Shown one piece after another: positions 1 through 64,000 of a DNA stretch of 64,000 bases. This DNA is from an uncultured Myxococcales bacterium (GTDB taxonomy: Bacteria; Myxococcota_A; Polyangia; Palsa-1104; JAEUJZ01), in assembly GCA_964460115.1 (NCBI GenBank), contig CAYWPR010000029.1, positions 4,131-68,130 of the forward strand. Reading direction: 5' to 3'. Within the stretch, counting starts at the first letter, position 1; each line of letters starts with the position of its first letter. The notes under the pieces were generated by a model, which worked only from the letters and a program-made list of their open reading frames with translations, ran no database searches and was not told the DNA's origin. The translations under genes and the position numbers were made by a program.

Positions 1-270
1 TTGATAAAGCCCGACCGTCTGCTCCAAATGCTGCGCGAATTCGACGGCAGCAAGCTGGCCCAGCGCTTGGAACGCTTCTGTCGCGTGCTGTACACCGCCC
101 GCTATGGCCAGCCTGAAGGCGAAAACATCTATCTTGAATGGCGCAAAGGCGTCGAAGAGCGCAGCCGCACTGAAATCGAACGCTTTTTGACCGCCTGGGC
201 CGAGCTGCGCACTGTTTTTGAGCTAGCCATCGCCAACCGCCTGCATATCGGCCTTATCGTTTACGCCTAA
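1..270 (+). CDS. 3' end of hypothetical protein, truncated by window start
   Basis: ORF enters from the window edge and stops at TAA 268-270. No recognisable motif. Confidence 0.3.
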   Translation: MIKPDRLLQMLREFDGSKLAQRLERFCRVLYTARYGQPEGENIYLEWRKGVEERSRTEIERFLTAWAELRTVFELAIANRLHIGLIVYA

Positions 271-554
271 AGAGCTAGCAAACAAAACCTGCTGCGCGTC
301 CCAATCACGAGGCCGTCCGTGCTCACAGCCCATAGGCTGCTCCGCGCGGTCGTCCTCGCGCTTGGGCCTGCTCGCTACGGTTTTGTTCGCTAGCTCTAAG
401 CGCTGGCTCTAAAGCCGCGTGTCATTCAAGCTGCGGAAATCTATGTCGATTTGATTTCCGTCGCTGTGACCCCGCTGAAAAATTTTCATGGTCGCATTGT
501 TCTAGCGCAGCGCTGATTGTGCTGTAGTCTGCTCAACCGGAAGGGACAGAGATC
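271..554. repeat. Structured intergenic region. Long-range imperfect inverted repeat (271-289 agagctagcaaacaaaacc pairs with 379-397 ggttttgttcgctagctct, 18/19) plus a second 8-bp hairpin (cggaaatc/gatttccg near 424-455)
   Basis: Reverse-complement arms read directly from the sequence. Spacer about 90 nt. Confidence 0.5.
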
Positions 555-1511
555 ATGAAAGTGGCCTTGTTTTTCGATGGAAAGAATTTTTACTCAGGTT
601 GGCGGGAGCGGGCCGGCCGGCAGCCCCTTGACTTTGTGGCTTTGTCACAATGGCTGGTGCGGCGCGTCGGTGGAAGCGTTCTATGGGGCGCCTACTATTA
701 CACCGGCATCGAAGTCGGACCTTCGACACCGGGAACGGGGCAGGCGGCGCTGACCGGGTTTCTGGACAACCTCGAGCTTTTGCCGGGCTACTTTGTTCAG
801 CGTTTTTCTCGGCGGACCAAGAATTACCAGTGCCGCGAATGTGGCAGCGAGAACCACTATACCCAGGAAAACGAAGTCGACACCACGATGGTTGCCGACA
901 TGTTGCGCCTCTCTGCCGTTGGGGCATTTGACATCTTGGTGCTGATGTCGGGCGATGCCGATCACGCGCCGGCCGTCGAGGGAGTTCGGGCGCTAGGACG
1001 GCAGGCCTATGTGGCGACCTGGGGCGGCATTGGTCTGGCACGTCGCATCCGCCGTGCCGCGTTCGATCATATAGACCTGCTCGATTCGATTGGCGAGTGC
1101 GGCCGGCAGTGGCCGGTCGGCGACGGAGACGAAGCCGGCACGCTTACTCCCAGCATGGCGATGCGGGTGCCCAGCAGTCAAAGCTCGCCGGAGATTCGCG
1201 GCGAGGACAGCCTGTATGTGCCCCATTTTGAAAGAACCGAGGACGAAGCGGCCGCCATTTTGTTAGACGAAGTGCGTCGCGCCGAAATCAAGTTTCCCAC
1301 CGGCTACGTCGGGGTGAACTTCTTTGTCACGCGCTGGCAAGCTACGCATTTGGATCCGGATCCTGAGCTGCGGCGGCGCCTGATTGACAAGCTCGTCCGC
1401 GAAGATCGCCTAGAGCTATACACCACCGAAGATGCGACCAAGGCAATTCGCGTCAAGCCCGATGCCGCGCCGGCTACAAATTCCGCTGGCTTTGCGTCCT
1501 TGGGCGAATAG
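555..1511 (+). CDS. NYN/LabA-like (PIN-fold) domain protein with an internal CxxC...CxxC zinc ribbon and a C-terminal OST-HTH/LOTUS-like region
   Basis: N-terminal MKVALFFDGKNFY...D motif typical of the NYN/LabA family. CRECGSENH zinc-ribbon insert. RBS aaggga upstream. 318 aa. Confidence 0.65.
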   Translation: MKVALFFDGKNFYSGWRERAGRQPLDFVALSQWLVRRVGGSVLWGAYYYTGIEVGPSTPGTGQAALTGFLDNLELLPGYFVQRFSRRTKNYQCRECGSENHYTQENEVDTTMVADMLRLSAVGAFDILVLMSGDADHAPAVEGVRALGRQAYVATWGGIGLARRIRRAAFDHIDLLDSIGECGRQWPVGDGDEAGTLTPSMAMRVPSSQSSPEIRGEDSLYVPHFERTEDEAAAILLDEVRRAEIKFPTGYVGVNFFVTRWQATHLDPDPELRRRLIDKLVREDRLELYTTEDATKAIRVKPDAAPATNSAGFASLGE

Positions 1512-1545
1512 CGGTCCTTCACACCTCGACGCACCCTCTGCTACA

Positions 1546-1567
1546 GCCAGCCGGTGGTCCGGCTGGC
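1546..1567 (+). terminator. GC-rich hairpin (gccagccgg-tggt-ccggctggc) 35 nt after the NYN gene stop. No U-tract.
   Basis: Perfect 9-bp stem with 4-nt loop. Confidence 0.35.
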
Positions 1568-1718
1568 CAAAACGCGGCTCATTGCGATATGATGTGGACG
1601 AGTATCGGCAGTGGTAGCCGCTATGCTCCTATTCAATCGCGTCCTTAGCGCCAAAGGACGCTGAATTGCGCATACACACATCCTCTAGATGCTATCTCAG
1701 CGATGAGTGAGGACAGTC

Positions 1719-2132
1719 ATGATGGACCATTGGGGGCATTTTCAAATCAAGCAGGAATTGTTTCTTGGTGATGAGATTTGCATTCTGCGGGCAACCGCTG
1801 CGGATCATTCGCCAGTCGTGCTTAAAATGTCTCGGCAAGATCCCTGCTCGGAGGCGCTGGCGGGCAGGCTGCATCACGAATTGGCTGTCCTAAACAGCTT
1901 GGCCGACGTTCCCGGCGTCATTAAGACCCGGGGCCTCGAGCGCATCGGCGGGCAGCTTGCCCTTGTCTTAGAAGACACCCAGAGCCGATCTCTGCGCGAA
2001 GTGCTTTTGAGCCGCGGGGGGCTGCCGCTTGCCGACGCCTTGCACATCACGCGCAGCGCCGCCGCCATTCTGGAAGCAGTTCATACGGCCGGACTCATTC
2101 ACAAAGACATCAAGCCGCATAAGTCTAATTAG
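1719..2132 (+). pseudogene. N-terminal fragment (kinase N-lobe through the HKDIKP catalytic loop) of a PknK-like Ser/Thr protein kinase, terminated by a stop inside the inserted DNA
   Basis: VVLKM (VAIK Lys), HHELAVL (alpha-C Glu) and HKDIKP (HRD loop) are present. The ORF then reads HKSN-stop at 2130-2132. The matching DFG/APE half resumes at 7521. GAGGA RBS lies 5 nt before ATG 1719. The track's GTG start is at 1707. Confidence 0.75.
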
Positions 2133-2155
2133 CCGCATTTAGCGTCAGATAACAG

Positions 2156-2233
2156 GAATTTGGAAATGGCGTCTCCCAAATTCCTCACGGATACTCGATT
2201 GCGAATTTGCGGAGCAGAGCGAGCCCGGGCTCG
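2156..2233 (-). terminator. Two hairpins downstream of the SDR gene on the minus strand: ggaatttgg/ccaaattcc (2156-2187) and the perfect 16-bp palindrome gcgagcccgggctcgc (2218-2233)
   Basis: Reverse-complement pairing seen directly. Located 12-90 nt 3' of the dprE2-like stop. Confidence 0.35.
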
Positions 2234-2244
2234 CGCATTGACGC

Positions 2245-2982
2245 TTAAAAATTGATCTGCCGCATGACAAAGCGCGGCAGCCGGCGAATCACCATCATCA
2301 CCGGTCCCCACATGCGCGGCGTGTACAGCACCGGCTGGTTGCGATCGATTGCCGCGACGATGTCGCGCGCCACCTGCTCTGGCTCGCCAGCGAAAGGCGG
2401 CGGCTTTAACCCCTGCGTCATGCCGGTTTTGACAAAGCCGGGCTTCACGCAGATGACGCGCAGCCCCTGCGCGTAGAACTTGTGATCGAGCCCCTCAAGA
2501 TAGGCACTGAGGCCAGCTTTGCTGGCGCCGTAGCTTATCACCGGCTTGCGCCCGCGCTCGCCGGCCACGGAACTGACCACGCACAGGGTGCCGCCGCCGC
2601 GTGTAAGTAGCAGCTTGCGAGCATGTTCGCAGAAGACCACGGTGTTGGCAAAGTTCACGCTAAGCACGCGGCGTAAAAGCTCGACGTCGGCTTCCATCGC
2701 TGCTTGCGTAGCGAAAAGCCCGGCGGTGACGATGATTGCATCGACATCGCCGAGTGCCTTTTGCGCAGCGCTAAGCGCGGCGCAAAAGCCCTCTGGCGCT
2801 TCCAGGTCGCAGTGAGCGCTTTTCACCGGCTGTTTGGCACCGCGCATTTCAAGGTCGGCAGCGCTGCGTGAAAGTTCCAGGGCATCGCGGCCAAGCAGAA
2901 ACAGCTCATCGCCGCGCGCGGCGAGCGACCGGGCGACGGCACGGCCAATACCCCTGGTGGCGCCAAGGAGGATGGCTTTCAT
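2245..2982 (-). CDS. dprE2: Short-chain dehydrogenase/reductase, DprE2-like (decaprenylphosphoryl-2-keto-ribose reductase family)
   Basis: GATRGIGRAV Rossmann motif. YGASKAGLSAYLEGL catalytic YxxxK region and C-terminal MWGPVMMVIRRLPRFVMRQ closely parallel mycobacterial DprE2. ATGA start/stop overlap with the upstream FAD oxidase. Confidence 0.6.
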   Translation of the reverse strand: MKAILLGATRGIGRAVARSLAARGDELFLLGRDALELSRSAADLEMRGAKQPVKSAHCDLEAPEGFCAALSAAQKALGDVDAIIVTAGLFATQAAMEADVELLRRVLSVNFANTVVFCEHARKLLLTRGGGTLCVVSSVAGERGRKPVISYGASKAGLSAYLEGLDHKFYAQGLRVICVKPGFVKTGMTQGLKPPPFAGEPEQVARDIVAAIDRNQPVLYTPRMWGPVMMVIRRLPRFVMRQINF

Positions 2983-4358
2983 GGGCGGTCTCCAAACAAG
3001 CGCTCGCTTTGCGCGCTACGAATCTGGTTGTGCGGATCCCACTTGCGTTTTACGTCCAGAAACCGCGCCAGGCGAGGTTCCATGGCGATGAAGTGTTCAC
3101 GGCGCGTAAAGCCGTCCTTGGCCAGGTAAAAGCGGCCCCCGCAGGCCAGAACGCGTTCGTTTAGCGCGTCGATGACCTGCTGCACGTTGTCGCGAATCGG
3201 AATGTCGAGCGCTAGCGAGACCCCGGGTCGAGGAAATGACAGCATTCCTTCTCCTTCTGCACCGCAGTCTTTGATGACGGTCAGAAACGAGGATGCGCCA
3301 TGCTGCGACAGAACTTGCAACATAGCGCGAATTCCGTCCGCGCCCGCGGTGTCGGGAATCACACTTTGATGCTGCGTGACTCCGCGTTTTCCATAGGCCC
3401 GGTTCCAGTGATGCACCCAATCGAGCGGATAAAAGAACGTATCGGCATCGACCACACTTGCGCGGTGCTGCGCCAAGTGTTGGCGATAGACCAAGGTATT
3501 GAATAAGCCGATGGTGGCGCGATTGAGCACCCCGGAAGGCAGCGCGAACGGCATGGTGAGCCGCAACTTGGGCCTCGGAAAGTGCGTCGGCGCCTCGTGC
3601 GCTTCCGCCCAGCGGCCGCAAAATAGGATGCCGCGCCCAAGCTCCTTGCCGCGCGCCATGGTGTCAATCCAGCCGACGGTAAAGGGCCAGCGTTGGCTTG
3701 CTTCTTTGAACTCCGACAGAAACGTGGCGAGATCCGGAATGCGAAAAGTCTCTTGATAGATATACGGCGAAGGCACGCGCACAAGCTGCAGCTCGACCTC
3801 TAGGATATGGCCAGTGAGGCCCATGCCGCCGAGGGTTGCTAGAAACAGCTCAGGCTCGTGTTGGCGTGAGCACTCGATGATGCGTCCGTCGGCGACCCGC
3901 AGCCGCAGCGCGCGCACGTGCCGGCCGATGGTGCCATCGACGTGGTGATTCTTGCCGTGCACGTCCGAGGCGACCATGCCGCCAAGCGTCACGAACTTGG
4001 TGCCCGGCGTCACCGGCGTAAAGAAGCCACGCGGCAGAAACAGCCGATATAGGTCGTTTAAACTGAAGCCCGCCTCGGCGCGCACGATGCCGCTCTGCGC
4101 GTCGAATGACAACACGCGATCGGCGAGCGTAGTCCCGACCACATCGGTCACTGCCGCGGGCGGCAGCGAGGCGTCGCCGTACGAGCGTCCAAGCCCGCGT
4201 GACAGCGTCGCTTGCCGCGTGATGCCCTCGAGATCCTCGGAGCGCACCTCGCGTCCAGGGACAAAAGTACGTCCCCAGCCGCTTAATGATGATTTGCCAA
4301 CCACGACGGGCTTCTTAGCATAAATTCTACACTTTGTGGCGCAGCCGAGAAATGACAT
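2979..4358 (-). CDS. dprE1: FAD-dependent oxidoreductase, DprE1-like (decaprenylphosphoryl-beta-D-ribose 2'-oxidase family)
   Basis: SGWGRT, GLGRSYGD, DVHGKNHH, WNRAYG and FYLAKDGF motifs colinear with DprE1. A possible extended -10 (tgTAGAAT) lies just inside the annotated 5' end, so the true start may be the in-frame GTG a few codons downstream. Confidence 0.65.
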   Translation of the reverse strand: MSFLGCATKCRIYAKKPVVVGKSSLSGWGRTFVPGREVRSEDLEGITRQATLSRGLGRSYGDASLPPAAVTDVVGTTLADRVLSFDAQSGIVRAEAGFSLNDLYRLFLPRGFFTPVTPGTKFVTLGGMVASDVHGKNHHVDGTIGRHVRALRLRVADGRIIECSRQHEPELFLATLGGMGLTGHILEVELQLVRVPSPYIYQETFRIPDLATFLSEFKEASQRWPFTVGWIDTMARGKELGRGILFCGRWAEAHEAPTHFPRPKLRLTMPFALPSGVLNRATIGLFNTLVYRQHLAQHRASVVDADTFFYPLDWVHHWNRAYGKRGVTQHQSVIPDTAGADGIRAMLQVLSQHGASSFLTVIKDCGAEGEGMLSFPRPGVSLALDIPIRDNVQQVIDALNERVLACGGRFYLAKDGFTRREHFIAMEPRLARFLDVKRKWDPHNQIRSAQSERLFGDRP

Positions 4359-4548
4359 CGTGAGGCTGAGCTGCGATGGCGTATGTCGAAGCTCTCAGGG
4401 TTTCGCGCCGCTTTCGCCTCGAACAAGACTTCTAGCCGCAGAATTTTGCTTGCGTCGAAAAGCGGCGCCGACTGCTCAGCCCGCCGTCGAGAAAGGCGCG
4501 GACAGCGAAGCAGAGCAGTCGTGGCGCTTCCTTGTTGCGGCGTGCGGC

Positions 4549-5151
4549 TTACAATTTGCTGGCGTTTTCTGCCAGATAGCTGGCGACGCCGGATGCGGAC
4601 GCAGTCATGCCACTGTCTCCCTTACGCCATCCGGCGGGACAGACTTCGCCATTTACTTCATGAAACTGCAGCGCATCGACGAGGCGCAAAAGCTCGTCCA
4701 TATTTCGCCCTAGCGGCAAATCATTGACGATTTGGGATCGGACGATGCCTTCGCGATCAATCAGAAAAGTCCCGCGCAGCGCGACACCGTCGTTATGCTC
4801 GACTCCATAGGCGCGACAGATTTCGTGCTTCACATCAGCGGCGAGCGTGAAACGGACTTTGCCGATGCCGCCGCGCTCGACCGGCGTTTCACGCCAGGCG
4901 TGGTGTGTAAATTGTGAATCAATCGAGATGCCAATCACCTCGACATTGCGCTTTTGCAACGCCTCGACGCGGTTATCGAGCGCGATAAGTTCGGAGGGAC
5001 AGACAAATGTGAAGTCCAGCGGATAAAAGACAAGTAGACCATACTTGCCGCTAAGGACTTTGGAGAGATGAAAATCCTGCACCATCGCGCCATCTCCAAG
5101 GACGGCCGCGCAGGAGAAATCAGGAGCTTTTTTGCCAACCAAGACCGACAT
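4549..5151 (-). CDS. Typical 2-Cys peroxiredoxin (AhpC/Prx1 type), copy 1
   Basis: FTFVCPSE peroxidatic Cys and EVCPAGW resolving Cys. 200 aa. Confidence 0.85.
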   Translation of the reverse strand: MSVLVGKKAPDFSCAAVLGDGAMVQDFHLSKVLSGKYGLLVFYPLDFTFVCPSELIALDNRVEALQKRNVEVIGISIDSQFTHHAWRETPVERGGIGKVRFTLAADVKHEICRAYGVEHNDGVALRGTFLIDREGIVRSQIVNDLPLGRNMDELLRLVDALQFHEVNGEVCPAGWRKGDSGMTASASGVASYLAENASKL

Positions 5152-5178
5152 GTTTTCGTACCTTTCTTTCGCTTTTTT

Positions 5179-5829
5179 CTATGCCGCTCTGAAACCCGGC
5201 AGCATGAACTCGCCTGCAAAATCGCGCTTCTTGTAACCCGGCTGAAAGTCGCGGGCCAGCTCATTTCGCGTCTCTGGTGTTAGCTCGACGCATTGCAGGG
5301 TGTCAAAGTAGTCGATGCCAAGCTGCGCCGTCTTTTGCGGATCGGCAAGTGCAGAGATCGCTTCGCGATCCAATCGAAAGCCGATGTACTGCACTGCACA
5401 GGTCGGATCGTCGTTGGGAAAAAGCGGCTGCGCTTCAATTGTCTGCATTCCAAGCTGCAGAAAGATAATTCGCGAAGTTCCCGCAAAAAGTTGTTGCGCC
5501 AGCTTTTGTCCGGCGCGGCACGGGCCTCCATGCAGCATTAGCGTTGCGGTTAACTCTCCGCTGCGGGGGATAAGTCGATCATATTCGGCAATTTCCTCGG
5601 CAATGCGCTGCGGGCGCAGGGGGCGTTCCATCCAGGCAATTTCTTGAATCTGCGCCAGCACCGTCTGACGCGACTCAAATAGCAACGAGACGTTCGGTCC
5701 TACTTCTACGCGCCGGCGGCGTTTCAAATCGATAAGCTGGCGACGATAATCAGCACGCAAGCGCTCGTAGACTTCGGTGGGCAGCAGATCGATGGGCTTT
5801 ATCGGGGCCGTGGCTCTTTGGTGGCTCAT
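5179..5829 (-). CDS. DUF3501-family protein, copy 1. Promoter-proximal gene of the bicistron with prx.
   Basis: 216-aa ORF. Size and sequence pattern fit the uncharacterised DUF3501 family. 27-nt gap to prx. Confidence 0.5.
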   Translation of the reverse strand: MSHQRATAPIKPIDLLPTEVYERLRADYRRQLIDLKRRRRVEVGPNVSLLFESRQTVLAQIQEIAWMERPLRPQRIAEEIAEYDRLIPRSGELTATLMLHGGPCRAGQKLAQQLFAGTSRIIFLQLGMQTIEAQPLFPNDDPTCAVQYIGFRLDREAISALADPQKTAQLGIDYFDTLQCVELTPETRNELARDFQPGYKKRDFAGEFMLPGFRAA

Positions 5830-5865
5830 GGCATCTGTCTTATTTGAAATTGAAAATCCTTTTCA

Positions 5866-5893
5866 TTTATATGCATCCGTCGAGCTCTGTCAA
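5866..5893 (-). promoter_or_regulatory. Near-consensus sigma70 promoter for DUF3501-prx. Reads TTGACA-N16/17-TATAAAT on the minus strand.
   Basis: rc of 5888-5893 is ttgaca and rc of 5865-5872 is atataaat. About 30 nt upstream of ATG 5829. Confidence 0.55.
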
Positions 5894-6088
5894 GACGCAA
5901 AACTTTGTCCCAAAGTTGTCCGTAGCGCTGCCAAGTGCGCTTTTTTTCGCAGGAAAATCGAGCGCGAATTCTCAGCCGCAGAATTTTGCTTGCGTCGAAA
6001 AGCGGCGCCGACTGCTCAGCCCGCCGTCGAGAAAGGCGCGGACAGCGAAGCAGAGCAGTCGTGGCGCTTCCTTGTTGCGGCGTGCGGC

Positions 6089-6691
6089 TTACAATTTGCT
6101 GGCGTTTTCTGCCAGATAGCTGGCGACGCCGGATGCGGACGCAGTCATGCCACTGTCTCCCTTACGCCATCCGGCGGGACAGACTTCGCCATTTACTTCA
6201 TGAAACTGCAGCGCATCGACGAGGCGCAAAAGCTCGTCCATATTTCGCCCTAGCGGCAAATCATTGACGATTTGGGATCGGACGATGCCTTCGCGATCAA
6301 TCAGAAAAGTCCCGCGCAGCGCGACACCGTCGTTATGCTCGACTCCATAGGCGCGACAGATTTCGTGCTTCACATCAGCGGCGAGCGTGAAACGGACTTT
6401 GCCGATGCCGCCGCGCTCGACCGGCGTTTCACGCCAGGCGTGGTGTGTAAATTGTGAATCAATCGAGATGCCAATCACCTCGACATTGCGCTTTTGCAAC
6501 GCCTCGACGCGGTTATCGAGCGCGATAAGTTCGGAGGGACAGACAAATGTGAAGTCCAGCGGATAAAAGACAAGTAGACCATACTTGCCGCTAAGGACTT
6601 TGGAGAGATGAAAATCCTGCACCATCGCGCCATCTCCAAGGACGGCCGCGCAGGAGAAATCAGGAGCTTTTTTGCCAACCAAGACCGACAT
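6089..6691 (-). CDS. Typical 2-Cys peroxiredoxin, copy 2 (identical)
   Basis: Identical translation to 4549..5151. Confidence 0.85.
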   Translation of the reverse strand: MSVLVGKKAPDFSCAAVLGDGAMVQDFHLSKVLSGKYGLLVFYPLDFTFVCPSELIALDNRVEALQKRNVEVIGISIDSQFTHHAWRETPVERGGIGKVRFTLAADVKHEICRAYGVEHNDGVALRGTFLIDREGIVRSQIVNDLPLGRNMDELLRLVDALQFHEVNGEVCPAGWRKGDSGMTASASGVASYLAENASKL

Positions 6692-6718
6692 GTTTTCGTA
6701 CCTTTCTTTCGCTTTTTT

Positions 6719-7369
6719 CTATGCCGCTCTGAAACCCGGCAGCATGAACTCGCCTGCAAAATCGCGCTTCTTGTAACCCGGCTGAAAGTCGCGGGCCAGC
6801 TCATTTCGCGTCTCTGGTGTTAGCTCGACGCATTGCAGGGTGTCAAAGTAGTCGATGCCAAGCTGCGCCGTCTTTTGCGGATCGGCAAGTGCAGAGATCG
6901 CTTCGCGATCCAATCGAAAGCCGATGTACTGCACTGCACAGGTCGGATCGTCGTTGGGAAAAAGCGGCTGCGCTTCAATTGTCTGCATTCCAAGCTGCAG
7001 AAAGATAATTCGCGAAGTTCCCGCAAAAAGTTGTTGCGCCAGCTTTTGTCCGGCGCGGCACGGGCCTCCATGCAGCATTAGCGTTGCGGTTAACTCTCCG
7101 CTGCGGGGGATAAGTCGATCATATTCGGCAATTTCCTCGGCAATGCGCTGCGGGCGCAGGGGGCGTTCCATCCAGGCAATTTCTTGAATCTGCGCCAGCA
7201 CCGTCTGACGCGACTCAAATAGCAACGAGACGTTCGGTCCTACTTCTACGCGCCGGCGGCGTTTCAAATCGATAAGCTGGCGACGATAATCAGCACGCAA
7301 GCGCTCGTAGACTTCGGTGGGCAGCAGATCGATGGGCTTTATCGGGGCCGTGGCTCTTTGGTGGCTCAT
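6719..7369 (-). CDS. DUF3501-family protein, copy 2 (identical)
   Basis: Identical translation to 5179..5829. Confidence 0.5.
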   Translation of the reverse strand: MSHQRATAPIKPIDLLPTEVYERLRADYRRQLIDLKRRRRVEVGPNVSLLFESRQTVLAQIQEIAWMERPLRPQRIAEEIAEYDRLIPRSGELTATLMLHGGPCRAGQKLAQQLFAGTSRIIFLQLGMQTIEAQPLFPNDDPTCAVQYIGFRLDREAISALADPQKTAQLGIDYFDTLQCVELTPETRNELARDFQPGYKKRDFAGEFMLPGFRAA

Positions 7370-7383
7370 GGCATCTGTCTTAT

Positions 7384-10300
7384 TTGAAATTGAAAATCCT
7401 TTTCATTTATATGCATCCGTCGAGCTCTGTCAAGACGCAAAACTTTGTCCCAAAGTTGTCCGTAGCGCTGCCAAGTGCGCTTTTTTTCGCAGGAAAATCG
7501 AGCGCGAATTCTCAGCCGCAAAACATCCTGTTTGAGGAGCAGCAAAAAAAGGTATGGCTGCTTGATTTCGGCTTGGCCTCGCGCTTGGCTTTTGAATCGA
7601 CGGTGGCGCTTATCCCCGAGGCGCTGGAGGGCACGCTGGCCTATATTTCGCCCGAGCAAACCGGCCGCACTTCGCGCACGCTGGATGCGCGAACGGATCT
7701 TTATTCGCTGGGCGTAACCCTGTTCGAGATGATTAGCGGCCGCCATCCTTTTCTGGAAACCGATCCACTGGCTTTGGTGCATGCTCATTTGGCCAAGCTG
7801 CCTCCCGCTTTGGACGCGCTTATGCCCGAGGTGCCTTCGTCCGTCGCGCGTATCGTCGAGCGACTGCTGGCCAAAGACCCGGACAAGCGGTATCAGACGG
7901 CGCGCGGCTTGATGCACGATCTAGACAAGTGCCTGGAACAATGGCAGCGGGAAGGAAAAATTTCGCCATTTCCAGTGGCCCAGCGCGATTTTTCGCCCAA
8001 GCTGCGTTTGCCCGAGCAGCTTATCGGACGTGAAGCGGAAGTCGAAGTGCTGCGTTTCGCCTTTGAACGCGCCGCCAACGGGGCCGTAGAGCTTTTGCTG
8101 GTCGGCGGTCCTTCCGGCATTGGCAAAACCGCCTTGATTCGCTCTGTGTACCGCGAAATGGCTCGAAGGGGTCGCGGACTTTTGCTAAGCGGCAAACACG
8201 ATCAACTGGCCCGTTCCGTTCCTTATGCCGCGCTGGTGCAAGCCTTTGGCGGACTGATGCAGAATATCGCCGCCAGTCCTCGGGCCACGGTAGATGCTTG
8301 GAAGGAGTGTATTGAGACAGCGATGGGGGGCAACGCCCGCGTCATTGCCGACCTGATTCCTGAACTGAACTGGGTCATGGGCAATCTGCCGCCTGTGCCC
8401 GAACTTCCCAGCGATCAAGCCTACAATCGCTTAAAGCTGGCCTGGATTTACTTTGTTCAAGCTGTGCTCAGCAAAAGCGAGCCGTTGGTGCTTTTTCTGG
8501 ATGATTTGCAATGGATCGATCCGGCTTCTTTGGAACTGCTCAAGGTGCTTCTGACCGATGCGGAACGCCGCAGTATTTTGCTGATTGCCGTCTATCGCGA
8601 TAACGAAATCGACGCCACCCATCCTCTGTGGAATCTGGCGGATGCAGTGGTGAAAAACGGCGATCGAGTGTCCAAGCAGACACTGCGTCCGCTTGAAATT
8701 TTTGAAATTGCGCAGTGGTTGTCGGTTGCTTTGTGCGCGCTGCCCGAACATGTCGCGCCGCTGGCCACAGTGCTCTGGAATAAGACGCGCGGAAATCCCT
8801 TTTTCCTGGGGCAATTGCTGCTGGAAATGTATCGCAGCAAAAGCCTTTTGCGAAATCTCGACAGCGGAGTTTGGATCTGGAATTCGGCGCAAATCGAAAC
8901 TCTGGCGGTGACGGATAACGTTGTCGATTTGATGCAATCCAAGCTGCGCGACCTGCCGGAAGCAACTTGCAGCTTGCTCGGTTTGGCGGCTTGCGCCGGG
9001 CACGTATTTACGCTGGATGAGCTGGCTGTGCTGTCGGCATCGGCCCCGCAGGCAGTGGCCCAGGCCCTTTGGCCAGCGCTGCGTGAAGGAATTCTTATCA
9101 CCGCAGATCTACAGGCTCAATATGTGCAAGCCCTGGTGGAAGAGAATCAGCCGCTTGGCCAATTGCAAAGCCGCTACCAGTTCTTGCACGATCGCGTGCA
9201 GCAGGCCTGTCATCAGCTTATTGCACCTAGCGAGCAGAAGCGCGCCCATCTGGACATTGGACGCCGCTTTCTAGGTCGATATAAAGCGCAAGGCGGAACA
9301 GCGCAGGAACTGCTAGAACTCGTGCGGCACCTGAACTTGGGCGTGGACTGTATGGACTCGCCGCAAGAAGTTCGAGACCTGGTTCAGTTGAACCTGGACG
9401 CCGCGCGCAAAGCCAAGGCCGCAGGTGTGTATCGCTTGATGGCAGAGCTGGCCCTACAGGGATCCAATTTGCTTGGCCCTGGGCAGTGGGAAAACGATTT
9501 CGAATTGGCTGCGCAACTGGCCATCGAGCGCGTCGAAGCGACCTATATGTTGCGGCAAGCCGATGAAGTCGAAGCGCTGGTGCTGTCCCTGCTTGATCGG
9601 AATCTACCGCTTATCACCATCTGGACTCTGCAAGAGATTCGAATGCGTGCGCACTTGATCAGCGGAAAGATGCAAAAAGCTTCGGCACTTGGAAAAACCA
9701 TCTTTGGCCAAGCAGGCAGAAAGATTCCCGATACTGTCGAAGTGCTCATGGCGGAATCAGTCTCGATGCTGAAAGCAATCGATGCGTGGCGCGAACGACT
9801 GGGTGAAGAGGGCCTTTCGGCCATTCCACTGGATTCTGATCCCCTGCGCACGACGCAGGATGCCGCGACTTTTACCTGGATATATTGCTTGATGGCCAGT
9901 GGCGAGTTTCCGCTTATCACCTGGGGCTTGCCGAATGCCATTTCTAGCGTGATCGAAAAGGGCACGCAGACGCGACATTCCGCGCTGCTATTGGCGACGG
10001 CGACAAACTTATGGGGGCCGATCTTTGATCAGCCCCGCGAGGCTGCCTGGTTGGCAATCGCCGCGACCTGGCTGCGGAAAAACCTGAATTCACCTGCCGC
10101 CGATTATGTTGACGTTATCGTCGGTAGTGTTCTTTTGTATCGGCATCATGCACGTGAATCGCTGCCGATTTTCGAACGAGTGATTGCCGATGGATTGGAA
10201 CAGGGAAATTTTTCGGCGTTAAGTGGCGGATGCTTTTGTGCCATCCGCGACAGTTTGATTTGGCCCGGAGCGCCGCTGTCTTTGACGCGTCGCGAGATCG

Positions 10301-12507
10301 AAAAAAAGATGCTACTGGTTCGTCGTGCGGGCGATTCCATTGGCCAAAACACCATCGAGCTTTCCGCTTCCTATGTTGAATGCTTGCTAAATAGGGCGCC
10401 GCTAAGTTGCCGCCCGGACGGTGGAATTCTTCCTTTTGGTTCCAAGGAACTACTCGCGCGCGGCGACGGTCTAAACGGCAGCTTGGCCGATGTTTTGGAA
10501 CTGCCCCTATTTCTAATGATTTGCCAACCTGCGCAGGCCTATCAGCACGCTCAGTGGGCGATGCAACATCAATTTATGTTGCGCACGGTAGCCCTGGGAA
10601 GCGACATCCTGCTTTGCTTGGCGCTGGCGGCTGCGGCCCTGATGGATACGACCACTGCGCCGGAGGAACGAGCCCAGCGGCAACAGGAACTGGAACAAAG
10701 CATTGTGCGCTTTCGCTATCTGGCAGAGGGCTGCGCCGAGAACTTTTTGCACAAGCTGTACCTGCTGGAAGCCGAGCAGGCGCGGCTGGCCGGCAAGGAC
10801 GACGTGGCAATGGCCAAGTACGATGCTGCCATCGATTATGCGCACAAGCAGGATTTTCGGCAGATTGTCGCCCTGGCCGCGCAGCTTTGCGGACAATACC
10901 ATCAGAAGGCCGGCCGACGTCGTATGGCTGCGCTGTACCTTCGCGAATCTCGCAGCGCTTATGAACGTTGGGAAGCGCATGCCATCGTCCGTTTTATGGA
11001 CGAGCACTATGCCGACTACTTGCAAGAACCCGCCGAGGCGGCGATTTCGGCAATTCCCGCATTGGCTCCGACTCGAAACTCCACATCAAGACCCGGCAAT
11101 GCTGCGACCGCGACGATTCGCTCGAGCCGAACGACGCATTCAGGAGGGGCGCTGCTAGATGCCGAAACAGTGATTCGCGCAACCCAGGCCTTGGCCAGCG
11201 AATTGCATCCGGAACGCATCGTCGCGCAACTGATGCATCTAGTCGTCGAAAACGCCGGCGCGCAGCGTGGGGCCCTTTTTCTGACGCAAGGGGATGCGCT
11301 TTTTATGGCCGCTAGGCTTATTACGTCTACGGCGCGCATCGAGACGAATTTGCACATTCCTTTGTTCGAGTGCACAGACGTTCCTCAGATCATCATTGAT
11401 GCGGTCGCGCGCACTCGGCAGCCATTGTTTTTGTCGGATGCACCCGCTGATTCGCGGTTTGGACAAGAACCGCTCTTGCGAGCTTCCAATTCCCATTCCG
11501 TACTGGTCATTCCGCTTTTGCATCAGGCGCGGCTCGTCGGCGCTTTGTACCTAGAGCATGAGGAACGCAATGCATTTTCGGCACAAAGCATGAATTTGCT
11601 AGGAGTCCTGTCCGCACAGACCGCCATTGCGCTGGAGAACGCCAACCTTTATGACGCGTTGCGAAAAAGCAACGTCGAACTTGAATCGCAAGTCGCCGCG
11701 CGCACCACCGAGCTTCAGGACACCCTTTTGGACCTATGGAGCGAGATGGATCTGGCGACCAAGATCCAAACCGTACTTTTGCCCAAGGACGGCGTTTACG
11801 GCGGCCATGAATTTGCCGCGACGATGCGTCCGGCGGCCAAGGTCGGTGGCGATTACTACGATGTCTTTGAACATGCCGGCGCGACGTGGGTTCTTATCGG
11901 CGATGTATCCGGCCACGGCGTCAGCGCCGGCCTGATTATGATGATGGTGCAGTCCGCAATACGGACGCTGGTCGGCGCAAAGGAAAATGTGATTCCCAGT
12001 CCCGCCGAGGTGCTGACTCGCGTCAACGCGGGAATCGCCAGCAATCTGCAAAAAATCGGCAAAGGACAATACATGACCCTTGTGGCCTTGTGTGTCGAGG
12101 GAAGCAAAGTCCGATTTGCCGGATTGCATCTTGATCTGCTTGTCTATCGTGCGGCTTTGCAAACCGTAGAGCACATCAAGACCGAGGGAATCTATATCGG
12201 CTGGGTCGAGGATGCCAGCGGGCTTTACTTCGACACCACCCTGACCCTAGATGCGGACGATATACTGCTTTTGTACACCGATGGTTTGACCGAGGCGCGC
12301 AAGGGAAGCGTGCTTTTAGGCCTCGAGGATGTGCAGCGAATATTGCTAGAAAAAGGTCAAGCGCAAGCCACCCCGCGGCAAATCATTGATGCCACGTTTG
12401 GTCTTCTGGAAGGAACGCAATGCAGCGACGACATCTCTGTCGTGACGCTAAAAGTAGGCGAATCACCAAGTAACGTGGCCGCAGCTATCTCGCAAAACCA
12501 GGTCTAA
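7384..12507 (+). CDS. Disrupted giant signalling protein. C-terminal kinase lobe (DFG, GTLAYISPEQ), STAND/AAA ATPase (GGPSGIGKT; LVLFLDDLQW), TPR/helical region, GAF domain and C-terminal PP2C/SpoIIE phosphatase. The first 45 codons (7384-7518) derive from the inserted DNA.
   Basis: Host-derived coding starts at 7521 (QNILFEEQQKKVWLLDFG). PknK-like kinase-AAA-TPR architecture. PP2C features: GDVSGHGVSAG, and YTDGLTEA, which contains the DG pair. Confidence 0.7.
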   Translation: MKLKILFIYMHPSSSVKTQNFVPKLSVALPSALFFAGKSSANSQPQNILFEEQQKKVWLLDFGLASRLAFESTVALIPEALEGTLAYISPEQTGRTSRTLDARTDLYSLGVTLFEMISGRHPFLETDPLALVHAHLAKLPPALDALMPEVPSSVARIVERLLAKDPDKRYQTARGLMHDLDKCLEQWQREGKISPFPVAQRDFSPKLRLPEQLIGREAEVEVLRFAFERAANGAVELLLVGGPSGIGKTALIRSVYREMARRGRGLLLSGKHDQLARSVPYAALVQAFGGLMQNIAASPRATVDAWKECIETAMGGNARVIADLIPELNWVMGNLPPVPELPSDQAYNRLKLAWIYFVQAVLSKSEPLVLFLDDLQWIDPASLELLKVLLTDAERRSILLIAVYRDNEIDATHPLWNLADAVVKNGDRVSKQTLRPLEIFEIAQWLSVALCALPEHVAPLATVLWNKTRGNPFFLGQLLLEMYRSKSLLRNLDSGVWIWNSAQIETLAVTDNVVDLMQSKLRDLPEATCSLLGLAACAGHVFTLDELAVLSASAPQAVAQALWPALREGILITADLQAQYVQALVEENQPLGQLQSRYQFLHDRVQQACHQLIAPSEQKRAHLDIGRRFLGRYKAQGGTAQELLELVRHLNLGVDCMDSPQEVRDLVQLNLDAARKAKAAGVYRLMAELALQGSNLLGPGQWENDFELAAQLAIERVEATYMLRQADEVEALVLSLLDRNLPLITIWTLQEIRMRAHLISGKMQKASALGKTIFGQAGRKIPDTVEVLMAESVSMLKAIDAWRERLGEEGLSAIPLDSDPLRTTQDAATFTWIYCLMASGEFPLITWGLPNAISSVIEKGTQTRHSALLLATATNLWGPIFDQPREAAWLAIAATWLRKNLNSPAADYVDVIVGSVLLYRHHARESLPIFERVIADGLEQGNFSALSGGCFCAIRDSLIWPGAPLSLTRREIEKKMLLVRRAGDSIGQNTIELSASYVECLLNRAPLSCRPDGGILPFGSKELLARGDGLNGSLADVLELPLFLMICQPAQAYQHAQWAMQHQFMLRTVALGSDILLCLALAAAALMDTTTAPEERAQRQQELEQSIVRFRYLAEGCAENFLHKLYLLEAEQARLAGKDDVAMAKYDAAIDYAHKQDFRQIVALAAQLCGQYHQKAGRRRMAALYLRESRSAYERWEAHAIVRFMDEHYADYLQEPAEAAISAIPALAPTRNSTSRPGNAATATIRSSRTTHSGGALLDAETVIRATQALASELHPERIVAQLMHLVVENAGAQRGALFLTQGDALFMAARLITSTARIETNLHIPLFECTDVPQIIIDAVARTRQPLFLSDAPADSRFGQEPLLRASNSHSVLVIPLLHQARLVGALYLEHEERNAFSAQSMNLLGVLSAQTAIALENANLYDALRKSNVELESQVAARTTELQDTLLDLWSEMDLATKIQTVLLPKDGVYGGHEFAATMRPAAKVGGDYYDVFEHAGATWVLIGDVSGHGVSAGLIMMMVQSAIRTLVGAKENVIPSPAEVLTRVNAGIASNLQKIGKGQYMTLVALCVEGSKVRFAGLHLDLLVYRAALQTVEHIKTEGIYIGWVEDASGLYFDTTLTLDADDILLLYTDGLTEARKGSVLLGLEDVQRILLEKGQAQATPRQIIDATFGLLEGTQCSDDISVVTLKVGESPSNVAAAISQNQV
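7406..7433 (-). promoter_or_regulatory. Second copy of the TTGACA-N17-TATAAAT promoter
   Basis: Same sequence at a +1540 offset. Confidence 0.55.
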
Positions 12508-12510
12508 CGC

Positions 12511-15500
12511 TTATTCGCGTGGCGTTACATCGCGCAGCTCGATGTAACGCTCCATATGCTCGACGGCGCTTTGCGGTGCGGCCTCGATATACTCGCTGCG
12601 GGCTAAGTAGTAAAGCGCGCTTGGATGCTGGCGCAGCCAGCTTGCGTATTGCGGATCATCCGCGACCACTTCCAAATGATCGCGCGCATCGTCAAAAAGC
12701 TCTGTCTTATACAGCAGATAACCTAGCACCAGACGAACGTTTGGCCCCATGCTTTCGACCCAGCGCATCGGCCAATCACGCAGTGCTCGCAAGCCTTGCG
12801 TAAATTGCTGCGTATCGATGGCGGCAAGCGCGGCGGCATAATCGCGTTCAATGCGCTGCCGCTCAGCCGGGGTGGTATTGGCTGCAATCTGCGGATTGCC
12901 TAAGCCGGCGCTAAAATGGCTGTCGTCGCCGTCCCAGTTGCGCACCAGGGGCTCTTCTTGCTCGGCAACATTGCGCCGATCAAAAAGGCTTAAGAGCCGG
13001 GCTAGGCGTACTCCTTCGGCCGTGCTGCCGCCGTCCACGCCGCCGCCTACGCCAAGCGCTCGAAAAAGCAGGCGGCCTGCGGCATCGCGCCTGCCGTGAC
13101 GCAGCAATGCTTTGCCCAGGCGGCTATAAACCGCTTCGCGCTGCATGGCACTTTGTTCGCCCGTCGGCACAAAGTTGCTTAGATAGCGCTCAAAGCGGCC
13201 ATAGGGCCACTCATTGCCGTAGACTCGAGGCGTCGTCAGATCATTGCGCAGGTAGCCCAAAAGGTCGCGCGGGGCGCGAAATTCGATGCGTGCATTGTCG
13301 TCCGTGTTAATCGCTGCCCCCGCGGTATATGCGGGAATCTCATCGGGCAGCAGCAATAGGTCGGCCAGAATATCGTCCGGTTCACTGACTCCCGCGCGCT
13401 GCAGCTCTTTGGCCAGGGTCGGTACCGCAAAATTTTTGGCCAGTCGCGCAAAATCCAAAGGCAGCGGATGTTCGCTGGCAATCAGAATGACATCGCTAGA
13501 GCGGTGCTCCGCGGCAAACACATAGGTGTACGGAAAGACGCTGGCAAAGCTGGCCAAAAGAGTTTTGACATTGGGCTGCGAAAGCTCGTAAAGCTGCGCC
13601 CACTGACAAAATACGCCGCCCGCGGCCAAGCGGCTTTTGGCCAGGCGCCAGTAATCGACCGTGAACAGGCTGCTGACGCCGGCAATCCAGGGATTGGAGG
13701 GCTCGCTGATGATGACGTCGTAGCGGCTTTGCGATTGCGTCATGAAGTTGCGGCCGTCTCCGGCAATCACCGTCACGCGCGGGTCATGGCTTGGCAGATG
13801 GCTGACTTCGGCAAAATAGCGGTCGCCGGCTTCCACGACAGCCGGCTCTAGCTCGATGACATCGGCGTGGGCGATGGGAAACTGCGTAACCGCTCCGGCC
13901 GTTACCCCCGATCCGTAGCCGACCACGGCGACGCTTGGTGGATGCGAAAGGGCGGTCGGATGTAACAAAAGCGGCATCAGCCCGACCATGATTTGCGTGC
14001 TCATGTCGTCGCCGTTTGAGGCATCGACCTTGCCGTTGTTCTTTAAGGCCAGTTGTTTGCCCCAGCGCTCTACCGAAACCGTGGTCGAGACGCCGTCTTT
14101 GTAATAAAGCAGTTCTGGGGCGCGCTGGTCGTTAAAGTAGATGACTTGCCGCGCCAGCGATATGCGAAACAGTCCCGACGAAAAATGCGTCAGATTCCAC
14201 CGCGGCAGGGCCAGGGCAAAAAGCCCCGCCAAAAGCATCACAAAAGCGCCCGCAAAAATGCCACGGCGCCGAGCGCGCGCAAACGATCCCAGGGCATCAG
14301 CAAATAGCAGCAGTGCCGAAAGTCCGGCGGTAACTAGCGCACACAAAAGCAGTCCGCGCTGTAGCCCAAGCATCGGCAGGACGACAAAGCCAGCGGCAAA
14401 GCTGCCGCTAATCGCTCCGATGGTGTTCCAGGCATAGGCAATGCCGACTTGCTCGCCGACGCCAGCCGTATCGGTCGGTGATTCCGTCAGGGCCGCGGTT
14501 TTTTTGCGCCAGGTGTAGACGTGCATGGTCAGGGGCATGACGCCGCCCATGGCCATGGTTGCCGGAACGATGGCCAGGGCCGCAAGCACGAACTGCGTCG
14601 CCAAAAGTTCATCCACAGAGAAACTGGCGCCGCGCAAAATTCCTAAAAAGATCTTCGGCAGCCGCGGCAGCATCAAAAAGGACCACAGCGCCGTAAACAG
14701 CGTAAGCGCATGTACCAGCGCCAGCCCGTACACCGGACGCGCTACCAGTTTGCCGCCGCGCGCCAGCAGCTTGGTCGTCACCGCCGCGCCGCCAAAAAGT
14801 CCAATCAAAAACGCCAACAGAATCAGCGTGAACGAATAAATGGAGGACCCTAAGACGATGGCCAAGGCGCGCGTCCACAGCACCTGGTACACCATGGCCG
14901 TGCCTCCGGAAATGGCATAACACATCACCGCAAGCCGTCGCTGCAAGTCCGTGGGAAACGCAAACTGCGTGGAATCTGGGCTGCGGCCGGCCGGTAGCGC
15001 CGATTCGGGGGCGGCAAGGCTCGGCCCTTCCGGCTCTTTGGTGGGCCCTTCCGCAAGCTCGAGGCTTTGTCGTCGCGTGCGCAGCGCTTCGGCAACCAGA
15101 ATGGCCAAGGCCAAAGACAAGTTTACAAAAGCGCCGACATAGTTTGTGTAGGTGACACCAAGCTGCGGCAGTAAGACAAATCCGCTTACAAAGGTTCCCA
15201 GAACTGCTCCGCCGGTATTGACCGCGAATAGCGCCCCGACTTCTACGGCTTTGCTGCCAAGATGCTGTTTGCGCTGCGCGGACAAATGCTGCGACAAAAG
15301 CGGCAAGGTCGCTCCCATCAAAGTCGTTGGCAATAGCAGCAAAAGCGCAGTCGCCAAAAAACGCAAAAGCGACAGCAGCGCATAGTGATTGCCGACCGTG
15401 CGCCACAGCAAGGCATTGAGCGGCGGATAAAATTTCAGCCAGATCGGAATGCTAAGCGCGAAAATGCCGACCCCCGCTTCCATAAGTGCGTAGGCGCGCA

Positions 15501-15705
15501 GCGGCCGCTTGACGTAGCCGCTGCCGCAAAGCCGGCCGCCAAAGTAACTGCCGGCGGCCAGTCCGCCCATAAATACCGACAGAACGGTCGAGATGGCCAG
15601 TGTGGTCGAACCAAACACCAGCCCCAGTTCACGGGTCCACAGGACTTCAAACAGCAGTCCCGAAGCTCCCGACAGAAAGAAACAAAGAAAAACGATCACG
15701 CCCAT
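12511..15705 (-). CDS. Fused MFS-type transporter / spermidine-synthase-like protein with C-terminal TPR region
   Basis: About 12 N-terminal TM helices. Spermidine-synthase motifs VAVVGYGSGVTAG and DVIISEPSNPW. 1064 aa. Convergent with the kinase gene with only 3 bp between stops. Confidence 0.65.
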   Translation of the reverse strand: MGVIVFLCFFLSGASGLLFEVLWTRELGLVFGSTTLAISTVLSVFMGGLAAGSYFGGRLCGSGYVKRPLRAYALMEAGVGIFALSIPIWLKFYPPLNALLWRTVGNHYALLSLLRFLATALLLLLPTTLMGATLPLLSQHLSAQRKQHLGSKAVEVGALFAVNTGGAVLGTFVSGFVLLPQLGVTYTNYVGAFVNLSLALAILVAEALRTRRQSLELAEGPTKEPEGPSLAAPESALPAGRSPDSTQFAFPTDLQRRLAVMCYAISGGTAMVYQVLWTRALAIVLGSSIYSFTLILLAFLIGLFGGAAVTTKLLARGGKLVARPVYGLALVHALTLFTALWSFLMLPRLPKIFLGILRGASFSVDELLATQFVLAALAIVPATMAMGGVMPLTMHVYTWRKKTAALTESPTDTAGVGEQVGIAYAWNTIGAISGSFAAGFVVLPMLGLQRGLLLCALVTAGLSALLLFADALGSFARARRRGIFAGAFVMLLAGLFALALPRWNLTHFSSGLFRISLARQVIYFNDQRAPELLYYKDGVSTTVSVERWGKQLALKNNGKVDASNGDDMSTQIMVGLMPLLLHPTALSHPPSVAVVGYGSGVTAGAVTQFPIAHADVIELEPAVVEAGDRYFAEVSHLPSHDPRVTVIAGDGRNFMTQSQSRYDVIISEPSNPWIAGVSSLFTVDYWRLAKSRLAAGGVFCQWAQLYELSQPNVKTLLASFASVFPYTYVFAAEHRSSDVILIASEHPLPLDFARLAKNFAVPTLAKELQRAGVSEPDDILADLLLLPDEIPAYTAGAAINTDDNARIEFRAPRDLLGYLRNDLTTPRVYGNEWPYGRFERYLSNFVPTGEQSAMQREAVYSRLGKALLRHGRRDAAGRLLFRALGVGGGVDGGSTAEGVRLARLLSLFDRRNVAEQEEPLVRNWDGDDSHFSAGLGNPQIAANTTPAERQRIERDYAAALAAIDTQQFTQGLRALRDWPMRWVESMGPNVRLVLGYLLYKTELFDDARDHLEVVADDPQYASWLRQHPSALYYLARSEYIEAAPQSAVEHMERYIELRDVTPRE

Positions 15706-15727
15706 GCGTAGCGGTCAGCCTCGCGGG

Positions 15728-16627
15728 TTATTCGCTTTGTGCAAAGCGCACGGTCACTTGATCGGGATGGGCCCGATTGTCCAAATACACCATTACCGGG
15801 CGCTGTTCTTGCGCGATGTCGCCGCCGCCTTTTTGCAGCGTCTGCCACACCGCATCAAAACGCCCAAGCCGAATGTCCAGATCCTGCGGCTCTCCTTTGC
15901 CCAGCCGAATCGCCAGGCCGTCTTGGGTATAAAGCGTTACGCCGACGAATCGGTCGATGTGTACCTCGCCTATCGTTGGCCGCCCGCGGCCGTTTTGGTA
16001 GCGAAAAAGGGCGGACAGCGCCGTCTGTATCTGCGTGCGCGCATAGGCGGGTTCTAACGTGTAGACGCTGCGGCCGATGCCTGTTACCACCGGCAAATGA
16101 ACGCCTTCGCTTGGGACGGCGCGTTTAAAGGCAGTGCCCTCTGCATCGCACAAGTAAAGAGCATCCAAGGCCAAAAGCGCGACAGGAACGTGTTCGGATA
16201 CGGCGATGTGCAAGGTAGCGGGCAGCTCGCGCCGCACCGTGGCGCTTTTTAGCCATGGCTCGCGCAGCAGCCGAGTTTCCACCTGCTGCGGATCGATGCG
16301 CAAAAGATTCGTATGAAGCTGAACTTCAGCCCGCTGTTCGATAAGTGCTGCACTTAAGCGCTGCGTGCCGCTTACGCGCAGCTTTTTCAATGCAAAACGC
16401 GAGCTGTGATAGACAAAATAGTGTGCGCCGACCACGGCTGAAATCAGCAGGCCGCAGGCGCCTAATGCAATAAGTCCGCGCCACAGCAAAACCCAGCGCC
16501 GGCGCCATGCCTCGCGAGAGGATTGCACCGATTTTTGGAAATGCTCGCCGCTTTTGGCGACGCCCGCGCTACGCAATCGGCGGTTTCGTCGACGAAAAAA
16601 TAGAAAAGGCGCCCCCCGCGAGGCCAT
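15728..16627 (-). CDS. FtsQ/DivIB-like POTRA-domain membrane protein
   Basis: Single N-terminal TM helix followed by a POTRA-like region (KKLRVSGTQRLSAALIEQ...). Not in a dcw cluster, so the name is tentative. Confidence 0.4.
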   Translation of the reverse strand: MASRGAPFLFFRRRNRRLRSAGVAKSGEHFQKSVQSSREAWRRRWVLLWRGLIALGACGLLISAVVGAHYFVYHSSRFALKKLRVSGTQRLSAALIEQRAEVQLHTNLLRIDPQQVETRLLREPWLKSATVRRELPATLHIAVSEHVPVALLALDALYLCDAEGTAFKRAVPSEGVHLPVVTGIGRSVYTLEPAYARTQIQTALSALFRYQNGRGRPTIGEVHIDRFVGVTLYTQDGLAIRLGKGEPQDLDIRLGRFDAVWQTLQKGGGDIAQEQRPVMVYLDNRAHPDQVTVRFAQSE

Positions 16628-16752
16628 GGACGCAGTCTACGGGCGCTTCTTTGTGCTGTCCAAAAATTCACGGCATCAGAAGGCATGGCCTCGGCAAATT
16701 TTCAGAGCCAAGCCGCTTGGCCTGCCTGGTCCGTGTCTTGTGGAGCGCGAAA

Positions 16753-16962
16753 TCAGGCGGCCGGCCTGTCTTCCCAGTAGAACAGCGTTATCGCCAGACA
16801 GTGAAAGGCTTCATCACTGGATTGCGTGACCACGGTGTCGACGACCTTCAATTTGGGCCGTTCGGCCAGCCAGGCAGATACTTTTTCGCCAAGCTGATCG
16901 CGTTCCTGCGACATGGTGGCCGAAAAGACTTTGACGCCGTTGAATTGATTGCTGTCCATCAT
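16753..16962 (-). CDS. Small hypothetical protein (69 aa) with a predicted beta-alpha-beta-beta ferredoxin-like pattern
   Basis: ATGATG start. Sits in the divergent region between the FtsQ-like and thioredoxin genes. No SD. Coding status uncertain. Confidence 0.3.
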   Translation of the reverse strand: MMDSNQFNGVKVFSATMSQERDQLGEKVSAWLAERPKLKVVDTVVTQSSDEAFHCLAITLFYWEDRPAA

Positions 16963-17052
16963 GAATGTAGATACAAACTGCCGAAATTTTTGCCGTCAAG
17001 CAAGATGCGACGCGAAGCAGCCAATTGCGTCGCTTCATGGTATGTACGCAGC

Positions 17053-17961
17053 ATGGATGATCGTGAATTCGCAAGTTCGGACTTCATCTTTGACGTCACC
17101 ACGGAGGATTTTCAAACCCAGGTACTTGATCGTTCGCAACAAGTGCCGGTGGTCGTCGATTTCTGGGCCGCTTGGTGTGGTCCCTGCCGCATGCTGGGTC
17201 CGGTGCTGGAACGATCCATTTCGATGCTCGGCGGTCGAGTTTGCCTGGCCAAAGTAGATACCGACAAGCAGCCGCGGCTGGCGCAGCAGTTTCGCATCTC
17301 GGGCATTCCCGCGGTCAAAGCCTTTTTCAAGGGACGCGTCGTCAACGAATTTATTGGGGCTCGCGATCAGCGCTTTGTCGCCACTTTTTTGGAATCTCTC
17401 ATCCCGTCTCCAACCGCACAAGCCATGGAACAAGCCACGGCGCTGCTTGCCGAGCGCAATTTTGCCGAAGCGGCCAGCGTTTTAAAGCCGCTGCTCAATG
17501 AACAGACCGAATCAGCAGACAGTCAGGGCCTTAGCGAAGAAAAGCGCCGCCAATTGCGCCTGCTTTTGGCCGAGGTTTATCTTGGCCTAGGTCAAAAGCA
17601 CGACGCCGAAGTGCTGCCGCTTTTAGACGCCCTCGATCCGCGCAGCACCGAAGCCGAGCGTGCCGAAATTCTGCGCCAGGTGCTGGCCTTTTTTCAAAAT
17701 GCCAATGCCGCCCGCGGCGACGAGACAGAGCGTTTGGCCAGCCGCGAAGATGACGCCGAAGCGCGATTTGTTTTGGCCGCGCAGCTAGCTCGCCGCGGCG
17801 ACTACTCGGCCAGTTTCGAGCACCTGCTGTGGCTTATCGCCAACCAGCGCGGCTTTCGCGATGACGCGGCCAAAAAAGCCATGCTCGCTTTGTTTCAGTA
17901 CCTGGGCTCTGAGCACTCAGATGTACGCGAATATAGGCGCCGTCTGCAGGTGATTTTGTAG
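17053..17961 (+). CDS. Thioredoxin-domain protein with C-terminal TPR region (CnoX/YbbN-like chaperedoxin)
   Basis: WCGPC active site with a canonical thioredoxin fold, then TPR-like helices. The track ORF begins at 16507, but that 5' part overlaps the FtsQ-like gene, so ATG 17053 (MDDREF) was chosen. Confidence 0.7.
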   Translation: MDDREFASSDFIFDVTTEDFQTQVLDRSQQVPVVVDFWAAWCGPCRMLGPVLERSISMLGGRVCLAKVDTDKQPRLAQQFRISGIPAVKAFFKGRVVNEFIGARDQRFVATFLESLIPSPTAQAMEQATALLAERNFAEAASVLKPLLNEQTESADSQGLSEEKRRQLRLLLAEVYLGLGQKHDAEVLPLLDALDPRSTEAERAEILRQVLAFFQNANAARGDETERLASREDDAEARFVLAAQLARRGDYSASFEHLLWLIANQRGFRDDAAKKAMLALFQYLGSEHSDVREYRRRLQVIL

Positions 17962-17964
17962 CCG

Positions 17965-18261
17965 ATGACTTGGTACCAAGCGGAGGTCATCGTTCGGCCG
18001 CGTCCCGGGGTACGCGATCCGCAAGCCGACGCCGTCGGCGAAGTGCTGCGCGGCCTGGCCCCGGCACAGGACCAAGCAAAAAACGGCCGGCTGCACGTCG
18101 ATTGCGTCGGTCGTTATTTGCGCCTTTTTCTCGAAGCCGAATTCGAAGCGCCGGCGCGCGCTCGCATCGAATCCCTATGTCGCGAGCTGCTCGTCAATCC
18201 CCACCTTGAAGTCTTTCAGTTCACGGTGGAGCCATGCTCACCCCCCCAAGCGCTGCCGTAG
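17965..18261 (+). CDS. purS: Phosphoribosylformylglycinamidine synthase subunit PurS
   Basis: 98 aa. MTWYQAEVIVRPRPGVRDPQADAV matches the PurS pattern. Lies 3 bp after the trx gene. Confidence 0.8.
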   Translation: MTWYQAEVIVRPRPGVRDPQADAVGEVLRGLAPAQDQAKNGRLHVDCVGRYLRLFLEAEFEAPARARIESLCRELLVNPHLEVFQFTVEPCSPPQALP

Positions 18262-21137
18262 TCGTTTTTCCGGGCAGCCATGGCCACCGTGACCTTTTTG
18301 AGGCCCTGGCCTTGGCCGGATTCGCGCCGCACTATCACCCTGCAGCCGAGCCGCTGCGCAAGGATTTGGCCTTGGTGGGCTTGCCCGGCGGCTTTGCCTA
18401 TGGCGACTACTGGCGCGCCGGCGTTCTGGCCAGCCGCGCTGCCGCGGTCCGTGACTTGCCGGACTTTGTCGCGCAAGGCGGTTTGGTGCTGGGAATTTGC
18501 AATGGCTTTCAGATTCTGATTGAAGGCGGACTTTTGCCGGGAGCGCTTTGCGTCAACGACCCGCCGGGCTTTGTGCACCGTTTTGACGAAATCGTCGTGA
18601 CCTCCGCTGCCGCCCGCAGTCCGTGGTTTGTCGAGCAAAAAGTCGGCACGCGGCTGCGCTGGCCCATTGCTCATGGTCAAGGCCGTTATGTTCACTGCGA
18701 TGCTCCGGCAAATTTTTTGGACCGCGTGCCGCTGCTCTATCGCCAAAATCCCAACGGGTCTTTGCTGAATACGGCCGCGCTGCTCGATGAAACCGGACGC
18801 GTGCTCGGCGTCATGCCGCATCCAGAGCGGGCCATCGATTCCCTGCTCGGCAGTACCGATGGACTGCCGCTGTTTCAGGCGGCGTATCGTTATTGCATCG
18901 CTCAGGCGGCTTTGGCCCATCGGCCCGCCGTGGTGGCAATGGCGAATTGCCGTCTGCAAGTTTTCCTGCCCGCGGTCGATCTGCAAGCGATTGAAGCGGC
19001 GCTTTTGCGCAAGCCCAATTTGGCCGAGCAAGCCGTCTTTGCCGGCATGTGGAGCGAGCACTGCTCGTATCGCTCGACCCGCCACCTTTTAAAAACCCTG
19101 CCGCAAAGCGGTTCGGCGCTTCTTGCCGGACCGGGGGCGCACGCCGGGGTGGTGCAGGTGGGCGATGGCTGGGCCGTTGCGTTTAAAATCGAAAGCCACA
19201 ACCATCCCAGCGCGATTGAGCCTTATGAAGGCGCCGCCACCGGAGTCGGCGGAATTCTGCGCGACATCGTTGCCGCCGGCGCCCGTCCCTGCGCCCTTTT
19301 AGACTCGCTGTGTTTTGGGGGAGCGCCCGACCCGATAGACCCGATAAACGGCGAATTTCGCCCAGAGCGGCGCCTTGTAGACGGAATCATCGCCGGCATC
19401 GCTGGCTACGGCAATTCCATCGGCATTCCCAATGTCGGGGGCCGGACGGTATTTGACGCGCGCTATACCCAAAGTCCGCTCGTCAACGTGCTTGCCGCCG
19501 GACTTTTGCGCCCGGGCAAGCTGCGCAGCGCCCGGGCCCATGGGCCAGGCAATGCCGTTTTGTACGTCGGCGCGGCCACCGGACGCGACGGCCTTCTTGG
19601 GGCTGCATTTGCCTCCAATCCTTTGGACCACGGCGCAAGCAGTTTGCGCAGCGAGAAGCGGCTTTATGTACAGGTCGGCGACCCTTTTGCCGGCCAGCGC
19701 CTAATGAACGCGTGCTTGTCTTTTGATGCTGATTTGGGCCTTATCGCCAATCAGGATTTGGGCGCCTGCGGCTTGGCCTGCGCAGCCAGCGAAATGGCCG
19801 CCCTTGGCGAAGTCGGCATCGAGCTATGTCTAGACGCCATTCCGCTGCGCGAGCCCGATTTGGAAGCCGTCGAAATTCTGCTTTCCGAATCGCAAGAGCG
19901 CTTTTTATTCATCGTCCAAAGCGGCTATGAACAGGCCGCGCTGGCTCACTTTGGTCGCCACGGAGTGTTCGCCGCGGTCATCGGCCGAATTACCAGCGAT
20001 GGCCTGCTGCGCGCCCGCCATCGCGGCCTTAGCTGGGTCGAGCTGCCCGCGCGGCTTTTGACTTCCGCGCCGCCCAGTCACTGGCCGGTGGCGCAGGATT
20101 TGCCGCCACCTATCGAGCTGCCGCCCTTTGCGCCGCCTTTTTCCCTGGGCCACGAACTTTTGCGGCTGCTCGCCGATAAAGACATCGCCGATCAGTCGGC
20201 ACTATACGACCGCTTCGATCACACCGTTGGCAACCGCACCGTTCGCGGTCCGCAGCAGGCCACGGCGGCCGTGCTGCGCCTGCCCGATAGCCGGCGCGGC
20301 TTTGCCCTGACCTTAACCGGCCGCGGCGCCTACTGCGCTGTCGATCCATATTTAGGCACGCAGGCGGCTGTCGCCGAAGCGCTGCGCGATTTGGCCTGCG
20401 CCGGAGCCAGCATGATCGCCATCAGCGACGGCCTAAACGCTGGATCGCCGCGCGATCCGCTGGAACATTTGCGCCTTGTTCGCGTCATTTCTGGCCTAGG
20501 CGATGCAGCCCGGCAACTAAACGTGCCAATCAGCGGCGGCAATGTGTCCCTGTACAATGAATCCCCCATCGGGGCGATTCCGCCGACTCCCATGGTTGGG
20601 GCCATTGGCGTTATCGACGACCTTGGTGCCGTTCCGGCTGCGGCGCTTGGATCCGGACAGGATCTGTGCCTTCTCGGCGATTTGCACAGCCAGCCGGTGT
20701 ACTCGCGGTATTCCGCAAACCGCAGCGCTATGCCGACCGCCGGACGCGTTCACGTCGATCTGGAAGCCGAAAAGCGATTGGCGGCGCTGCTTGTGCAGCA
20801 GGCGCCGCTTGTGCGCGCTGCGCAAGGTACGGGACTTGGCGGTTTGCTTGTGGCCTTAAGCAAACTGTGTATGCGCGGCCAATGCGGAGCCAAAGTGACC
20901 CTGCCGCTTATCCCACGGCCCGATTGGTCGCTTTTTGGCGAGTACGCTGCCCAAGCTTGGGTTGCCATGAACAAAGAGGACACAGCGGCTTTTTCCGCCG
21001 CCGCTGCCAAAGCCGGCACCCCCTGTTTCTTGGCGGGCCGCGCCGAATCGGATCGACTGCAGGTGTACGCCGGCGCAGAGCTGCTTGTAGATGTGCCGCT
21101 GACCATCCTTTTTTCTGCTTGGAAGGACCGCATTTAG
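18234..21137 (+). CDS. purL: Fused PurQ-PurL (FGAM synthase glutaminase plus synthetase subunits in one 967-aa polypeptide)
   Basis: N-terminal AVVVFPGSHGHRD, GICNGFQ and MPHPER (PurQ triad region). MWSEHCSY follows about 25 aa later, then full-length PurL. No stop between the two parts. Confidence 0.8.
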   Translation: MLTPPSAAVVVFPGSHGHRDLFEALALAGFAPHYHPAAEPLRKDLALVGLPGGFAYGDYWRAGVLASRAAAVRDLPDFVAQGGLVLGICNGFQILIEGGLLPGALCVNDPPGFVHRFDEIVVTSAAARSPWFVEQKVGTRLRWPIAHGQGRYVHCDAPANFLDRVPLLYRQNPNGSLLNTAALLDETGRVLGVMPHPERAIDSLLGSTDGLPLFQAAYRYCIAQAALAHRPAVVAMANCRLQVFLPAVDLQAIEAALLRKPNLAEQAVFAGMWSEHCSYRSTRHLLKTLPQSGSALLAGPGAHAGVVQVGDGWAVAFKIESHNHPSAIEPYEGAATGVGGILRDIVAAGARPCALLDSLCFGGAPDPIDPINGEFRPERRLVDGIIAGIAGYGNSIGIPNVGGRTVFDARYTQSPLVNVLAAGLLRPGKLRSARAHGPGNAVLYVGAATGRDGLLGAAFASNPLDHGASSLRSEKRLYVQVGDPFAGQRLMNACLSFDADLGLIANQDLGACGLACAASEMAALGEVGIELCLDAIPLREPDLEAVEILLSESQERFLFIVQSGYEQAALAHFGRHGVFAAVIGRITSDGLLRARHRGLSWVELPARLLTSAPPSHWPVAQDLPPPIELPPFAPPFSLGHELLRLLADKDIADQSALYDRFDHTVGNRTVRGPQQATAAVLRLPDSRRGFALTLTGRGAYCAVDPYLGTQAAVAEALRDLACAGASMIAISDGLNAGSPRDPLEHLRLVRVISGLGDAARQLNVPISGGNVSLYNESPIGAIPPTPMVGAIGVIDDLGAVPAAALGSGQDLCLLGDLHSQPVYSRYSANRSAMPTAGRVHVDLEAEKRLAALLVQQAPLVRAAQGTGLGGLLVALSKLCMRGQCGAKVTLPLIPRPDWSLFGEYAAQAWVAMNKEDTAAFSAAAAKAGTPCFLAGRAESDRLQVYAGAELLVDVPLTILFSAWKDRI

Positions 21138-22496
21138 ATGTGCGGAGTGGTGGGCGTATACACATCCAAGCTTGCTGCTGCGCCGCTGGTTCTGCGCGCT
21201 TTGCATGCGCTGCAGCATCGCGGTCAGGAAGCGGCAGGCATCGTTTCGGTCGATGACAACGGACGACTGGAAGAATTGCGCGGGCGCGGGCTTGTCGAAA
21301 AAGCTGTGCCTACGCCTTTGGCCCTGGCTTTGGCCGGCAACCGCGCGGTCGGCCATGCGCGTTATTCGACGGTTGCGCGCGATCACGCCGACAATGTTCA
21401 GCCTTTTGTCACAAGCACTCCTTTTGGCACGCTGGCCCTTTGTCATAACGGCAATTTGAAAAACGCCCCCAGGCTACTGCGCGAGCTTGTGCAACAAGGT
21501 GTGGTCCTAAAGACCACAATGGATACCGAGCTACTTGCCCATTTGCTGTGCCGCGCCAGCGCCTCGGATTTTTCGACGGCGCTGGCTCAAGCCATGGGCT
21601 GCGCAGTCGGGGCTTATACGTTGACGATGCTCGTTGGCAACCGGCTGTTTGGACTGCGCGATCCGCACGGCTTAAGACCGCTTGTGCTAGGACGCTTGCC
21701 GCAAGGGCAGGGCATGGTTTTGGCCTCTGAGACCTGCGCGCTACAAACGCTAGAAGCCGAATATCTGCGCGAGGTGGCCCCCGGCGAATTGATTGAAATC
21801 GGACCCGCAGGCTGGCAATCGACGCAGCTTCTGCCGCCCAAAAAGCCGGCGCCGTGCGTGTTTGAGCTGGTCTATTTTGCGCGGCCAAGTTCGCAGGTAT
21901 TTGGGCAAAGTGTGCAAAGCGCCCGTCTGCGCATGGGCGAAGAGCTAGCCCGCCTCGATCAAAGCTTTTCCGGTCCGCGCCCCGATGTCGTTGTACCGAT
22001 TCCTCAGTCTGGAATGGATGCGGCCATCGGCTACGCCCGCGAAAGCGGCTTGCCGCTGGATGAGGCCATCACGTGCAGCGATGAATACAGCCATTTGCGT
22101 ACGTTTATTCAGCCCAAGCCCGCCGCTCGCGAGCAGGGCGTGCGCGGCAAATTTTCCCAGGTGCGCAATACTTTGTTCGGCAAGCGCGTGCTTTTGGTCG
22201 ATGATTCGCTAGTGCGCGGTCACACCGCGCGGCAACTGGTGCAGCAAGTACGGGCCGCCGGTGCCCGCGCCGTGTCGATGCGCATTGCCTCGCCCCCAAT
22301 CGCCTGGCCCTGTTATCTGGGCATTGATATGCCGAGTCGTACAGAGCTTATCATCAACCAGCAGGGCAGCTTGGCAGAGGTGGCACGCCATATAGGTGTC
22401 GAGGATCTGCGCTATCTAGACCTTGAGGGACTGCGTCGCGCTGTGGGGGGCGCAGCCTTTTGCATGGGATGCATGACCGGCCGCTATCCTGTTTAG
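21138..22496 (+). CDS. purF: Amidophosphoribosyltransferase
   Basis: MCGVVG N-terminal nucleophile. PRTase motif VLLVDDSLVRGHT. 452 aa. Confidence 0.9.
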   Translation: MCGVVGVYTSKLAAAPLVLRALHALQHRGQEAAGIVSVDDNGRLEELRGRGLVEKAVPTPLALALAGNRAVGHARYSTVARDHADNVQPFVTSTPFGTLALCHNGNLKNAPRLLRELVQQGVVLKTTMDTELLAHLLCRASASDFSTALAQAMGCAVGAYTLTMLVGNRLFGLRDPHGLRPLVLGRLPQGQGMVLASETCALQTLEAEYLREVAPGELIEIGPAGWQSTQLLPPKKPAPCVFELVYFARPSSQVFGQSVQSARLRMGEELARLDQSFSGPRPDVVVPIPQSGMDAAIGYARESGLPLDEAITCSDEYSHLRTFIQPKPAAREQGVRGKFSQVRNTLFGKRVLLVDDSLVRGHTARQLVQQVRAAGARAVSMRIASPPIAWPCYLGIDMPSRTELIINQQGSLAEVARHIGVEDLRYLDLEGLRRAVGGAAFCMGCMTGRYPV

Positions 22497-22782
22497 AAGG
22501 GCCTTGTAAGTCTGACTCGCATCTCGATCACAAGGCACGCTAAGTGGGTGTATTTTTTGTGAAACAATTTTTGTAATTTTCCTTAAAAAATATCCTGTAG
22601 AACTATCCCAGCACTTGGAATCGCAGCCTGCTTTCTGGGCGCTTTACCAAGGCGATCGCAGCGCAGCCACCAAACCAGTTGTCGCACTGCCGAGCCTCTA
22701 TCCATGCCATCCCAAGCGGACGGCTGATACGGAAAGCTATGTGTTGCCGTACCAGCAAAACCGTTCAAGAAAGGACTCCATC

Positions 22783-24759
22783 ATGTCTAGCAATGATTCG
22801 ACTGTAACGACCGATTTGGTCTTCTGGGATCCCTCTGGCTATCGCTTCAACAGCGCCACCGATTGGAACCAGTGGCACTACGTCTCGGACGGGCTGGGGG
22901 GGAAAATCGGCATCCGCTTTGGGGTCATGCCCGGCTACGGCACTTTCAATTGGGACAGCTTTGGCGGCAAAGCGCCGGCCGGTTCGATGAGCGACAACTT
23001 CGGAACCACCTCGTTTGGAAAAAACGAGATGACCGGCTTTACGGCGAAAAGCGTCAACGCGGTTCGTATGCAGACAAATGGACAGTTCACCGCGGCGCAA
23101 AACGGTTACACCATCGAGCTCGATTTCTCGCAATACAAAGGTTCCGCCGCTGGTGGTAAGGACGGTGTCGCGGGCGCCAATACTTTCATCGGCGTCAGCG
23201 ATATCTACGCCGGGCTGACCTATGCCAAGACCGTTGTTACCATCACCGGCACTCATGCCGATGGTAGCGCCGCCAGTGCGGCCGGCTGGACGCTGGTCAA
23301 CGGCGGCACTGTCCCTCCCTCGGGCGGCGGCAACCAGCCGAGCGCGCAGCTAAGCCTGCAAAACGGTGTGCTTCAGGGCACAAATAAGCCGGCGCCCGGT
23401 GGGGCTGCTAACTCGATCGATACCGTGATGGGGCTCGTTCGGCTCGACGCGGCCGGCTATAAGACGCTGCATCTGCGTTACGACATCTCTCCGGTCGGCG
23501 GCAATCGCGCGCCGCGCACCGACAATTCGGGGCTGTATGTCGCGACCGCTGTTCCTCACAAAGTGGAGCCGCCCAAAGTGGAGCCGCCCGCAGTCGAACC
23601 GCCCAAAGTGGAGCCGCCCAAGGCCCGTCCGTGCGCTCCAGCAGCGCCGGTTGTTCCCTCGCATACGATTGTCGATGGTCCTGCTCAAAGCCAAGAGAAA
23701 GTCGCGGGCAAAAAGACCAGCTACACTTTTACGACGCGAAATCCCGATGGCTCGATTGCCGGCAAGGGTTGCTTTACCTATGAGACTTCTGCCGATGGCG
23801 GTCCGGCGAAGCTGGCGGCGTTTTACTACAACGACAAGACGATCGGAACCATCGATCAAAGCTACGTCCAGACCTTCCAATTTCAGCAAGACGCCAAGGG
23901 CGGAAATCGCTTTGCGTTCGTCGCGGCCAGCCCGACCGAGCGCCTGTGCAGCCTACACGTCGACACCAGTTTGGCGGCGCAGCTTACCGGCATCGGCGGC
24001 GAGGGACCGCAAGGCTATCACGGCAAGACGATCGACTTTCCCAAACTCGCCGAAGGGACCACGACGACCACGGAAAGCACCACCATTCCGGCCGTCGATC
24101 TGGTGGTGGTCATCGATTCCAGCGTCTCGATGAAGGACGAGGCGGATTCACTAAGCCAAGCTGTCGCGGCCGCCATCGAATCAGCCAAGACCAAATGTCC
24201 TTCTGATCTACGCGTCACCTACCTGGGAATTGAAGGGACGTTTAAGAACACGCGCTTTGATACCACGGTCAAAAACTATCTGGTTGGCACCGCCAAGGCC
24301 GATGAAAGTGCACTGCGCGGACGCAAAAAGGGCAGCGTGGCCGGCGGCGGCGCCCAAGAAGACGGAGCGCGCGCCATCGAAGATGTGACCGGTCATTTTG
24401 ACTGGCGGCAAGACGCCAAGCGCGCCATTTTCTACCTGGGCGATGAGGCCTTCGAGGGCGGCGGCGCGGACATCGACAAAGACGATACCGAAGCTGCCAA
24501 TCGCGCGATTGCGCTGGCCAAGGACAAATCAGTTCGCGTCCACACCTACCTTGGCACAAGTGGCGCTAAAGAGAAGCAGCGCAAAGCCCTGGAAGCGGAA
24601 TACGCCCGCGTAGCCAACGAGACCGGCGGTCAGTCATTCACCTCGCAAGACGCGCTGAATGGCTTTCAGTCGATGCTTGAGAAGGTCATCTGCGGCAGCA
24701 AGCAAAGCCAAAGCACGACGACGGACTTCTGCTGCTGCCAGGAATACGTAGAGAAATAG
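22783..24759 (+). CDS. von Willebrand factor A (vWA) domain protein with internal PKVEPP tandem repeats and no signal peptide
   Basis: MIDAS motif DLVVVIDSSVSM. 15-bp repeats encode (K/A)VEPP x4 at 23567-23626. aagga RBS 8 nt before ATG 22783. AT-rich promoter-like tract 22540-22620. Confidence 0.7.
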   Translation: MSSNDSTVTTDLVFWDPSGYRFNSATDWNQWHYVSDGLGGKIGIRFGVMPGYGTFNWDSFGGKAPAGSMSDNFGTTSFGKNEMTGFTAKSVNAVRMQTNGQFTAAQNGYTIELDFSQYKGSAAGGKDGVAGANTFIGVSDIYAGLTYAKTVVTITGTHADGSAASAAGWTLVNGGTVPPSGGGNQPSAQLSLQNGVLQGTNKPAPGGAANSIDTVMGLVRLDAAGYKTLHLRYDISPVGGNRAPRTDNSGLYVATAVPHKVEPPKVEPPAVEPPKVEPPKARPCAPAAPVVPSHTIVDGPAQSQEKVAGKKTSYTFTTRNPDGSIAGKGCFTYETSADGGPAKLAAFYYNDKTIGTIDQSYVQTFQFQQDAKGGNRFAFVAASPTERLCSLHVDTSLAAQLTGIGGEGPQGYHGKTIDFPKLAEGTTTTTESTTIPAVDLVVVIDSSVSMKDEADSLSQAVAAAIESAKTKCPSDLRVTYLGIEGTFKNTRFDTTVKNYLVGTAKADESALRGRKKGSVAGGGAQEDGARAIEDVTGHFDWRQDAKRAIFYLGDEAFEGGGADIDKDDTEAANRAIALAKDKSVRVHTYLGTSGAKEKQRKALEAEYARVANETGGQSFTSQDALNGFQSMLEKVICGSKQSQSTTTDFCCCQEYVEK

Positions 24760-24789
24760 GAATTCCGCCTTCACGGATCCGTAAGCAGC

Positions 24790-24823
24790 CGGCGCCGACT
24801 TTTCGGTGACGAAGTCGGCGCCG
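24790..24823 (+). terminator. 12-bp GC-rich hairpin (cggcgccgactt / aagtcggcgccg) after the vWA gene stop
   Basis: Perfect inverted repeat with a 10-nt loop. No U-tract. Confidence 0.4.
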
Positions 24824-24932
24824 CTGCTCTGCTGGCCGCTCCTTGTACGCGCGTCAGAGTTTTTCGCATCTTGGCGCCAATTTCTATGGGCTGACTTGCG
24901 CATGGCGCGCGGTTCCTGCATCTTGCTAGGCC

Positions 24933-26672
24933 GTGTCGATGTTTCGCTTCGTTGCGCCGCCCATGCGGCCATCTGTTTTGTACATTTTTTTCAGCATCAT
25001 CTTTTTCCCGGCCGTGCTACGGGCTGACGAGCTTGCGCAAAAGCTAGAAGACTTTGAGCATCTGCAGGCCGAACTGGCGGCACCCACCACGGGGACGCAG
25101 CGCCGTCTGGCCATCGCGCGAACCGTTGAAAAAATCGATCGCGAGGCGTTTTCTGCCTGCGCGGTTTATTTGGCCCGACCGCTGAAAAGCTCGCCGCTGA
25201 CCATTCAGCGTTTGATCCATGCCATTTGGGGGCAATATCCCAATCCCGAATATCCGCGCGGTCCGGGCAAAGATCCGCCGATGTGGCTTTTGCGCAAAGA
25301 GCCGGTGCCGCCGCCCCCTTCCTATGTACCGGGAATGCCGCGGCCCAAACGTCCCAAGCCGCAAAAGCCGCACGACCCAGAAGCGGTGGACTGGCTTTTG
25401 GATCTGGCCATGCTGAGTGTCGAACCCGCTTCTGCAAGCGATGCGCCGCCGGATTTTTTGGCGGATCTGCCGCTTGCCGACTTGCGCGCGGCCCGGGCCG
25501 AAGCCCTGATGCGTGTCGCCCTTTTGCATGCTCTGGGCAACGCCGGCAAGCAAGGCGAGCGAGAGGCGGTCCTTGCTGTGTTTCAATTCGCCTTTGTCGC
25601 GGACGGATTGTTTCGCGACGAGTGCGGGCGAACCCTGCGCGGCATGGGCGGCAACGCTGTTCCTACGCTGATACGCATTTACAATGACCGCACTCGCGCC
25701 AACGCCAAAATGCGCCGCTATGCCAGCTACCAGCTTGATCGCATGGATCGGCTGCGCCCGCAAAAGGCCATCGCCGCGGCTCCAGATGATGTCGTCCGCG
25801 CCGACATTCTGCATGCTTACGGCGAAGTGCTGGCGCTTGATGCCGTAGAGGCCGTTTTGGCCCAAGTCGGCTCGCGTTCGCACCGCGTTCGGCGCGAGGC
25901 GCGCTGGGCTTGGTTGCGCTATGTCGATGGCCCGCCGCCCCCGCCCGCCCCCAAGCGCAAGCGCAAATTGCCCGGAGGCAAAGAGGAAGCCGAAGAAAAG
26001 GAAGACTACCTAAACTATCGCGAAATGGCGGGACTGGCTTTGAATCAATCCTACGAGCAGCTCTTTGGCCATGCGCCAAATGGCACGCTGACTCCGCGAC
26101 AAGTCACCGACGAAATTTTTGCCTACTATGATCGGCAGCGGGAACAAGAATTCGAGCAAGTCTTTCAGTCTGCTCAGGCGCACGAGCGCGCCGAGTCGAG
26201 CATTGCCGAGCTCACTTTGGCCGTGAATGACTTCGGGTGGATTTTGGCCAACCAGCCGGATCATCCGCGCCGTGCCGAGATGGCCGCGGCCTTTGCCAAG
26301 CTGGGTGAAGCTCTGGCGTATATGGCCGAAAAGCAGGGGGATTCGTCGAATTTGGCGCGCGCGCTTGGACTTTTGCGGCAGGCATTGATCTTGCGACCCG
26401 ATATCGCGAATTTTGTGCAGATTTGTGAACGCATACACCGGCTCGATGGCGCACAAGCGCGTCAGCGCGGCGGCGATGGCAGCGCCGATTTCGCCTCGGC
26501 CGAAGAATGTCTACAGAAAAACCCGTCTGTACAAAGGCTGGCGGCGGATGTGTATGGCAAACTGCCTCAGCGTTTTGGCCATTGGCGTCTTCTATCCGCC
26601 TTGTGCATCTTGTTTGGGCTTAGCGTGGGGGCGCTGGCTTTGGTTCTTGCTCGTCGAAAGAGCGCGCGCTAG
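24933..26672 (+). CDS. Secreted, membrane-anchored hypothetical protein (signal peptide, helical repeats, PPPPAPKRKRK linker, C-terminal TM helix)
   Basis: N-terminal hydrophobic core VLYIFFSIIFFPAVLRA. C-terminal LLSALCILFGLSVGALALVLA followed by RRKSAR. Confidence 0.5.
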   Translation: MSMFRFVAPPMRPSVLYIFFSIIFFPAVLRADELAQKLEDFEHLQAELAAPTTGTQRRLAIARTVEKIDREAFSACAVYLARPLKSSPLTIQRLIHAIWGQYPNPEYPRGPGKDPPMWLLRKEPVPPPPSYVPGMPRPKRPKPQKPHDPEAVDWLLDLAMLSVEPASASDAPPDFLADLPLADLRAARAEALMRVALLHALGNAGKQGEREAVLAVFQFAFVADGLFRDECGRTLRGMGGNAVPTLIRIYNDRTRANAKMRRYASYQLDRMDRLRPQKAIAAAPDDVVRADILHAYGEVLALDAVEAVLAQVGSRSHRVRREARWAWLRYVDGPPPPPAPKRKRKLPGGKEEAEEKEDYLNYREMAGLALNQSYEQLFGHAPNGTLTPRQVTDEIFAYYDRQREQEFEQVFQSAQAHERAESSIAELTLAVNDFGWILANQPDHPRRAEMAAAFAKLGEALAYMAEKQGDSSNLARALGLLRQALILRPDIANFVQICERIHRLDGAQARQRGGDGSADFASAEECLQKNPSVQRLAADVYGKLPQRFGHWRLLSALCILFGLSVGALALVLARRKSAR

Positions 26673-26681
26673 CCTACGATC

Positions 26682-27206
26682 GTGATGCGCCTTTGGGGCT
26701 CAGCGTGTGCACTTTTGGGGTCTTGTCTTTGGACGGCCTGCTTGGTGCCCGTGTCGCTAGAGCGTGAGGCGCCGACCGATGGGGGGCAAATCTTACAAGT
26801 AACCGGCTCAAACCCGGTCTTTGGCACCCAACTGACTACCGGAAGCCTGGACACTTTTAACTACCAAATCGATGTCATGAGCGACAGCCCTATGGTGTCC
26901 GGGCGACTTTATGTACAGCTTAAAGGAAACTGCTGCGATCTGGATGTCGACAAGGTCGATACCACCCGCTTTCTACAGGATACGACGGCGGTAAATCCGA
27001 CCATGAACAGCCTGGGGCGCTATACCATAGACTTTCGTCAGACTGTGCAGCCGTGTGCTCAAGGCGTATCGGTCTCGATCGTCTACATCGTTCCGGTCCT
27101 GGCCACGGGCGGGTTTGTAGACGACCAATCGACGAGGTTTCGTCCGGAAGGCCTCGGCGTCGTCGATCGCAGCCACTACTGGACCGTGATTTGCGGCGGT
27201 CATTAA
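26682..27206 (+). CDS. Putative lipoprotein (174 aa)
   Basis: Lipobox-like LLGSC. 9 bp after the upstream stop. Confidence 0.5.
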   Translation: MMRLWGSACALLGSCLWTACLVPVSLEREAPTDGGQILQVTGSNPVFGTQLTTGSLDTFNYQIDVMSDSPMVSGRLYVQLKGNCCDLDVDKVDTTRFLQDTTAVNPTMNSLGRYTIDFRQTVQPCAQGVSVSIVYIVPVLATGGFVDDQSTRFRPEGLGVVDRSHYWTVICGGH

Positions 27207-27219
27207 CTGGACTAGCTTA

Positions 27220-28959
27220 ATGATGGGCAAGGTTTTATTTCAAAGGCGGGGGAAGTGGACGCTATGCGTCGCCCTTCTATCGTCCGTCATGTATTGCGGC
27301 GGCGGGACGCCAAGTCCGATCGCCTGCGCCGACATATATTGTCCTCCGCCCTCGAATGACATGGCCTGGGCGGCGCAATTGGCCCCGAGTAGCTCGGCGG
27401 CGACCGACCCGAAAAATCAACTTCTGGCGCAAGAGCAAACTCCGCTGCGTTTTGACGGCGCAGGTTTGGCGCGGCTGCAATTTCGCCCCACCGTGCTGCT
27501 TTCGGGCAGTTTGCTCGACGGTCAAGCCACTCCGCTCGGCGGCGCGCGGGTTATCGCCCGTTTAGAATCGGTCCTGGCCGGGCAGAACCCTTACAGTTTG
27601 GGAACTTTGACCGCTGATTCGCCAGGCGGCGCTTGGACGATGCGAGTTCCCCTGGCCCAGCAGCCAAGCACGCAGCCTTATCACTTATGGGTTGGATTTG
27701 ACGATTCAGCGCGAGCCAGCCTGGCGCCTCCGCTGTGGCAGGAAGAAGCGATCTCGGCCGATACCGCGCTGGCGCTGCGTTTGCGTCCGCCTAGTGAGCT
27801 GGCCGTGGTCAGCGGGCGCATTATCAATGCGCTTGGAGAAGGCGTGAGCAATCTGACCGTGCAGGTGTTAAACAGCAGCGGCCAAATCGTTTCGTCTACG
27901 GCGGTTTCTGAGCCGGCGCCCGGGCTCGGCAAAGGGGCCTATCGGCTGTTCGTAGATCCGGCATTGACCTATGCCAAGGACACCCTCACAGTTGTCGTGC
28001 GACCGGGACCTTTGGTCGATTCGACCACGCCAATTCTGGAAGCCAACTTAGAACCGCAGCATTCGGGTGGGCAGACTCAGGTTGATTTTGCGGTTCCTTC
28101 TCACCGCACGCCGATGGCTTTTCAATTGCCAATACGCGGTGGTATGCCCGGAAGCAGCGCTTTGCCTATCGAGGGGGCTACCGTCCAGGCGCTGGTCATG
28201 CTGGAAGATGCCTCGACGATAAAGCTGGGCAACCGCGCGTATTACCTGGCGACTGGAAAAAGCGATGCGCAGGGCATCGCGCGCTTGTCACTAGTGCCAG
28301 CGCCTAACGGTGGCAGCAATCTTGTTTATCAGGTCACCATCTACAGCCCGTCTTTGCAGCCTTTCGCCAGTCTTTTGCAGACGCCGGTTCAAGTCGGACC
28401 CAATGCTGGTTTACTTGGGGCCGTTCTTTTGCAAAAACGCGCCGAGCTGCGCGGTCGACTGGTCAGCGCGCAGGGGATGCCGGTGGCCGGCGCCGAAGTC
28501 GTGGCCACACCCATTGCCAACACCGAGACGTACTCCAGCCCTCTGAATTCGATGAGCATTGGCGCCGATTTGTCGCAGATAACTACCGACGGCGCTGGTC
28601 GGTTCGCATTGCGGCTTGACGCGGGAGACTACGATCTAGAATTTGTGCCCATTTCGGGTACCGAAGCGCGTTCCTCGCTGGACAATTTGCGAATCAGCGA
28701 TGCCGACATTGAGCTTGGAGATGTCCATTTGCCGCCGCTAAGCTTGGGCACCCTGCAAGTTCTGGGGCCAAATGGCGCGACGGTAGCGGACACCAAAGTA
28801 CGAATCTTTGAACTTCCCGATCTGTCGGCTCGACCCGGAATCGCCTGCACTGCCGAGCTGCCTTGTTCGAAAAACGCCAAGCTGCGCGGCGAGGCATTTA
28901 CCGGCTCAGACGGACTGGCCAAGATTCTGCTTCCCGGCGGACGACCCACCGGTTTCTGA
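27220..28959 (+). CDS. Secreted lipoprotein with repeated carboxypeptidase-regulatory-like / Ig-like beta domains
   Basis: Signal VMYCGGG. Repeats of the form GR(I/L)xxAxGxPVxGAxV. Confidence 0.5.
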   Translation: MMGKVLFQRRGKWTLCVALLSSVMYCGGGTPSPIACADIYCPPPSNDMAWAAQLAPSSSAATDPKNQLLAQEQTPLRFDGAGLARLQFRPTVLLSGSLLDGQATPLGGARVIARLESVLAGQNPYSLGTLTADSPGGAWTMRVPLAQQPSTQPYHLWVGFDDSARASLAPPLWQEEAISADTALALRLRPPSELAVVSGRIINALGEGVSNLTVQVLNSSGQIVSSTAVSEPAPGLGKGAYRLFVDPALTYAKDTLTVVVRPGPLVDSTTPILEANLEPQHSGGQTQVDFAVPSHRTPMAFQLPIRGGMPGSSALPIEGATVQALVMLEDASTIKLGNRAYYLATGKSDAQGIARLSLVPAPNGGSNLVYQVTIYSPSLQPFASLLQTPVQVGPNAGLLGAVLLQKRAELRGRLVSAQGMPVAGAEVVATPIANTETYSSPLNSMSIGADLSQITTDGAGRFALRLDAGDYDLEFVPISGTEARSSLDNLRISDADIELGDVHLPPLSLGTLQVLGPNGATVADTKVRIFELPDLSARPGIACTAELPCSKNAKLRGEAFTGSDGLAKILLPGGRPTGF

Positions 28960-28977
28960 GAATGATAGAATGCCAGG

Positions 28978-29799
28978 ATGCGGCTTTGGCCGATTCTGTG
29001 CGGCGTGAACCTGTGGCTGGTGGCACTGGGGGTGCCGCTTGTTCTGGCTGCGCGCACGGCATCGCCATTTTTATGGGCTATGGCCCCGCTTTCTCCCCTA
29101 TGCCTCGCGATTGGAATGCGCCTGCAAGCTCGAGGCTTTATGCAGGGCCTGCTGCTTTTGGGCGTGCCACTGCTCGCGCTTTTGCCTGGGGCGGATGGCA
29201 CGCTGGCCGATTCGCGACTTTTGCCGCGTCCGGCCGTGGGGTTAAGCGTCGCACTATGTTTGGGCTATCTCATCACTTTGTGCCGTTTTTTGGCGCAGAA
29301 AAACCCGCCCAAAAGTGCGGCGCATTCGCCGCCGGAGCCGCCGCACAAAACGGTCAAAGAGCAAGCAGCGCAGCCCTGGCACTTAGAGCCCTGGCATCCA
29401 AGCGCCAATAGCGAAGCGCCGCGACTTTTTCGCCGCGTTTGGGCCCAGCGGCTGCTTACGCTGTATGCGGTCGCGGTGCCGCTGCTCGTGCTTTATGCGG
29501 TGGACGTGGCGCCGGCGCATCTTTTCGCACTGCGTTCGTACTTTGGTCCGCCGCGCCGAGTGGCAGCCGTGCAGGCGACGCTAAGCTCCGGGCTTTTGCT
29601 GCTGTGCAGCATCCTGTTTTACTTCTGCATCATGTCGCCGCTGGCTTCTTACCTGGATCATCATCGCCAGCTACGCACCGAGCTGCATGGCATGCGCCGG
29701 CAGGCTCGGCGGGGAAGGCCGCGCCGGCGAATTTATGCCTATATGCTTAGCGCGCTAGTTGGCATGATCCTGCTTATCTTTTGGAGCCTGCAAAGATAG
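28978..29799 (+). CDS. Polytopic membrane protein, possibly the DUF4129-position partner of the MoxR module
   Basis: At least 5 hydrophobic helices with an Arg-rich C-terminus. Confidence 0.45.
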   Translation: MRLWPILCGVNLWLVALGVPLVLAARTASPFLWAMAPLSPLCLAIGMRLQARGFMQGLLLLGVPLLALLPGADGTLADSRLLPRPAVGLSVALCLGYLITLCRFLAQKNPPKSAAHSPPEPPHKTVKEQAAQPWHLEPWHPSANSEAPRLFRRVWAQRLLTLYAVAVPLLVLYAVDVAPAHLFALRSYFGPPRRVAAVQATLSSGLLLLCSILFYFCIMSPLASYLDHHRQLRTELHGMRRQARRGRPRRRIYAYMLSALVGMILLIFWSLQR

Positions 29800-30000
29800 A
29801 TGGCATCGCAACGGCTGCCCTACTTTCACATCGTGAGCGCGCTACTGTTTGTGGCCAGCATGATCTTTTTCTGGTACTGCATGGGCTACCTCGCCAAGCG
29901 CGATTATGTGGCGGCGGGTCTGCTATTAATCATCGGGGTTTGTACGCTACGTGCCGGTAGCGAGCTGGCCCGTCTGGCGCTGGCTGAGCGAGACGGCTAG
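29800..30000 (+). CDS. Small two-helix membrane protein (66 aa)
   Basis: Abuts both neighbours with no gap. Hydrophobic. Confidence 0.4.
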   Translation: MASQRLPYFHIVSALLFVASMIFFWYCMGYLAKRDYVAAGLLLIIGVCTLRAGSELARLALAERDG

Positions 30001-31379
30001 ATGGCGAAATTCTTGCCGGTGACTCTGCTTTCGCTTTGTGCATGGCTATGCACCGCAAGGGCGGCCGCGGCGCCTGATGTCTCGCTGGGGCGCGATTTTC
30101 ATATCGGCTATTCCGGCTGGAATGGCCTATCGCGGCTGGCGGGAATGGCCCGCGACCTGGGTTGCGCATTGGAAGTGCGCCGCACGCTCGATTGGTCGGT
30201 GCTCGACGGGCAGGATATACTGCTCGTTCTGCATCCGGAAACCGCGCTCAATTCCGATAGCGCTCTGCGCTACCTTTCGGCCGGCGGCCGAATGATTCTG
30301 GCGGATGATTTTGGCGAAGCCAAAGACCTTTTTGCTCGGCTCAATATCGTTCGTCACACCGGCAAACTTCCCCCCGGCGCGACACTTTATCGCAAGCAAG
30401 CCGCCTTGCCTGTGGCTTTGCCGCAGCGCGGCACGGTCCTTGGTCGGGCGGCGGCGGAACTTTGCGGCAATCATCCCGCGTACTTCAGCAGCAGTTTGCC
30501 CGCGACCTATGTCTTTGCGCCGGGCGCCGCCATGGTGATTGAGGGAACGCTTGGGCATGGCCGCTTTGTGGCCATTTCGGATTCCAGCATTTTCATCAAC
30601 AACATGCTGGAAATCGGCGGCAATCGTGATTTTTTGGCGCGGCTGCTTATCGAGTACTGCCGGCCCGAGCGCGACCGCTTGCTGGTGCTTTACGGACCGT
30701 TTGCCGAGCGCGGAACGCCTCCCGTCGTCCTTGCGGGAGCACCGATTTCCGGCACCGGCGTGGACACCGCAGAGCATCTAAACAGCGCGATGTCCGGGGC
30801 CAATTCGCACATTCAAGAAATGCTGCATCGCGGCAAGTCGGCTGGCATTGAAATCGTCACCCTCTGCGGTCTGCTATTTTGTCTGGGGGCCTTGGCGCTG
30901 CTTTTGCGTTACCTGCCAATGCCCATTGCGCCGCAGGATGAAACTTTCGCGCAACCGCCGCGCCCTCCCGAAACCGGGCTTTTTGCCAGCATCGTGCGCT
31001 ACGCGCAAGGCGCGGGGCAGGCGGTGGATTGGGGCTATGTGTATCCGGCGACGCTTCTTCGCGAAGAAGTACTGTTGCGTATACAGCCTTTTGTCAGCGA
31101 CGGGCGCGAACCATCAACCGAAATCAGCGTGCTTGATTCGCAACAGATTGGCGCAGAGCTTGCCAAAAAAGTCAGTCCGCGCGCCGGCGAGCTGGCCGTG
31201 ATCCTGCTGCGCGAAGTGCGCCGGCTGGATCGCGAGCGGCCAAACCGCACCCATCCAAGCAGCGCGTATATACGTCGCAAAACGCTACACCGCTGGTACG
31301 GCCTCGCGACTGAACTTTTCGCCGAGCTTCGTATTTCCAAATCTCCGGCGCTTTCTTCGCCGCCTCGTGAGACGAGCGT

Positions 31380-31383
<4 letters not shown>
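30001..31383 (+). CDS. DUF4350-family protein (signal peptide plus C-terminal TM; GldG-like fold)
   Basis: Position immediately upstream of MoxR-DUF58 with a 4-bp overlap. Signal peptide and C-terminal TM IVTLCGLLFCLGALALLL. Confidence 0.55.
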
Positions 31384-32381
<998 letters not shown>

Positions 32382-32384
32382 GCA

Positions 32385-34115
32385 GTGACCGCAGGACGCG
32401 GCAAAGCGCCGGCGCTGACTGCGCGCGGCTGCTACGTGCTAGCCTTGGGAATGGTGCTGCTCATCGTTGGAGTGGGCTGCGCCAACTATGGTCTTTGCGC
32501 CGCCGGCTTTTGCGCTGTGACCCTGCTTTTTGCCGCATACGTCGAATTTGCCGGGCGAGCGGCCCTGCTATGGCGGCGCTATCTGGAACTAGTCTGGTGG
32601 CTGCCGCGCGCCGCCAGCCGCGAGGGACTTATAGCCCAGCGGCCTTTTGAGGTGCAGGTGGCGCTGCGCAATCTGAGTCCGCTCAATTTGGGATTTGGCG
32701 AAGTGCGAGTGTTTGGCTCGCGCTGCCTGCTTGTTGAAAGTGTGCTTCTGCCTTTGCCCATGCGCGCGCACAGCCAGGCCACCGGCCAATTGACTTTGCG
32801 CGCTTTGCAAGCCGGGCAGTGGACGATACACGGCGCGGCTGTGCGGCTGTGGGATGCACTGGGCCTGTACACCATTGAAGCGTATTTTCCGTCGGCGCTT
32901 GGATTAAAGGTCCTGCCGCGCCCGCAGCCGCGGATGGCACTTTTGCCATCGCAACTGCACGGTGCCGCTGGCGAAGATCGCATCGGGGCACATACCTTGC
33001 GCCGCCGCGGGCTAGGCGGCGAGCTGCGTGAACTGCGCGAGTATGTACCCGGCGATCCGTTCAAACTTATCGCCTGGCGGGCTAGTGCGCGGGCGCCATT
33101 TGGGCGGCCCCTGGTGCGCGATTTAGAGCGCGAAATGCTGCTTTGCCATTATTTGCTTCTCGACATCGGCGCAACGATGCGAGAAGGGCGGCCGGGACAG
33201 TGGAAGCTCGACCATGCACTGGAGCTGTGCCTGGGCTACGCCGCAACGGCACTTTCTGATGGGGATCGCGTCGGACTAATCACTTTTGATGGAGGAATTT
33301 ACAGCCAGCTTAAGCTTGGCGAAGGCCCGAGCCAGCGTTTGCGGCTGTGTGAACGGCTGCTTGATGTCATGAACGTCGTGGAAGATGGATTCGTGGCGAT
33401 GACCGATGGAGAACTTGTGGCCGCAGTGGCCCGCTATCTGCGTCAGCAGGAGGGAATTGATGCGCGGGTGGCGCGACCGCCGGCGATCGAAGATCAAAAA
33501 GCCTGGGCCCAGATTGCAGTGGCGCCAAGCGGCGCGCTTTACAACATCGCGCAGCTAGTCGATGCCGCCAAAAAAATGCTGGCGATGCATAAATCTGCCA
33601 AATCCGTCGCGCCGGCCGGCTCCGATTTGGCCCTATTGCGGCAGTTGTGCCGTCAGCGCGGCATCGAGCTGCCCTATGGCCAGCGCGCCGCGGCCGGGCG
33701 AACAAAGGGGCTGGCCGAGGCGCTGGAGCTTGCGGCCCAAACCGGAGGGGCTCGAGTGGTGCTTTTCTCCGACCTGCTTGGCTTTGGCGAAGCGCCTAGC
33801 GAAAGCCGCAACGCCGAACCATCGCAACTGACGCGCGCGGTGGCGCTGTGCCGGCGGCGCGGTTTGCAGCTACTATGTATACGGCCGGCGGCGCGGCGCT
33901 ACCTGCCTAAGGAACTGCTCGACGACGCCAACGCTGCGCGGGCCATCGATATTTTTTCCTGGGAACAGGACCGCCAAGAGGCGCATATGCATAGAATGCT
34001 GGCAAGGATCGGCTTTCATGTGATAGCCGTAGGGCCAGAAGATGGTTTGGCTCAAATCTTTGCAAGCGCGGCCCCAAAAAATATTGCTCGGGCGCGCGAA
34101 TTGACCCCATCTTGA
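32385..34115 (+). CDS. DUF58-domain protein (vWA-like fold) with N-terminal TM helices
   Basis: RELREYVPGDPFKLIAWRASAR signature of DUF58. GTG start. Confidence 0.75.
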   Translation: MTAGRGKAPALTARGCYVLALGMVLLIVGVGCANYGLCAAGFCAVTLLFAAYVEFAGRAALLWRRYLELVWWLPRAASREGLIAQRPFEVQVALRNLSPLNLGFGEVRVFGSRCLLVESVLLPLPMRAHSQATGQLTLRALQAGQWTIHGAAVRLWDALGLYTIEAYFPSALGLKVLPRPQPRMALLPSQLHGAAGEDRIGAHTLRRRGLGGELRELREYVPGDPFKLIAWRASARAPFGRPLVRDLEREMLLCHYLLLDIGATMREGRPGQWKLDHALELCLGYAATALSDGDRVGLITFDGGIYSQLKLGEGPSQRLRLCERLLDVMNVVEDGFVAMTDGELVAAVARYLRQQEGIDARVARPPAIEDQKAWAQIAVAPSGALYNIAQLVDAAKKMLAMHKSAKSVAPAGSDLALLRQLCRQRGIELPYGQRAAAGRTKGLAEALELAAQTGGARVVLFSDLLGFGEAPSESRNAEPSQLTRAVALCRRRGLQLLCIRPAARRYLPKELLDDANAARAIDIFSWEQDRQEAHMHRMLARIGFHVIAVGPEDGLAQIFASAAPKNIARARELTPS

Positions 34116-34140
34116 AGAGTCGCTTAAGGAGCTCGAAGAA

Positions 34141-34443
34141 ATGTCCACGATGATCACAGAGGAGTGTATCAACTGCGGAGCCTGTGAGCCCGAATGTCCC
34201 AATGAGGCCATTTCGGAAGGGGAAGACATTTACGTCATCGACCCGAACCTCTGTACCGAGTGCGTCGGTTTTCACGATTACGAGGCCTGTCAGGCTGTTT
34301 GTCCGGTCGAATGCTGCATTCCCAATCCGAACAATGTCGAGTCGGAAGAAGTGCTCTTGAACCGCGCTCGAAAGATACACCCCGACCAGCAGTTTCCCGC
34401 GCTCAATGTTCTGCCGTCGAATCTGTCGCGCTACCGCAAGTAG
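34141..34443 (+). CDS. yfhL: YfhL-type 4Fe-4S dicluster ferredoxin
   Basis: CINCGACEPECPNEAI and CTECVGFHDYEACQAVCPVECC are colinear with E. coli YfhL. Confidence 0.8.
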   Translation: MSTMITEECINCGACEPECPNEAISEGEDIYVIDPNLCTECVGFHDYEACQAVCPVECCIPNPNNVESEEVLLNRARKIHPDQQFPALNVLPSNLSRYRK

Positions 34444-34462
34444 ATGGCGCCCTGCCGCTGGC

Positions 34463-35440
34463 CTAGGTCAAAGCGCTGCGGAGGTGCTGGCATTGTTCCT
34501 CGAGCGCTGCAGTTTCGTCGGCCCAGTAGCGATAGCTTGTAAAATCGGGAAAAGTACGCGGAAATGTCGGATCCGCCCAGCGTCGGGCGATCCACGCTGA
34601 AAAATGGATCATGCGCAGCCCGCGCAGCGGCTCAATCAGCCGCAGAGTGCTGGCATCAAAGTGCCGCATTTGCTGATAGCCGCTAAGCAAGACTGTGCGC
34701 TGCCGCAGGGCTTCCGGGTCGCGTCCGCGCACAGCCATCCAAATGTCTTGCACCGCTGGACCGCTCAGCATGTCATCAAAATCGACAAAGATTGGACGAT
34801 CTTCCTGCCACAGCAGGTTGCCCAGGTGGCAATCGCCATGCAAGCGGTGCGAAGGAACATTGGCAAGCGCCGCGGTCGCGGCGGCAATGATGGTGCTGGC
34901 GGCACGCTCGTAGCGCGACTGCATTTGAATGTCGATCATGCCGCTTGCCAAAAGCGTGCCGAGCGCCGTCGCGCCATAGCTTTGCGCGCTAAGCTGCGGG
35001 CGATGGACGGCTTGTTCGTCCGCGGCGACGTTGTGCAGACGGCCTAAAAAGCGCCCGCACTGCAAAAGCTGAGCATCGGAAAGCTCGAGCAGGCTGCGCC
35101 CTCGAACCTTGGGAAAGACCGCGAAAAAGATACCCGGCTGGCCGTCGGTGCTGGCTATAGTGCTACCGTTTTGCAAGGCCAGGGGTGGAATCGCCGGGAC
35201 TTCAGCGTCCCAAAGTTCGGCCAGAAAGCGATGCTCATCGAGGATGGCTTCTTGACTCCAGCGTCCCGGACGATAAAACTTGGCGACGACGTGGCTTTGC
35301 GATTCCAGCTCGATGTCATAGACCCGATTTTCCAGGCTATTTAAGGACAAAGAGCGGCCGGTGGCGCGAACTGAGGGGCCGAGCGCGGCTTCCACTGCAT
35401 CCAAAACTGCCTCGGGAGTCAGCGTGTAGAAATGTTCCAT
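34463..35440 (-). CDS. srkA: Stress response kinase A (SrkA/YihE-like)
   Basis: LNSLENRVYDIELE...VVAKFYRPGRWS and HGDCHLGNLLW motifs are colinear with E. coli SrkA. Start MEHFY chosen. Confidence 0.8.
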   Translation of the reverse strand: MEHFYTLTPEAVLDAVEAALGPSVRATGRSLSLNSLENRVYDIELESQSHVVAKFYRPGRWSQEAILDEHRFLAELWDAEVPAIPPLALQNGSTIASTDGQPGIFFAVFPKVRGRSLLELSDAQLLQCGRFLGRLHNVAADEQAVHRPQLSAQSYGATALGTLLASGMIDIQMQSRYERAASTIIAAATAALANVPSHRLHGDCHLGNLLWQEDRPIFVDFDDMLSGPAVQDIWMAVRGRDPEALRQRTVLLSGYQQMRHFDASTLRLIEPLRGLRMIHFSAWIARRWADPTFPRTFPDFTSYRYWADETAALEEQCQHLRSALT

Positions 35441-35482
35441 AGGCGAGCCAGTCTGACATGTTTCGCGTATTGTTGTTAAAGC

Positions 35483-35911
35483 ATGCAGTCGCCACTTTTT
35501 ATCACCGACGCGCTTTGCATTCCCGGGAGCGAACTTGACTGCGAGTCGGTTCGCTCGTCGGGGCCCGGCGGCCAGAACGTCAACAAAGTGGCCAGCAAAG
35601 TGGAACTGCGCTTCGATTTGCCGATCACCTGCGCGCTGGATGCGGCGACCATCGCGCGACTGCGCATCTTGGCGAAAAATCGCTTGGATGCGCAAGGCCG
35701 GGTTCTAGTCAGCAGCCAGTTGACGCGCGATCGCAGCCGCAATCTGGAAGATGCGCGCCAAAAGCTGCGCGACCTGATTCTGCGGGCGCTAAAGCCGCCT
35801 ACACCGCGCCGTCCGACGTGTCCGACGCGGGCTGCGCAGAAACGGCGCGTGCAAGACAAACGCCAGCATTCCGCGCGCAAGCAGCAGCGCCGTCAGCAAC
35901 TTGACGACTAA
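35483..35911 (+). CDS. arfB: Alternative ribosome-rescue factor ArfB (peptidyl-tRNA hydrolase, GGQ)
   Basis: SGPGGQNVNKV motif with a basic C-terminal tail. 142 aa. Confidence 0.85.
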   Translation: MQSPLFITDALCIPGSELDCESVRSSGPGGQNVNKVASKVELRFDLPITCALDAATIARLRILAKNRLDAQGRVLVSSQLTRDRSRNLEDARQKLRDLILRALKPPTPRRPTCPTRAAQKRRVQDKRQHSARKQQRRQQLDD

Positions 35912-35929
35912 GAAGGGAAACATCCATCC

Positions 35930-36178
35930 ATGGAAGCTTTTATCCTGGTTGCAGCCATCATGATTATTTTGCCGCTGGGCTTCGCATTCGGCATTTGGCT
36001 GCTTCTATCTTGGTATCGCATGCGCGGCCAGCCGCAAAACGATGCGCCGACATTTCGTCCGGTGGATATGGAGCTCTTGTGGTTTCCCAAAACAGTGTTT
36101 GAAAAAGCTCTGTATAAGCCGAGGGCTGGCGCTGCGCCGCCGCACGCCGCGATGTCCCCATCTAAACCTGCTGACTAA
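35930..36178 (+). CDS. Small membrane protein (82 aa)
   Basis: Single strong TM helix ILVAAIMIILPLGFAFGIWLLL. Confidence 0.35.
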   Translation: MEAFILVAAIMIILPLGFAFGIWLLLSWYRMRGQPQNDAPTFRPVDMELLWFPKTVFEKALYKPRAGAAPPHAAMSPSKPAD

Positions 36179-36265
36179 GCCTGCCGACTCGATTCGACTT
36201 TTGGCGCCGAATCGCAGCGCGCAGCGGACGTGCAAAACTGCTCGAGATGGTGTAAATCTTGCGCC

Positions 36266-37387
36266 ATGTCGAAAGCTATAGTTGCCGTCGGCCGCGTGAA
36301 TCCCGATGACATTCATGCACAGATTGAAGAACTGTGTGCACTGGGGGGAATGAGCGCGGCCCTGGATCGTCGTTGTCCGACCATCCTGAAGGACAACATT
36401 TCCTGGCACTATCCCTTTCCCGGTGCCAATACCACGCCGTGGCAGCTTGAAGGGACGATTTTGGCGCTGCGCTGCGCGGGCTTTTCCGATCTGTCTTGCG
36501 TGCAAAATAAGACCGTCGTCACCAGTGCCTTCAAAGGCGTAGATCTAAACCACTACCTGCCCATTTTGCGCGCCCATCAGGTGCCGGTTCGCTATAACTT
36601 TCGCTCGGAAGACATGCGCTGGGTGCGCTATGAGCCGCGCGCCAAACTGCGCGTGCTAGACCGCATCTTTCCGGACGGAATCTATTTGCCGGACTATTTC
36701 TTTGGCAAAAATATCGTCCATTTGCCGACGGTCAAATGCCACCTCTATACGACGACGACCGGCGCGATGAAAAACGCATTTGGCGGCCTTTTGGCATCGC
36801 ATTGGCATGCCTCGCATTCCTGGATACACGAGACGCTGGTAGACCTTTTGGCCATTCAAAAGGAAATACACGCCGGCTTGTTTGCCGTCATGGATGGCAC
36901 GACGACGGGAAATGCTCCGGGGCCAAAAACCATGCATCCCGAAGTGCGAAGTGTCGTGCTGACTTCGGCGGATCAGGTGGCGATAGATGCCCTGGCGGCC
37001 AAGATGATGGGTTTTGATCCGATGACCATTCCTTATATACGTATGGCCCACGAAGCCGGACTAGGCATCGGTCGCCCCGAAGAAATAGACGTCGTCGGAG
37101 ATGTCGACATCGCGCGCGAATCGTGGGGATACCATCCGGGCGACAACATGGCAGCGCGGGTTGGCGATGTTTTGGGCTTTGGGTCGCTCAAAGGGGCGCA
37201 GAAGCTATTCTTTCACACGCCGCTTGTGCACTTCTTTGTGGCCGGGTCGGAAGTTTATCACGATTACCTGCGCTGGCCGCTGCGCGACCGTCGGGTGTTT
37301 GAGCATTGGCGCGATCGCACCACCTGGGGCCGACTGTTTCAGCGTTATGCGCAAGGCGCCCAAGCCGCCTCGACGCCGCCCCTGTAA
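36266..37387 (+). CDS. DUF362-domain protein
   Basis: Central TGAMKNAFGG motif resembling DUF362. About 374 aa. Confidence 0.45.
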   Translation: MSKAIVAVGRVNPDDIHAQIEELCALGGMSAALDRRCPTILKDNISWHYPFPGANTTPWQLEGTILALRCAGFSDLSCVQNKTVVTSAFKGVDLNHYLPILRAHQVPVRYNFRSEDMRWVRYEPRAKLRVLDRIFPDGIYLPDYFFGKNIVHLPTVKCHLYTTTTGAMKNAFGGLLASHWHASHSWIHETLVDLLAIQKEIHAGLFAVMDGTTTGNAPGPKTMHPEVRSVVLTSADQVAIDALAAKMMGFDPMTIPYIRMAHEAGLGIGRPEEIDVVGDVDIARESWGYHPGDNMAARVGDVLGFGSLKGAQKLFFHTPLVHFFVAGSEVYHDYLRWPLRDRRVFEHWRDRTTWGRLFQRYAQGAQAASTPPL

Positions 37388-37525
37388 CCGGTACCGATTT
37401 CCAGGCTGGCGCGCCCGCTATTTGGCGGGCAACCTTGCTAAGGTCGGCAAACGGCATGGGCAATTCGAGAAGGTGTGATAGCGTTCGCTCCTAAGGTCAT
37501 GGCTACGGTGAAAAAATGAAAAAGC

Positions 37526-39211
37526 ATGACCATAGGAGGTGCTTGCATGGCCGTCCCGTACTCTTGTTTTCGCTCGATTCTGTTCGCGTTTGGTCCGCTT
37601 TGGCTGACGGCGCTGCTTTGGGGCTGTACGCAGTCGCAAGGAGCAGGCATCCCCGATGGTCTGCATGATGCCAATCTGGACCTGGGGCTATCCCGGCCGC
37701 GGATGACGATTCGGCTGGCTCCCCTTGGAAGCTACGCCGCGGGTCCGCTTCCTTATGCACAAGGCGCAGAGATTGTCGCCCATGATCCCGGCAGTCAGCG
37801 TCTCTTTATCGTCAACGTCCACGATGCGGCGCTGGATGTGGTGGACATCCACGACCCCGCAAAGCCGCTGCGTATCACGGCCATCGATCTAAAACCCTTT
37901 GGCGCTCATGCCAATAGCGTTGCTGTGCATGGCGGCATCGTGGCTGTGGCCATTGAAGGCCACGCCAAAACCGATGCGGGGACGGTGGCATTTTTCAAAA
38001 GTGATGGAACTTTGCAAAGCAGCGTCCATGTCGGGGCTTTGCCCGATATGCTGACTTTTACGCGCAACGGCCGCAAAGTGCTGGTCGCCTGTGAGGGCGA
38101 GCCGAGCGACGACTACACGGTGGATCCACCGGGCGGCGTCAGCGTCATTGATGTTTCGCGCGGCGTGGACAAGCTGACCCAAGCAGACGTAATAGATGCC
38201 GATCTAAGCCGAGTGCTCGCTATGCTCGATACGCGGGTGCGCATTTTCGGTCCGCGAGCGACGCCGCGTATGGATCTAGAGCCCGAGTACATCGCGGTGG
38301 CGGCTGATTCCAAAACCGCCTGGGTGACCTTTCAAGAGAACAATGCCATGGGCATTCTGGATGTGGAGGCGGGGATTTTTACCGCGCTTGTACCGCTTGG
38401 TTACAAGGATCACAACCTGCCTGGTCAGGGGCTAGATGCCAGCGATCGGGACGGCGGAATTCACATCAAAAACTGGCCGCTGCGCGGGCTTTATCTACCC
38501 GATGCAATTGCCAGCTTCGAGGCGCAAGGACAGACCTACCTTGTCACTGCCAACGAAGGCGACAGCCGTGATTACGCGGGATTCAGCGAGGAAGTGCGCG
38601 TCTCTAGCCTGACTCTAGATGCGACCGCCTTTCCGGACGCCGCAATGCTCAAGAAGGACGCGGCGCTCGGGCGGATGCGCGTGACCAAGACCCTGGGCGA
38701 TATCGACAAAGACGGCGACTATGACGAACTATATTCCTTTGGCAGCCGGTCCTTTGCGATATGGGATGCCGCGGGAACTCTGGTCTTTGACAGCGGCGAT
38801 GGCTTCGAGCGGGTGATTGCCGAGGCGATGCCTGCCAACTTTAACGCCGATGAGCTTAGCAACGACCCGGATCGGCGCAGTCCCAGCAAAGGTCCTGAAC
38901 CTGAAACCGTGACCGTAGGACGCGCTTACGGACGAACGTACGCTTTTATTGGAGTCGAGCGCATTGGCGGCATCCTGGTCTATGAGCTGTCCGACCCGCG
39001 GCATCCGGAATTTGTGCAGTACATCAACAATCGCGACTTTACGCAGGACCCTAGTTCCGGAGCGGCCCGCGACCTCTCTCCAGAAGGCGTGATCTTCATT
39101 GCAGGCGAGGAGAGTCCCAGCAAGCGGCCTTTGCTGGTGGTTGCCAATGAAGTCAGCGGAACGACCACTGTGTACGAAATCGCCCCAATTTTCGATCCGC
39201 GCGGCTATTAA
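37526..39211 (+). CDS. Choice-of-anchor I family lipoprotein (beta-propeller, phytase/alkaline-phosphatase-like)
   Basis: Lipobox LWGC. Repeated blade-like segments. C-terminal VANEVSGTTTVYEI. Confidence 0.55.
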   Translation: MTIGGACMAVPYSCFRSILFAFGPLWLTALLWGCTQSQGAGIPDGLHDANLDLGLSRPRMTIRLAPLGSYAAGPLPYAQGAEIVAHDPGSQRLFIVNVHDAALDVVDIHDPAKPLRITAIDLKPFGAHANSVAVHGGIVAVAIEGHAKTDAGTVAFFKSDGTLQSSVHVGALPDMLTFTRNGRKVLVACEGEPSDDYTVDPPGGVSVIDVSRGVDKLTQADVIDADLSRVLAMLDTRVRIFGPRATPRMDLEPEYIAVAADSKTAWVTFQENNAMGILDVEAGIFTALVPLGYKDHNLPGQGLDASDRDGGIHIKNWPLRGLYLPDAIASFEAQGQTYLVTANEGDSRDYAGFSEEVRVSSLTLDATAFPDAAMLKKDAALGRMRVTKTLGDIDKDGDYDELYSFGSRSFAIWDAAGTLVFDSGDGFERVIAEAMPANFNADELSNDPDRRSPSKGPEPETVTVGRAYGRTYAFIGVERIGGILVYELSDPRHPEFVQYINNRDFTQDPSSGAARDLSPEGVIFIAGEESPSKRPLLVVANEVSGTTTVYEIAPIFDPRGY

Positions 39212-39223
39212 TGGTGAGGTCGT

Positions 39224-39245
39224 GCCCGTAGCGGCGGCTACGGGC
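39224..39245. terminator. Bidirectional hairpin (gcccgtagc-ggcg-gctacgggc) between convergent genes
   Basis: Perfect 9-bp stem followed by ctttggg. Confidence 0.5.
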
Positions 39246-39261
39246 CTTTGGGAAGGCGGAA

Positions 39262-41583
39262 TTACCCGGTGCGTGGAATCGTGCAGAAGTTGTTGATGCA
39301 CAGATTGCTTTGGTCGCAGCAGTCGCCCTGGTTCGTGCAGCGCTCTTGCACGCCGGAGCACTGATTGGACGAACCACTTGAACAAACCAGACTGCCGCTT
39401 GGACCATTGGGCTGACAGAAGCCATTGCAGCACTGATCGCCCGTTTGACAAGAAAGGCCGTCGGCCTTGCACGGATCAAGTACCCAGAATCCACGGGCGT
39501 TGCCGGCCAGCAGTTCCTGCGCGGGCAAATAGAAGGCCGGATGGCTGGCATCGGTCGCGATTTTGCCATTGATGTCCACCGCAGCCACCCAAAGCTTTTT
39601 GGGGGTAATGTTTTTGACCAGATCCACACCGCGCGGATCGCTGCAGAAAGGCGGAATAACCGCCAGATTTCCGTACAGCCGCCGGCTGGTGAAGACCACC
39701 CAGGCATAGCCGCCTGAGGCCACGGGATTGACCGTCGGCTCATAGTTTAAGCTGACGTCATTGGCGTGATCGGGATCGATATCGCCCACTTGAGTGCCGT
39801 CGCCGGTGCAGGACATCGTGATGGGGGTGAGCAGTTTTGGTAGATAGGGGGTGCCGCTGGCATCCTTTCCGTTTAACTGATTCAGCGAGACCACGGAGTT
39901 CGCATCAGTGACGCTTGTCCATGCAAGCTCGGCTCGCGCACCTCTGCGGGTGGCCATTGCGCCCAAAGCGTTTCCATCGAACCCGGCGACGCTTTGATGG
40001 TGAAATACAATCGAATTGCCATCCGGGAAAACCACCGGCCAGCCCGGACGGCGTTCAGCCGGTTGACCGCTATCATCGACGACGACGATGGGATTTGAAA
40101 AGGCCTTGGTGGCCAAGTCAAAATTCATGACCACAAGCTTCTGCGTGGGATTGGTAATTCCTGGCCCTTCCATTGGGTTAAAGACGACAAGCGTTCCGCT
40201 GGGAGAAAAAGCCGGGGTGCCCAATTTGGTGGAGACCGAGGAAAGACCAGTGATCGGAATCGGAGTGCTGCCACTCGGCAACGGTAAAAGCTGTCCTCCG
40301 GGTGATAAGGCCATGGAGCCATCGGGAAATACACCGGGATATTCTGCACTATTGGACATGACGGTTTCAGTCGCACCGGTTGGCGTCAAAGTATAGGATG
40401 AGCTCGCGTTAGTATCGAAGTGCTGAACGACCAGTTGCGCGCCGTTGGCGGCGACGGAGTGGCAGATTCGGCACTTGTCGCTGCCGCCGCTGCCGCCGGC
40501 CGTCAATTTTGGGGCAGTGTCGCCAACGTGGATAGAGAGAACCGCTCCGCCAAATTTCTTATCACCGCCGACCGCCCCGTCATAGTTTTTCGCCAGCAAG
40601 GTTCCATAGGATTGGTAGTAGATGATTCCAGACAGCCGCGCCGGAGCAATCGTCCAGGTCTGTGAAATGGGGCCATAGCCCGCCCCGCCTTTGGCCAAAG
40701 TGATTTTGACGGTTAGCGTTTCAGGCTGCCCGCCAGCCGTCAATCCGCCGGCGCTGTTTGTGGCCATGTCCCAGACGTCCTGCGGAATCGGATGCCGCTG
40801 AAATTTTCCGCCGGAGATTTGGCTAAGAATTGCCGGCCGTCCGAACGTACCAGTCCACGCAAAAGACCCGCTGGCCGTGGACAAATCAATGCGAACCGCA
40901 TCGGCGTCGTTTTGCGACCAGCGCCACATCAAATTCGGCGCCAACATGCCACGCGGAAACACCGTGCCGTTGTAGGGATAAAGCAGAGTTAGATTTTCTG
41001 CCGTGCCGTTGGAATTTGGACTCTGAAGTGCAGTTACGGTGTCCGGATCGGTGACTGCCGGACCAAGACCTTCACCGCCGACGCCGCCGACGCCGCCGCC
41101 GTTGGTCAAATCCGCCAAGCTATTGGCAAATTGCGGCGCCTGGCTAGGATTCTGGGGGTCGCCACCGTTCTGCTGGAAACTGATGCGCACGACGACCTGG
41201 CGCTTGACAACCTGTCCGTTGGCGCTAATGCGCAAAGTGACCAAGCCGGCAGTGGTGCCTCGCGGCGTAAAGGTCTGGCTGGTGGCTGAAGCTCCTGTCA
41301 GTGAGCCAATGTCACCGCGATCGATGCTCCAACTGGCGCTGGCCGGTTGACCGTTCAATGTTGATTGATAAGTAACCGTGGGCGGCGTCTGCCCGGCGGT
41401 AACGGTGATGGTTTGCAAGGCGCTTGGCTGTACATCCAAGACGGCAGGTGGCGTCAGGTCGGGCAGCACCGGGGTGCCCCCGTCTTGGTTGTTGTTATTG
41501 TTGTTCTGACCAATAAGACTGTTGCAACCGGCAGCCAGGCAGAGCATCACGGCAGTCGCGCACCAAACTCTCACATATCGCAT
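39262..41583 (-). CDS. Secreted lipoprotein with a poly-Asn tract, Ig-like repeats and a C-terminal cysteine-rich (CxxGxxCCxGxC) module
   Basis: AAGGAG RBS before ATG 41583. Signal LCLAAGC. Three C-rich repeats at the C-terminus. Confidence 0.6.
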   Translation of the reverse strand: MRYVRVWCATAVMLCLAAGCNSLIGQNNNNNNQDGGTPVLPDLTPPAVLDVQPSALQTITVTAGQTPPTVTYQSTLNGQPASASWSIDRGDIGSLTGASATSQTFTPRGTTAGLVTLRISANGQVVKRQVVVRISFQQNGGDPQNPSQAPQFANSLADLTNGGGVGGVGGEGLGPAVTDPDTVTALQSPNSNGTAENLTLLYPYNGTVFPRGMLAPNLMWRWSQNDADAVRIDLSTASGSFAWTGTFGRPAILSQISGGKFQRHPIPQDVWDMATNSAGGLTAGGQPETLTVKITLAKGGAGYGPISQTWTIAPARLSGIIYYQSYGTLLAKNYDGAVGGDKKFGGAVLSIHVGDTAPKLTAGGSGGSDKCRICHSVAANGAQLVVQHFDTNASSSYTLTPTGATETVMSNSAEYPGVFPDGSMALSPGGQLLPLPSGSTPIPITGLSSVSTKLGTPAFSPSGTLVVFNPMEGPGITNPTQKLVVMNFDLATKAFSNPIVVVDDSGQPAERRPGWPVVFPDGNSIVFHHQSVAGFDGNALGAMATRRGARAELAWTSVTDANSVVSLNQLNGKDASGTPYLPKLLTPITMSCTGDGTQVGDIDPDHANDVSLNYEPTVNPVASGGYAWVVFTSRRLYGNLAVIPPFCSDPRGVDLVKNITPKKLWVAAVDINGKIATDASHPAFYLPAQELLAGNARGFWVLDPCKADGLSCQTGDQCCNGFCQPNGPSGSLVCSSGSSNQCSGVQERCTNQGDCCDQSNLCINNFCTIPRTG

Positions 41584-42088
41584 GCTTATCTCCTTGCAAA
41601 CTAAAACAGCAGGAAAAACTCGCACCCTAAATGCTGGGCGCATAGATCAACAAACTTCTCTTAGGATACCTCAAAGAACCGTAGCGAGCAGGAGGGCGCT
41701 CGCCGGAGCGTACTACGGTACGCAAAGACGGACGACCTCGTGATCAATAGTATCTTGGACGCGCTGTAGGTTCTGTTAGCATTCTTAGCGTAGCCGGAAA
41801 TAGCGTAAACGTCTATGAAATCGCCAAATCTACGGCCTTTCCTGTATTCCAACTAGTTGGAACTATTTTGCAATATGGCCTTTGGGTAATTTCACAAGGA
41901 CGGTCATTGGATCCGCACTGCGAATCGTAATTCGACAAGTGGAGCGCTATGTCACCCTGGCCGAGGATTCAGGCCAGTTTTCTCTTTGGTAACGTATGCC
42001 TGAATAGATCGTTTCCGCAAATCCTGAATTATATGAGGTCATTCAGGAGTGATAATCTAATAGGATTGAGACGTGGAGGAGAGCGCAG

Positions 42089-42121
42089 ATTGCGATGCGT
42101 CGAGTCTTGGCGCATCGCAAT
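42089..42121. terminator. 11-bp perfect hairpin (attgcgatgcg / cgcatcgcaat) just 3' of the fadJ stop. U-rich only on the plus-strand side (atatttct).
   Basis: Inverted repeat read directly from the sequence. Confidence 0.4.
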
Positions 42122-42125
42122 ATTT

Positions 42126-44588
42126 CTAATAGAAGGTTTTGCGGGTGCGTGCCATCTCGATGAGTAGCGGGGCAGGGCTGAAGCGGATGCCGTGCTCCTT
42201 TTGGTACTCGCTAAGCCGCCGCACGACCTCGGAAATTCCCATGCTGTCGGCAAAGCGGAAGGGGCCTCCTAAAAACGGAGGAAATCCCAGTCCGAAGATG
42301 GCCCCGATATCGCCGTCGCGGGGGCTGCGCAGAATGCCTTCGCCCAGGCACAATGCCGCTTCATTGACCATGGCCAGCGCGCAGCGGAACTGAATCTCAA
42401 CGGAACTTACTGGCGAAGGAGCACTTGGGGCGGGAATTGCCAGCCCAAGCTCGCCATAAATGCTGGTGTCCACCGGCCGCTTGCCGGCTTTTTTGGTCGA
42501 ATCATAGCGATAAAAGCCGCGCCCGTTCTTTTTGCCGTAGCGGTTGTGCTGCACCAGGGTCTTTATTCCCGGAGGTGGAGCCAGCCGCTCGCCAAAAGCC
42601 TGTTGCACGATGTGGCCGACCTTTTCAGCGACGTCGATACCCACTTCATCAAGCAGGGTCAAGGGGCCCACCGGAAAGCCAAAGTCGAGCATGGCTTCAT
42701 CGATACGCTCGATCGAAACCCCGGCGGCAAGCAGATAAGCCGCTTCGTTCATATACGGGCCTAGGATGCGCGAAGTATAAAAACCGACGCCATCGCGTAC
42801 GACGATGACCGTTTTGCCCTGCCGTTTGCCAAGCTCGACGCAGGTCGCGGTGACCCAGGGGGCCGTTTTCTCGGTCACGATGATTTCGAGAAGCGGCATT
42901 TTGTGCACCGGCGAGAAATAATGCATGCCGATGACCGTCTCGGGGTGCGAACTGGCCTCCGCGATTCGCGAAATCGGCAGCGAAGAGGTATTCGACGCAA
43001 AGATCACATCGGCGCGGCCAGCGGCTTCGACATCTCGCAAGATGGCTTGCTTTAGCGCCAGATCTTCAAAGACCGCCTCAATCACCACTTCACAATCGGC
43101 AAATCCCGAGTAGTCTACCGTCGGTGTAACTCGCGCCATGCGCATGGCGGCTTCGCGGCTAGGCAGGCTTTTTTTCTTCACCCGCTCATCGAAAATATCG
43201 CGAACGTACTTCATGCCGCGCGATAGGCCCTGTGAATCTTTGTCCTTCAGGCGCAGCGAATAGCTGGTTTGCGCCGCGGTGACGTAGGCAATACCTGCCC
43301 CCATAAGGCCCGCGCCAAGCACCCCGACTTTGCTCACCGGACGCGGCACCGCGTCTTTGTCATCGCTGCCGCGGTCCTTTTTCAAGGCAGTGGTCGCCTG
43401 AAAAATTCCGATAAGCTCGCTGGATTGGCGGCTGACCACAAGTCCGCCGAACACGCGAGCTTCGGCAGCATAGCCGGCGGCCGGGCCAAGCTCTAAGCCG
43501 GTGCGCATGACCTCTAGGGCGCGTTCCGGCGCGGGATAGCGGCCGCGGGTTTTTTTCAGGAGCTCCTTTTTCGCCGTCTCGAACAAAATCTTTCGGCCAA
43601 GCGGATTGTCTTCCAAAAGCAGCTTCTTGATTCCCGGCGGATTGCACGAGCGGGCAATGCCGCGCAGCGTACCGCTAAGAGTCTGACCACTTGGCGGATG
43701 AGGCGCCTTTTCGGCAAGCTTTTGCGCTTTGGCGATGGCAACTTGCAACAAAATCGGCTGCGGCACCACTTCGTCGCATAGGCCCATGCGCAGGGCTTTT
43801 GATGCCTTTACCTGCTTACCGGTCAGCACTAGCTCTAGCGCTTGTTCTAGACCAATTAGACGCGGCAAGCGCTGCGTGCCGCCGGCTCCGGGAATCAGAC
43901 CAAGCTGTACTTCCGGCAGGCCCAGCGTGGTCTTTGCATCATCGCTGCAGACTCGCGCGGTGCAGGCCAGGGCCAGCTCCAGTCCACCGCCCAGGCATGC
44001 CCCGTGAATGGCGGCAACCACCGGAATGCGCCGACCAAGATCCTCAATGCGCTGCATCGCTTGTTGGCCGCGCTGTGAAAGCTGCGTCGCCTGGGCCGCA
44101 GACTGCACTGCTTTCAGCATATGAATATCTGCCCCGGCCAAAAAATTGTCTTTTTTGCCAGAGGTAAGCACCACGCCGCGCACCGCGCCTTTGTCCACGG
44201 CGATTTCAAGTTCGCCAAGGGCTTCGGCAAAATCCTCGGCAAAGCGAGCTTTTATGGTATTGACGGATTCGCCGGGGACGTCCAGCCGCAAAACGGCAAT
44301 GCCGTCGGCCAAAAATTCCGCGGCAAAAGCGCGCGGCGTTGGCGGCGCTTCACTGATTTCAGAAGGAGCCGCGCTTTTTACCGGCGCCTCGGCGGCTACA
44401 TCGGCCGCTTGTTCCGGCGCTTCGTCCTTGGCACCAGCCGGGTCGGCGACTGCTTCGGTGGGGACTTGAATCTGGTCCGATGCTTCATCCTCAGATGGCA
44501 CCGGAGGCTTGGATTTGCTGCTGGGCCTTGGCGTCCGGCTGCTTGGTTTGGGGGTTTTGCTGCTCGGCGTCTTTTTCTTTGCGGACAT
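42126..44588 (-). CDS. fadJ: Fatty-acid oxidation complex alpha subunit (enoyl-CoA hydratase / 3-hydroxyacyl-CoA dehydrogenase) with an N-terminal 110-aa K/P/S-rich extension of about 110 aa
   Basis: Crotonase and 3HCDH domains. GGAGG RBS. TAATG overlap with the upstream thiolase. Thiolase-first order matches fadIJ. Confidence 0.8.
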   Translation of the reverse strand: MSAKKKTPSSKTPKPSSRTPRPSSKSKPPVPSEDEASDQIQVPTEAVADPAGAKDEAPEQAADVAAEAPVKSAAPSEISEAPPTPRAFAAEFLADGIAVLRLDVPGESVNTIKARFAEDFAEALGELEIAVDKGAVRGVVLTSGKKDNFLAGADIHMLKAVQSAAQATQLSQRGQQAMQRIEDLGRRIPVVAAIHGACLGGGLELALACTARVCSDDAKTTLGLPEVQLGLIPGAGGTQRLPRLIGLEQALELVLTGKQVKASKALRMGLCDEVVPQPILLQVAIAKAQKLAEKAPHPPSGQTLSGTLRGIARSCNPPGIKKLLLEDNPLGRKILFETAKKELLKKTRGRYPAPERALEVMRTGLELGPAAGYAAEARVFGGLVVSRQSSELIGIFQATTALKKDRGSDDKDAVPRPVSKVGVLGAGLMGAGIAYVTAAQTSYSLRLKDKDSQGLSRGMKYVRDIFDERVKKKSLPSREAAMRMARVTPTVDYSGFADCEVVIEAVFEDLALKQAILRDVEAAGRADVIFASNTSSLPISRIAEASSHPETVIGMHYFSPVHKMPLLEIIVTEKTAPWVTATCVELGKRQGKTVIVVRDGVGFYTSRILGPYMNEAAYLLAAGVSIERIDEAMLDFGFPVGPLTLLDEVGIDVAEKVGHIVQQAFGERLAPPPGIKTLVQHNRYGKKNGRGFYRYDSTKKAGKRPVDTSIYGELGLAIPAPSAPSPVSSVEIQFRCALAMVNEAALCLGEGILRSPRDGDIGAIFGLGFPPFLGGPFRFADSMGISEVVRRLSEYQKEHGIRFSPAPLLIEMARTRKTFY

Positions 44589-45913
44589 TATGCAACCTCC
44601 AGGACCATGGCCGCGCCTAGACCCCCGGCCGCACAGGCCGTGCATAGGGCAAACTGACCGCCGCGACGCTTCAGTTCATTGAGGCTTTGAATGATCTGCC
44701 GAACGCCGGTGGCCGCGAAGGGGTGGCCGATGGCGATCGAACCTCCGGTGACGTTTAGACGGGCTTCATCGACCTCGCCCAGCGCTTCATTGCGGCCGAG
44801 CTTCTCTTGCGCAAATTTTTTGCAAGCCCACATCTTCAGATTGGACAACACCTGCGCCGCAAATGCCTCGTGCATATCGACAAGGTCCATGTCCTGTAGG
44901 CGCAGGCCGGCGCGATCCAGCGCCAATGGCGACGCATAGGCGGGTCCAAGCAGCATCTGTTCAAAAGGATCGAGCGCCGCGAATGCATAGCTGCGTACAT
45001 AGCCGAGCGGGGTCAGGCCCAGCGCTTTGGCTTTGTCCTCGCGCATTAGCACGGCGGCGCTGGCACCGTCAGTTAGTGGCGAACTGTTTCCCGGGGTGAT
45101 GCTGCCGTAGCGGCGATCAAAGGCCGGTTTAAGACGCGCGTAGCTTTCCAGGTCGCTGTCTTTGCGCACCAGATTGTCTTCGCTGACGACGTCGTAGCGC
45201 GGCGGCACGTAGACGGACATGACCTCACTGGCAAATCGCCCATCGGCCCAGGCGGCAGCGGCGCGGACGTGGCTTTGATGGGCAAAAGCATCTTGAGCGG
45301 CGCGGCTGATGCCGTTTTCTTTGGCCATCTTTTCCGCGCTTTCGCCCATCGTCAGGCCGGTCGAATACTCGCGCAAAGCTGGCGGCACCGGCACTAGGTC
45401 GCGCGGCCGCAAAGTGCGCAGGGCTTTCAATCGAGCGGACAGCGTGCGAGCGCGATTCATCTCGATAAGGGCCTGAGCCAGGCGCTTAGACACGGCAATC
45501 GGCACATCGCTTGAGCTATCGGCACCGCCGGCGATGCCGCATTCGATGTCTCCGGCCAAAATCGCCTGGACGATGTCGGCCGTCGATTGGTAGCTGGTGG
45601 CGCAGGCGCGTGAGACGCTAAATGCATCGATTTGGCGAGGCAGGCCGGCGCCCAAAACGATTTCCCGAGCGATGTTCGGAGCATGTAGCGAGGGGACGAC
45701 TTGACCATAGACGACGCGCTGAATCTGCTGCTTGGGCAGGCTGACGCGTTCGACAAGTTCGGCGACCACCAGGCTGCCTAGCTCCAGCGCCGACAGATCT
45801 TTGTAGGCGGTGGATTGTTTGCAAAACGGCGTACGCAGACCGGCGAGGACAGCGACGCGAAATTCCGAATCGCCGGAGCGCCTCGGTCGGCTGACATCAT
45901 TTCCTGCTGACAT
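44588..45913 (-). CDS. fadI: 3-ketoacyl-CoA thiolase
   Basis: Thiolase motifs. Translationally coupled to fadJ. Confidence 0.8.
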
Positions 45914-46084
45914 AAACCGACATTTTGCTACGGCTTGTGCGACTTGCAACCTCTTTTTGACGCACTGCGGCAAAAATCCCGTCAAAATCAGTTCTGACGA
46001 TAGCGATTGGCGACCGGCAAGAGTACGATGATTGTCTCTGTAGAAAGTTTCGGGCCCGCTCCTCTATTCGAAAGGACTTACGTG

Positions 46085-47722
46085 ATGAGCCGACTGACTG
46101 AATCGCCTGCGTGGCAGGCCCTTATTGCGCATCGCCAAGAAATGCAAAGCGTCCATGTCCGTTCGCTGTTTGAGAGCGACCCGAACCGCTTTTCCGCCTT
46201 TTCGTTGCGATTCGAGGACATCCTTTTTGATTACTCGAAGCATCGCATTACCGACAAAACCATGCGGCTGCTTGTACAGCTTGCGGAAGAGTCCGGACTG
46301 CGCACAAGCATTGCGCGTATGTACAGCGGCGAAAAAATCAATATCACCGAAGATCGTGCGGTGCTGCATGTCGCGCTGCGCAACGTTTCCATGCATCCGA
46401 TTTTGGTCGATGGGCAGGACGTCATGCCGGACGTGCAGCGCGTGCTGCAAAAAATGCGAAGCTTCACCGATGCGGTGCGCAGCGGCGCGTGGAAGGGATA
46501 TACCGGACAGCGCATTACCGATATCGTCAACATCGGCATCGGCGGATCGGATCTGGGCCCGGTGATGGTGACCGAGGCTTTGCGGCCCTATTGGCAGCCA
46601 AATCTGCGTGTGCATTTTGTATCAAACATCGATGGCTCGCATCTTTGTGAAACGCTGAAGCGCTGCGCTGCCGAAACCACTCTGTTTGTCGTAGCGTCTA
46701 AGACGTTCACGACGCAAGAGACACTTACGAACGCACTTTCAGCCCGCGCCTGGCTGCTGCAAGCGGCAAAAGATTCGGCGGCAGTGGCCAAGCACTTCGT
46801 CGCGGTCTCGACCAATGCGCAAGAGGTTGCAAAGTTTGGAATCGACACGGCGAATATGTTCGAATTTTGGGACTGGGTGGGCGGCCGATATTCGCTGTGG
46901 TCGGCCATCGGCTTGTCGATTGCGCTGGTTTTGGGAATGGATCACTTCGATGCCCTTTTGACCGGCGCGCACGACGTGGATGAGCACTTTCGCAATACGC
47001 CATTTGCGCAGAATATTCCCGTCCTTATGGCCTTGCTGGGAATTTGGTACCACAACTTCTTTGGGGCCGAAACGCACGCCATCCTTCCTTATGATCAATA
47101 TCTGCATCGCTTTGCCGCCTACTTTCAGCAGGGCGATATGGAATCCAACGGAAAGCGAGTGGATCTCGACGGACATCCCATTTCCGACTATACGACCGGG
47201 CCGGTGCTGTGGGGCGAGCCGGGTACAAACGGGCAGCACGCTTTTTACCAACTGATACATCAGGGAACTCGGCTGATTCCCTGCGACTTTATCGCTCCCA
47301 TCGAATCGCACAATCCAATCGGTCGTCATCACGATATCCTCTTGGCCAATTTTTTTGCGCAAACCGAAGCTTTGATGAAGGGCAAGACCGCCGACGAAGT
47401 ACGCGCAGAATTGGCGAAAAAAGGAATCGTTCAGGAAGCGCTGGTGGCGCATCGCAGCTTTCCAGGAAATCGGCCGACGAGTTCATTTTTGGTGCAAAAA
47501 ATCACGCCGCGGACGCTGGGACGCTTGATTGCTCTTTATGAGCACAAGATTTTTGTGCAAGGCGTGATCTGGAACATCAACAGCTTTGACCAATGGGGCG
47601 TCGAGCTCGGCAAGCAACTGGCCAGCGTCATTTTGCCGGAACTTGCCACCCAAGGACCGATCAGCAGCCACGATAGCTCGACGCGCGGCTTAATCAATCA
47701 CTACAAACAAAACCGCCGCTAA
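46085..47722 (+). CDS. pgi: Glucose-6-phosphate isomerase
   Basis: PGI family sequence colinear with bacterial Pgi (GIGGSDLGP; [11 protein letters not shown]). aagga RBS. Confidence 0.9.
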
Positions 47723-47735
47723 CGAGGCTTTTTGC

Positions 47736-49673
47736 CTACACTGCTTCCAAAATCGTGTTGTCGCGGTACGCGGCGATAAGCTGTTCCAGAATTTCAATCT
47801 CGCGCCAAATCAACTTGCCGATTTCGGTGTCTTCCACCGTGCGCGGATTGGCGTAGGTGCGCAGGGTTTCGATTTTGGGAATGATGTCGGCGCCGTGAGT
47901 GACGGCTTCCTCGGCAGATTCAAAATGGTGATGCTGGGCCAAATCGATGCGCGATGCGCCAAGCACCAAGGTATAGCCTTTGTCGCCATAGGCTTCGGAA
48001 AATGCACCATCGATGGTCACCGCCTGACCACTGCGCTTCAGCGGCGATTCACCTTTTTCCAGCTTGACCGGAACGTGGCCGTTGACAATGAGGCCGCGGC
48101 TGCCATCGACGCCGAACTCTGCAAAAATGCGCTGACAAAATTCCGGCGTATGAATCAGGGAAAAGTAGGGATTCTTTGTTTCTTTGTGCGCTTCTTTGTC
48201 CGCGATGAAGTAGGTTTCCAATGTTGTCATGCGGTCTTTGCCAAATAGCGGCGAGCCGGGGCCAGCCCACAGATACCACAGCATATCCAAATCTGCGGGA
48301 TCTCGACGGTGAAAAGCGCGATGTACGACTTCCTGCAGCTTGTGAAAAAGCGCACGGCCGCTATAGGGCTGGCCATCTATATGCAAGGGCAAAAATTGTC
48401 CCGTCGCATCCACTGGAACGCAGCCATGAAAGATCAGCGTATCGTCGCGGACTAAATACATGGCGCCATGTTTTTCCACAAAGCGCATGTGTTCCCAAAG
48501 GGTCGGACTGTACAAAAAAGACTGCTTGATGCGCGCGATGCAGGCCGCTTCTTCTTCACAAAGCGCATAGGGATCGGCCCAGTTTATCGTGGGCAGAAAG
48601 GAATCCAGCAATGGATGGCGGCGGCCGTCTAGTTCGATCGTCTTGGTCTGCGGATCGATGTGGTGCAAAAGCATCCGGTGCTCAAGCTGCCATTGCGGAT
48701 GGCGACGAATCAATTGTCCTTCCAGCTTGAACTGCAAGATGGCGACGGCTTTTTGCATGCGGGCCATCAGCAGCGGATCGCGCAAGCCTTCCCCTTTGCA
48801 GGAAAAATGCTCGGCGGAATCTTGCGCGTACAGTGTCCGGGCCAGTTTTTCAAGCGGAGCAATCGGAATTCCGTATCCCTCTTCAAGCTGCGACAAACGC
48901 CGGTAACGTAGAGAGATGCGCAAAACCGTGGCGATGAGCGCTTCTTGTCCTAAGCAGGCGCCCATCCACGAGGCGTCGTGATTGCCCCAAGTGATGGCCA
49001 CGTTTGGTTGCCGCATAAGGTGCGCGCATACTTTGTCCAGGCGCGGTCCGCGATCACCTAGATCTCCGGCGACAATCAACTCAAAGACCGACAAATTGCG
49101 CACCAGGCGGGCGCTGGCGCGCAAAAGCTCAAGATCCTCGCCGTGTTGCAAAAATGGCTCGAGCAGGGCGTCTACAAACGGCTGATTCCGTCCATAAAGC
49201 GGCGCAAACAGCAGTTCGCGAAACAGCGGGCGATAGGCTGCAGGAAAGACGCGATCGAGCGCTCTGTCGCTGTAGCCGCGGCCAAGGACGCGCAGCAGGC
49301 GAAACTCCAGATGTATGATACGCCGCAGAAAATCGCGGCGGGCCGAATCAGAGCCAAACGACGGCGCAAGGTGGGCGTAAGTCTCGCGCGGGTAGTAAAT
49401 CATGTTCAGAAGCGCAAGCCGCGACGCTTCATCAAGTTCCGCGCCGAGCACCTGCTCGACAAAAGGACGCAGGCTGCCCGACGCGTTATTGATAATATGC
49501 TTGAGCTTCTTGTATTCACCATGTACGTCGCTGACGACGTGAATGGTCCCTTTTTCCAAGGTCAGTACGCTGCGCAAATGCGCGATCTCGGCCAGTGCCG
49601 CAGAAATGCTGGGAAAGCGGCGAGACAGCGCGCGCAGATGTATCAAATCCGACGTATCGTCCTTGCTGGTCAC
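47736..49673 (-). CDS. fbp: Fructose-1,6-bisphosphatase, class 3
   Basis: Colinear with Bacillus Fbp/YydE. Conserved regions include [14 protein letters not shown] and GNHD. Confidence 0.85.
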
Positions 49674-50746
49674 GCGACCGTGATCTCACTGGCCAGATAA
49701 ACGTCTTGAATGGCGTTTAGAATGCTGATGCCTTCGCGCAGCGGTCGCTGAAAGGCTTTGCGTCCAGAGATGAGTCCCATTCCGCCGGCACGCTTGTTGA
49801 TGACTGCGGTACGCGTGGCTTCCGCCCAGTCGCTTTCGCCGCTCGATGCGCCGCCGGAATTGATAAGCCCCGCGCGCCCCATATAGCAATTGGCGACCTG
49901 ATAGCGCGTTAGATCAATGGGATTTTCGCTGGTCAATTCGCTGTAAATCTTCGCATTGGTCTTTCCGTAGGGATTTTCTTTGGAGGTTAGCGCTTTGTAG
50001 CCGCCGTTGTTTTCGGGCAGCTTTTGCTTGATGATGTCGGCGCCCAGGGTCACACCCAGGTGGTTGGCTTGTCCGGTTAGATCCGCAGACACGTGATAGT
50101 CGTGCTCTTTGGTCGAAAACGCCGAGTTGCGCAGATAGCACCAAAGTACAGTTGCCATTCCCAATTCATGGGCAGCCTGAAACGCTTGACTGACTTCTAC
50201 AATCTGCCGTCCGGATTCGGCTGAACCAAAGTAAATGGTGGCGCCCACGGCAACGGCTCCTAGATTCCATGCCTGCTTGACCGTTCCCCACATGATTTGA
50301 TCGAATTTGTTGGGGTAACTGAGAAATTCATTGTGATTGAGCTTTGCGATAAAAGGAATGCGGTGCGCATACTTGCGTGAAACCGAAGCCAGCACGCCAA
50401 AGCTAGACGCCACGGCATTGCAGCCGCCTTCTAGCGCCAATTTCACGATGTTTTCACCGTCGAAATAGTCTGGATTGGGCGCAAACGATGCACCGGCAGA
50501 ATGCTCGATGCCCTGATCCACGGGCAGAATCGACAAGTAGCCGGTTCCAGCCAAGCGTCCAAAACAAAACAGACTGTTCAGACTTCTTAAAACCTGCGGC
50601 GAGCGATCGGAATCGCGAAACACTCGATCGACAAAGTCTGGGCCGGGCAGATGCAGTTTTTCTTTGGGAATTCCCTTGGCTTTGTACTCGAGAAGATTTG
50701 CGGCATCGTTGCCCAGGTATTTGACGATGGTTTCAAGCTGGCTCAT
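49670..50746 (-). CDS. fbaB: Class I fructose-bisphosphate aldolase (FbaB/DhnA type)
   Basis: Near-colinear with E. coli FbaB. Conserved regions include [25 protein letters not shown] and [13 protein letters not shown]. Confidence 0.9.
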
Positions 50747-50780
50747 GGAGAAACTCCCTTAGGTTTAGGTGAAAAGTAGT

Positions 50781-51677
50781 CTAACGGGGCAAAACGGAAT
50801 GACCGCCGAAGGCATTGCGCATCGCGGCGAGCATCTTTTCCGCAAAAGACTCATCCTGCCGCGAACGGAAGCGAGTAAATAGCGACGCGGCCAGCGTTGG
50901 CACGGGAACGGCTTTGGCAATGGCTTCGGACAAAGTCCAGCGACCTTCTCCGGAATCCTGTACATAGCCGCGTAGACCGTCAAGCTGCGGATTTTGGCTT
51001 AAAAAGCCGCCGCATAGCTCTAGCAGCCAGGAACGAATGACGCTGCCCTGCATCCACAGATTGGCGATTCGGCCCAAGTCGAGGTTGTAGTCGGACTTCT
51101 TCATCAGCTCGAAGCCTTCGGCGTAGCCCTGCATCATGCTGTATTCGATGGCATTGTGAACCATCTTGACGTAGTGGCCGGCTCCGGATGCACCCATGTA
51201 GGCCCAGCCATTTGGCGGAGCCAATGTGTCCAGAATGGGTTTTAGAGCATTTACGACTTCCGAAGGGCCGCCGACCATCATGCAATAGCCGTTGGCCAGC
51301 CCCCAGATGCCGCCTGAGGTGCCGACGTCGATATAGTGAATTTGGCGCGGCGATAGCTCGGCAGTACGTCGCACATCATCGTGAAAATAGGTATTGCCGC
51401 CATCGATGATGACGTCGCCAGCAGATAGAAGCGAAGCAAGCTGACGCACCGATTCTTCCGTGGGAGCTCCCGACGGCACCATCAGCCAAACGATACGGGG
51501 CGCAGCCAGCTTGCCGACCAGCGCCTGCAGCGAAGCAGCCCCGAGGCAGCCTTCTTGCTCGGCACGACTGACAAGCTCAGGGCTGCGATCATAGGCCACT
51601 ACTTGATGGCCACCGCGGCGCAGGCGGGTGACCATGTTCATTCCCATTTTCCCAAGACCGACGAATCCAATTTCCAT
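50781..51677 (-). CDS. 6-phosphogluconate dehydrogenase (decarboxylating), short YqeC/GndA-like form
   Basis: GLGKMG NAD-binding motif. GAGHYVKMVHNAIEY motif. Confidence 0.6.
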   Translation of the reverse strand: MEIGFVGLGKMGMNMVTRLRRGGHQVVAYDRSPELVSRAEQEGCLGAASLQALVGKLAAPRIVWLMVPSGAPTEESVRQLASLLSAGDVIIDGGNTYFHDDVRRTAELSPRQIHYIDVGTSGGIWGLANGYCMMVGGPSEVVNALKPILDTLAPPNGWAYMGASGAGHYVKMVHNAIEYSMMQGYAEGFELMKKSDYNLDLGRIANLWMQGSVIRSWLLELCGGFLSQNPQLDGLRGYVQDSGEGRWTLSEAIAKAVPVPTLAASLFTRFRSRQDESFAEKMLAAMRNAFGGHSVLPR

Positions 51678-51773
51678 GACGCAGCATCCTTTTTCGTTTT
51701 GCCGAGCCGCGGCGCCTGTACATGTATACATCCGCGAGCTGCCACATCATAACGCAAAGCCGAGCCGCGGCGC

Positions 51774-53063
51774 TTAAATCGCTTCTTTGCGGCGGCCGGG
51801 GGCCCATTCCCGTTCGGAATCGGGACGAGTTTCTAAAAATCGCGCCAGGCGATGAAAATCCGACCCAGGCTGAATGTAGCGCACCGCCGTCTTCATCGTC
51901 TGATGATCGATAAGCTCGGCAAACGGAACATATTTTAGCTCCAATTGGCCTTGGACGCTGACCATGTAGCCGTCGAGGTTTTCTTCCACAAGGGCGCGAT
52001 ACGCGCCGATGCCAAGCTGACTGCCGAGCATCACATCAAAAGCGTGCGGTGGTGCGCATCGCGACTCGTAGCCTAGCTGTACGCCGGTGAATTTCTTTTT
52101 GCGGCCGGTCGCTTGTTCGTAGCGTTCGGCGACGATTTTGGCCATCCATTTGCCAATGTCCGCCTTGCTTAGCGAAGGATGACCATGTTCATCGCGGAAG
52201 GCGCCCGCCGTCGTGCTATCCGGAAGCAATTCGGCCAGTCCTTCGGCCAGAACGACCGTGCCATAGTGTTTGTCGTAGCGACTTTCGCGCACTTGCACGA
52301 CTTCGATGATGCGGTCGGCCAGTTTTTTTGCATCCAATTTGCCGCCGCTCAGCAGCGAATCGTCTACATCTTCGGGGCCGACGACCAAATTGGCTTCGCC
52401 GGCGATGGCGACGCCATAGCTAAGCCAGCCGGCTTTGCGCCCCATGGTTTCGACGATGTAATAGGAACTCGTGGCGATGGCATCGGCGCGCAGGTTTTGC
52501 ACTTCTTTGGCCATAAAATCCACGGCGGTGAAAAAGCCAAAGGTAAAATCGATGCCGCTATAGTCGTTGTCGATGGTTTTGGGCAGGTGAATGATTTGAA
52601 TGCGGTGGGCGCCGGCCGGCAGGCGGCGCTGGTATTCATAAAGCAGATTGGCGGTCTTTAAAGTATCGTCGCCTCCGATGGAAATCAGCGCATCGATTTG
52701 CAAATCGACAAAGGCGTCATAGACACTTTTCAGCCGCAGGCTGCGTTGCGGATTCGAAAGGTGTTCCGGACGCTCGATGCCCTTGCCGGGGTTGGCGCGA
52801 GAAGTGCCAATCAGAATGCCGCGGCTATTGCGCAGTCCGCGCAAATCTTTTTCGCTAAGAACTCGGTAGTGCGCATCCGGCAATAGAGGATGATTGCTTG
52901 GGTGATAGTCTTGCAGGTTGGAATAGCCGTGAAAAAAACCCACGACTTGGCGGTTGTCTTCCAGCAGCGAAACCGCTGCCGCCCCGATGACCGCATTGGC
53001 CGCCGGCGCGGGCCCTCCGGCAAACACGATCCCAACCCGCTTTATATGGTCGCCTTTTTTCAT
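51774..53063 (-). CDS. 6-phosphofructokinase, probably PPi-dependent (GGDDT)
   Basis: GIVFAGGPAPAANA, GGDDT and TIDND motifs. Confidence 0.7.
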   Translation of the reverse strand: MKKGDHIKRVGIVFAGGPAPAANAVIGAAAVSLLEDNRQVVGFFHGYSNLQDYHPSNHPLLPDAHYRVLSEKDLRGLRNSRGILIGTSRANPGKGIERPEHLSNPQRSLRLKSVYDAFVDLQIDALISIGGDDTLKTANLLYEYQRRLPAGAHRIQIIHLPKTIDNDYSGIDFTFGFFTAVDFMAKEVQNLRADAIATSSYYIVETMGRKAGWLSYGVAIAGEANLVVGPEDVDDSLLSGGKLDAKKLADRIIEVVQVRESRYDKHYGTVVLAEGLAELLPDSTTAGAFRDEHGHPSLSKADIGKWMAKIVAERYEQATGRKKKFTGVQLGYESRCAPPHAFDVMLGSQLGIGAYRALVEENLDGYMVSVQGQLELKYVPFAELIDHQTMKTAVRYIQPGSDFHRLARFLETRPDSEREWAPGRRKEAI

Positions 53064-53140
53064 CGCCCTGAACTCGTTTCCCAAGCGCACTTTGGCCCGG
53101 CGAAAACATTCGCCGGACCCTTGGCGGTGTAGGACTTGGC

Positions 53141-53911
53141 TTATGCCAAGTTGAAATTCAGTACCGAACGGATGCTTGGGTGAATGACCACCGGCCGCTG
53201 AGAATCGTCTGTGGCCAGGTGCACGCACAGCGCATCGGGAAAATGCTCGCGGTAGATGTTGATGTGCGCGGGCTCATTGTCAAACGCCGCGATGACCGAG
53301 CCCAGGGCGACGATTTGATCGCGCGCCAAGCGTTTCCATTCATCGTCATGAACTTCAAAGGTCGGTTTCATGATGAGATGAACGCCGTTTGCCTGATCGT
53401 TTTCTGCCGGCAGCGGAAATCCTTCGCGCGCAAAGCACGCCAAAGTTCCCGCTCGCATGTCCAAATGGCGTCCGGTGCAATAAATGACCGTCGCTCCGCT
53501 CGATAGGACGCGCTTGACGTAATCCACCGCGCCTGAAATCGGTCGGTCGTCAATGCAGTACTCGCTGGTGAAAAATCGCTCGCGCCAGAATTGCCGCGCG
53601 GCGGGTTCAAGTGCCAGCGCTTCTTCCTGACTAAGTCCGCACTTGCGCATGGGATTGCTTAGCGACCAGTCGTCAAAGTATTCGGGGCGGCAATCGCTTA
53701 AGTGCACGATGCCGGCGCTTTGTCCGAATTCGCGCAGAATGCGCGCCTGACGCGGACGATTGTCGAGCAGCGTCGAATCCAGGTCGAACAGCACGACCGA
53801 TGCCGGAGATTTGTTGCCATTTGCTTGCCCGGCGCGCGCAAGTACATCATGGAGCACCGCCGGAACGATTTCACGCGTCCTGCCAGTCATAAGCCTCACC
53901 ATACCGAACAT
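53141..53911 (-). CDS. HAD-superfamily hydrolase
   Basis: LFDLDSTLLD motif I. Confidence 0.55.
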   Translation of the reverse strand: MFGMVRLMTGRTREIVPAVLHDVLARAGQANGNKSPASVVLFDLDSTLLDNRPRQARILREFGQSAGIVHLSDCRPEYFDDWSLSNPMRKCGLSQEEALALEPAARQFWRERFFTSEYCIDDRPISGAVDYVKRVLSSGATVIYCTGRHLDMRAGTLACFAREGFPLPAENDQANGVHLIMKPTFEVHDDEWKRLARDQIVALGSVIAAFDNEPAHINIYREHFPDALCVHLATDDSQRPVVIHPSIRSVLNFNLA

Positions 53912-56028
53912 TGGTTTTGTCGAACCATCTTATCGCCGGCCTTGCACTGCCAGGCCGCCGCGAAAGCGGGAAAATTCGCCAGCGGGCCGTTGATGCGATA
54001 TTCCCCCGGCGAATGCGGATCGACGGTAATTAGCATGCGCGCGTATTCGGGCCGGCGTTTTTCACACCAGCTTTGCGCAAGACCCAAGAAAAAGAGCTGC
54101 TCTTGGTTAAATTCGCTTTTCGGTGCCGTGACGGAATTTTTCTTGTTGGCAAGCTGATACGCCGCAAACGCCAACTTGATGCCTCCTAGGTCTGCGATGT
54201 TTTCACCCAGCGTCAGTTTGCCGTCGAGATGCAGATTATCGACCGGCGTAAAGCCATTGTACTGTTCGACAATGCAGCTCGCACGGCGATCGAACTCAGC
54301 GCTGACTTTGGGCGACCACCAATCCTTCAGATTTCCCGCCAGATCAAACTGCCGTCCTTCATCATCAAAACCGTGGGTGACTTCGTGTCCCATGATCATG
54401 CCGATGGATCCGAAGTTGATGACCCGCGAAACGCCCCGACTAAACAGCGGCGGCTGCAAAATTCCCGCCGGAAAGACGATTTCGTTCAGCAGCGGCTCAT
54501 AATAAGCGTTTACCGTCGGCGCGGTCATTTGCCACTCGCTGCGGTCTAGCGGTTTGCCGATTTTGGCCAAGGTGCGCTTGCTCTCAAAAGCGCCAGCGGC
54601 CAGGAAGTTTTGCAGATAGGAATCCCTGCGCACGCGAATCGAGCTGTAATCGCGTGCTTTGTCGGGATACCCGATTTTGTTGACGATGCGATTTAGCTTG
54701 CCGAGCGCGGCGCGGCGCGTGGAATCGTCCATCCAGGCCAGATTTTTGATGACCTCGGCCATCGCCTGTTCGATGTACGTAATGATTTCTTGGGTCTGAG
54801 CTTTGCCATCGGCGCCGAAGTTTTGCGCGACAAAAGCAACTGCCAGGGCTTCGCCCAAGCTTTGATCGGTGGCGCTGACGCAGCGCTTCCAGCGCGGCAG
54901 ATTTTGCACCGCCCCCGTCAAGCGCTTGCCGTAGAAGTCGAAGTTTTCATTCACAAAGGCCTGGCTTAGCCGGCGCGATGCGCCATTTAGCGCATTCCAG
55001 CGCAGATACAGCTTCAGGTTTTCAAGCGATTGCTCGCCAAGCAGTTGATTGAGCGCGCTGACAAAATCCGGCACAGCTACGTTGATGCTGGAAATCCCCG
55101 GAAATCCGAGACTGTGCAGATAAAGCTGCCACGGAAAACGCGGCGCCAGTTTCAGCGTGCCTTCGAGCTCCAGACGGTGATACAAAGTCTTGGGATCGCG
55201 CCTTTGCGGAAGGCTAAGCGATGCCGTGGCAAGCTGCTTTTCGATGGCGAAAATGCTGCGCGCCTGCGTTTCCGCGGTTGCCGGCGCGGTTCCGCCAAGC
55301 GTCAGCAGCCGCGCAATGTGCTGCACATACTGGGTGCGCAGCTCTTCGGACTTGGGGTCCGTCTTTAGGTAATAATCGCGATCGGGCAGACCCAGCCCGC
55401 CCTGATCGAGGTTGCCGATGACCTGAGTCGCGTCCTTATAGTCCTGCTGCGAGCTAAATTGAAAAAACGGCTCGCCCAGGCTTAGATGCTGCCGCGCCAC
55501 TTCACGCGCCAGGTCGTCCAAGTTGCGTATGGCGTCAATTGGCTTAAGCAGCGCGCTTAGCTCGGCCGCCGCGGTTTTTTCAATGCGCGTTTCGTCCATG
55601 CAGGCGGTGTAAAAATCGCCAAGCTGGCGCTCGGTAGCGCTGGCATTTTTGTTGCCGGCAGCGGTTTCAAGAATGCTCTGCAATGCCTTCTGATTGCGTT
55701 CTTGAATTTCTGAGGTGCGGCTCCAGCGGGGACGATCCGCAGGAATTTCCGTGCGGTCGATCCAGTTTCCGCAGGCAAAGCGGTAAAAATCGTCACAAGG
55801 CCGCGTTTTGCGATCCAGCGCGCTCAGGTCGATGCCAAGCCCTGCGGAAGTCTCGGAGATGGCGCTAGCGCCCTGGCTTTGGCCCGGGCCCGTATCCGCG
55901 GCGCCGGTCTGTGGCGTAGCTGCCCCAGTTAGGCCGAGCACAAAGCCGACTAGCAGACCGCTCAAACCAAGCACGTGCCGTCTGCTGCGGTGAAAGATGA
56001 CGTTTACGTAACGATGCACAACGAGCAT
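53896..56028 (-). CDS. M13-family zinc metallopeptidase (neprilysin/PepO-like), secreted
   Basis: HEVTHGFD (HExxH) and NAYY motifs, with a signal-anchor N-terminus. Confidence 0.8.
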   Translation of the reverse strand: MLVVHRYVNVIFHRSRRHVLGLSGLLVGFVLGLTGAATPQTGAADTGPGQSQGASAISETSAGLGIDLSALDRKTRPCDDFYRFACGNWIDRTEIPADRPRWSRTSEIQERNQKALQSILETAAGNKNASATERQLGDFYTACMDETRIEKTAAAELSALLKPIDAIRNLDDLAREVARQHLSLGEPFFQFSSQQDYKDATQVIGNLDQGGLGLPDRDYYLKTDPKSEELRTQYVQHIARLLTLGGTAPATAETQARSIFAIEKQLATASLSLPQRRDPKTLYHRLELEGTLKLAPRFPWQLYLHSLGFPGISSINVAVPDFVSALNQLLGEQSLENLKLYLRWNALNGASRRLSQAFVNENFDFYGKRLTGAVQNLPRWKRCVSATDQSLGEALAVAFVAQNFGADGKAQTQEIITYIEQAMAEVIKNLAWMDDSTRRAALGKLNRIVNKIGYPDKARDYSSIRVRRDSYLQNFLAAGAFESKRTLAKIGKPLDRSEWQMTAPTVNAYYEPLLNEIVFPAGILQPPLFSRGVSRVINFGSIGMIMGHEVTHGFDDEGRQFDLAGNLKDWWSPKVSAEFDRRASCIVEQYNGFTPVDNLHLDGKLTLGENIADLGGIKLAFAAYQLANKKNSVTAPKSEFNQEQLFFLGLAQSWCEKRRPEYARMLITVDPHSPGEYRINGPLANFPAFAAAWQCKAGDKMVRQNQCSVW

Positions 56029-56160
56029 AAGCGGACATATAGCACTGCCTCGACCCAACAAAAAGCAGTTCTTCAATTGACTGCGTCACCCGCATCCGCC
56101 TAGGGTTTGCTGCGTTTGGGTCTACACGAAACTTCAGTCGTTTCAGGGCGCGATAAAGCG

Positions 56161-56697
56161 ATGCAAAGCATTCTTCTTCATCGACCTCAGCACAAGTTCT
56201 CTGCGGCCCACATGACCGTTTTTGCCGACGGCACAAAGGAACGTTTGCATGGTCATAACTATCAACTGGCGATTCAGATTTTTCTGCGCGAGGCGGCTTT
56301 TCCCATTCTGTGCGATTTTGCGGTGATTAAGGCGGGGCTTTTGGCCGTCTGCAAAGAATTAAACGAGCGCACTTTGCTGGCGCGCAACAATCCTTTTTTG
56401 CGCATTGCACCGGAACAGATTGCGGGGCAGGCGCACATTCGCGTGCAGCATCGCGACGGGGTTTACCTTTTGCCCGAATCGGATGTGGCGCTTTTGCCGC
56501 TTGATAACATCACCACCGAACAGTTGGCACGATACTGCCATACGCGACTGGCCGAGTATTTGCGTCGGCATCTGCCCGAAGCCGTGCAAGCCATTCTGAG
56601 CGAGTTCGAAGTGTGTGTTTACGAGCTGCCGGGTCAAGGGGCTAGCTTTCGCGCCTCTTTGAACCTGGAGGGCGCTGCACAACCCGCACATGGCTGA
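56161..56697 (+). CDS. 6-pyruvoyl-tetrahydropterin synthase / QueD-family protein
   Basis: HKFSAAH...ERLHGHNY motif. Confidence 0.6.
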   Translation: MQSILLHRPQHKFSAAHMTVFADGTKERLHGHNYQLAIQIFLREAAFPILCDFAVIKAGLLAVCKELNERTLLARNNPFLRIAPEQIAGQAHIRVQHRDGVYLLPESDVALLPLDNITTEQLARYCHTRLAEYLRRHLPEAVQAILSEFEVCVYELPGQGASFRASLNLEGAAQPAHG

Positions 56698-58129
56698 TTC
56701 GGACGATATACGCCGCCGGCTGCTTTTGATCATGGCCGACGTCGAAGAGCGGCAGCGGCTGGCTCGCAGCTTGCGCGAATACGGCTACGGGGTCCACAGC
56801 GCCAGCGATGTCGCGGCGGCCAAACCAGTGCTGACCTGCGAGCCCATCGATATCATTTTTTGGCAAACTGCAAGCACCAAGGACAAAGCGCTGCAGGAAC
56901 TGCTTGCGTACGGGCCCACGCTTTTTGTTCTGGGCGCGGCCGATGCGGCACACATCGAGCTGGCCGAAGCTGCGCTGGCCGCTGGAGCTTATGACTACTT
57001 GCTGGCTCCGCACAGCGCCGCCGACCTGGTGCTGGTCCTGCACAAAGCCGCCGCGCGTGAGGCATATCGCGGCGATTTCGCCGCGGCGCGTTTTTTGGCG
57101 CTACCCGCTCGACCGCTCGCGCCCGACAAAGCCGCGTCGCCGTCCGCATTTCCTGAGCTCATCGCCGAATCGCCGAGCATGCGAGCGCTTTTGGAAAAGC
57201 TACGCCGGCTGGCTACGCACAATACCGCGGTGCTTTTTACCGGCGAATCGGGCACTGGCAAAGAGGTTTGGGCCAAAACTCTGCATGCGCTGTCGCCTCG
57301 GCGCGAAAAGGCGCTAGTTGCCGTCAATTGCGGAGCATTGCCCGAGAATTTGCTGGAAAGCCTACTATTTGGCCATCGCCGTGGCGCTTTTACCGATGCC
57401 GTGCGCGATCAGCAAGGTCTTTTTGAGCAAGCGCATCAAGGGACGCTTTTTCTCGACGAAATCGGCGAACTGCCGCTGAAGCTGCAAGTCAAGCTATTAC
57501 GGGTTTTGCAGGATCAGCGCATTCTGCCACTTGGCGCGCAAAGCGACGAGGTCATTTCCGTCGATGTGCGCGTCGTCGCCGCCACTTTGCGCGACCTGGA
57601 AGATGATGTACAGCGTGGCCGTTTTCGCGCCGATCTGTACTATCGGTTGAGCGTCGTGCCTTTGCACGTGCCGGCTTTGCGCGAACGCGTCGCCGACATT
57701 TTGCCCCTGGCCCGCCACTTTTTGCACCGCGCCGCGCGGCGAATCGGTCGTCCGCTGCACGGCCTGACTCCGGCGGCGCAGCAAGTTCTTTTGCGCCATT
57801 TTTGGCCGGGCAATGTGCGCGAGCTGGAAAATGTCATCGAACGTGCCGTTGTGCTTTGCGAGCATACCGTGCTCGACGCCGCCGACTTGGCGCTAGATGC
57901 AACGCCGCAAGGGCCCGACTTGGGCGATGGGCCTGGACTGCTTCGTATCGATGCCGACGACCTGTCTTTAAAGACCGCGTCACGGCGTCTGGAAATCGCA
58001 CTGATTGGGCGCGCGCTGCGGCAAACCCGCGGCAACCGTTCGGCGGCGGCGCGTTTGCTCGGCCTGTCGCATCGGGCGCTGCTTTATAAAATTCGCGACT
58101 ATGGACTTGGTACACCCGAGAAGACCTAA
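56690..58129 (+). CDS. Sigma-54-dependent transcriptional activator (NtrC/Fis family) with receiver-like N-terminus
   Basis: GESGTGKE Walker A. GAFTDA (GAFTGA-like sigma54 contact). C-terminal HTH. Confidence 0.85.
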   Translation: MADSDDIRRRLLLIMADVEERQRLARSLREYGYGVHSASDVAAAKPVLTCEPIDIIFWQTASTKDKALQELLAYGPTLFVLGAADAAHIELAEAALAAGAYDYLLAPHSAADLVLVLHKAAAREAYRGDFAAARFLALPARPLAPDKAASPSAFPELIAESPSMRALLEKLRRLATHNTAVLFTGESGTGKEVWAKTLHALSPRREKALVAVNCGALPENLLESLLFGHRRGAFTDAVRDQQGLFEQAHQGTLFLDEIGELPLKLQVKLLRVLQDQRILPLGAQSDEVISVDVRVVAATLRDLEDDVQRGRFRADLYYRLSVVPLHVPALRERVADILPLARHFLHRAARRIGRPLHGLTPAAQQVLLRHFWPGNVRELENVIERAVVLCEHTVLDAADLALDATPQGPDLGDGPGLLRIDADDLSLKTASRRLEIALIGRALRQTRGNRSAAARLLGLSHRALLYKIRDYGLGTPEKT

Positions 58130-58204
58130 GCGCCGCAATCCAATCCCTCGCCGCGAAGCTTCACGACGATTGACGAAAGCGCTAAGAGCAGTAAAAATGT
58201 AGCA

Positions 58205-58561
58205 ATGTTCCGCGATAGTTTGCGTCGTATGGTCGAGCAGACCCATGGAGCCGTCGCCGGCCTGCTTATGGGGTTTGATGGCATCGCAGTCGAGACTTTC
58301 ACGCCCGATTCGGGCAAGTTCGACATTCAAACCGTGGGAATGGAGTTCTCTTTCATTCTCATGCAGGTGCGAAAAGCGGTAGATACCCTAGAAGGCGGCA
58401 ACGTCGAGGAAGTGACCATCCGCACCGACAAGGTCACCCTCTTGATTCGCGTTCTCTCCAAGGACTACTTCGTCGCACTAGCTGTGGCGCCGACGGGAAA
58501 TTCGGCAAAAGGCCGTTACCTTTTGCGCGTGACCGCGCCCAAAATTCAAGCCGAGCTGTAA
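58205..58561 (+). CDS. Roadblock/LC7 (MglB-like) domain protein
   Basis: 118-aa alpha/beta protein with the pattern characteristic of roadblock. Confidence 0.5.
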   Translation: MFRDSLRRMVEQTHGAVAGLLMGFDGIAVETFTPDSGKFDIQTVGMEFSFILMQVRKAVDTLEGGNVEEVTIRTDKVTLLIRVLSKDYFVALAVAPTGNSAKGRYLLRVTAPKIQAEL

Positions 58562-58634
58562 ACCGCTCAAAAATGCCGAGCGCCGTCCTTTTTGCCGAAA
58601 GCCGGGCCGGCGCCTTTTAGGGGCCGAGCAGTCG

Positions 58635-59672
58635 CTACTTGATGGGGTTTGTGTCCGACTGGCTCGGCGCGCTGCGCAAAAGGCCTTGCTTGGCCGCTTC
58701 GGCCAAACGACCCGATGGAAAGCGCTGCAAGTAGTCCGCAAAATCCGCGCGGGCTTGCGAAAACTCTTTCAGCGCTACGCGACACGCACCACGTCCATAC
58801 AGAGCGCGCTCTGTCGTCCCAGGCGTAGGCTCGTGCGCAAGGGCCCATGAAAAATCCGCCACCGCCTCTTTACAGCGGCCGCGCGTGGCGCGCAGCTCAC
58901 CTCGCACCGCGCGCAGTTCGCCGCCGCGTCCCAGCCGCAAAAAAGTACTGCGATCCAGCAAATTTAGCGCTTCGTCGGACCGCTTCAAAACCAGCAGCGC
59001 ATCGATGCGTGCCGCCTGCGCTTCTTCGCGGAGCAAACCTTGTTCGAAGCGCGCAAAATAAGACGCCAAACTATGTAAGGCTGCTTCAGCTTTGTGCTCT
59101 TGATGGAGCTCGTGCAGCGCCTGTCCAAGCAGGCGCGATTCTGCCAAAAGCGCGGATTCATCGGTGGTCGGCGGCGTGGCAGACGCTGAAGCAAGATGCG
59201 GCCGGGCGCTAAGACGGCTCGGCCGGCTGGCGGCGCGAGCTGCCGAATCCGCCAAAAGCACCGTCGCCGGTTCCGTCGCCGGTTCCGCCGCGACGGTCGT
59301 CATCGGTACATTTGGCAAAAGAGCAGGCGCTGGCTGCGCGCTTTGCACCGCTTGCGTCGGGGCCGGTTTCAAATGCTGCTTTTCGCGAAATCGTACGCCA
59401 AAAAGAAAAGCTAGCACGGTGACCGCGGTCGCGGTCAGGCCCCAGCCGAGCCGGCGCAGCACGGCACCAAGGATGCTTGGCGGCGCGCTCGGCGGTAGTG
59501 TCAGACGTGTTTCGATGCGGGACAGCGCCTCTTTGCCAAGCGGTGGCGGACTTGGCAACTGCGCCAGCAGCTTGGCGGCGCGGGCTACGGTCGGAGTGCC
59601 GGAATTGCCCATTTCGGTCAAGCGCTGCGTCAGCGGGACGCCAGGTTTTTCTTTCGCAAAGGAAAAGCTCAT
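58635..59672 (-). CDS. Membrane-anchored anti-sigma factor with periplasmic TPR-like domain
   Basis: 4-bp overlap with the upstream ECF sigma gene. One TM helix (AVTVLAFLFGV). TPR-like C-terminus. Confidence 0.5.
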   Translation of the reverse strand: MSFSFAKEKPGVPLTQRLTEMGNSGTPTVARAAKLLAQLPSPPPLGKEALSRIETRLTLPPSAPPSILGAVLRRLGWGLTATAVTVLAFLFGVRFREKQHLKPAPTQAVQSAQPAPALLPNVPMTTVAAEPATEPATVLLADSAARAASRPSRLSARPHLASASATPPTTDESALLAESRLLGQALHELHQEHKAEAALHSLASYFARFEQGLLREEAQAARIDALLVLKRSDEALNLLDRSTFLRLGRGGELRAVRGELRATRGRCKEAVADFSWALAHEPTPGTTERALYGRGACRVALKEFSQARADFADYLQRFPSGRLAEAAKQGLLRSAPSQSDTNPIK

Positions 59673-60226
59673 GGTCGTTCGCTCTTTTCCTGCCTATCGA
59701 GTTCGGCGAGAAACTGCGTTCGTGCCCGATGCAGCCAAACCCAAATCGTGCCGACTTTTTGATCGAGCAGCGCCGCGATTTCTTCGCCAGAAAGCCGTTC
59801 GATTTCGAACAAGATGAAAGCGGTCCGGTACTTGTCACTCAATCGGTCTAGCACTTTGTAGACGGTGGTCTTGGCTTGCCGCTGTTCGATTTCTTCGACG
59901 GGCGAAAGGCGCGGAGATGGCAATTGCCCCGCGACATCGTCCGCCGAGCCGCGTAAAAATTTTCGATAGCGTTGCTTGCGCCGCTGATGCCGCACCTGAT
60001 TTTGCGTGATGCGAAACAGCCAGGTGGTGATCTTGGCTTCACCGCGAAATCCGCCAAGCAAGCGCTGCACCGTCAGAAACACTTCCTGAACAATATCGTC
60101 CACGTCGGCAGTGGGGCCTCCGAGCCGAGCTGCCCAGCGCGCCACGGTCTGCGCGTGGGCCCGATATAGGGCCCCAAGTTCATGCTCCTCGGGCGGCGGC
60201 GGTAAAATGCGCATAGGCAGCGGCAC
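59669..60226 (-). CDS. ECF (sigma-70 family, group 4) RNA polymerase sigma factor
   Basis: Region 2 (DIVQEVFLTVQR) and region 4 (SGEEIAALLDQKVGTIWVWLHRAR). Confidence 0.8.
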   Translation of the reverse strand: MPLPMRILPPPPEEHELGALYRAHAQTVARWAARLGGPTADVDDIVQEVFLTVQRLLGGFRGEAKITTWLFRITQNQVRHQRRKQRYRKFLRGSADDVAGQLPSPRLSPVEEIEQRQAKTTVYKVLDRLSDKYRTAFILFEIERLSGEEIAALLDQKVGTIWVWLHRARTQFLAELDRQEKSERP

Positions 60227-60276
60227 GGCACAAGCTTGGGATGGATGGTCGCAATCACCTTACAGGGCACATCGAA

Positions 60277-61221
60277 TTACCGCCCCGGTTTTTGTAAGCG
60301 GCCTAAGCTCAGCCCCGTTGACAATATGATATCCCAGGCCGGCAGACGGGCGAGGGCGGGTTTTTCAACCAGGCTTAATTCCTGCGCGCGCAGCCAGCCG
60401 ACAACGCCTAGCTCGCCCCACAGCGCAAAGCGCGGCTTGCCGTAACCGACGCGTACTCCAAAGGCCAAACCGAAATCCGCTGCTTGGCTGCGATAGGACG
60501 CGACAAAGCCCTGGCCCGAAACCAGCACGGCGGCGGCCGAAATTCCGGTATAGAGCTCAATGAGCGGGCGCAAGGAAAAAAGCCGATAGCGCGGTGCGCA
60601 AAGAAACTGAATTCGTGTCCAATTCGCGGCGCCAGCAACATCTGCTAGCTCCATGCGGCGCAAGCCGGCCGCCGAGAATGCCAGCCGCAGGCCCAGCCGT
60701 CCTAGATGATCATCGCGCCGGGCCGACGCAAGCTGCGTTTCTAGCGTGACACCACCGGTTAAGGCCTGACCGGTCATGACCAAAAGAGCGCCGATTCCCA
60801 CTTCCCAAAGCACTGCTGGGGCGGGATGCACTGCGCTAGGAATTGGCGGCGGCGGCGGCAAAATCGGCAGCGGTACCGTCGGCGGCGCCGATTCAGGCAG
60901 CGCCTGCGGCTGGCTGGCCACGGCGCTGGCGATGACCACGGCTGCCGCCGCTGCCAAAGCAGGGCAGGGCGCCGTTCGCGAAAGATCGCGCACGGTCAAA
61001 AGCGCGCCGGTTTCACTCCGCACTTCAACGCGCAAAAGCTCATCGAGAGGCTCGATGCGGGCGCTAATTCCCATAGCAGTCGCCGTTTGCGGCAAAAGCG
61101 GCCGCAATTGCTTGGCAACCGCGGTGGCGCTGGGACAGTTGCCCTCGACAAAAAGGCGCAGCCCAATTTGTAAAAATGCATTGCCGAGCGCCGCCGCCGC
61201 GACCGTCACCATGGGCCTCAT
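60277..61221 (-). CDS. Hypothetical protein (Ala/Pro-rich, possible envelope protein)
   Basis: Long ORF with no recognisable motifs. Confidence 0.3.
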   Translation of the reverse strand: MRPMVTVAAAALGNAFLQIGLRLFVEGNCPSATAVAKQLRPLLPQTATAMGISARIEPLDELLRVEVRSETGALLTVRDLSRTAPCPALAAAAAVVIASAVASQPQALPESAPPTVPLPILPPPPPIPSAVHPAPAVLWEVGIGALLVMTGQALTGGVTLETQLASARRDDHLGRLGLRLAFSAAGLRRMELADVAGAANWTRIQFLCAPRYRLFSLRPLIELYTGISAAAVLVSGQGFVASYRSQAADFGLAFGVRVGYGKPRFALWGELGVVGWLRAQELSLVEKPALARLPAWDIILSTGLSLGRLQKPGR

Positions 61222-61261
61222 GTTTTCAGGGGCGCTTGCTCCTTGTCAACGGCTGCGCAGC

Positions 61262-63631
61262 ATGAAACTCAGCAGTGCAGTACTTGACACTGCTCCTCAG
61301 CTTGGCCTACCAATCTTTTTTGTGAAAAACTCCGCAGCCATCGGTTTCGCCATTGGTCAGTCGCCTCCGCGGCAGGAAGGTGCGGCCAAGGTCACCGGAC
61401 TAGCGCACTATATCGACGACATCGCCATGGAGGGCGGCGGCATCTTCGGGGTCACGGTGCGCAGCGCCGTGCCGCGTGGGCGCATTCAAAAAGTGCATTT
61501 TTTGCCCGGGGTGCCATGGGAGGAGATCATCGTGGTCAGCGCCGCTGACATTCGCGAAGCGGGGGGGCAAAACGCCATTGCCTTGCTTGAATATGATCAG
61601 CCCTGTCTGGCCGAAAAGGTCATCAATCACCCCGAAGAGCCGGTGCTGCTGCTTGGCCATGCCGATCGCGTCATCGCCGAGCGAGCTCGCAATTTGGTGC
61701 GCATTGACGTCGAGCCGCTGCCGGCGATTTTCGATATGGACGAATCTTTGCGGCAGGGAGAGGCCGCTGCGCCGTCCGGCATCATTTGGGGCCGCAACAA
61801 CACTTTTAAGCGCTTTGAAATTACCAAGGGCGATATGTCGGCAGGCTTTACCGCTGCCGAAGTCGTGGTCGAGGCCGATTACGAGACCGGTGCGCAGGAA
61901 CAGCTTTATATAGAGCCGCAAGGCATGCTGGCGCATTGGGACAGCGCGGGATGCCTAACGGTAAGCGGCTCGATGCAGTGTCCTTATTACATTCAAAAAG
62001 CGCTGACCTATTTGTTCGGACTGCCTCCCGAAAAAGTGCGCATCATTCAGGCCGAAACCGGCGGCGGTTTTGGTGGCAAAGAAGAATATCCATCGATGAT
62101 TGCGGCGCATGCGGCACTTTTGGCGCGCAAGGCCGGTCGGCCGGCCAAAATCATCTACGACCGGCTGGAAGATATGGTGGCGACGACCAAGCGCCATCCT
62201 TCGCGCACTCGCATTAAGACCGGTTGGTTACGCGATGGCACCCTTATCGCCCAGGACATCGATTTTCGCATCGATGGGGGCGCTTATATGACGTTGTCTC
62301 CGGTGGTGCTATCGCGCGGCGGACTGCATGCGGCTGGCCCGTACTTTTGCTCGAATGTACGGGTTCTGGCGCGAGCGGCAGCCACCAATGCTCCCCCGCA
62401 CGGAGCTTTTCGCGGCTTTGGCGCGCCTCAGAGCGTATTTGCCATGGAGCGCCATTTCGAAGATGCGGCCCTGGCCTTGGGCATTGCATCTGATGTGCTA
62501 CGCCGCAAAAATTTTGTGCGCGACGGTTTGACCCTGGCCAGCAGCCAAATCGTGCGTGACCACGTCGATATGGACGCGCTTTTAGATCGCGCCATGGCAC
62601 TCAGCGATTTTGCCAACAAGCGGCGTGACTTTGCCGAATCCAACCGCGCTGCGGTAACGCGCGGTGATTCGCGCCGGCGCGGCATTGGTCTTGCGTCCTT
62701 TATGCACGGCTGCGGATTTACCGGATCGGGAGAGCGTACGCTTGGCTCGATCGTCGCGGCGGATGCCGATGCGCAAGGCCGGGTGCGGGTCCGCGCTTCG
62801 AGCACCGAGATAGGTCAAGGGACCAATACCATTTTTACGCAAATTGCCAGTCAGACGCTGGGCTTGCCTGGTGCGTACATCGACATCGTGCGTCCAGACA
62901 CCGCCGAGGTGCCAAACAGCGGCCCCACGGTCGCCTCGCGAACCTGTATGGTGGTGGGCTCGCTCGTGGCCGATGCCTGTAGGGCGCTTTTGTCGCAGCT
63001 TTGGCAAAGCGGTCTTTTGGCCAAGGATTACAAGCCAAGCGATTTTCAAGCCGCCTGCGCCGAATATCATCGTCAGGCGGACCGGCTGGGCCCGCTTGCC
63101 GCTACTGCCAAGCATCAGCAGCCTCCGGGCATGAACTGGGATGACAATACCTATCGTGGCGACGCCTACGCCACTTATGCTTGGGCCGTCTACGTGGCCG
63201 AGGTCGAAGTGGACCTTTTGACCTACGAAACGCAAGTTTTGGACTTTTGGGCGGTTCAGGAAGTTGGCAAAGTCGTTCATCCCGTCTTGGCCGCAGGTCA
63301 GATTGAAGGCGGGGTGGCGCAGTCGGTGGGCTATGCCTTGTACGAAAAAGTCGTTTGGAAGGAAGGCCGCATGCAAAACGGCCAAATGACCAATTACATC
63401 ATGCCAACTTCCATGGATGTGCCGCGTATACACACCGAATTCTTCGAAGTGCCGGGCCCCTACGGACCAGTTGGCGCCAAAGGCATCGGAGAATTGCCCA
63501 TGGACGGCAGCGCGCCGGCTATTTTAAACGCCGTTGAGCACGCCACGGGCTTGCGCGTCCGTACCATTCCAATGACTTCGGAAGACCTACTAAACGCGGC
63601 GCTTGCGCAAAAGGTCGGTCCATGCAGCTAA
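61262..63631 (+). CDS. Xanthine dehydrogenase/aldehyde oxidase-family molybdopterin-binding large subunit
   Basis: N-terminal GQSPPRQEGAAKVTGLAHYIDD, then GGGFGGKE. The track ORF start at 60776 is a spurious upstream extension. An alternative GTG start exists at 61322. Confidence 0.75.
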   Translation: MKLSSAVLDTAPQLGLPIFFVKNSAAIGFAIGQSPPRQEGAAKVTGLAHYIDDIAMEGGGIFGVTVRSAVPRGRIQKVHFLPGVPWEEIIVVSAADIREAGGQNAIALLEYDQPCLAEKVINHPEEPVLLLGHADRVIAERARNLVRIDVEPLPAIFDMDESLRQGEAAAPSGIIWGRNNTFKRFEITKGDMSAGFTAAEVVVEADYETGAQEQLYIEPQGMLAHWDSAGCLTVSGSMQCPYYIQKALTYLFGLPPEKVRIIQAETGGGFGGKEEYPSMIAAHAALLARKAGRPAKIIYDRLEDMVATTKRHPSRTRIKTGWLRDGTLIAQDIDFRIDGGAYMTLSPVVLSRGGLHAAGPYFCSNVRVLARAAATNAPPHGAFRGFGAPQSVFAMERHFEDAALALGIASDVLRRKNFVRDGLTLASSQIVRDHVDMDALLDRAMALSDFANKRRDFAESNRAAVTRGDSRRRGIGLASFMHGCGFTGSGERTLGSIVAADADAQGRVRVRASSTEIGQGTNTIFTQIASQTLGLPGAYIDIVRPDTAEVPNSGPTVASRTCMVVGSLVADACRALLSQLWQSGLLAKDYKPSDFQAACAEYHRQADRLGPLAATAKHQQPPGMNWDDNTYRGDAYATYAWAVYVAEVEVDLLTYETQVLDFWAVQEVGKVVHPVLAAGQIEGGVAQSVGYALYEKVVWKEGRMQNGQMTNYIMPTSMDVPRIHTEFFEVPGPYGPVGAKGIGELPMDGSAPAILNAVEHATGLRVRTIPMTSEDLLNAALAQKVGPCS

Positions 63632-64000
63632 AAATGAAGGTGAACGGAACCGCGCGGGTCTGCCAGACCGCTTCGCCGATGAATCGTCTGCTCGATGTTC
63701 TGCGCGAAGACTTGCACCTGACCGGTACCAAAGAAGGCTGCGGCGAAGGGGAATGCGGCGCTTGCGCCGTATTGCTTGACGGCGAGCTTGTCTGTTCCTG
63801 TTTGGTCGCAGCCCTGCAAGCCGATGGTTGCGAAGTCGTAACCATCGAAGGTGTGTCGCCTTCGCCAGCGACTTTGGATCGCATTCAACAGGCTTTTGTC
63901 GAGTGCGGCGGCGCACAATGCGGTATCTGTACGCCCGGAATGATTTTGGCGGCCCGGGCGCTTTTGCAACGCCATCCACAGCCCACCGATTTGCAGATTC
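63622..64000 (+). CDS. (2Fe-2S)-binding small subunit of the XDH/CoxS family, truncated by the window end
   Basis: CGEGECGACAV and CGICTPG motifs. Confidence 0.7.
   Translation, partial: MQLKMKVNGTARVCQTASPMNRLLDVLREDLHLTGTKEGCGEGECGACAVLLDGELVCSCLVAALQADGCEVVTIEGVSPSPATLDRIQQAFVECGGAQCGICTPGMILAARALLQRHPQPTDLQI

What the first reader, a model, noticed from the sequence alone, without database searches (positions are those of the whole stretch)
2120..7520. 5.4-kb cargo block cleanly splits a PknK-like Ser/Thr kinase gene between the HRD loop and DFG
The ORF at 1719-2132 encodes kinase subdomains I-VIb and ends ...HKDIKP-HKSN-stop. The reading frame resumes at 7521 with QNILFEEQ...DFG...APE. 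Deleting 2120..7520 recreates a seamless 1800-aa kinase-STAND-GAF-PP2C gene. The block is flanked by agccgca on both sides (2113-2119 and 7514-7520). It has multi-frame stops at its left edge. It has no transposase, integrase or terminal inverted repeats. It carries metabolic and redox cargo (dprE1/dprE2-like, 2 x DUF3501-prx) on the opposite strand. The downstream kinase fragment is left as a chimeric ORF whose first 45 codons come from the insert. This looks like insertion by microhomology or an unrecognised mobile mechanism, or else an assembly chimera.
Basis: seen in the sequence. Interest (0 to 1): 0.8.

Follow-up and report, generated by a model that had tools for sequence, protein, structure and literature searches.

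The report
Kinase gene split by heptamer-bounded operons
A large signalling-kinase gene in an uncultured, probably myxobacterial, genome has been cut in two by the insertion of two ordinary chromosomal operons, and every boundary carries the same 7-base sequence, which points to copy-error recombination at short homology rather than a new mobile element, though the latter is not ruled out.

Summary
Joining 2119 to 7521 restores one 1795-aa Pkinase-AAA_16-GAF-PP2C ORF. It has a single continuous kinase-domain match and a gap-free HKDIKPQN loop.

Independent short-read contigs from two SRA runs span the left junction, the right junction and the internal X|U boundary. The insertion is therefore not an assembly chimera.

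- The '2 x DUF3501-prx' is an exact 1540-bp tandem duplication (4434-5973 / 5974-7513). Its right end coincides exactly with the insert's right junction.
- AGCCGCA sits at every boundary: 2113, 4434, 5974 and 7514, plus an extra copy at 2131.
- One independent contig carries only one copy of the duplicated unit.

The block is two self-contained, host-like operons: DprE1/DprE2-like, and DUF3501-peroxiredoxin. Each is a conserved gene pair found in other contexts in relatives. I found no recombinase, terminal inverted repeats, att-like arms, structured RNA or plasmid/phage counterpart.

Best reading (about 0.5): short-homology illegitimate recombination or template switching inserted the operons, and the peroxiredoxin operon was then amplified in tandem. 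The kinase is now a split pseudogene.

Rival (about 0.2): an unknown trans-acting, AGCCGCA-specific recombination system that builds a cassette array.

Interest is moderate.

The parts
1719..2132 (+). Kinase N-terminal fragment (137 aa as called in NCBI and Logan). It holds kinase subdomains I-VIb. The last 4 codons and the stop are read from the insert.
   Evidence: Pfam Pkinase profile 17-127. The exact 137-aa product is on an independent Logan contig and on the 68.9-kb NCBI contig.
2113..2119 (+). AGCCGCA, left copy. This is the original kinase sequence, codons (A)AG CCG CA(A) = K-P-Q.
2120..2137 (+). An 11-bp stop-rich spacer, TAAGTCTAATT, which contains the palindrome CTAATTAG, followed by an extra AGCCGCA (2131-2137).
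   Evidence: No second copy of the spacer in the window.
2120..4433 (-). Module X (2314 bp): a DprE2-like SDR gene (2245-2982) and a DprE1-like FAD oxidase gene (2979-4304, ORF open to 4358), with their own upstream and downstream spacers.
   Evidence: Pfam and NCBIfam. The same gene pair occurs in other contexts in relatives L007, L008 and L025.
4434..4440 (+). AGCCGCA at the X|U boundary. Its left context, aaGACtTCtAGCCGCA, matches the kinase target, aaGACaTCaAGCCGCA, at 14 of 16 positions.
   Evidence: Logan contig L010 ends exactly at 4440.
4434..5973 (-). Module U, copy 1 (1540 bp): a 2-Cys peroxiredoxin gene (4549-5151), a DUF3501 gene (5179-5829) and a 144-bp upstream region.
   Evidence: The pair is conserved in Myxococcota.
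5974..7513 (-). Module U, copy 2, 100% identical to copy 1: peroxiredoxin (6089-6691) and DUF3501 (6719-7369). This copy is absent from Logan contig L002.
7514..7520 (+). AGCCGCA, right copy. It is both the end of the tandem repeat and the right junction of the insert.
7522..12507 (+). Kinase C-terminal fragment (1661 codons): the kinase C-lobe (DFG...SPE), an AAA_16 STAND NTPase, GAF and a PP2C/SpoIIE phosphatase. It is called as a 1698-aa chimeric ORF from ATG 7411, or 1707 aa from TTG 7384. There is no Shine-Dalgarno sequence upstream of 7411.

Best explanation
A PknK-like STAND Ser/Thr kinase gene was inactivated when two self-contained chromosomal operons were joined into its catalytic-loop codons by illegitimate recombination at a 7-nt homology. 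Module X is DprE1/DprE2-like. Module U is DUF3501-peroxiredoxin. The homology is AGCCGCA, extended to 14 of 16 nt on the X side.

The most likely route is replicative template switching:
1. A nascent 3' end ...AGCCGCA leaves the kinase template.
2. It primes on another AGCCGCA and copies the operons.
3. It returns to the same kinase heptamer. This leaves a copy of the heptamer on each side, which mimics a target-site duplication.

The peroxiredoxin operon was then duplicated head-to-tail between the two AGCCGCA copies that flank it, or was copied twice in the same event. A duplication of this kind is easily lost again by homologous recombination, which would explain the 1-copy and 2-copy versions.

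Shown:
- the split;
- the seamless restoration;
- read-supported junctions;
- the exact tandem repeat;
- the heptamer at each boundary;
- the absence of mobile-element hallmarks;
- host-like composition.

Inferred:
- the template-switch mechanism;
- the order of events;
- that the kinase fragments are non-functional.
For: - Seamless restoration of the kinase.
- Junctions J1, J3 and J5 lie on independent k=31 contigs from two runs.
- Exact 1540-bp tandem repeat in phase with the heptamer.
- A single-U contig is a 3982/3982-bp match to the window with one U copy removed.
- No recombinase, transposase or HUH gene in the block, in its alternative-frame ORFs, or among the large window ORFs tested.
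- No terminal inverted repeats.
- No significant arm similarity between junction flanks.
- The boundary fold is no better than shuffled sequence, z = -0.6.
- No Rfam family.
- GC, GC3 and codon use of the block's genes fall within the host range.
- X and U are each conserved gene pairs that sit in other contexts in relatives, without AGCCGCA flanks.
- Only five microhomology pairs of at least 7 bp could give a minimal amplicon of the prx operon, and the observed pair is one of them.
- Published E. coli amplifications are tandem repeats bordered by 4-15 bp of microhomology, attributed to template switching (PMC1428787).
Against: Too many things coincide at one heptamer for a comfortable one-off explanation.
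- The duplication endpoint equals the insertion junction. That is 1 of 220-1873 possible microhomology pairs if the amplicon size is unconstrained, and many of those pairs are longer than 7 bp.
- An extra AGCCGCA lies 11 bp inside the left edge. The chance is about 0.006 at the window's density of the heptamer.
- Logan contig L010 stops exactly at the end of the X|U heptamer. I estimate about a 1% chance for a random contig end. By de Bruijn logic this implies a second continuation after X's AGCCGCA in that sample.
- The left contexts share GAMWTCW just before the heptamer.
- No donor copy or empty site was found, so neither the direction nor the mechanism of the event is observed directly.
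Confidence: 0.5

Rival explanations
1. The modules are cassettes moved by a sequence-specific enzyme encoded elsewhere in the genome, either a recombinase or a HUH-type single-strand nuclease. The enzyme cuts and joins at AGCCGCA, perhaps with a left half-site GAMWTCW. X and U would have been added one after another at the same kinase site. U can excise, re-insert or tandemise, which would give 0, 1 or 2 copies.
For: - The same heptamer lies at J1, J3, J4 and J5, plus a fifth copy at 2131.
- The duplication is in exact phase with the junction.
- U copy number differs between assemblies.
- L010 ends exactly at 4440, which suggests an alternative partner for X's right end.
- The left contexts are similar, 14 of 16 between the kinase target and the X end.
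- Each module is a complete operon with its own upstream and downstream spacers.
- X lies outside the DprE1-SDR-glycosyltransferase context of its two closest relatives.
Against: - No candidate enzyme in the large ORFs tested across the 64 kb.
- No significant arm similarity or inverted symmetry around the core.
- No structure better than shuffled sequence.
- The heptamer is common: 33 copies in the window on both strands, and 14 non-junction plus-strand copies lack the left motif.
- The same modules in relatives are not flanked by it.
- The block is absent from plasmid, phage and viral collections.
- The contig-end argument rests on a single contig.
Confidence: 0.2
2. The insertion is real, but the second U copy is an artefact of the deposited assembly, or represents only a minority of cells. 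It could come from a loop traversed twice, or from contigs concatenated at a repeat boundary. The true structure would be N|X|U|K with one U.
For: - L002 (SRR8797212) runs K|U|X unbranched with one U and matches the single-U reconstruction exactly.
- No fetched contig contains the U|U junction.
- The two copies are 100% identical.
Against: - A U-to-U edge cannot arise from a 7-bp overlap in a k-mer assembler, so some reads must contain that junction. They could come from a tandem copy or from a circle.
- The duplication is in exact phase with real microhomology, as true microhomology-mediated duplications are (PMC1428787).
Confidence: 0.25
3. The block is a programmed intervening element, like the nifD, fdxN or hupL elements of Anabaena or the skin element in Bacillus sigK. 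It would be excised at the 7-bp repeats in a particular cell type to restore the kinase gene.
For: - In-silico excision restores a perfect ORF.
- Both kinase fragments are free of further stops or frameshifts over 1795 codons.
- The lineage appears to be myxobacterial, a group that has developmental programmes.
Against: - Known intervening elements encode their own recombinase. This block encodes none.
- The protein cluster holding the C-terminal fragment has a single member, so no restored allele is on record.
- The cargo is housekeeping or redox genes that would be lost on excision.
- Intact fragments are equally explained by a recent event.
Confidence: 0.03
4. The whole arrangement is a chimera, either of the assembly or of the sequencing library, or the kinase is naturally encoded as two genes.
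For: - The source is a metagenome-type assembly.
- The junction homology is very short.
Against: - Three junctions were recovered independently, in two runs, at 100% identity.
- The N-terminal fragment ends inside the catalytic loop, in insert-derived codons, and lacks DFG/APE. All homologues are continuous across this point.
Confidence: 0.03

Closest known systems
Microhomology-mediated tandem duplication/amplification and long-distance template switching (E. coli lac amplification; FoSTeS/MMBIR-type events)
   Same: - Head-to-tail exact repeat bordered by a short, G/C-rich microhomology. Here it is 7 nt; the published range is 4-15 bp (PMC1428787).
- Imperfect extended homology next to the junction.
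- No dedicated enzyme or site is required.
- The duplication is unstable, so 1-copy and 2-copy versions coexist.
- The cargo, a peroxiredoxin operon, is plausibly selectable.
   Different: - Here the same heptamer is used for an insertion into a gene as well as for the duplication.
- A fifth copy of the heptamer sits beside the left junction.
- The inserted DNA is non-adjacent, ectopic operons rather than a local segment.
Integron gene cassettes / CALIN arrays
   Same: - An array of recombinase-less modules in one orientation.
- Each boundary is marked by the same 7-bp core.
- New units appear at one end of the array.
- Circular or tandem forms are conceivable.
   Different: - The core AGCCGCA/TGCGGCT does not fit GTTRRRY.
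- No attC-like imperfect palindrome; the fold gives z = -0.6.
- The modules carry their own promoters and two genes each.
- No IntI in the window.
- The array sits inside a coding sequence.
IS200/IS605 and IS91/ISCR-type HUH elements (peel-and-paste or rolling-circle transposition next to a short specific target)
   Same: - No terminal inverted repeats.
- Insertion immediately 3' of a short specific sequence, which is also found at the element's other end.
- Alternative ends at further copies of that sequence.
   Different: - No TnpA or Rep gene.
- No conserved subterminal hairpins.
- The cargo is far larger than, and unlike, known non-autonomous derivatives.
Developmentally excised intervening elements (Anabaena nifD/fdxN/hupL elements; Bacillus skin in sigK)
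   Same: - A regulatory or enzymatic gene is interrupted by kilobases of DNA.
- The interrupting DNA is flanked by short direct repeats.
- Precise excision would restore the ORF.
   Different: - Those elements encode their own recombinase (XisA, XisF, XisC, SpoIVCA), and excision has been demonstrated for them.
- Neither is the case here.

Membership tests
DDE transposon / insertion sequence (autonomous or MITE-like) | Transposase gene in the element, or a matching one nearby | tested here: not met
   Pfam, NCBIfam and PHROGs scans of all block ORFs, including alternative-frame ORFs, and of about 38 of the 46 window ORFs of at least 200 aa found none.
DDE transposon / insertion sequence (autonomous or MITE-like) | Terminal inverted repeats | tested here: not met
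   No inverted repeat pairs the two ends, 2120... and ...7513.
DDE transposon / insertion sequence (autonomous or MITE-like) | Target-site duplication of fixed length | tested here: met
   A 7-bp direct repeat, AGCCGCA, lies at 2113 and 7514. The same heptamer also bounds the internal modules, which a target-site duplication does not explain.
Integron cassette array / CALIN | attC sites: inverse core RYYYAAC and core GTTRRRY closing an imperfect palindrome | tested here: not met
   The core is AGCCGCA/TGCGGCT. An inverse copy lies 102 bp away (4543), but the fold of 4425-4560 is no better than shuffled sequence, z = -0.62.
Integron cassette array / CALIN | IntI integrase and attI adjacent to the array (not required for CALIN) | tested here: not met
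   No tyrosine recombinase among the window ORFs tested.
IS200/IS605 or IS91-type HUH element | HUH transposase, and conserved subterminal hairpins at both ends | tested here: not met
   No HUH protein. The ends of X and U share no significant similarity or hairpin.
IS200/IS605 or IS91-type HUH element | Insertion 3' of a fixed short target that also ends the element | tested here: met
   Every module follows an AGCCGCA and ends with one. The pattern is compatible but not specific.
Programmed intervening element (nifD/skin type) | Element-encoded site-specific recombinase | tested here: not met
Programmed intervening element (nifD/skin type) | Precise excision restores the interrupted ORF | tested here: met
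   In silico only.
Programmed intervening element (nifD/skin type) | Excised or restored allele observed | tested here: inconclusive
   The 90% protein cluster of the C-terminal fragment has one member. There is no JGI metagenome match to the K-side junction 30-mer. Raw reads could not be searched.
Microhomology-mediated duplication / template-switch rearrangement | Novel junctions carry only a few bp of homology, with exact head-to-tail copies | tested here: met
   7 bp at each junction and 1540-bp copies at 100% identity. This matches the 4-15 bp range in PMC1428787.
Microhomology-mediated duplication / template-switch rearrangement | Copy-number instability of the duplicated unit | tested here: met
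   Two U copies in the window and one in Logan contig L002.
Microhomology-mediated duplication / template-switch rearrangement | Donor template identifiable (native locus of X and U) | not testable with these tools
Contigs pass through X and U unbranched in SRR8797212, which argues against a second identical copy there.
PknK-like STAND Ser/Thr kinase (the interrupted gene) | N-terminal Pkinase, then AAA_16 STAND NTPase, then C-terminal sensor/effector domains | tested here: met
   Pkinase, AAA_16, GAF and SpoIIE/PP2C after reconstitution. The closest homologues are 53-56% identical over the kinase domain.

The most novel reading that the evidence does not exclude
AGCCGCA, with a weak left half-site GAMWTCW, is the crossover site of an undescribed trans-acting recombination system in this myxobacterial lineage. 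It moves whole promoter-bearing operons as recombinase-less cassettes and stacks them into an array at one site. Here that site lies inside a kinase gene, and the cassette copy number varies from 0 to 2 within the population.
Probability: 0.15. Interest if true: 0.8.

Novelty: new member of a known kind. Interest (0 to 1): 0.35.

Why it matters
Under the ordinary reading, this is a clean natural example of three things in an uncultured bacterium. Short-homology replication errors relocated complete operons. They destroyed a large regulatory gene. They immediately amplified an oxidative-stress operon. That makes it useful as a well-resolved case of structural variation in a metagenome-derived genome, and as a warning that 'TSD-like' repeats do not imply a transposon.

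If the heptamer turns out to be a true recombination site, it would define a new way of mobilising multi-gene, promoter-bearing cassettes without any element-encoded enzyme. That would be of real interest for the study of genome plasticity.

Tried and rejected
1. Intact orthologue or empty site.
- The N-terminal 256 aa of the restored kinase found nothing above 56% identity among 5.8 billion proteins.
- Scans of genome contigs and metagenome contigs found nothing.
- The cluster of the C-terminal fragment has one member.

2. Donor locus.
- The closest DprE1-like relatives (74-83% aa) carry the gene pair in other contexts. The similarity is confined to coding sequence.
- DUF3501-prx relatives are at most 60% identical.

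3. attC-like, hairpin or terminator structure at the boundaries: no better than shuffled sequence.

4. Extended att arms: local alignments of all flank pairs were non-significant.

5. A second template for the 11-bp spacer: none in the window.

6. Hidden transposase in alternative frames, or phage-like genes: none.

7. Group II intron or other structured RNA: no Rfam hit at E <= 0.1.

8. Foreign origin by composition: the block lies within the host range.

9. The block as a unit on plasmids, phages or viral contigs: only gene-level distant matches.

10. Conserved kinase/DUF3501-prx synteny as evidence that U is native at this position.
- A PknK-like gene lies within 10 kb in several Sorangium loci. 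It is only 33-36% identical, and its distance and orientation vary.
- It is absent in other Sorangium loci and in Enhygromyxa. Paraliomyxa shows only a 172-aa kinase-domain match about 6 kb away.
- I judged this uninformative.

11. Kinase relic at X's right end: the similarity to the kinase stops about 9 nt beyond the heptamer (direct reading).

12. A literature search for the SRA runs found nothing.

Full report

Yes.
- ORF 1707/1719-2132 (+) matches Pfam Pkinase profile positions 17-127.
- ORF 7384-12507 (+) matches positions 126-260. It continues with AAA_16, GAF and SpoIIE/PP2C domains.
- The sequence reads ...ATCAAGCCGCA|TAAGTCTAATTAG... on the left and ...CTCAGCCGCA|AAACATCCTG... on the right.
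- Joining 2119 to 7521 gives an uninterrupted ORF of 1795 aa from ATG 1719.
- The joined protein gives one continuous Pkinase match, residues 26-266 against profile 19-260, at 116.8 bits. The separate pieces score 36.2 and 63.6 bits.
- The restored HKDIKPQN loop aligns without a gap to six homologues. H, K, D, P and N are invariant.
- There are stops in all three frames within 30 nt of the left edge. The chimeric start of the downstream ORF was also verified: 45 insert-derived codons from TTG 7384, or 36 from ATG 7411.

This is far beyond chance. A kinase gene has been split.

**2. Is it an assembly artefact?**

Not the insertion.
- The exact 137-aa N-terminal fragment and the 1698-aa C-terminal fragment are recorded on an NCBI contig of 68,904 bp. 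That contig is evidently the source of the window.
- Both fragments are also recorded independently in Logan k=31 assemblies of two SRA runs.
- L003 (SRR8797212) equals window 1642-3799 and spans the left junction.
- L001 (SRR8797211) equals window 14023-6578 and spans the right junction.
- L002 (SRR8797212) spans the right junction, all of U, and the X|U boundary. All three are 100% identical to the window.
- A 7-bp overlap cannot create false k-mer edges, so reads must cross these joins.

**3.

- The two DUF3501-prx copies are an exact tandem repeat of period 1540. Position i equals position i+1540 for i = 4434-5980. It is the only repeat in the 64 kb.
- The repeat ends at 7520, exactly at the right junction of the insert.
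- AGCCGCA therefore stands at 2113 (kinase|X), 4434 (X|U), 5974 (U|U) and 7514 (U|kinase). A fifth copy lies at 2131, 11 bp inside the left edge.
- The reverse complement of L002 matches the window with one U copy removed over all 3982 bp. It does not match the window as deposited.
- So U is single-copy in at least one read set. The U|U junction is seen only in the deposited contig.

**4. Anatomy of the block**

Module X (2120-4433):
- It encodes, on the minus strand, a DprE2-like SDR and a DprE1-like FAD oxidase. NCBIfam gives 150 and 376 bits, both below the equivalog cut-offs, so they are 'like' rather than orthologues.

Module U (1540 bp):
- It encodes a typical 2-Cys peroxiredoxin (PRK15000-type, 298 bits) and a DUF3501 protein, plus 144 bp upstream of DUF3501 and 108 bp downstream of prx.

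Both gene pairs are conserved modules elsewhere:
- DprE1-SDR occurs in JGI and Logan relatives at 74-83% aa identity, always in other neighbourhoods.
- The two closest relatives (L007 and L025) share a convergent glycosyltransferase directly downstream. That gene is missing here.
- DUF3501-prx is adjacent and single-copy in 8 of the 9 myxobacterial loci fetched (six Sorangium, Paraliomyxa, Enhygromyxa), and in a further Sorangium locus, L011. The ninth locus, L012, shows only a 51-residue prx fragment beside DUF3501.
- Neither module is flanked by AGCCGCA in relatives.

Composition and surroundings:
- GC, GC3 and codon usage of the four genes lie inside the range of the other window genes.
- The block has no counterpart as a unit on plasmids, phages or viral contigs.
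- Best hits for the kinase, DprE1 and DUF3501 all point to Myxococcota. The lineage is poorly sampled.
- The window is otherwise core chromosome: FtsQ, PurL, PurF, PGI, FBPase, FadJ and others.

**5. Tests for mobile-element hallmarks**

All were negative.
- No transposase, integrase or HUH protein in the block, in its alternative-frame ORFs, or among the large window ORFs tested.
- No terminal inverted repeats.
- Local alignment of every pair of junction flanks is non-significant.
- The 4434-4549 interval, bounded by AGCCGCA and TGCGGCT, folds no better than shuffled sequence, z = -0.6.
- No Rfam family.

The only extra similarity is position-anchored:
- kinase target: aaGACaTCaAGCCGCA;
- X right end: aaGACtTCtAGCCGCA, which matches the target at 14 of 16 positions;
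- U right end: GAATTCTcAGCCGCA.

**6. Mechanism**

The conservative model is illegitimate recombination at short homology, most simply replicative template switching.
- A nascent end ...AGCCGCA leaves the kinase template, primes at another AGCCGCA, copies the operons, and returns to the same kinase heptamer. This leaves a pseudo-TSD.
- The tandem U then arises between the two flanking heptamers, or by one more switch in the same event.
- It is readily lost again by homologous recombination. That accounts for the 1-copy and 2-copy versions.
- This matches published bacterial amplifications: tandem repeats bordered by 4-15 bp of microhomology, attributed to template switching (PMC1428787).
- A peroxiredoxin operon is a plausible target of dosage selection.
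- If the amplicon must be minimal, only five microhomology pairs of at least 7 bp are available, and the observed pair is one of them.

**7. Why I do not give this model more than about 0.5**

- If amplicon size is free, there are 220-1873 candidate pairs, many longer than 7 bp. Re-use of the junction heptamer is then unexpected.
- The extra heptamer at 2131 has a chance of about 0.006 at the window's density of the heptamer.
- Logan contig L010 (SRR8797211) ends exactly at 4440, the last base of the X|U heptamer.
- With k=31, a U|U edge alone would end that contig at 4463. An end at 4440 implies that X's ...AGCCGCA has a second continuation in that sample. This is my inference. I estimate about a 1% chance that it is a random contig end.

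Taken together, these points keep alive an AGCCGCA-specific, trans-acting cassette mechanism (about 0.2). No positive evidence for an enzyme or an extended site exists. The idea that the second U copy is an assembly artefact or a minority form (about 0.25) is compatible with either model.

**8. Other readings**

- A programmed intervening element, of the nifD or skin type, would need an element-encoded recombinase. None is present, and no restored allele is on record. I put this at about 0.03.
- A naturally split kinase is excluded. The N-terminal fragment ends in insert-derived codons inside the catalytic loop, and all homologues are continuous there.
- Both kinase fragments are still free of stops and frameshifts over 1795 codons, and the U copies are identical. 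The events are therefore recent, or the STAND-GAF-PP2C part is still under selection. No Shine-Dalgarno sequence precedes ATG 7411.

**9. Verdict**

This is a real, read-supported split of a PknK-like kinase gene by two host-like operons, with a heptamer-phased tandem duplication. The best classification is a new instance of microhomology-mediated structural variation. A minority possibility is an undescribed heptamer-specific cassette system. Read-level analysis of SRR8797211 and SRR8797212 would decide between them.

Noticed in passing
window 4549-5829 and 6089-7369; loci L011, L013-L020: DUF3501 is paired with a 2-Cys peroxiredoxin here. It is also paired with a full-length peroxiredoxin in 9 of the 10 myxobacterial loci fetched (Sorangium L011 and L013-L018, Paraliomyxa L019, Enhygromyxa L020); L012 shows only a short prx fragment. 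The literature describes DUF3501 as co-localised almost exclusively with aerobic-type rubrerythrin and an Fe-S oxidoreductase (PMC5114695). This suggests DUF3501 is a general partner of peroxide-scavenging enzymes.
   Followed up: partly
Logan contig L010 = window 4440..2852 (SRR8797211): The contig stops exactly at the last base of the X|U heptamer. By k=31 graph logic this implies a second sequence following X's AGCCGCA in that sample. The alternative continuation could not be retrieved.
   Followed up: partly
window 2120-2137: An 11-bp stop-rich spacer, TAAGTCTAATT, contains the 8-bp palindrome CTAATTAG and is sandwiched between two AGCCGCA copies. No template for it was found elsewhere in the window. 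Its origin is unexplained.
   Followed up: partly
loci L011, L013, L016-L018 (Sorangium): A Pkinase-AAA_16-GAF protein, 33-36% identical to the window kinase, lies 1.7-6 kb from the DUF3501-prx pair in several Sorangium genomes. Its distance and orientation vary, and it is absent in L012, L014 and L020. In L015 and L019 there is only a short kinase-domain match, 5-9 kb away. This could be a loose functional association, or simply the high kinase density of these genomes.
   Followed up: partly
window 18234-21137: A single 967-aa ORF combines PurQ (residues 7-219) and PurL (248-965), so the FGAM synthase subunits are fused.
   Followed up: no
window 3559, 3901 (and 2131, 4434, 5974): AGCCGCA is over-represented on the plus strand of the non-redundant insert. 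There are 5 copies in 3.86 kb, against 12 in the remaining 58.6 kb of the window. Two of the five lie inside the DprE1-like coding region, antisense. This may simply reflect Ala-Ala codons in a GC-richer gene.
   Followed up: no
window 15728-16627 (-) and 16507-17961 (+): The longest ORFs for the FtsQ-like gene and for the thioredoxin-TPR gene overlap by about 120 bp at their 5' ends, and the genes are divergent. At least one true start is probably further downstream.
   Followed up: no

What the first reader, a model, noticed from the sequence alone, without database searches (positions are those of the whole stretch)
4441..7520. Perfect 2 x 1540-bp tandem duplication of a DUF3501-peroxiredoxin operon, each copy with a consensus sigma70 promoter
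Copies 4441-5980 and 5981-7520 are base-for-base identical where compared. All ORF translations are identical at a +1540 offset. Each copy carries TTGACA-N16/17-TATAAAT about 30 nt upstream of the DUF3501 start. The 7-mer agccgca sits before copy 1 and at the end of both copies. This is the signature of microhomology-mediated unequal crossover and a very recent amplification. Amplifying a strongly promoted 2-Cys peroxiredoxin is a classic adaptive route to peroxide tolerance.
Basis: seen in the sequence. Interest (0 to 1): 0.7.

Follow-up and report, generated by a model that had tools for sequence, protein, structure and literature searches.

The report
Duplicated peroxiredoxin operon splitting a kinase gene
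A 1.5-kb two-gene antioxidant operon (DUF3501 plus a 2-Cys peroxiredoxin) is present as two base-identical head-to-tail copies joined at a 7-base microhomology; this is an ordinary kind of recent duplication, absent from a sister assembly of the same organism, but it sits at the end of a four-gene block that cuts a large protein-kinase gene in two.

Summary
Window 4434-5980 equals 5974-7520 with 0 mismatches: the unit is 1540 bp, and AGCCGCA lies before copy 1, at the copy1/copy2 joint and at the end of copy 2. Each unit, on the minus strand, carries TTGACA-N16-TATAAA, then DUF3501 (216 aa), then a typical 2-Cys peroxiredoxin (200 aa).

1. The duplication lies at the right end of a 5401-bp block (2120-7520) that also carries a DprE1-like FAD oxidase and a DprE2-like SDR. 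The block splits a Pkinase-AAA_16-GAF-SpoIIE gene inside its catalytic loop. Deleting the block restores a 1799-aa ORF reading HKDIKPQNILF. The same 7-mer flanks the block.

2. Independent Logan assemblies of two SRA runs reproduce both kinase/block junctions at 100% identity. One contig is exactly the window minus one unit, so a single-copy allele exists. No fetched contig carries the copy1/copy2 joint.

A ~95%-identical strain keeps the Prx/oxidase junction but has a deletion-riddled kinase remnant.

Best reading: a very recent, population-polymorphic, microhomology-mediated tandem duplication that doubles operon dosage. Selection by peroxide is unproven. An assembler over-calling the copy number is the main rival. 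Interest is low to moderate.

The parts
4441..5980 (-). Tandem unit, copy 1 (1540 bp): spacer, Prx, DUF3501, promoter region, terminal AGCCGCA
   Evidence: identical to 5981-7520 with 0 mismatches.
5981..7520 (-). Tandem unit, copy 2 (1540 bp)
   Evidence: Copy 2 abuts the kinase C-terminal fragment at 7520/7521.
4434..4440 (+). AGCCGCA, left parental boundary (FAD-oxidase side | unit), called J2
   Evidence: Conserved in the ~95%-identical strain L011 and present in L002.
5974..5980 (+). AGCCGCA at the novel copy1/copy2 joint (J3)
   Evidence: A 35-nt probe across it is absent from every fetched Logan contig.
7514..7520 (+). AGCCGCA at unit | kinase-C (J4); also the right flank of the whole inserted block
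   Evidence: The junction is present in L001 and L002.
2113..2119 (+). AGCCGCA inside the kinase codons AAG CCG CA(A); left flank of the inserted block (J1)
   Evidence: The junction is present in L003.
2131..2137 (+). Second AGCCGCA, 11 nt (TAAGTCTAATT) after J1, at the start of the SDR/oxidase segment
   Evidence: Unexplained.
4549..5151 (-). Typical 2-Cys peroxiredoxin, copy 1 (200 aa)
   Evidence: Pfam AhpC-TSA 1.1e-34 plus 1-cysPrx_C. NCBIfam peroxiredoxin C scores 297.8, cutoff 301. PDB 1zof 1.7e-67. 79.5% identical to the Sorangium Prx.
6089..6691 (-). 2-Cys peroxiredoxin, copy 2
5179..5829 (-). DUF3501 protein, copy 1 (216 aa)
6719..7369 (-). DUF3501 protein, copy 2
5866..5893 (-). Promoter-like TTGACA-N16-TATAAA, copy 1
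   Evidence: 2 matches in the window, 0.00 expected.
7406..7433 (-). Promoter-like TTGACA-N16-TATAAA, copy 2
2120..7520 (.). 5401-bp block interrupting the kinase gene (3861 bp in single-copy form): SDR, FAD oxidase, and 2 x (Prx, DUF3501), all on the minus strand
   Evidence: removing it gives one 1799-aa ORF; the rejoined protein aligns gap-free with homologues.
1719..2132 (+). Kinase N-lobe fragment (137 aa). The native part ends at 2119, followed by 4 foreign codons and TAG.
   Evidence: Called as a Pkinase fragment on L003.
7519..12507 (+). Kinase C-lobe + AAA_16 + GAF + SpoIIE(PP2C) fragment (1662 codons, open)
   Evidence: the Pkinase match covers profile positions 127-260 only, followed by AAA_16, GAF and SpoIIE.
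2979..4358 (-). DprE1-like FAD-linked oxidase (459 aa)
   Evidence: Pfam FAD_binding_4. NCBIfam DprE1 scores 375.9, below the cutoff of 500.
2245..2982 (-). DprE2-like short-chain dehydrogenase (245 aa)
   Evidence: Pfam adh_short. NCBIfam PRK07102 scores 226.6 and DprE2 149.7, both below their cutoffs.
2154..2185 (.). Perfect 10-bp stem hairpin downstream of the SDR; a likely terminator at the left end of the block
   Evidence: (I21).
4441..4548 (-). 108-nt spacer after the Prx stop codon, with a 12-bp imperfect stem, closed by the inverted 7-mer TGCGGCT at 4543-4549
   Evidence: z = -1.07, not significant.

Best explanation
The feature is a real, very recent tandem duplication of a self-contained two-gene operon (own promoter, DUF3501, 2-Cys peroxiredoxin) that is polymorphic within the population. 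It formed by RecA-independent misalignment or template switching between two pre-existing copies of AGCCGCA, 1540 bp apart, that flanked the single-copy operon. The result is two identical, independently promoted copies. Operon dosage is doubled, and the 1.5 kb of perfect homology can expand or collapse by ordinary homologous recombination.

The operon lies at the right end of a four-gene, promoter-to-terminator block (SDR, DprE1-like oxidase, Prx, DUF3501). The block sits inside the catalytic loop of a PknK-like Ser/Thr kinase gene between direct copies of the same 7-mer, and it separates a 137-aa N-lobe stub from a 1662-codon C-terminal ORF.

Shown: the sequence identity, the junction anatomy, the split kinase, the existence of the single-copy allele, and the age of the Prx/oxidase adjacency. 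Inferred: the formation mechanism, the recency, the dosage effect, and the order of events. Whether the duplication was selected, for example by peroxide stress, is open.
For: The duplication is exact and has a shared 7-mer, and there is no other long repeat in the window.

The parental single-copy form with AGCCGCA at both boundaries exists: L002 from SRR8797212 is base-for-base the window minus one unit.

The flanks of the single-copy and duplicated forms are 100% identical over L001, L002 and L003, about 13.5 kb in total. The two forms therefore differ by this event alone.

A 7-bp junction falls within the 4-15 bp range found at E. coli amplification junctions (PMC1428787). Tandem amplifications are known to be unstable and heterogeneous in copy number within populations (PMC11721125).

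A 7-bp overlap is too short for a de Bruijn-graph or overlap assembler to create the joint without reads that contain it (inference).

Kinase split: removing 2120-7520 gives a 1799-aa ORF with a full Pkinase domain, and it aligns gap-free with homologues across HKDIKPQNIL. Both kinase/block junctions are reproduced in the Logan contigs.

The operon looks native: the DUF3501-Prx pair is conserved in Sorangium at 54% and 79.5% identity, GC3 is within 1.5 sd of the window background, and the Prx | AGCCGCA | oxidase junction is conserved in a ~95%-identical strain.
Against: No reads are available, so copy number 2 is unverified. In both sister read sets the Logan contigs pass through the unit boundaries without breaking (L001 through J4; L002 through J4 and J2). 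That is not expected if the copy1/copy2 joint were present at full frequency. No fetched contig carries the joint.

The right breakpoint of the duplication coincides exactly with the end of the block inserted in the kinase. Under random choice among >=7-bp microhomology pairs this has a probability of about 3% (9 of 281 pairs, unit <=4 kb) to 20% (3 of 15 pairs, unit <=2 kb). The single-copy block holds 7 copies of the 7-mer on both strands, against about 1.35 expected when the shuffle mean is scaled to 3.87 kb. A purely random microhomology model leaves this unexplained.
Confidence: 0.55

Rival explanations
1. Assembly over-expansion. The chromosome carries one unit. The copy1/copy2 joint comes from a minority variant, an excised 1540-bp circle, or chimeric library molecules. 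The assembler that built the 68.9-kb contig traversed the resulting loop and wrote two copies.
For: L002 is exactly the single-copy form. L001 and L002 run unbroken through the unit boundaries, and no fetched contig carries the joint. Only SRR8797211 and SRR8797212 hold the exact DUF3501 protein apart from the NCBI contig, so the contig was probably built from these or sibling reads. Perfect identity between copies is also what a loop traversal produces.
Against: A 7-bp overlap cannot by itself cause a false join, so reads carrying the joint must exist somewhere. Simple end-to-end concatenation of overlapping contigs would give two adjacent 7-mers at the joint, not the single one observed. The Logan contigs are short (2-7 kb), which indicates low coverage, so a low-frequency or unlucky joint could have been dropped.
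Confidence: 0.22
2. Adaptive amplification. The duplication is real and rose in frequency because doubling a strongly promoted peroxiredoxin operon raises peroxide tolerance. It is the first step of a selected amplification.
For: The duplicated unit is close to the minimal segment that contains promoter, both genes and spacer. Only 15 microhomology pairs could give a unit of <=2 kb that includes the whole operon. DUF3501 is otherwise linked to peroxide-scavenging rubrerythrin operons (PMC5114695). Amplification of another peroxidase-type gene cluster, crp-osmC, has been reported in Acinetobacter (PMC13574567, listed).
Against: There are only two copies. The single-copy allele is the one seen in the sister assemblies. 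There are no expression, phenotype or environmental data. The search found no literature that makes Prx amplification a 'classic' route. Duplications arise at high rates without selection (PMC11721125).
Confidence: 0.15
3. Site-specific cassette recombination. AGCCGCA is the crossover core of an unidentified recombinase encoded elsewhere in the genome. The 11-nt remnant, the SDR-oxidase segment and the Prx-DUF3501 unit are cassettes inserted one after another at the 7-mer in the kinase gene. The second unit is a second insertion of a circular 1540-bp cassette.
For: The same 7-mer lies at all five structural boundaries (2113, 2131, 4434, 5974, 7514). An inverted copy closes the spacer after Prx (4543). 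The block holds 7 copies of the 7-mer against about 1.35 expected from the shuffle mean scaled to 3.87 kb. The duplication breakpoint coincides with the block end. The block runs neatly from promoter to terminator.
Against: There is no integrase, transposase or HUH nuclease in the 64 kb. No conserved arms flank the 7-mers and there are no terminal inverted repeats. The spacer fold is not better than shuffled sequence (z = -1.07). Elsewhere in the window the 7-mer is almost always inside genes and marks no boundaries. The Prx/oxidase junction is stable across about 5% divergence. The coincidence probability is only 0.03-0.2.
Confidence: 0.06

Closest known systems
Microhomology-mediated ('short-junction') tandem duplication/amplification in bacteria, e.g. 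E. coli lac amplification junctions (PMC1428787) and antibiotic-resistance amplifications (PMC11721125)
   Same: The repeat is direct and head-to-tail. There is a single novel joint with a few bases of identity that occur once at each parental boundary; 7 bp lies within the reported 4-15 bp range. There are no IS or rRNA repeats at the ends. A one-copy allele coexists, as expected for unstable duplications.
   Different: The unit (1.54 kb) is much smaller than the 7-30+ kb amplicons usually selected in the laboratory. There are only two copies. The selective agent is unknown. One breakpoint coincides with an older rearrangement junction that uses the same 7-mer.
Gene-interrupting 'intervening elements' excised during development (B. 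subtilis skin in sigK; cyanobacterial nifD, fdxN and hupL elements) - named from my own knowledge
   Same: A multi-kb block lies inside an ORF, flanked by short direct repeats. Precise recombination between the repeats would restore an intact gene. The host lineage (Polyangia-like, by best hits) is developmental.
   Different: Those elements encode their own site-specific recombinase, and none is present here. No intact (excised) allele was found in any collection. The cargo is ordinary metabolic and antioxidant genes.
Integron gene cassettes / attC sites
   Same: An array of segments is separated by one short 7-nt core. An inverted copy of the core lies about 100 nt away, downstream of the last gene of the unit.
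   Different: The core is AGCCGCA, not GTTRRRY. There is no intI. The unit carries its own promoter. The hairpin is not significant. The junction between two 'cassettes' is stable over about 5% sequence divergence.
Rubrerythrin-DUF3501-RFO oxidative-stress cluster (PMC5114695)
   Same: A DUF3501 gene is co-transcribed with a peroxide-reducing enzyme.
   Different: The partner here and in Sorangium is a 2-Cys peroxiredoxin rather than an aerobic-type rubrerythrin, and no Fe-S oxidoreductase (RFO) is adjacent.

Membership tests
Microhomology-mediated tandem duplication | Two or more head-to-tail direct copies of one segment | tested here: met
   2 x 1540 bp with 0 mismatches.
Microhomology-mediated tandem duplication | One novel joint whose short identity (a few bp) is present once at each parental boundary | tested here: met
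   AGCCGCA lies at 4434, 5974 and 7514. The parental single-copy allele L002 has it at both boundaries.
Microhomology-mediated tandem duplication | No long repeats (IS, rRNA, REP) at the breakpoints that would allow RecA-dependent unequal crossing-over | tested here: met
   no other direct repeat of >=40 nt in the window. The flanks share only imperfect similarity beyond the 7-mer.
Microhomology-mediated tandem duplication | Doubled read depth and junction-spanning reads in the source data | not testable with these tools
   No reads are available. Indirectly, the Logan contigs L001 and L002 run through the boundaries unbroken and lack the joint, which argues against a fixed duplication in those runs.
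Typical 2-Cys peroxiredoxin (AhpC/Prx1 type) | AhpC/TSA thioredoxin-fold domain with the peroxidatic Cys in the FTFVCPTE-type motif | tested here: met
   Pfam AhpC-TSA 1.1e-34. The sequence reads DFTFVCPSE.
Typical 2-Cys peroxiredoxin (AhpC/Prx1 type) | Resolving Cys in the C-terminal EVCPAxW motif | tested here: met
   GEVCPAGW near residue 170 (sequence). The best solved relatives are 2-Cys Prx/AhpC, led by 1zof at 1.7e-67.
Typical 2-Cys peroxiredoxin (AhpC/Prx1 type) | Score above the curated NCBIfam cutoff for 'peroxiredoxin C' | tested here: inconclusive
   297.8 bits against a cutoff of 301.
DUF3501 (PF12007) | Pfam score above the gathering threshold, and the family fold | tested here: met
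Rubrerythrin-DUF3501-RFO cluster | DUF3501 adjacent to an aerobic-type rubrerythrin (and usually an Fe-S oxidoreductase) | tested here: not met
   The neighbour is a peroxiredoxin, with no rubrerythrin or CCG-domain protein in the block. The definition comes from PMC5114695.
Integron cassette array | intI integrase and attC sites with RYYYAAC / GTTRRRY cores forming a structured hairpin | tested here: not met
   No tyrosine recombinase in the 64 kb. The core is AGCCGCA. The spacer fold has z = -1.07.
IS/transposon insertion | Transposase gene and terminal inverted repeats; flanking target-site duplication | tested here: not met
   A 7-bp flanking direct repeat is present. There is no transposase and there are no terminal inverted repeats; the ends read TAAGTCTAATT... 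and ...GCGAATTCTC.
Developmentally excised intervening element (skin / nifD-element type) | Interrupts an ORF, and recombination at the flanking repeats restores it | tested here: met
   In silico only.
Developmentally excised intervening element (skin / nifD-element type) | Element-encoded site-specific recombinase; excised or intact allele observed | tested here: not met
   The block encodes no recombinase. No intact-kinase allele was found in the GTDB representatives, the JGI metagenomes or the protein database.
PknK-like Ser/Thr kinase (Pkinase-AAA_16-...) | Complete Pkinase domain followed by AAA_16 | tested here: met
   Met only after rejoining: Pkinase 3.6e-34 over profile positions 18-260, plus AAA_16. 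As encoded in the window, the gene is split at profile position ~127.

The most novel reading that the evidence does not exclude
AGCCGCA is the crossover core of an unrecognised recombination system encoded elsewhere in the genome, and this system moves promoter-to-terminator gene modules. On this reading the block in the kinase gene is a recombinase-less intervening element that can excise precisely to restore the kinase, and the second Prx-DUF3501 unit is a re-inserted 1540-bp circle rather than a replication slip.
Probability: 0.05. Interest if true: 0.7.

Novelty: new member of a known kind. Interest (0 to 1): 0.3.

Why it matters
If the duplication is real, it is a natural snapshot from an uncultured Polyangia-like bacterium of the first step of gene amplification. 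Both the 'before' and 'after' alleles are in hand, and the unit is a complete, strongly promoted antioxidant operon. That makes it a usable case for studying how often such events occur and persist in the wild, but it does not change what is known about the mechanism.

The split kinase is the more unusual part. A 1,800-aa signalling protein is cut inside its catalytic loop by a block with no mobile-element genes. The C-terminal 1,662 codons are still open, while a sister strain shows the same region riddled with deletions. This may be a gene loss caught in progress, or a truncated AAA_16-GAF-PP2C protein kept under selection.

There is also a practical lesson. Public annotation of this contig lists two Prx genes, two DUF3501 genes and a chimeric '1698-aa' kinase product, and none of these should be taken at face value.

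Tried and rejected
1. attC-like or structured recombination site in the 108-nt spacer and at the joints. Single-strand DNA folds were no better than shuffles (z = -0.5 to -1.5). The inverted-repeat scan found only weak arms.

2. Empty-site or donor-site search. The GTDB representative genomes, queried with the rejoined kinase N-region, gave only 25-28% relatives. The JGI metagenomes, queried with a concatenated kinase+DUF3501 sequence, gave one 33% relative. The lineage is unsampled there.

3. Synteny in the best kinase homologues (53-55% identical; L006, L007). There is no shared neighbourhood.

4. The idea that the Sorangium kinase next to DUF3501-Prx is the orthologue, which would imply a local rearrangement. 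It is only 36% identical, so it is a paralogue.

5. L013 (activated-sludge DUF3501 locus). It has neither Prx nor kinase and is uninformative.

6. Foreign origin of the block by composition. Prx and DUF3501 are typical. The SDR and oxidase are only 2.5-3.4 sd higher in GC3, and codon-usage correlation is within the range of other genes.

7. A genome-wide role for the 7-mer. Outside the block it lies almost always inside coding sequence, at about the chance density.

8. Known RNAs or tRNA attachment sites. There is no Rfam match in 1400-8000 and no tRNA in the window.

9. DUF3501 function from structure. The only strong match is another uncharacterised DUF3501 structure; the rest are weak beta-sandwich matches.

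10. Provenance of the SRR8797211/12 and DRR236209/11 runs. No paper in the library names them.

11. Telling 'module inserted into the kinase' from 'swap of adjacent segments'. In the swap model the ancestral order is SDR, oxidase, Prx, DUF3501 lying divergent from an intact kinase; the 490-bp 5' part of the kinase is then excised between two 7-mers and re-inserted at AGCCGCT 1616. This was not resolvable without an outgroup.

Full report
OBSERVATION. The claim is correct. Window 4441-5980 and 5981-7520 are identical at all 1540 positions. The exact match at offset 1540 runs for 1547 nt (4434-5980 = 5974-7520), which means two units share the 7-mer AGCCGCA before copy 1, at the joint and at the end of copy 2. 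It is the only long repeat in the 64 kb.

The genes lie on the minus strand. Each unit carries DUF3501 (216 aa; Pfam PF12007, 2.2e-38) followed 27 nt later by an AhpC/TSA peroxiredoxin (200 aa; 1.1e-34). Each unit has TTGACA-N16-TATAAA ending 36 nt before the DUF3501 ATG. That 28-nt pattern occurs only at these two places in the window, with a chance expectation of 0.00. The generic promoter scanner did not list it because the last base of the -10 hexamer is A. The peroxiredoxin is a typical 2-Cys enzyme: it has DFTFVCPSE and GEVCPAGW in its sequence, its best solved relative is H. pylori AhpC 1zof at 1.7e-67, and NCBIfam 'peroxiredoxin C' scores 297.8 against a cutoff of 301.

The plus-strand ORF 1719-2132 is the N-lobe of a protein kinase and ends ...HKDIKP at an AGCCGCA (2113-2119). 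The huge plus-strand ORF that ends at 12507 resumes immediately after the AGCCGCA at 7514-7520 with QNILFEEQQKKVWLLDFGLA.

Deleting 2120-7520 gives one 1799-aa ORF. Its first 366 residues match the full Pkinase profile plus AAA_16. As encoded, the C-fragment matches Pkinase only from profile position 127, followed by AAA_16, GAF and SpoIIE/PP2C. The rejoined protein is covered 98-100% by homologues, the best being 55% and 53% identical Polyangium-like MAG proteins. It aligns without a gap across the break, and one homologue reads the identical HKDIKPQNIL.

The 5401-bp block between the two kinase halves carries four kinds of gene, all on the minus strand: a DprE2-like SDR (2245-2982), a DprE1-like FAD oxidase (2979-4358) and the two Prx-DUF3501 units. 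It runs from a promoter at its right end to a perfect 10-bp hairpin at its left end. The same 7-mer bounds everything: 2113 (kinase side), 2131 (11 nt later), 4434, 5974 and 7514.

INDEPENDENT ASSEMBLIES. Exact-protein look-ups found Logan contigs from two SRA runs.
- L003 (SRR8797212) equals window 1642-3799 and so reproduces the left kinase/block junction.
- L001 (SRR8797211) equals window 6578-14023 and reproduces the right junction.
- L002 (SRR8797212) is base-for-base window 3949-5980 joined to 7521-9470, which is the locus with ONE unit.

No fetched contig contains a 35-nt probe across the copy1/copy2 joint. The kinase interruption is therefore not an artefact of the window's assembly, whereas the duplication is not corroborated. 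In a k=31 graph, a joint present at full frequency should break contigs at the unit boundaries, and L001 and L002 run straight through them. I infer that the one-copy allele is the main form in those read sets. The window comes from a 68,904-bp NCBI contig. Only these two runs share its exact DUF3501 protein, so it was probably assembled from the same or sibling data.

A RELATED STRAIN. The 90% clusters of Prx and DUF3501 contain variants from DRR236211 (L011) and DRR236209 (L012). The two contigs are 99.9% identical to each other and about 95% identical to the window. They keep Prx, the spacer, the AGCCGCA and the start of the oxidase, so the Prx/oxidase adjacency predates about 5% sequence divergence.

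Upstream, however, the kinase C-region survives only as five collinear blocks: 12419-12160, 10258-10209, 9873-9573, 9086-8825 and 8435-8184. These are joined with 0-7 nt of microhomology and one 26-nt filler, and the last block is fused directly to the middle of DUF3501 (5461). Because two runs give the same joints, this is a real, deletion-riddled remnant.

The substitutions between these blocks and the window fall 11/2/23 by codon position (23 synonymous, 13 non-synonymous). That is a purifying-selection pattern. A simulation shows that a neutrally evolving kinase-C ORF would stay open with probability <=1.8% after >=2.1% substitutions per site. Either the kinase was split recently relative to the strain divergence, or the AAA_16-GAF-PP2C part is still useful without the N-lobe.

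ORIGIN OF THE BLOCK. No integrase, transposase or HUH nuclease is encoded anywhere in the window. The rest of the window is ordinary chromosome: purL/purF, PGI, PFK, FBPase, FtsQ, MoxR-DUF58 and an ECF sigma factor. There are no tRNA genes and no Rfam match in 1400-8000.

The DUF3501-Prx pair is conserved in Sorangium at 54% and 79.5% identity. This is the same lineage signal as the kinase. Its GC3 is typical of the window, while the SDR and oxidase are 2.5-3.4 sd higher. The block therefore looks native rather than imported.

Two histories fit. (A) The four-gene module was inserted into the kinase at AGCCGCA. (B) The module originally lay just upstream of an intact kinase and divergent from it, and the 490-bp 5' part of the kinase was exchanged with it through recombination among 7-mers; a 6/7 copy, AGCCGCT, lies at 1616-1622. 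I could not separate these histories. No outgroup exists in the GTDB representatives or the JGI metagenomes, and the nearest homologous loci are not syntenic.

IS THE RECURRENT 7-MER MEANINGFUL? By construction, a microhomology duplication shows its repeat three times and an insertion shows its flank twice. The real coincidence is that the right breakpoint of the duplication is exactly the block/kinase junction. I enumerated all >=7-bp direct-repeat pairs that could duplicate the whole operon. Of 281 pairs with a unit of <=4 kb, 9 touch that junction; of 15 pairs with a unit of <=2 kb, 3 do. The coincidence is thus mildly unlikely (0.03-0.2) rather than compelling.

The single-copy block does hold 7 copies of the 7-mer on both strands, against about 1.35 expected when the shuffle mean is scaled to 3.87 kb. 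An inverted copy also closes the spacer after Prx. Against a functional site, the spacer fold is not significant (z = -1.07), no conserved arms flank the sites, and elsewhere the 7-mer is almost always inside genes. I record this as unexplained and give a site-specific cassette mechanism about 5-6%.

MECHANISM AND MEANING. The anatomy matches the known class of RecA-independent, microhomology-mediated tandem duplications. E. coli amplification joints have 4-15 bp of identity (PMC1428787). Such arrays are unstable and vary in copy number within populations (PMC11721125), which fits the coexistence of one-copy and two-copy forms with otherwise identical flanks.

The expected consequence is two independently promoted copies, and hence roughly doubled DUF3501 and Prx expression. 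That is an inference. DUF3501 is of unknown function. The literature knows it as the partner of aerobic-type rubrerythrin, another peroxidase (PMC5114695). Its pairing with a peroxiredoxin here and in Sorangium suggests a general peroxidase-accessory role. My model (pLDDT 86.7) matched only an uncharacterised DUF3501 crystal structure.

Nothing here tests whether peroxide selected the duplication, and a literature search did not support calling Prx amplification a 'classic' route.

VERDICT. The feature is an ordinary kind of event: a new instance of a known class. Its copy number still needs read-level confirmation. My confidences are: real and recent 0.55, plus 0.15 for the selected variant; assembler over-expansion 0.22; site-specific cassette 0.06. 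The split kinase with 7-mer-bounded, recombinase-less cargo, and the eroded remnant in a sister strain, are the more interesting by-products. Interest is 0.3.

Noticed in passing
L011 1-1136 and L012 1-694 (window equivalents 12419-8184): A ~95%-identical strain (DRR236211, DRR236209) carries the kinase C-region only as five collinear blocks. They are joined by deletions of 335-1901 bp with 0-7 nt of microhomology and one 26-nt filler. The last block is fused to the middle of DUF3501, which also has a 1-nt indel at its end, while Prx is intact. The two runs give identical joints.
   Followed up: partly
window 7411-7518: The public gene call for the kinase C-fragment (1698 aa, ATG at 7411) is a chimera. 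Its first 36 codons are read antisense through the DUF3501 promoter region of copy 2, and the native kinase sequence starts only at 7519. The same spurious ORF start exists in copy 1 (5871).
   Followed up: yes
window 4549-5829; L008 8001-9244: DUF3501 is paired with a 2-Cys peroxiredoxin here and in Sorangium. The literature describes it as almost always co-localised with aerobic-type rubrerythrin and an Fe-S oxidoreductase (PMC5114695). This looks like a swap of peroxidase partner and may be a clue to what DUF3501 does.
   Followed up: partly
window 1616-1622: A 6/7 variant of the junction 7-mer (AGCCGCT) lies about 100 nt upstream of the kinase start codon. It would be the left joint if the 5' part of the kinase had been moved across the four-gene block (the 'adjacent swap' model).
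   Followed up: partly
window 2120-2137: Between the kinase break and the SDR segment lie 11 nt of unmatched filler (TAAGTCTAATT), which supplies in-frame and out-of-frame stop codons, followed by a second AGCCGCA. The origin of these 18 nt is unknown.
   Followed up: no
window 2245-4358: A DprE1-like FAD oxidase and a DprE2-like SDR overlap by 4 nt. Both score below the NCBIfam equivalog cutoffs, and their GC3 is 2.5-3.4 sd above the window background. They may be a sugar 2'-epimerase pair for a polyprenyl-phospho-sugar in a non-actinobacterial lineage.
   Followed up: no
window 23559-23621: A 15-nt tandem repeat (CAAAGTGGAGCCGCC, 4.2 copies, 83% matches) lies inside a 714-aa ORF (22615-24759) that has no Pfam match. 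This would be a pentapeptide repeat in an unknown protein.
   Followed up: no
window 25357-25372: Two copies of AGCCGCA, 9 nt apart start to start (AAGCCGCAAAAGCCGCA), lie inside a 579-aa ORF with no Pfam match (24933-26672). This is probably a short coding repeat unrelated to the junctions.
   Followed up: no
L008 8001-15983 (Sorangium, GCA_051369925.1): In Sorangium the DUF3501-Prx operon lies 1.7 kb from a large Pkinase-AAA_16-GAF-STAS gene. That gene is only 36% identical to the split kinase, so it is a paralogue. The proximity may be chance in a kinase-rich genome, or a loose functional linkage.
   Followed up: partly

Follow-up and report, generated by a model that had tools for sequence, protein, structure and literature searches.

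The nine closely spaced genes at positions 24933-34443 of the window (the whole stretch of 64,000 nucleotides analysed here, from an uncultured Myxococcales bacterium) most likely represent three independent units lying side by side, an architecture to which we give a probability of about 0.85. These units are an upstream envelope cassette (g1-g3), a five-gene module built around DUF4350, MoxR and DUF58 proteins (g4-g8) and a ferredoxin gene (g9). In the lineage of the window, the module probably shares a transcript with g1-g3 and g9, yet these are not obligate partners of it. The best reading of g4-g8, judged from sequence, is a clade-specific Myxococcota variant of the known, uncharacterised DUF4350-MoxR-DUF58 system. 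When this architecture and a mechanism are taken together, the whole explanation has an even chance of being correct; the specific mechanism of the module is more tentative, somewhat below even.

An initial annotation of this DNA had described one operon of nine genes, separated by 0-25 bp or overlapping by 4 bp. We reproduced the ORFs and their spacing (Table 1): all lie on the + strand and the successive gaps are 9, 13, 18, 0, 0, -4, 3 and 25 bp, so that -4 and 25 bp are the extreme spacings between neighbours in this 9.5-kb block. The start of g5 abuts the stop of g4 and the start of g6 abuts the stop of g5 (0-bp junctions on both sides), and the overlap of 4 bp is that of g6 with g7. The domains named at that time (DUF4350, MoxR AAA_3, DUF58, YfhL ferredoxin and CarboxypepD_reg) were all recovered by profile scores, and hydropathy agreed with the N-terminal signal-like segment and the C-terminal TM helix ascribed to g1. 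The public gene call of g1 is 577 aa long, with its start at 24939.

Table 1. Genes of the 9.5-kb block, with positions in the window
Gene	Position	Strand	Product
g1	24933-26672	+	579 aa, exported helical (TPR/HEAT-like) protein, signal-like N-terminus, C-terminal TM anchor
g2	26682-27206	+	174 aa, small lipoprotein, no assigned family
g3	27220-28959	+	579 aa, probable lipoprotein, CarboxypepD_reg (transthyretin-like beta-sandwich) domains
g4	28978-29799	+	273 aa, polytopic inner-membrane protein, probably 7 TM, no Pfam family
g5	29800-30000	+	66-aa microprotein, two-TM hairpin
g6	30001-31383	+	460 aa, bitopic DUF4350 protein
g7	31380-32381	+	333 aa, MoxR-type AAA+ ATPase
g8	32385-34115	+	576 aa, DUF58 protein
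g9	34141-34443	+	100 aa, YfhL-family 2x[4Fe-4S] ferredoxin

The nine-gene arrangement is no assembly artefact, since g2-g7 were recovered at 100% identity in an independent Logan assembly (L091) and the same gene order was found at three other loci (L006, L092 and L093). Simple promoter and terminator scans of the locus gave no signal above chance, and we therefore infer co-transcription from gene spacing alone. The full arrangement is confined to one subclade, made up of the window and these three loci, with L093 lacking g2. Identities within this subclade are 51-67%, and the g3-g4 gaps at the three loci are 21-60 bp.

Our comparisons indicate that g1-g3 are a lineage-specific envelope cassette, restricted to a narrow Polyangia lineage and separate from the conserved MoxR module. 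The upstream lipoprotein genes had been assigned to the MoxR trio, to be abandoned if they were not co-conserved with it elsewhere; we observed that g1, g2 and g3 are all absent from the 41 other species-level loci for which 6 kb or more of upstream sequence is available, and that the cassette stands alone in L090, where g1-g2-g3 are present without g4-g8 and are followed by convergent unrelated genes. Polyangia/Myxococcales MAGs contain more than 200 homologs of g1, of which some match HEAT_2 or TPR in Pfam. Such homologs are solitary, without the trio, in L001-L005, and are unlinked to the module even inside the same assemblies (JAXLYE, contig 6 versus contig 1; about 50 kb apart on PNAM01000017). 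Homologs of g3 were found only in L006, L090, L092 and L093, and g2 in the first three of these. The lipidated Cys of g2 is C20, within a WTAC lipobox in the window and a canonical LSGC in the L006 homolog. In g3, CarboxypepD_reg scores 39.8 bits (Pfam cut-off 32.3) over residues 410-477, in two stretches. This protein is likely, not certain, to be a lipoprotein: its lipobox in the window, VMYC, is non-canonical, though Cys26 is conserved in the alignment with L006 and a standard lipobox, SAGC, is found in the L090 homolog.

The trio itself has a true conserved extension, as far as profile comparisons can tell, in g4 and g5, a pair that the initial annotation listed and did not stress. With profile HMMs, both genes were detected upstream of DUF4350-MoxR-DUF58 in 59 of the 64 species-level Myxococcota loci with enough upstream sequence. 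The five genes g4-g8 form a module that recurs throughout Myxococcota (Polyangia, Kofleriaceae/Haliangiales) and keeps its gene order over the roughly 80 species-level loci examined. It opens with g4 in the window and in relatives; at L089, the operon starts with g4 and ends with g8, with a divergent gene upstream and an opposite-strand gene downstream. The proposed check of gene neighbourhoods thus bore out the trio, enlarged by g4 and g5, and spoke against the inclusion of g1-g3 and of the ferredoxin.

In most relatives two extra genes lie between g5 and the DUF4350 gene, encoding a parvulin PPIase lipoprotein (Rotamase_2, 48.9 and 34.1 bits in sister operons, cut-off 27) and an MglC-like Roadblock protein (Robl_LC7, 24.0 bits, Pfam cut-off 23; profile against PDB 7ct3, E 1.3e-11). 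Both genes are missing in the clade of the window, which is thus devoid of the PPIase, the sole component pointing directly to protein folding; this absence counts against the mechanism proposed below.

Hydropathy of g4 gave six hydrophobic segments, and seven TM helices were read from the helices of its AF2 model; with the positive-inside rule, g4 probably has seven TM helices with the N-terminus in and the C-terminus out. That model is all-helical and of low confidence (pLDDT 52.5), too poor for fold assignment, and a Pfam search matched no family. N11, W13 and R149 are invariant in the alignment, and R152, R153 and G246 nearly so. The microprotein g5, with two TM helices by hydropathy, keeps 45-70% identity between loci, also at those where identity in g6 falls to only about 33%; it has two conserved motifs, RRDYVAA and E[LM]ARLAL..RD. 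Its family is small, with 43 clusters at 50% identity from a search of 1.84 billion representatives, nearly all of 60-100 aa. A single 352-aa ORF, P0235, ends in a g5-like stretch; its N-terminal part is hydrophobic and polytopic-looking and, judged by eye, not by alignment, resembles g4. This ORF, the 0-bp junctions on either side of g5 and the g6-g7 overlap all speak for the coherence of the module.

The DUF4350 match of g6 scores 65.5 bits (Pfam). The protein consists of a signal peptide, a GIFT/GldG-like alpha/beta domain (about residues 30-245), a TM helix at about 283-304, placed by hydropathy at 283-301 and C-terminal of the DUF4350 domain, and a 150-aa helical tail; this layout would put the GIFT-like domain in the periplasm and the tail in the cytoplasm. 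The pLDDT of its AF2 model is 84 for the whole protein and exceeds 90 within residues 30-245, and the best PDB matches by Foldseek are the N-terminal domain of IFT52 (5fms_B, E 6e-5), GH42 trimerisation domains and ThuA-like proteins, in agreement with the link of DUF4350 to GldG obtained by HHpred (PMC5898192). For the tail, we detected no relative in Pfam or the PDB.

The ATPase g7 matches AAA_3 (216.6 bits) and AAA_lid_2 (84.4 bits) in Pfam, and its nearest solved structure is 2r44 (E 1e-78). Its motif set is intact by alignment: Walker A (GxPGxAKT), Walker B (GDE) and TQNP show no variation across 72 homologs. The g8 protein matches DUF58 with 46.4 bits, besides weak VWA_2 and VWA_CoxE matches, and a sequence search of the PDB found no relative. 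Its hydrophobic N-terminal block was read as a two-helix TM hairpin, which would tether the protein and leave the remainder in the cytoplasm. The vWA-like domain contains a long insertion and a degenerate MIDAS: of the DxSxS residues, 61 of 62 homologs retain D260, but 53 of 62 have Gly in place of the first Ser, and G, T or S stands for the second.

The last gene, g9, is preceded by a strong AAGGAG Shine-Dalgarno sequence and encodes a YfhL ferredoxin (NF033683, 111 bits, cut-off 86) with CxxCxxCxxxCP and CxxCx8CxxxCP visible in its translation. It had been claimed as the trailing member of the unit; we observed a ferredoxin gene at most 1.2 kb downstream of g8 in just 9 of 62 loci, where 93-818 bp separate the two genes, and none in the other 53. 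The ferredoxin is 79-87% identical at these loci, above g4, g5, g6 and g8 and comparable to g7. It is syntenic with the module only in part of the clade.

Could all nine genes nevertheless form one functional operon, with g1, g2 and g3 as substrates or periplasmic partners of a MoxR machine and the ferredoxin as a redox partner? No gap exceeds 25 bp, and since the order is kept in four subclade members with short g3-g4 gaps, a lineage-specific coupling of g1-g3 with the module is possible. Envelope proteins of this type do recur beside such genes: the archaeal module has Ig-like membrane or S-layer proteins as neighbours (PMC5898192), an FN3 protein is encoded beside MoxR and DUF58 genes in the Bifidobacterium PFNA cluster (PMC8430577), and at a Bradymonadales locus a CarboxypepD_reg membrane protein gene overlaps the DUF4350 start by 4 bp. 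This last protein is not homologous to g3. Moreover, the window and L006 also share a spermine-synthase-like gene and a thioredoxin-TPR_20 gene, and because of this wider synteny adjacency at such divergence may be plain inherited synteny. Together with the loci lacking g1-g3 or the ferredoxin, the cassette without module in L090, the loss of g2 in L093 and the unlinked g1 genes, this makes a single operon rather unlikely.

Other readings concern the role of the module. That it helps a redox protein or metalloprotein to mature, in the style of NorQ/NorD, CoxD/CoxE or CbbQ/CbbO and with a ferredoxin or cytochrome as client, has a low probability. PMC9976466 describes MoxR-vWA pairs that insert metals or activate enzymes, and besides the nine ferredoxin loci a c-type cytochrome gene lies 41 bp upstream of g4 in L087; this occurrence is single, however, redox neighbours are not conserved, the MIDAS is degenerate among g8 homologs, and this reading does not account for the signature partners in membrane and periplasm (g4, g5, GIFT domain, PPIase lipoprotein). 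Just as improbable is a role in surface motility, polarity or polysaccharide handling, in which an MglC-like polarity factor would be linked with a GldG-like periplasmic domain. The fold of g6 is related to those of GldG and IFT52, the MglC-like protein is encoded within the operon in most relatives and MglC controls motility reversals in M. xanthus (PMC4719450), but this gene is lost from the window's clade, M. xanthus mglC adjoins the pil cluster and not a MoxR operon, the ABC transporter partners GldA and GldF were not seen among the inspected genes and ORFs adjoining the module, and GIFT-like folds can also serve simply for oligomerisation (GH42). A role in extracting or degrading proteins near the membrane, as proposed for MoxR-vWA-transglutaminase operons, is very improbable: Zhang and Aravind proposed that MoxR unwinds vWA-recruited substrates at the membrane (PMC3495828) and g8 is membrane-tethered, but domain searches of g1-g9 gave neither a transglutaminase nor any other peptidase. 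That the module is a MoxR-vWA anti-phage or conflict system is close to refuted, as the secondary bpMoxR match of g7 (43 bits) is far below AAA_3, both the beta-propeller and the effector domain are missing, PADLOC matches are at noise level and the stable gene order is unlike that of patchy defence islands.

The closest known system to the g4-g8 module is the archaeal arCOG01314 (DUF4350)-MoxR-vWA system, for which Makarova, Galperin and Koonin (2015, PMC5898192) predicted a role in secretion or membrane remodelling; as had been stated, the core trio is known and functionally unassigned, DUF4350-MoxR-DUF58 being in the literature a prediction only. The DUF58 protein here is anchored by a TM hairpin with its bulk read as cytoplasmic, whereas the archaeal protein was called 'likely secreted' (PMC5898192). 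In both systems, as predicted from sequence, the DUF4350 protein bears a signal peptide, a large GldG-like domain outside the cytoplasm and a TM anchor; a COG0714 MoxR ATPase and a vWA/DUF58-type protein adjoin it, and further membrane and Ig-like envelope proteins are encoded close by. The systems differ in that the conserved partners here are a family-less protein with about 7 TM helices and a microprotein of 62-66 aa with two, to which most relatives add the PPIase and Roadblock proteins, in place of S-layer or Ig-like proteins with 2-4 TM, and in the 150-aa cytoplasmic tail of g6.

Bat (Bacteroides aerotolerance)-type operons of Bacteroidota, spirochaetes and Francisella are of MoxR-DUF58-VWA-TPR composition. 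They share with the module MoxR followed by DUF58 and inner-membrane partners and, for the module by prediction, a link to envelope and stress phenotypes rather than to one enzyme; the module has the DUF4350/GIFT protein instead of BatA/BatB-type VWA membrane proteins and the BatC TPR protein. Borrelia BB0172/BB0173 is an example of this type (PMC5700661). NorQ/NorD, CbbQ/CbbO and RavA/ViaA likewise combine an AAA+ hexamer having intact ATPase motifs with a vWA adaptor, but they have defined clients and depend on a vWA/MIDAS interaction, whereas here the MIDAS is degenerate, no client enzyme gene is conserved and partners are membrane or periplasmic. The Bifidobacterium PFNA cluster (pkb2-fn3-MoxR-DUF58-tgm, PMC8430577) encodes, beside its MoxR-DUF58 pair, an envelope protein of Ig-like (FN3) type, whose analogue is g3 or the Bradymonadales CarboxypepD_reg protein; its kinase and transglutaminase are missing here, and DUF4350, g4 and g5 are missing there. 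As for GldG and IFT52, the g6 periplasmic domain is of the same fold class at only about 14-16% identity, and g6 is paired with MoxR and DUF58 in place of a partner ABC transporter.

For the module, the comparisons establish gene content, domain identities, patterns of co-conservation, the fold of g6 and an intact set of ATPase motifs. Its topology, its substrates, the direction in which energy flows and the formation of a complex are inferred, the last purely so because the g4 model is too poor for a fold and the g6 tail has no relatives. The periplasmic PPIase lipoprotein and the Roadblock protein of sister operons suggest parts on both sides of the membrane. The degenerate MIDAS of g8 departs from well-studied MoxR-vWA pairs and counts against the mechanism proposed below. 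An earlier suggestion of a MoxR-driven machine acting on exported substrates holds in part: the topology fits an envelope direction and sister operons encode a PPIase, but g1-g3 and the ferredoxin are not co-conserved.

As a precedent, PMC9976466 and PMC8926400 present MoxR-vWA pairs as chaperones or remodellers. In the mechanism that we propose, g4, g5 and the single TM helix of g6 would form an inner-membrane complex. On its cytoplasmic face, a MoxR hexamer paired with the membrane-tethered DUF58 vWA adaptor would spend ATP to remodel the g6 tail or g4 loops; on the periplasmic face the GIFT/GldG-like domain, joined in most relatives by the parvulin PPIase lipoprotein, may contact exported proteins or glycans. 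The module would then be an ATP-coupled device for envelope assembly or quality control in Myxococcota, in agreement with the prediction that arCOG01314 in archaea belongs to a 'secretion or membrane-remodelling complex'.

The initial annotation had described nine tightly packed genes, here called g1 to g9, as suggestive of a MoxR-driven remodelling machine acting on exported substrates. We observed nine consecutive open reading frames on the plus strand exactly where it had placed them, with successive gaps of 9, 13, 18, 0, 0, -4, 3 and 25 bp, and profile searches upheld its domain calls (see the table); no family was assigned by these searches to g1, g2, g4 and g5. Since g2 to g7 were recovered at 100% identity in an independent Logan assembly, the layout is not a mis-assembly. 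Simple promoter and terminator scans gave no signal above that of shuffled sequences and were thus uninformative, so that co-transcription rests on the spacing. GC3-based gene calling did not discriminate at the GC content of the window (approximately 59%), and neither the tRNA nor the Rfam scan found a match in the window.

Features of the window and profile matches of the nine-gene block
Feature	Position	Strand	Content or best profile match
Tandem duplication	4434-7520		100% identical copies, period 1540 bp
Signalling protein gene	7384-12507	+	1707 aa; kinase-like, AAA_16, GAF and SpoIIE (PP2C phosphatase) domains
Proline-rich ORF	22615-24759	+	up to 714 aa
Nine-gene block (g1-g9)	24933-34443	+
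g3		+	CarboxypepD_reg, 39.8 bits
g6		+	Pfam DUF4350, 65.5 bits
g7		+	MoxR AAA_3, 216.6 bits, and AAA_lid_2
g8		+	DUF58, 46.4 bits
g9		+	YfhL-family dicluster ferredoxin NF033683, 111 bits (cut-off 86)
APH-family kinase gene	34463-35695		convergent to the block
DUF362 protein	36230-37387	+	downstream of the APH-family kinase gene
Choice-of-anchor I domain protein	37526-39211	+	486 bits

The proline-rich ORF ends 173 bp upstream of g1; it contains PPKVEPP-type repeats and a vWA-like C-terminal region with an intact DxSxS (VVVIDSSVSM). No obvious signal peptide was seen in it, and none of the fetched loci had a homolog close to the module. Further upstream, each copy of the tandem duplication carries, on the minus strand, a peroxiredoxin gene (AhpC/TSA, 200 aa) and a DUF3501 gene (216 aa), and the end of the duplication overlaps the 5' end of the signalling protein gene. 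This duplication is either very recent or an artefact of the MAG assembly.

The first three genes form a cassette in which g1, according to hydropathy, begins with a signal-like segment and ends in a C-terminal anchor, and is followed by the two putative lipoproteins g2 and g3. Lipoproteins were defined by a signal peptide ending in the lipobox [LVI][ASTVI][GAS]C. In the alignments, the g2 cysteine lies within WTAC in the window and within a canonical LSGC in L006, a locus of the same subclade; that of g3 is conserved, within a non-canonical VMYC in the window, APGC in L006 and SAGC in a metagenomic locus, L090. At the other end of the block, the translation of g9 contains both cysteine motifs, CxxCxxCxxxCP and CxxCx8CxxxCP, which, with its NF033683 score above the cut-off, identifies it at the sequence level as a YfhL-family dicluster ferredoxin.

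A pattern scan for the DUF4350-MoxR-DUF58 trio (g6, g7 and g8), with one genome per GTDB species, yielded 80 loci, which were compared with g0-g9 by tblastn and in which g4 and g5 were sought by profile HMMs. Most of these approximately 80 loci retain the order g6-g7-g8 wherever the contig is long enough; a few loci end early, and another, L047, has no g7 and g8 matches although downstream sequence exists. Both g4 and g5 were found upstream of DUF4350 in 59 of the 64 loci with at least 3 kb of upstream sequence. On the other hand, not one of the 41 loci with at least 6 kb upstream contains g1, g2 or g3, so that the lipoprotein genes, which the initial annotation had joined to the trio, are not co-conserved with it. 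In 9 of 62 loci (7 of 14 in the closer clade) the ferredoxin gene is found no more than 1.2 kb from g8, the gaps being 93-818 bp. Of the proposed machine, the features of a DUF4350-MoxR-DUF58 module are therefore supported, but its extension to g1-g3 and g9 is not.

More than 200 homologs of g1 are present in Polyangia/Myxococcales MAGs. In five loci carrying such homologs (L001-L005, 44-60% identity), no MoxR, DUF58 or DUF4350 neighbour was found, and for two of them the trio is located elsewhere in the genome; in JAXLYE they occupy separate contigs (g1 contig 6, the trio contig 1), and in PNAM01000017 a distance of about 50 kb separates them. A metagenome scan with g3 alone gave no relatives, and with a two-sequence g3 alignment L090 was the only one; there, SpoIIE and STAS genes are followed by g1-g2-g3 and then by convergent unrelated genes, with no g4-g8. 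The g1 homologs of L005 and L090 are both downstream of SpoIIE and STAS (partner-switching) genes, a possible sign that the ancestral context of g1 was another one. Only the subclade of the window shows the nine-gene order in full or nearly so, in L006 (all nine genes), in L092 and, without g2, in L093. As the window and L006 share a wider synteny, including a spermine-synthase-like gene and a thioredoxin-TPR_20 gene, adjacency at such divergence is weak evidence of coupling. Tight spacing alone thus overstated the size of the functional unit, and membership of the lipoprotein cassette and the ferredoxin in the machine should not be taken for granted.

We then considered the proteins of the conserved module, g4-g8. 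According to hydropathy, g6 has a hydrophobic N-terminus and, after its DUF4350 domain, a transmembrane helix (residues 283-301). Its AF2 model adopts a GIFT/ThuA-like fold over residues 30-245 (pLDDT >90), with the N-terminal GIFT domain of IFT52, GH42 trimerisation domains and ThuA-like proteins as best solved matches, in agreement with the published link of DUF4350 to GldG by HHpred (PMC5898192). The 150-aa cytoplasmic tail gave nothing significant against Pfam and PDB profiles, including a transglutaminase-like domain. The g7 protein matches 2r44 (E 1e-78) and its GxPGxAKT, GDE and TQNP motifs are invariant in 72 sequences; judged by sequence, it is a MoxR-type AAA+ ATPase (AAA_3 and AAA_lid_2) with all ATPase motifs kept, the Walker A, Walker B and sensor motifs being intact. 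For g8, hydropathy indicates an N-terminal transmembrane hairpin, and no relative was found among PDB sequences. Of 62 homologs, 61 retain D260 at the DxSxS position, but 53 have glycine in place of the first serine; at the second serine position, 25 have G, 24 have T and 9 have S. The vWA MIDAS of g8 is accordingly degenerate, DxGx[GTS] instead of DxSxS, which is not the motif of a canonical adaptor.

The polytopic protein g4 has six to seven transmembrane helices according to hydropathy and homolog alignments; N11, W13 and R149 are invariant in its alignment (A3), and R152, R153 and G246 nearly so. Under the positive-inside rule, the Arg-rich loops would suit a topology with seven helices and the N-terminus inside. 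When 13 homologs of g4 were scanned against Pfam with E values up to 10, only noise came up (T2SSM, E 0.011), and Pfam profiles did not find DUF4129, SpoIIM, RDD or Transglut_core in g4 and its homologs; an AF2 model from a 10-sequence alignment (pLDDT 52.5, pTM 0.27) was too poor for a fold search. Its partner g5 is a hairpin peptide of 62-66 aa with two transmembrane helices by hydropathy, with 45-70% identity between loci whose g6 proteins share only about 33%, and it belongs to a small family (43 clusters in 1.84 billion representatives). One library protein, P0235 (352 aa), has a g5-like C-terminus preceded by a hydrophobic region that resembles g4 on visual inspection, and in L086 (7331-8503) profile matches to g4 and g5 fall within one stop-free frame. 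These two cases may be natural g4-g5 fusions or read-through gene calls.

In sister lineages, the g5-g6 spacing increases to 1.0-1.5 kb and accommodates two more genes, x1 and x2, carried by L019, L021, L023 and about 50 Kofleriaceae/Haliangiales loci (for example L089:8767-10004). The first encodes a lipoprotein that contains a parvulin PPIase domain (Rotamase_2, 48.9 and 34.1 bits; cut-off 27) and a visible FGYHII motif. The second encodes a Roadblock/LC7 protein of about 120 aa (24.0 bits in Pfam; cut-off 23), whose profile matches Myxococcus xanthus MglC (7ct3) over its full length (E 1.3e-11). The seven-gene operon of L089 is flanked by a divergent gene upstream and an opposite-strand gene downstream. 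Both x1 and x2 have been lost from the clade of the window, and no copy exists elsewhere in the window. The presence of M. xanthus mglC in such an operon was ruled out, MXAN_5770 adjoining the pil cluster according to the literature. The fuller system would comprise the PPIase and the GIFT domain in the periplasm, g4 and g5 in the membrane, and the Roadblock protein, MoxR, DUF58 and the g6 tail in the cytoplasm. Such operons combine relatives of dynein-type AAA+ (MoxR), dynein LC7 (Roadblock) and IFT52 (GIFT).

The block has the defining features of the DUF4350-MoxR-DUF58 module (arCOG01314-type). As in that system, DUF4350 has a signal peptide, a large extracytoplasmic domain and a transmembrane anchor, and MoxR (COG0714) and vWA/DUF58 genes are adjacent in the same orientation; as for its Ig-like membrane or S-layer companions, g3 contains CarboxypepD_reg domains and occurs in none of the 41 other loci, and a CarboxypepD_reg protein that is not its homolog adjoins DUF4350 in L036. 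The archaeal system was predicted to be a 'secretion or membrane-remodelling complex' (PMC5898192), and the best-supported reading is that g4-g8 is the bacterial counterpart of that complex. The block does not share the defining features of four other systems. A Bat operon has BatA/BatB VWA proteins and the TPR protein BatC downstream of MoxR-DUF58, whereas the profile search detected no BatA/B-like VWA protein in the g1-g9 block and g8 is followed by the ferredoxin and then the convergent kinase gene. The MoxR-vWA-transglutaminase system has a polytopic transglutaminase-domain protein, and sequence profiles found no such domain in g4 or the g6 tail. In MoxR-vWA-beta-propeller systems bpMoxR should be the best match and be accompanied by a beta-propeller or effector protein, but g7 scores 43 bits with it versus 216 with AAA_3. 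GldG has a GIFT-type domain together with GldA/GldF ABC transporter genes; g6 shares only the fold resemblance, and inspection of the called genes adjoining the module in the window, L006 and L087-L089 revealed no ABC transporter genes. What is new is the constant pairing of g4 with g5 and, in loci other than the window, the PPIase and MglC-like genes; the searchable literature yielded no description of any of these elements.

In the best-supported reading, g4-g8 would form an inner-membrane complex in which the cytoplasmic MoxR/DUF58 pair remodels cytoplasmic parts of g6 or g4, and would thereby control the periplasmic GIFT domain for the assembly, folding or quality control of envelope components; these steps, which go beyond gene content, fold and motif conservation, are what we infer. 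Less probably, all nine genes may be one genuine functional unit, in the subclade of the window only. In favour of this, Ig-like partners exist in archaea and Bifidobacterium, and a Bradymonadales locus (L036:8106-9980), where g4 and g5 are absent, encodes a 624-aa membrane-anchored CarboxypepD_reg protein (69.8 bits) with a 4-bp overlap with the DUF4350 start. That protein is a non-homologous analogue of g3, orthology being ruled out (BLASTP E 0.047), and the lack of co-conservation of g3 with the module argues against the larger unit.

Maturation of a metallo- or redox protein, to which the neighbouring ferredoxin and a cytochrome c would point, is quite unlikely given the degenerate MIDAS of g8 and client genes that are not conserved. 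A role in motility or polarity, drawn from the MglC-like and GldG-like features, appears just as doubtful, as the window has lost the MglC-like gene and that of M. xanthus is located by the pil cluster. We consider very unlikely a membrane-proximal proteolysis system (PMC3495828), no peptidase domain having been detected in g1-g9, and anti-phage defence is hardly credible, since PADLOC was negative with only noise at E ~1e-3.

A more specific, and rather unlikely, version of the inner-membrane complex is a new type of trans-membrane energy coupler, in which the cytoplasmic MoxR/DUF58 motor would act mechanically on the tail of g6, a bitopic GIFT-domain protein seated in a 7-TM and 2-TM scaffold, and would drive envelope-protein folding or assembly in the ATP-free periplasm. 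If true, the fuller ancestral operon, with its PPIase lipoprotein and MglC-like Roadblock protein, would tie this device to cell polarity and unite prokaryotic relatives of three ciliary components (MoxR/dynein-type AAA+, Roadblock/LC7 and GIFT/IFT52).

DUF4350-MoxR-DUF58 is widespread, and in the Myxococcota version defined here its partners form a constant set, a family-less polytopic protein and an unusually conserved 2-TM microprotein, joined in most lineages by a periplasmic PPIase lipoprotein and an MglC-like Roadblock protein. Partners on both faces of the inner membrane provide concrete, testable hypotheses on the way in which an AAA+ ATPase in the cytoplasm might affect the envelope.
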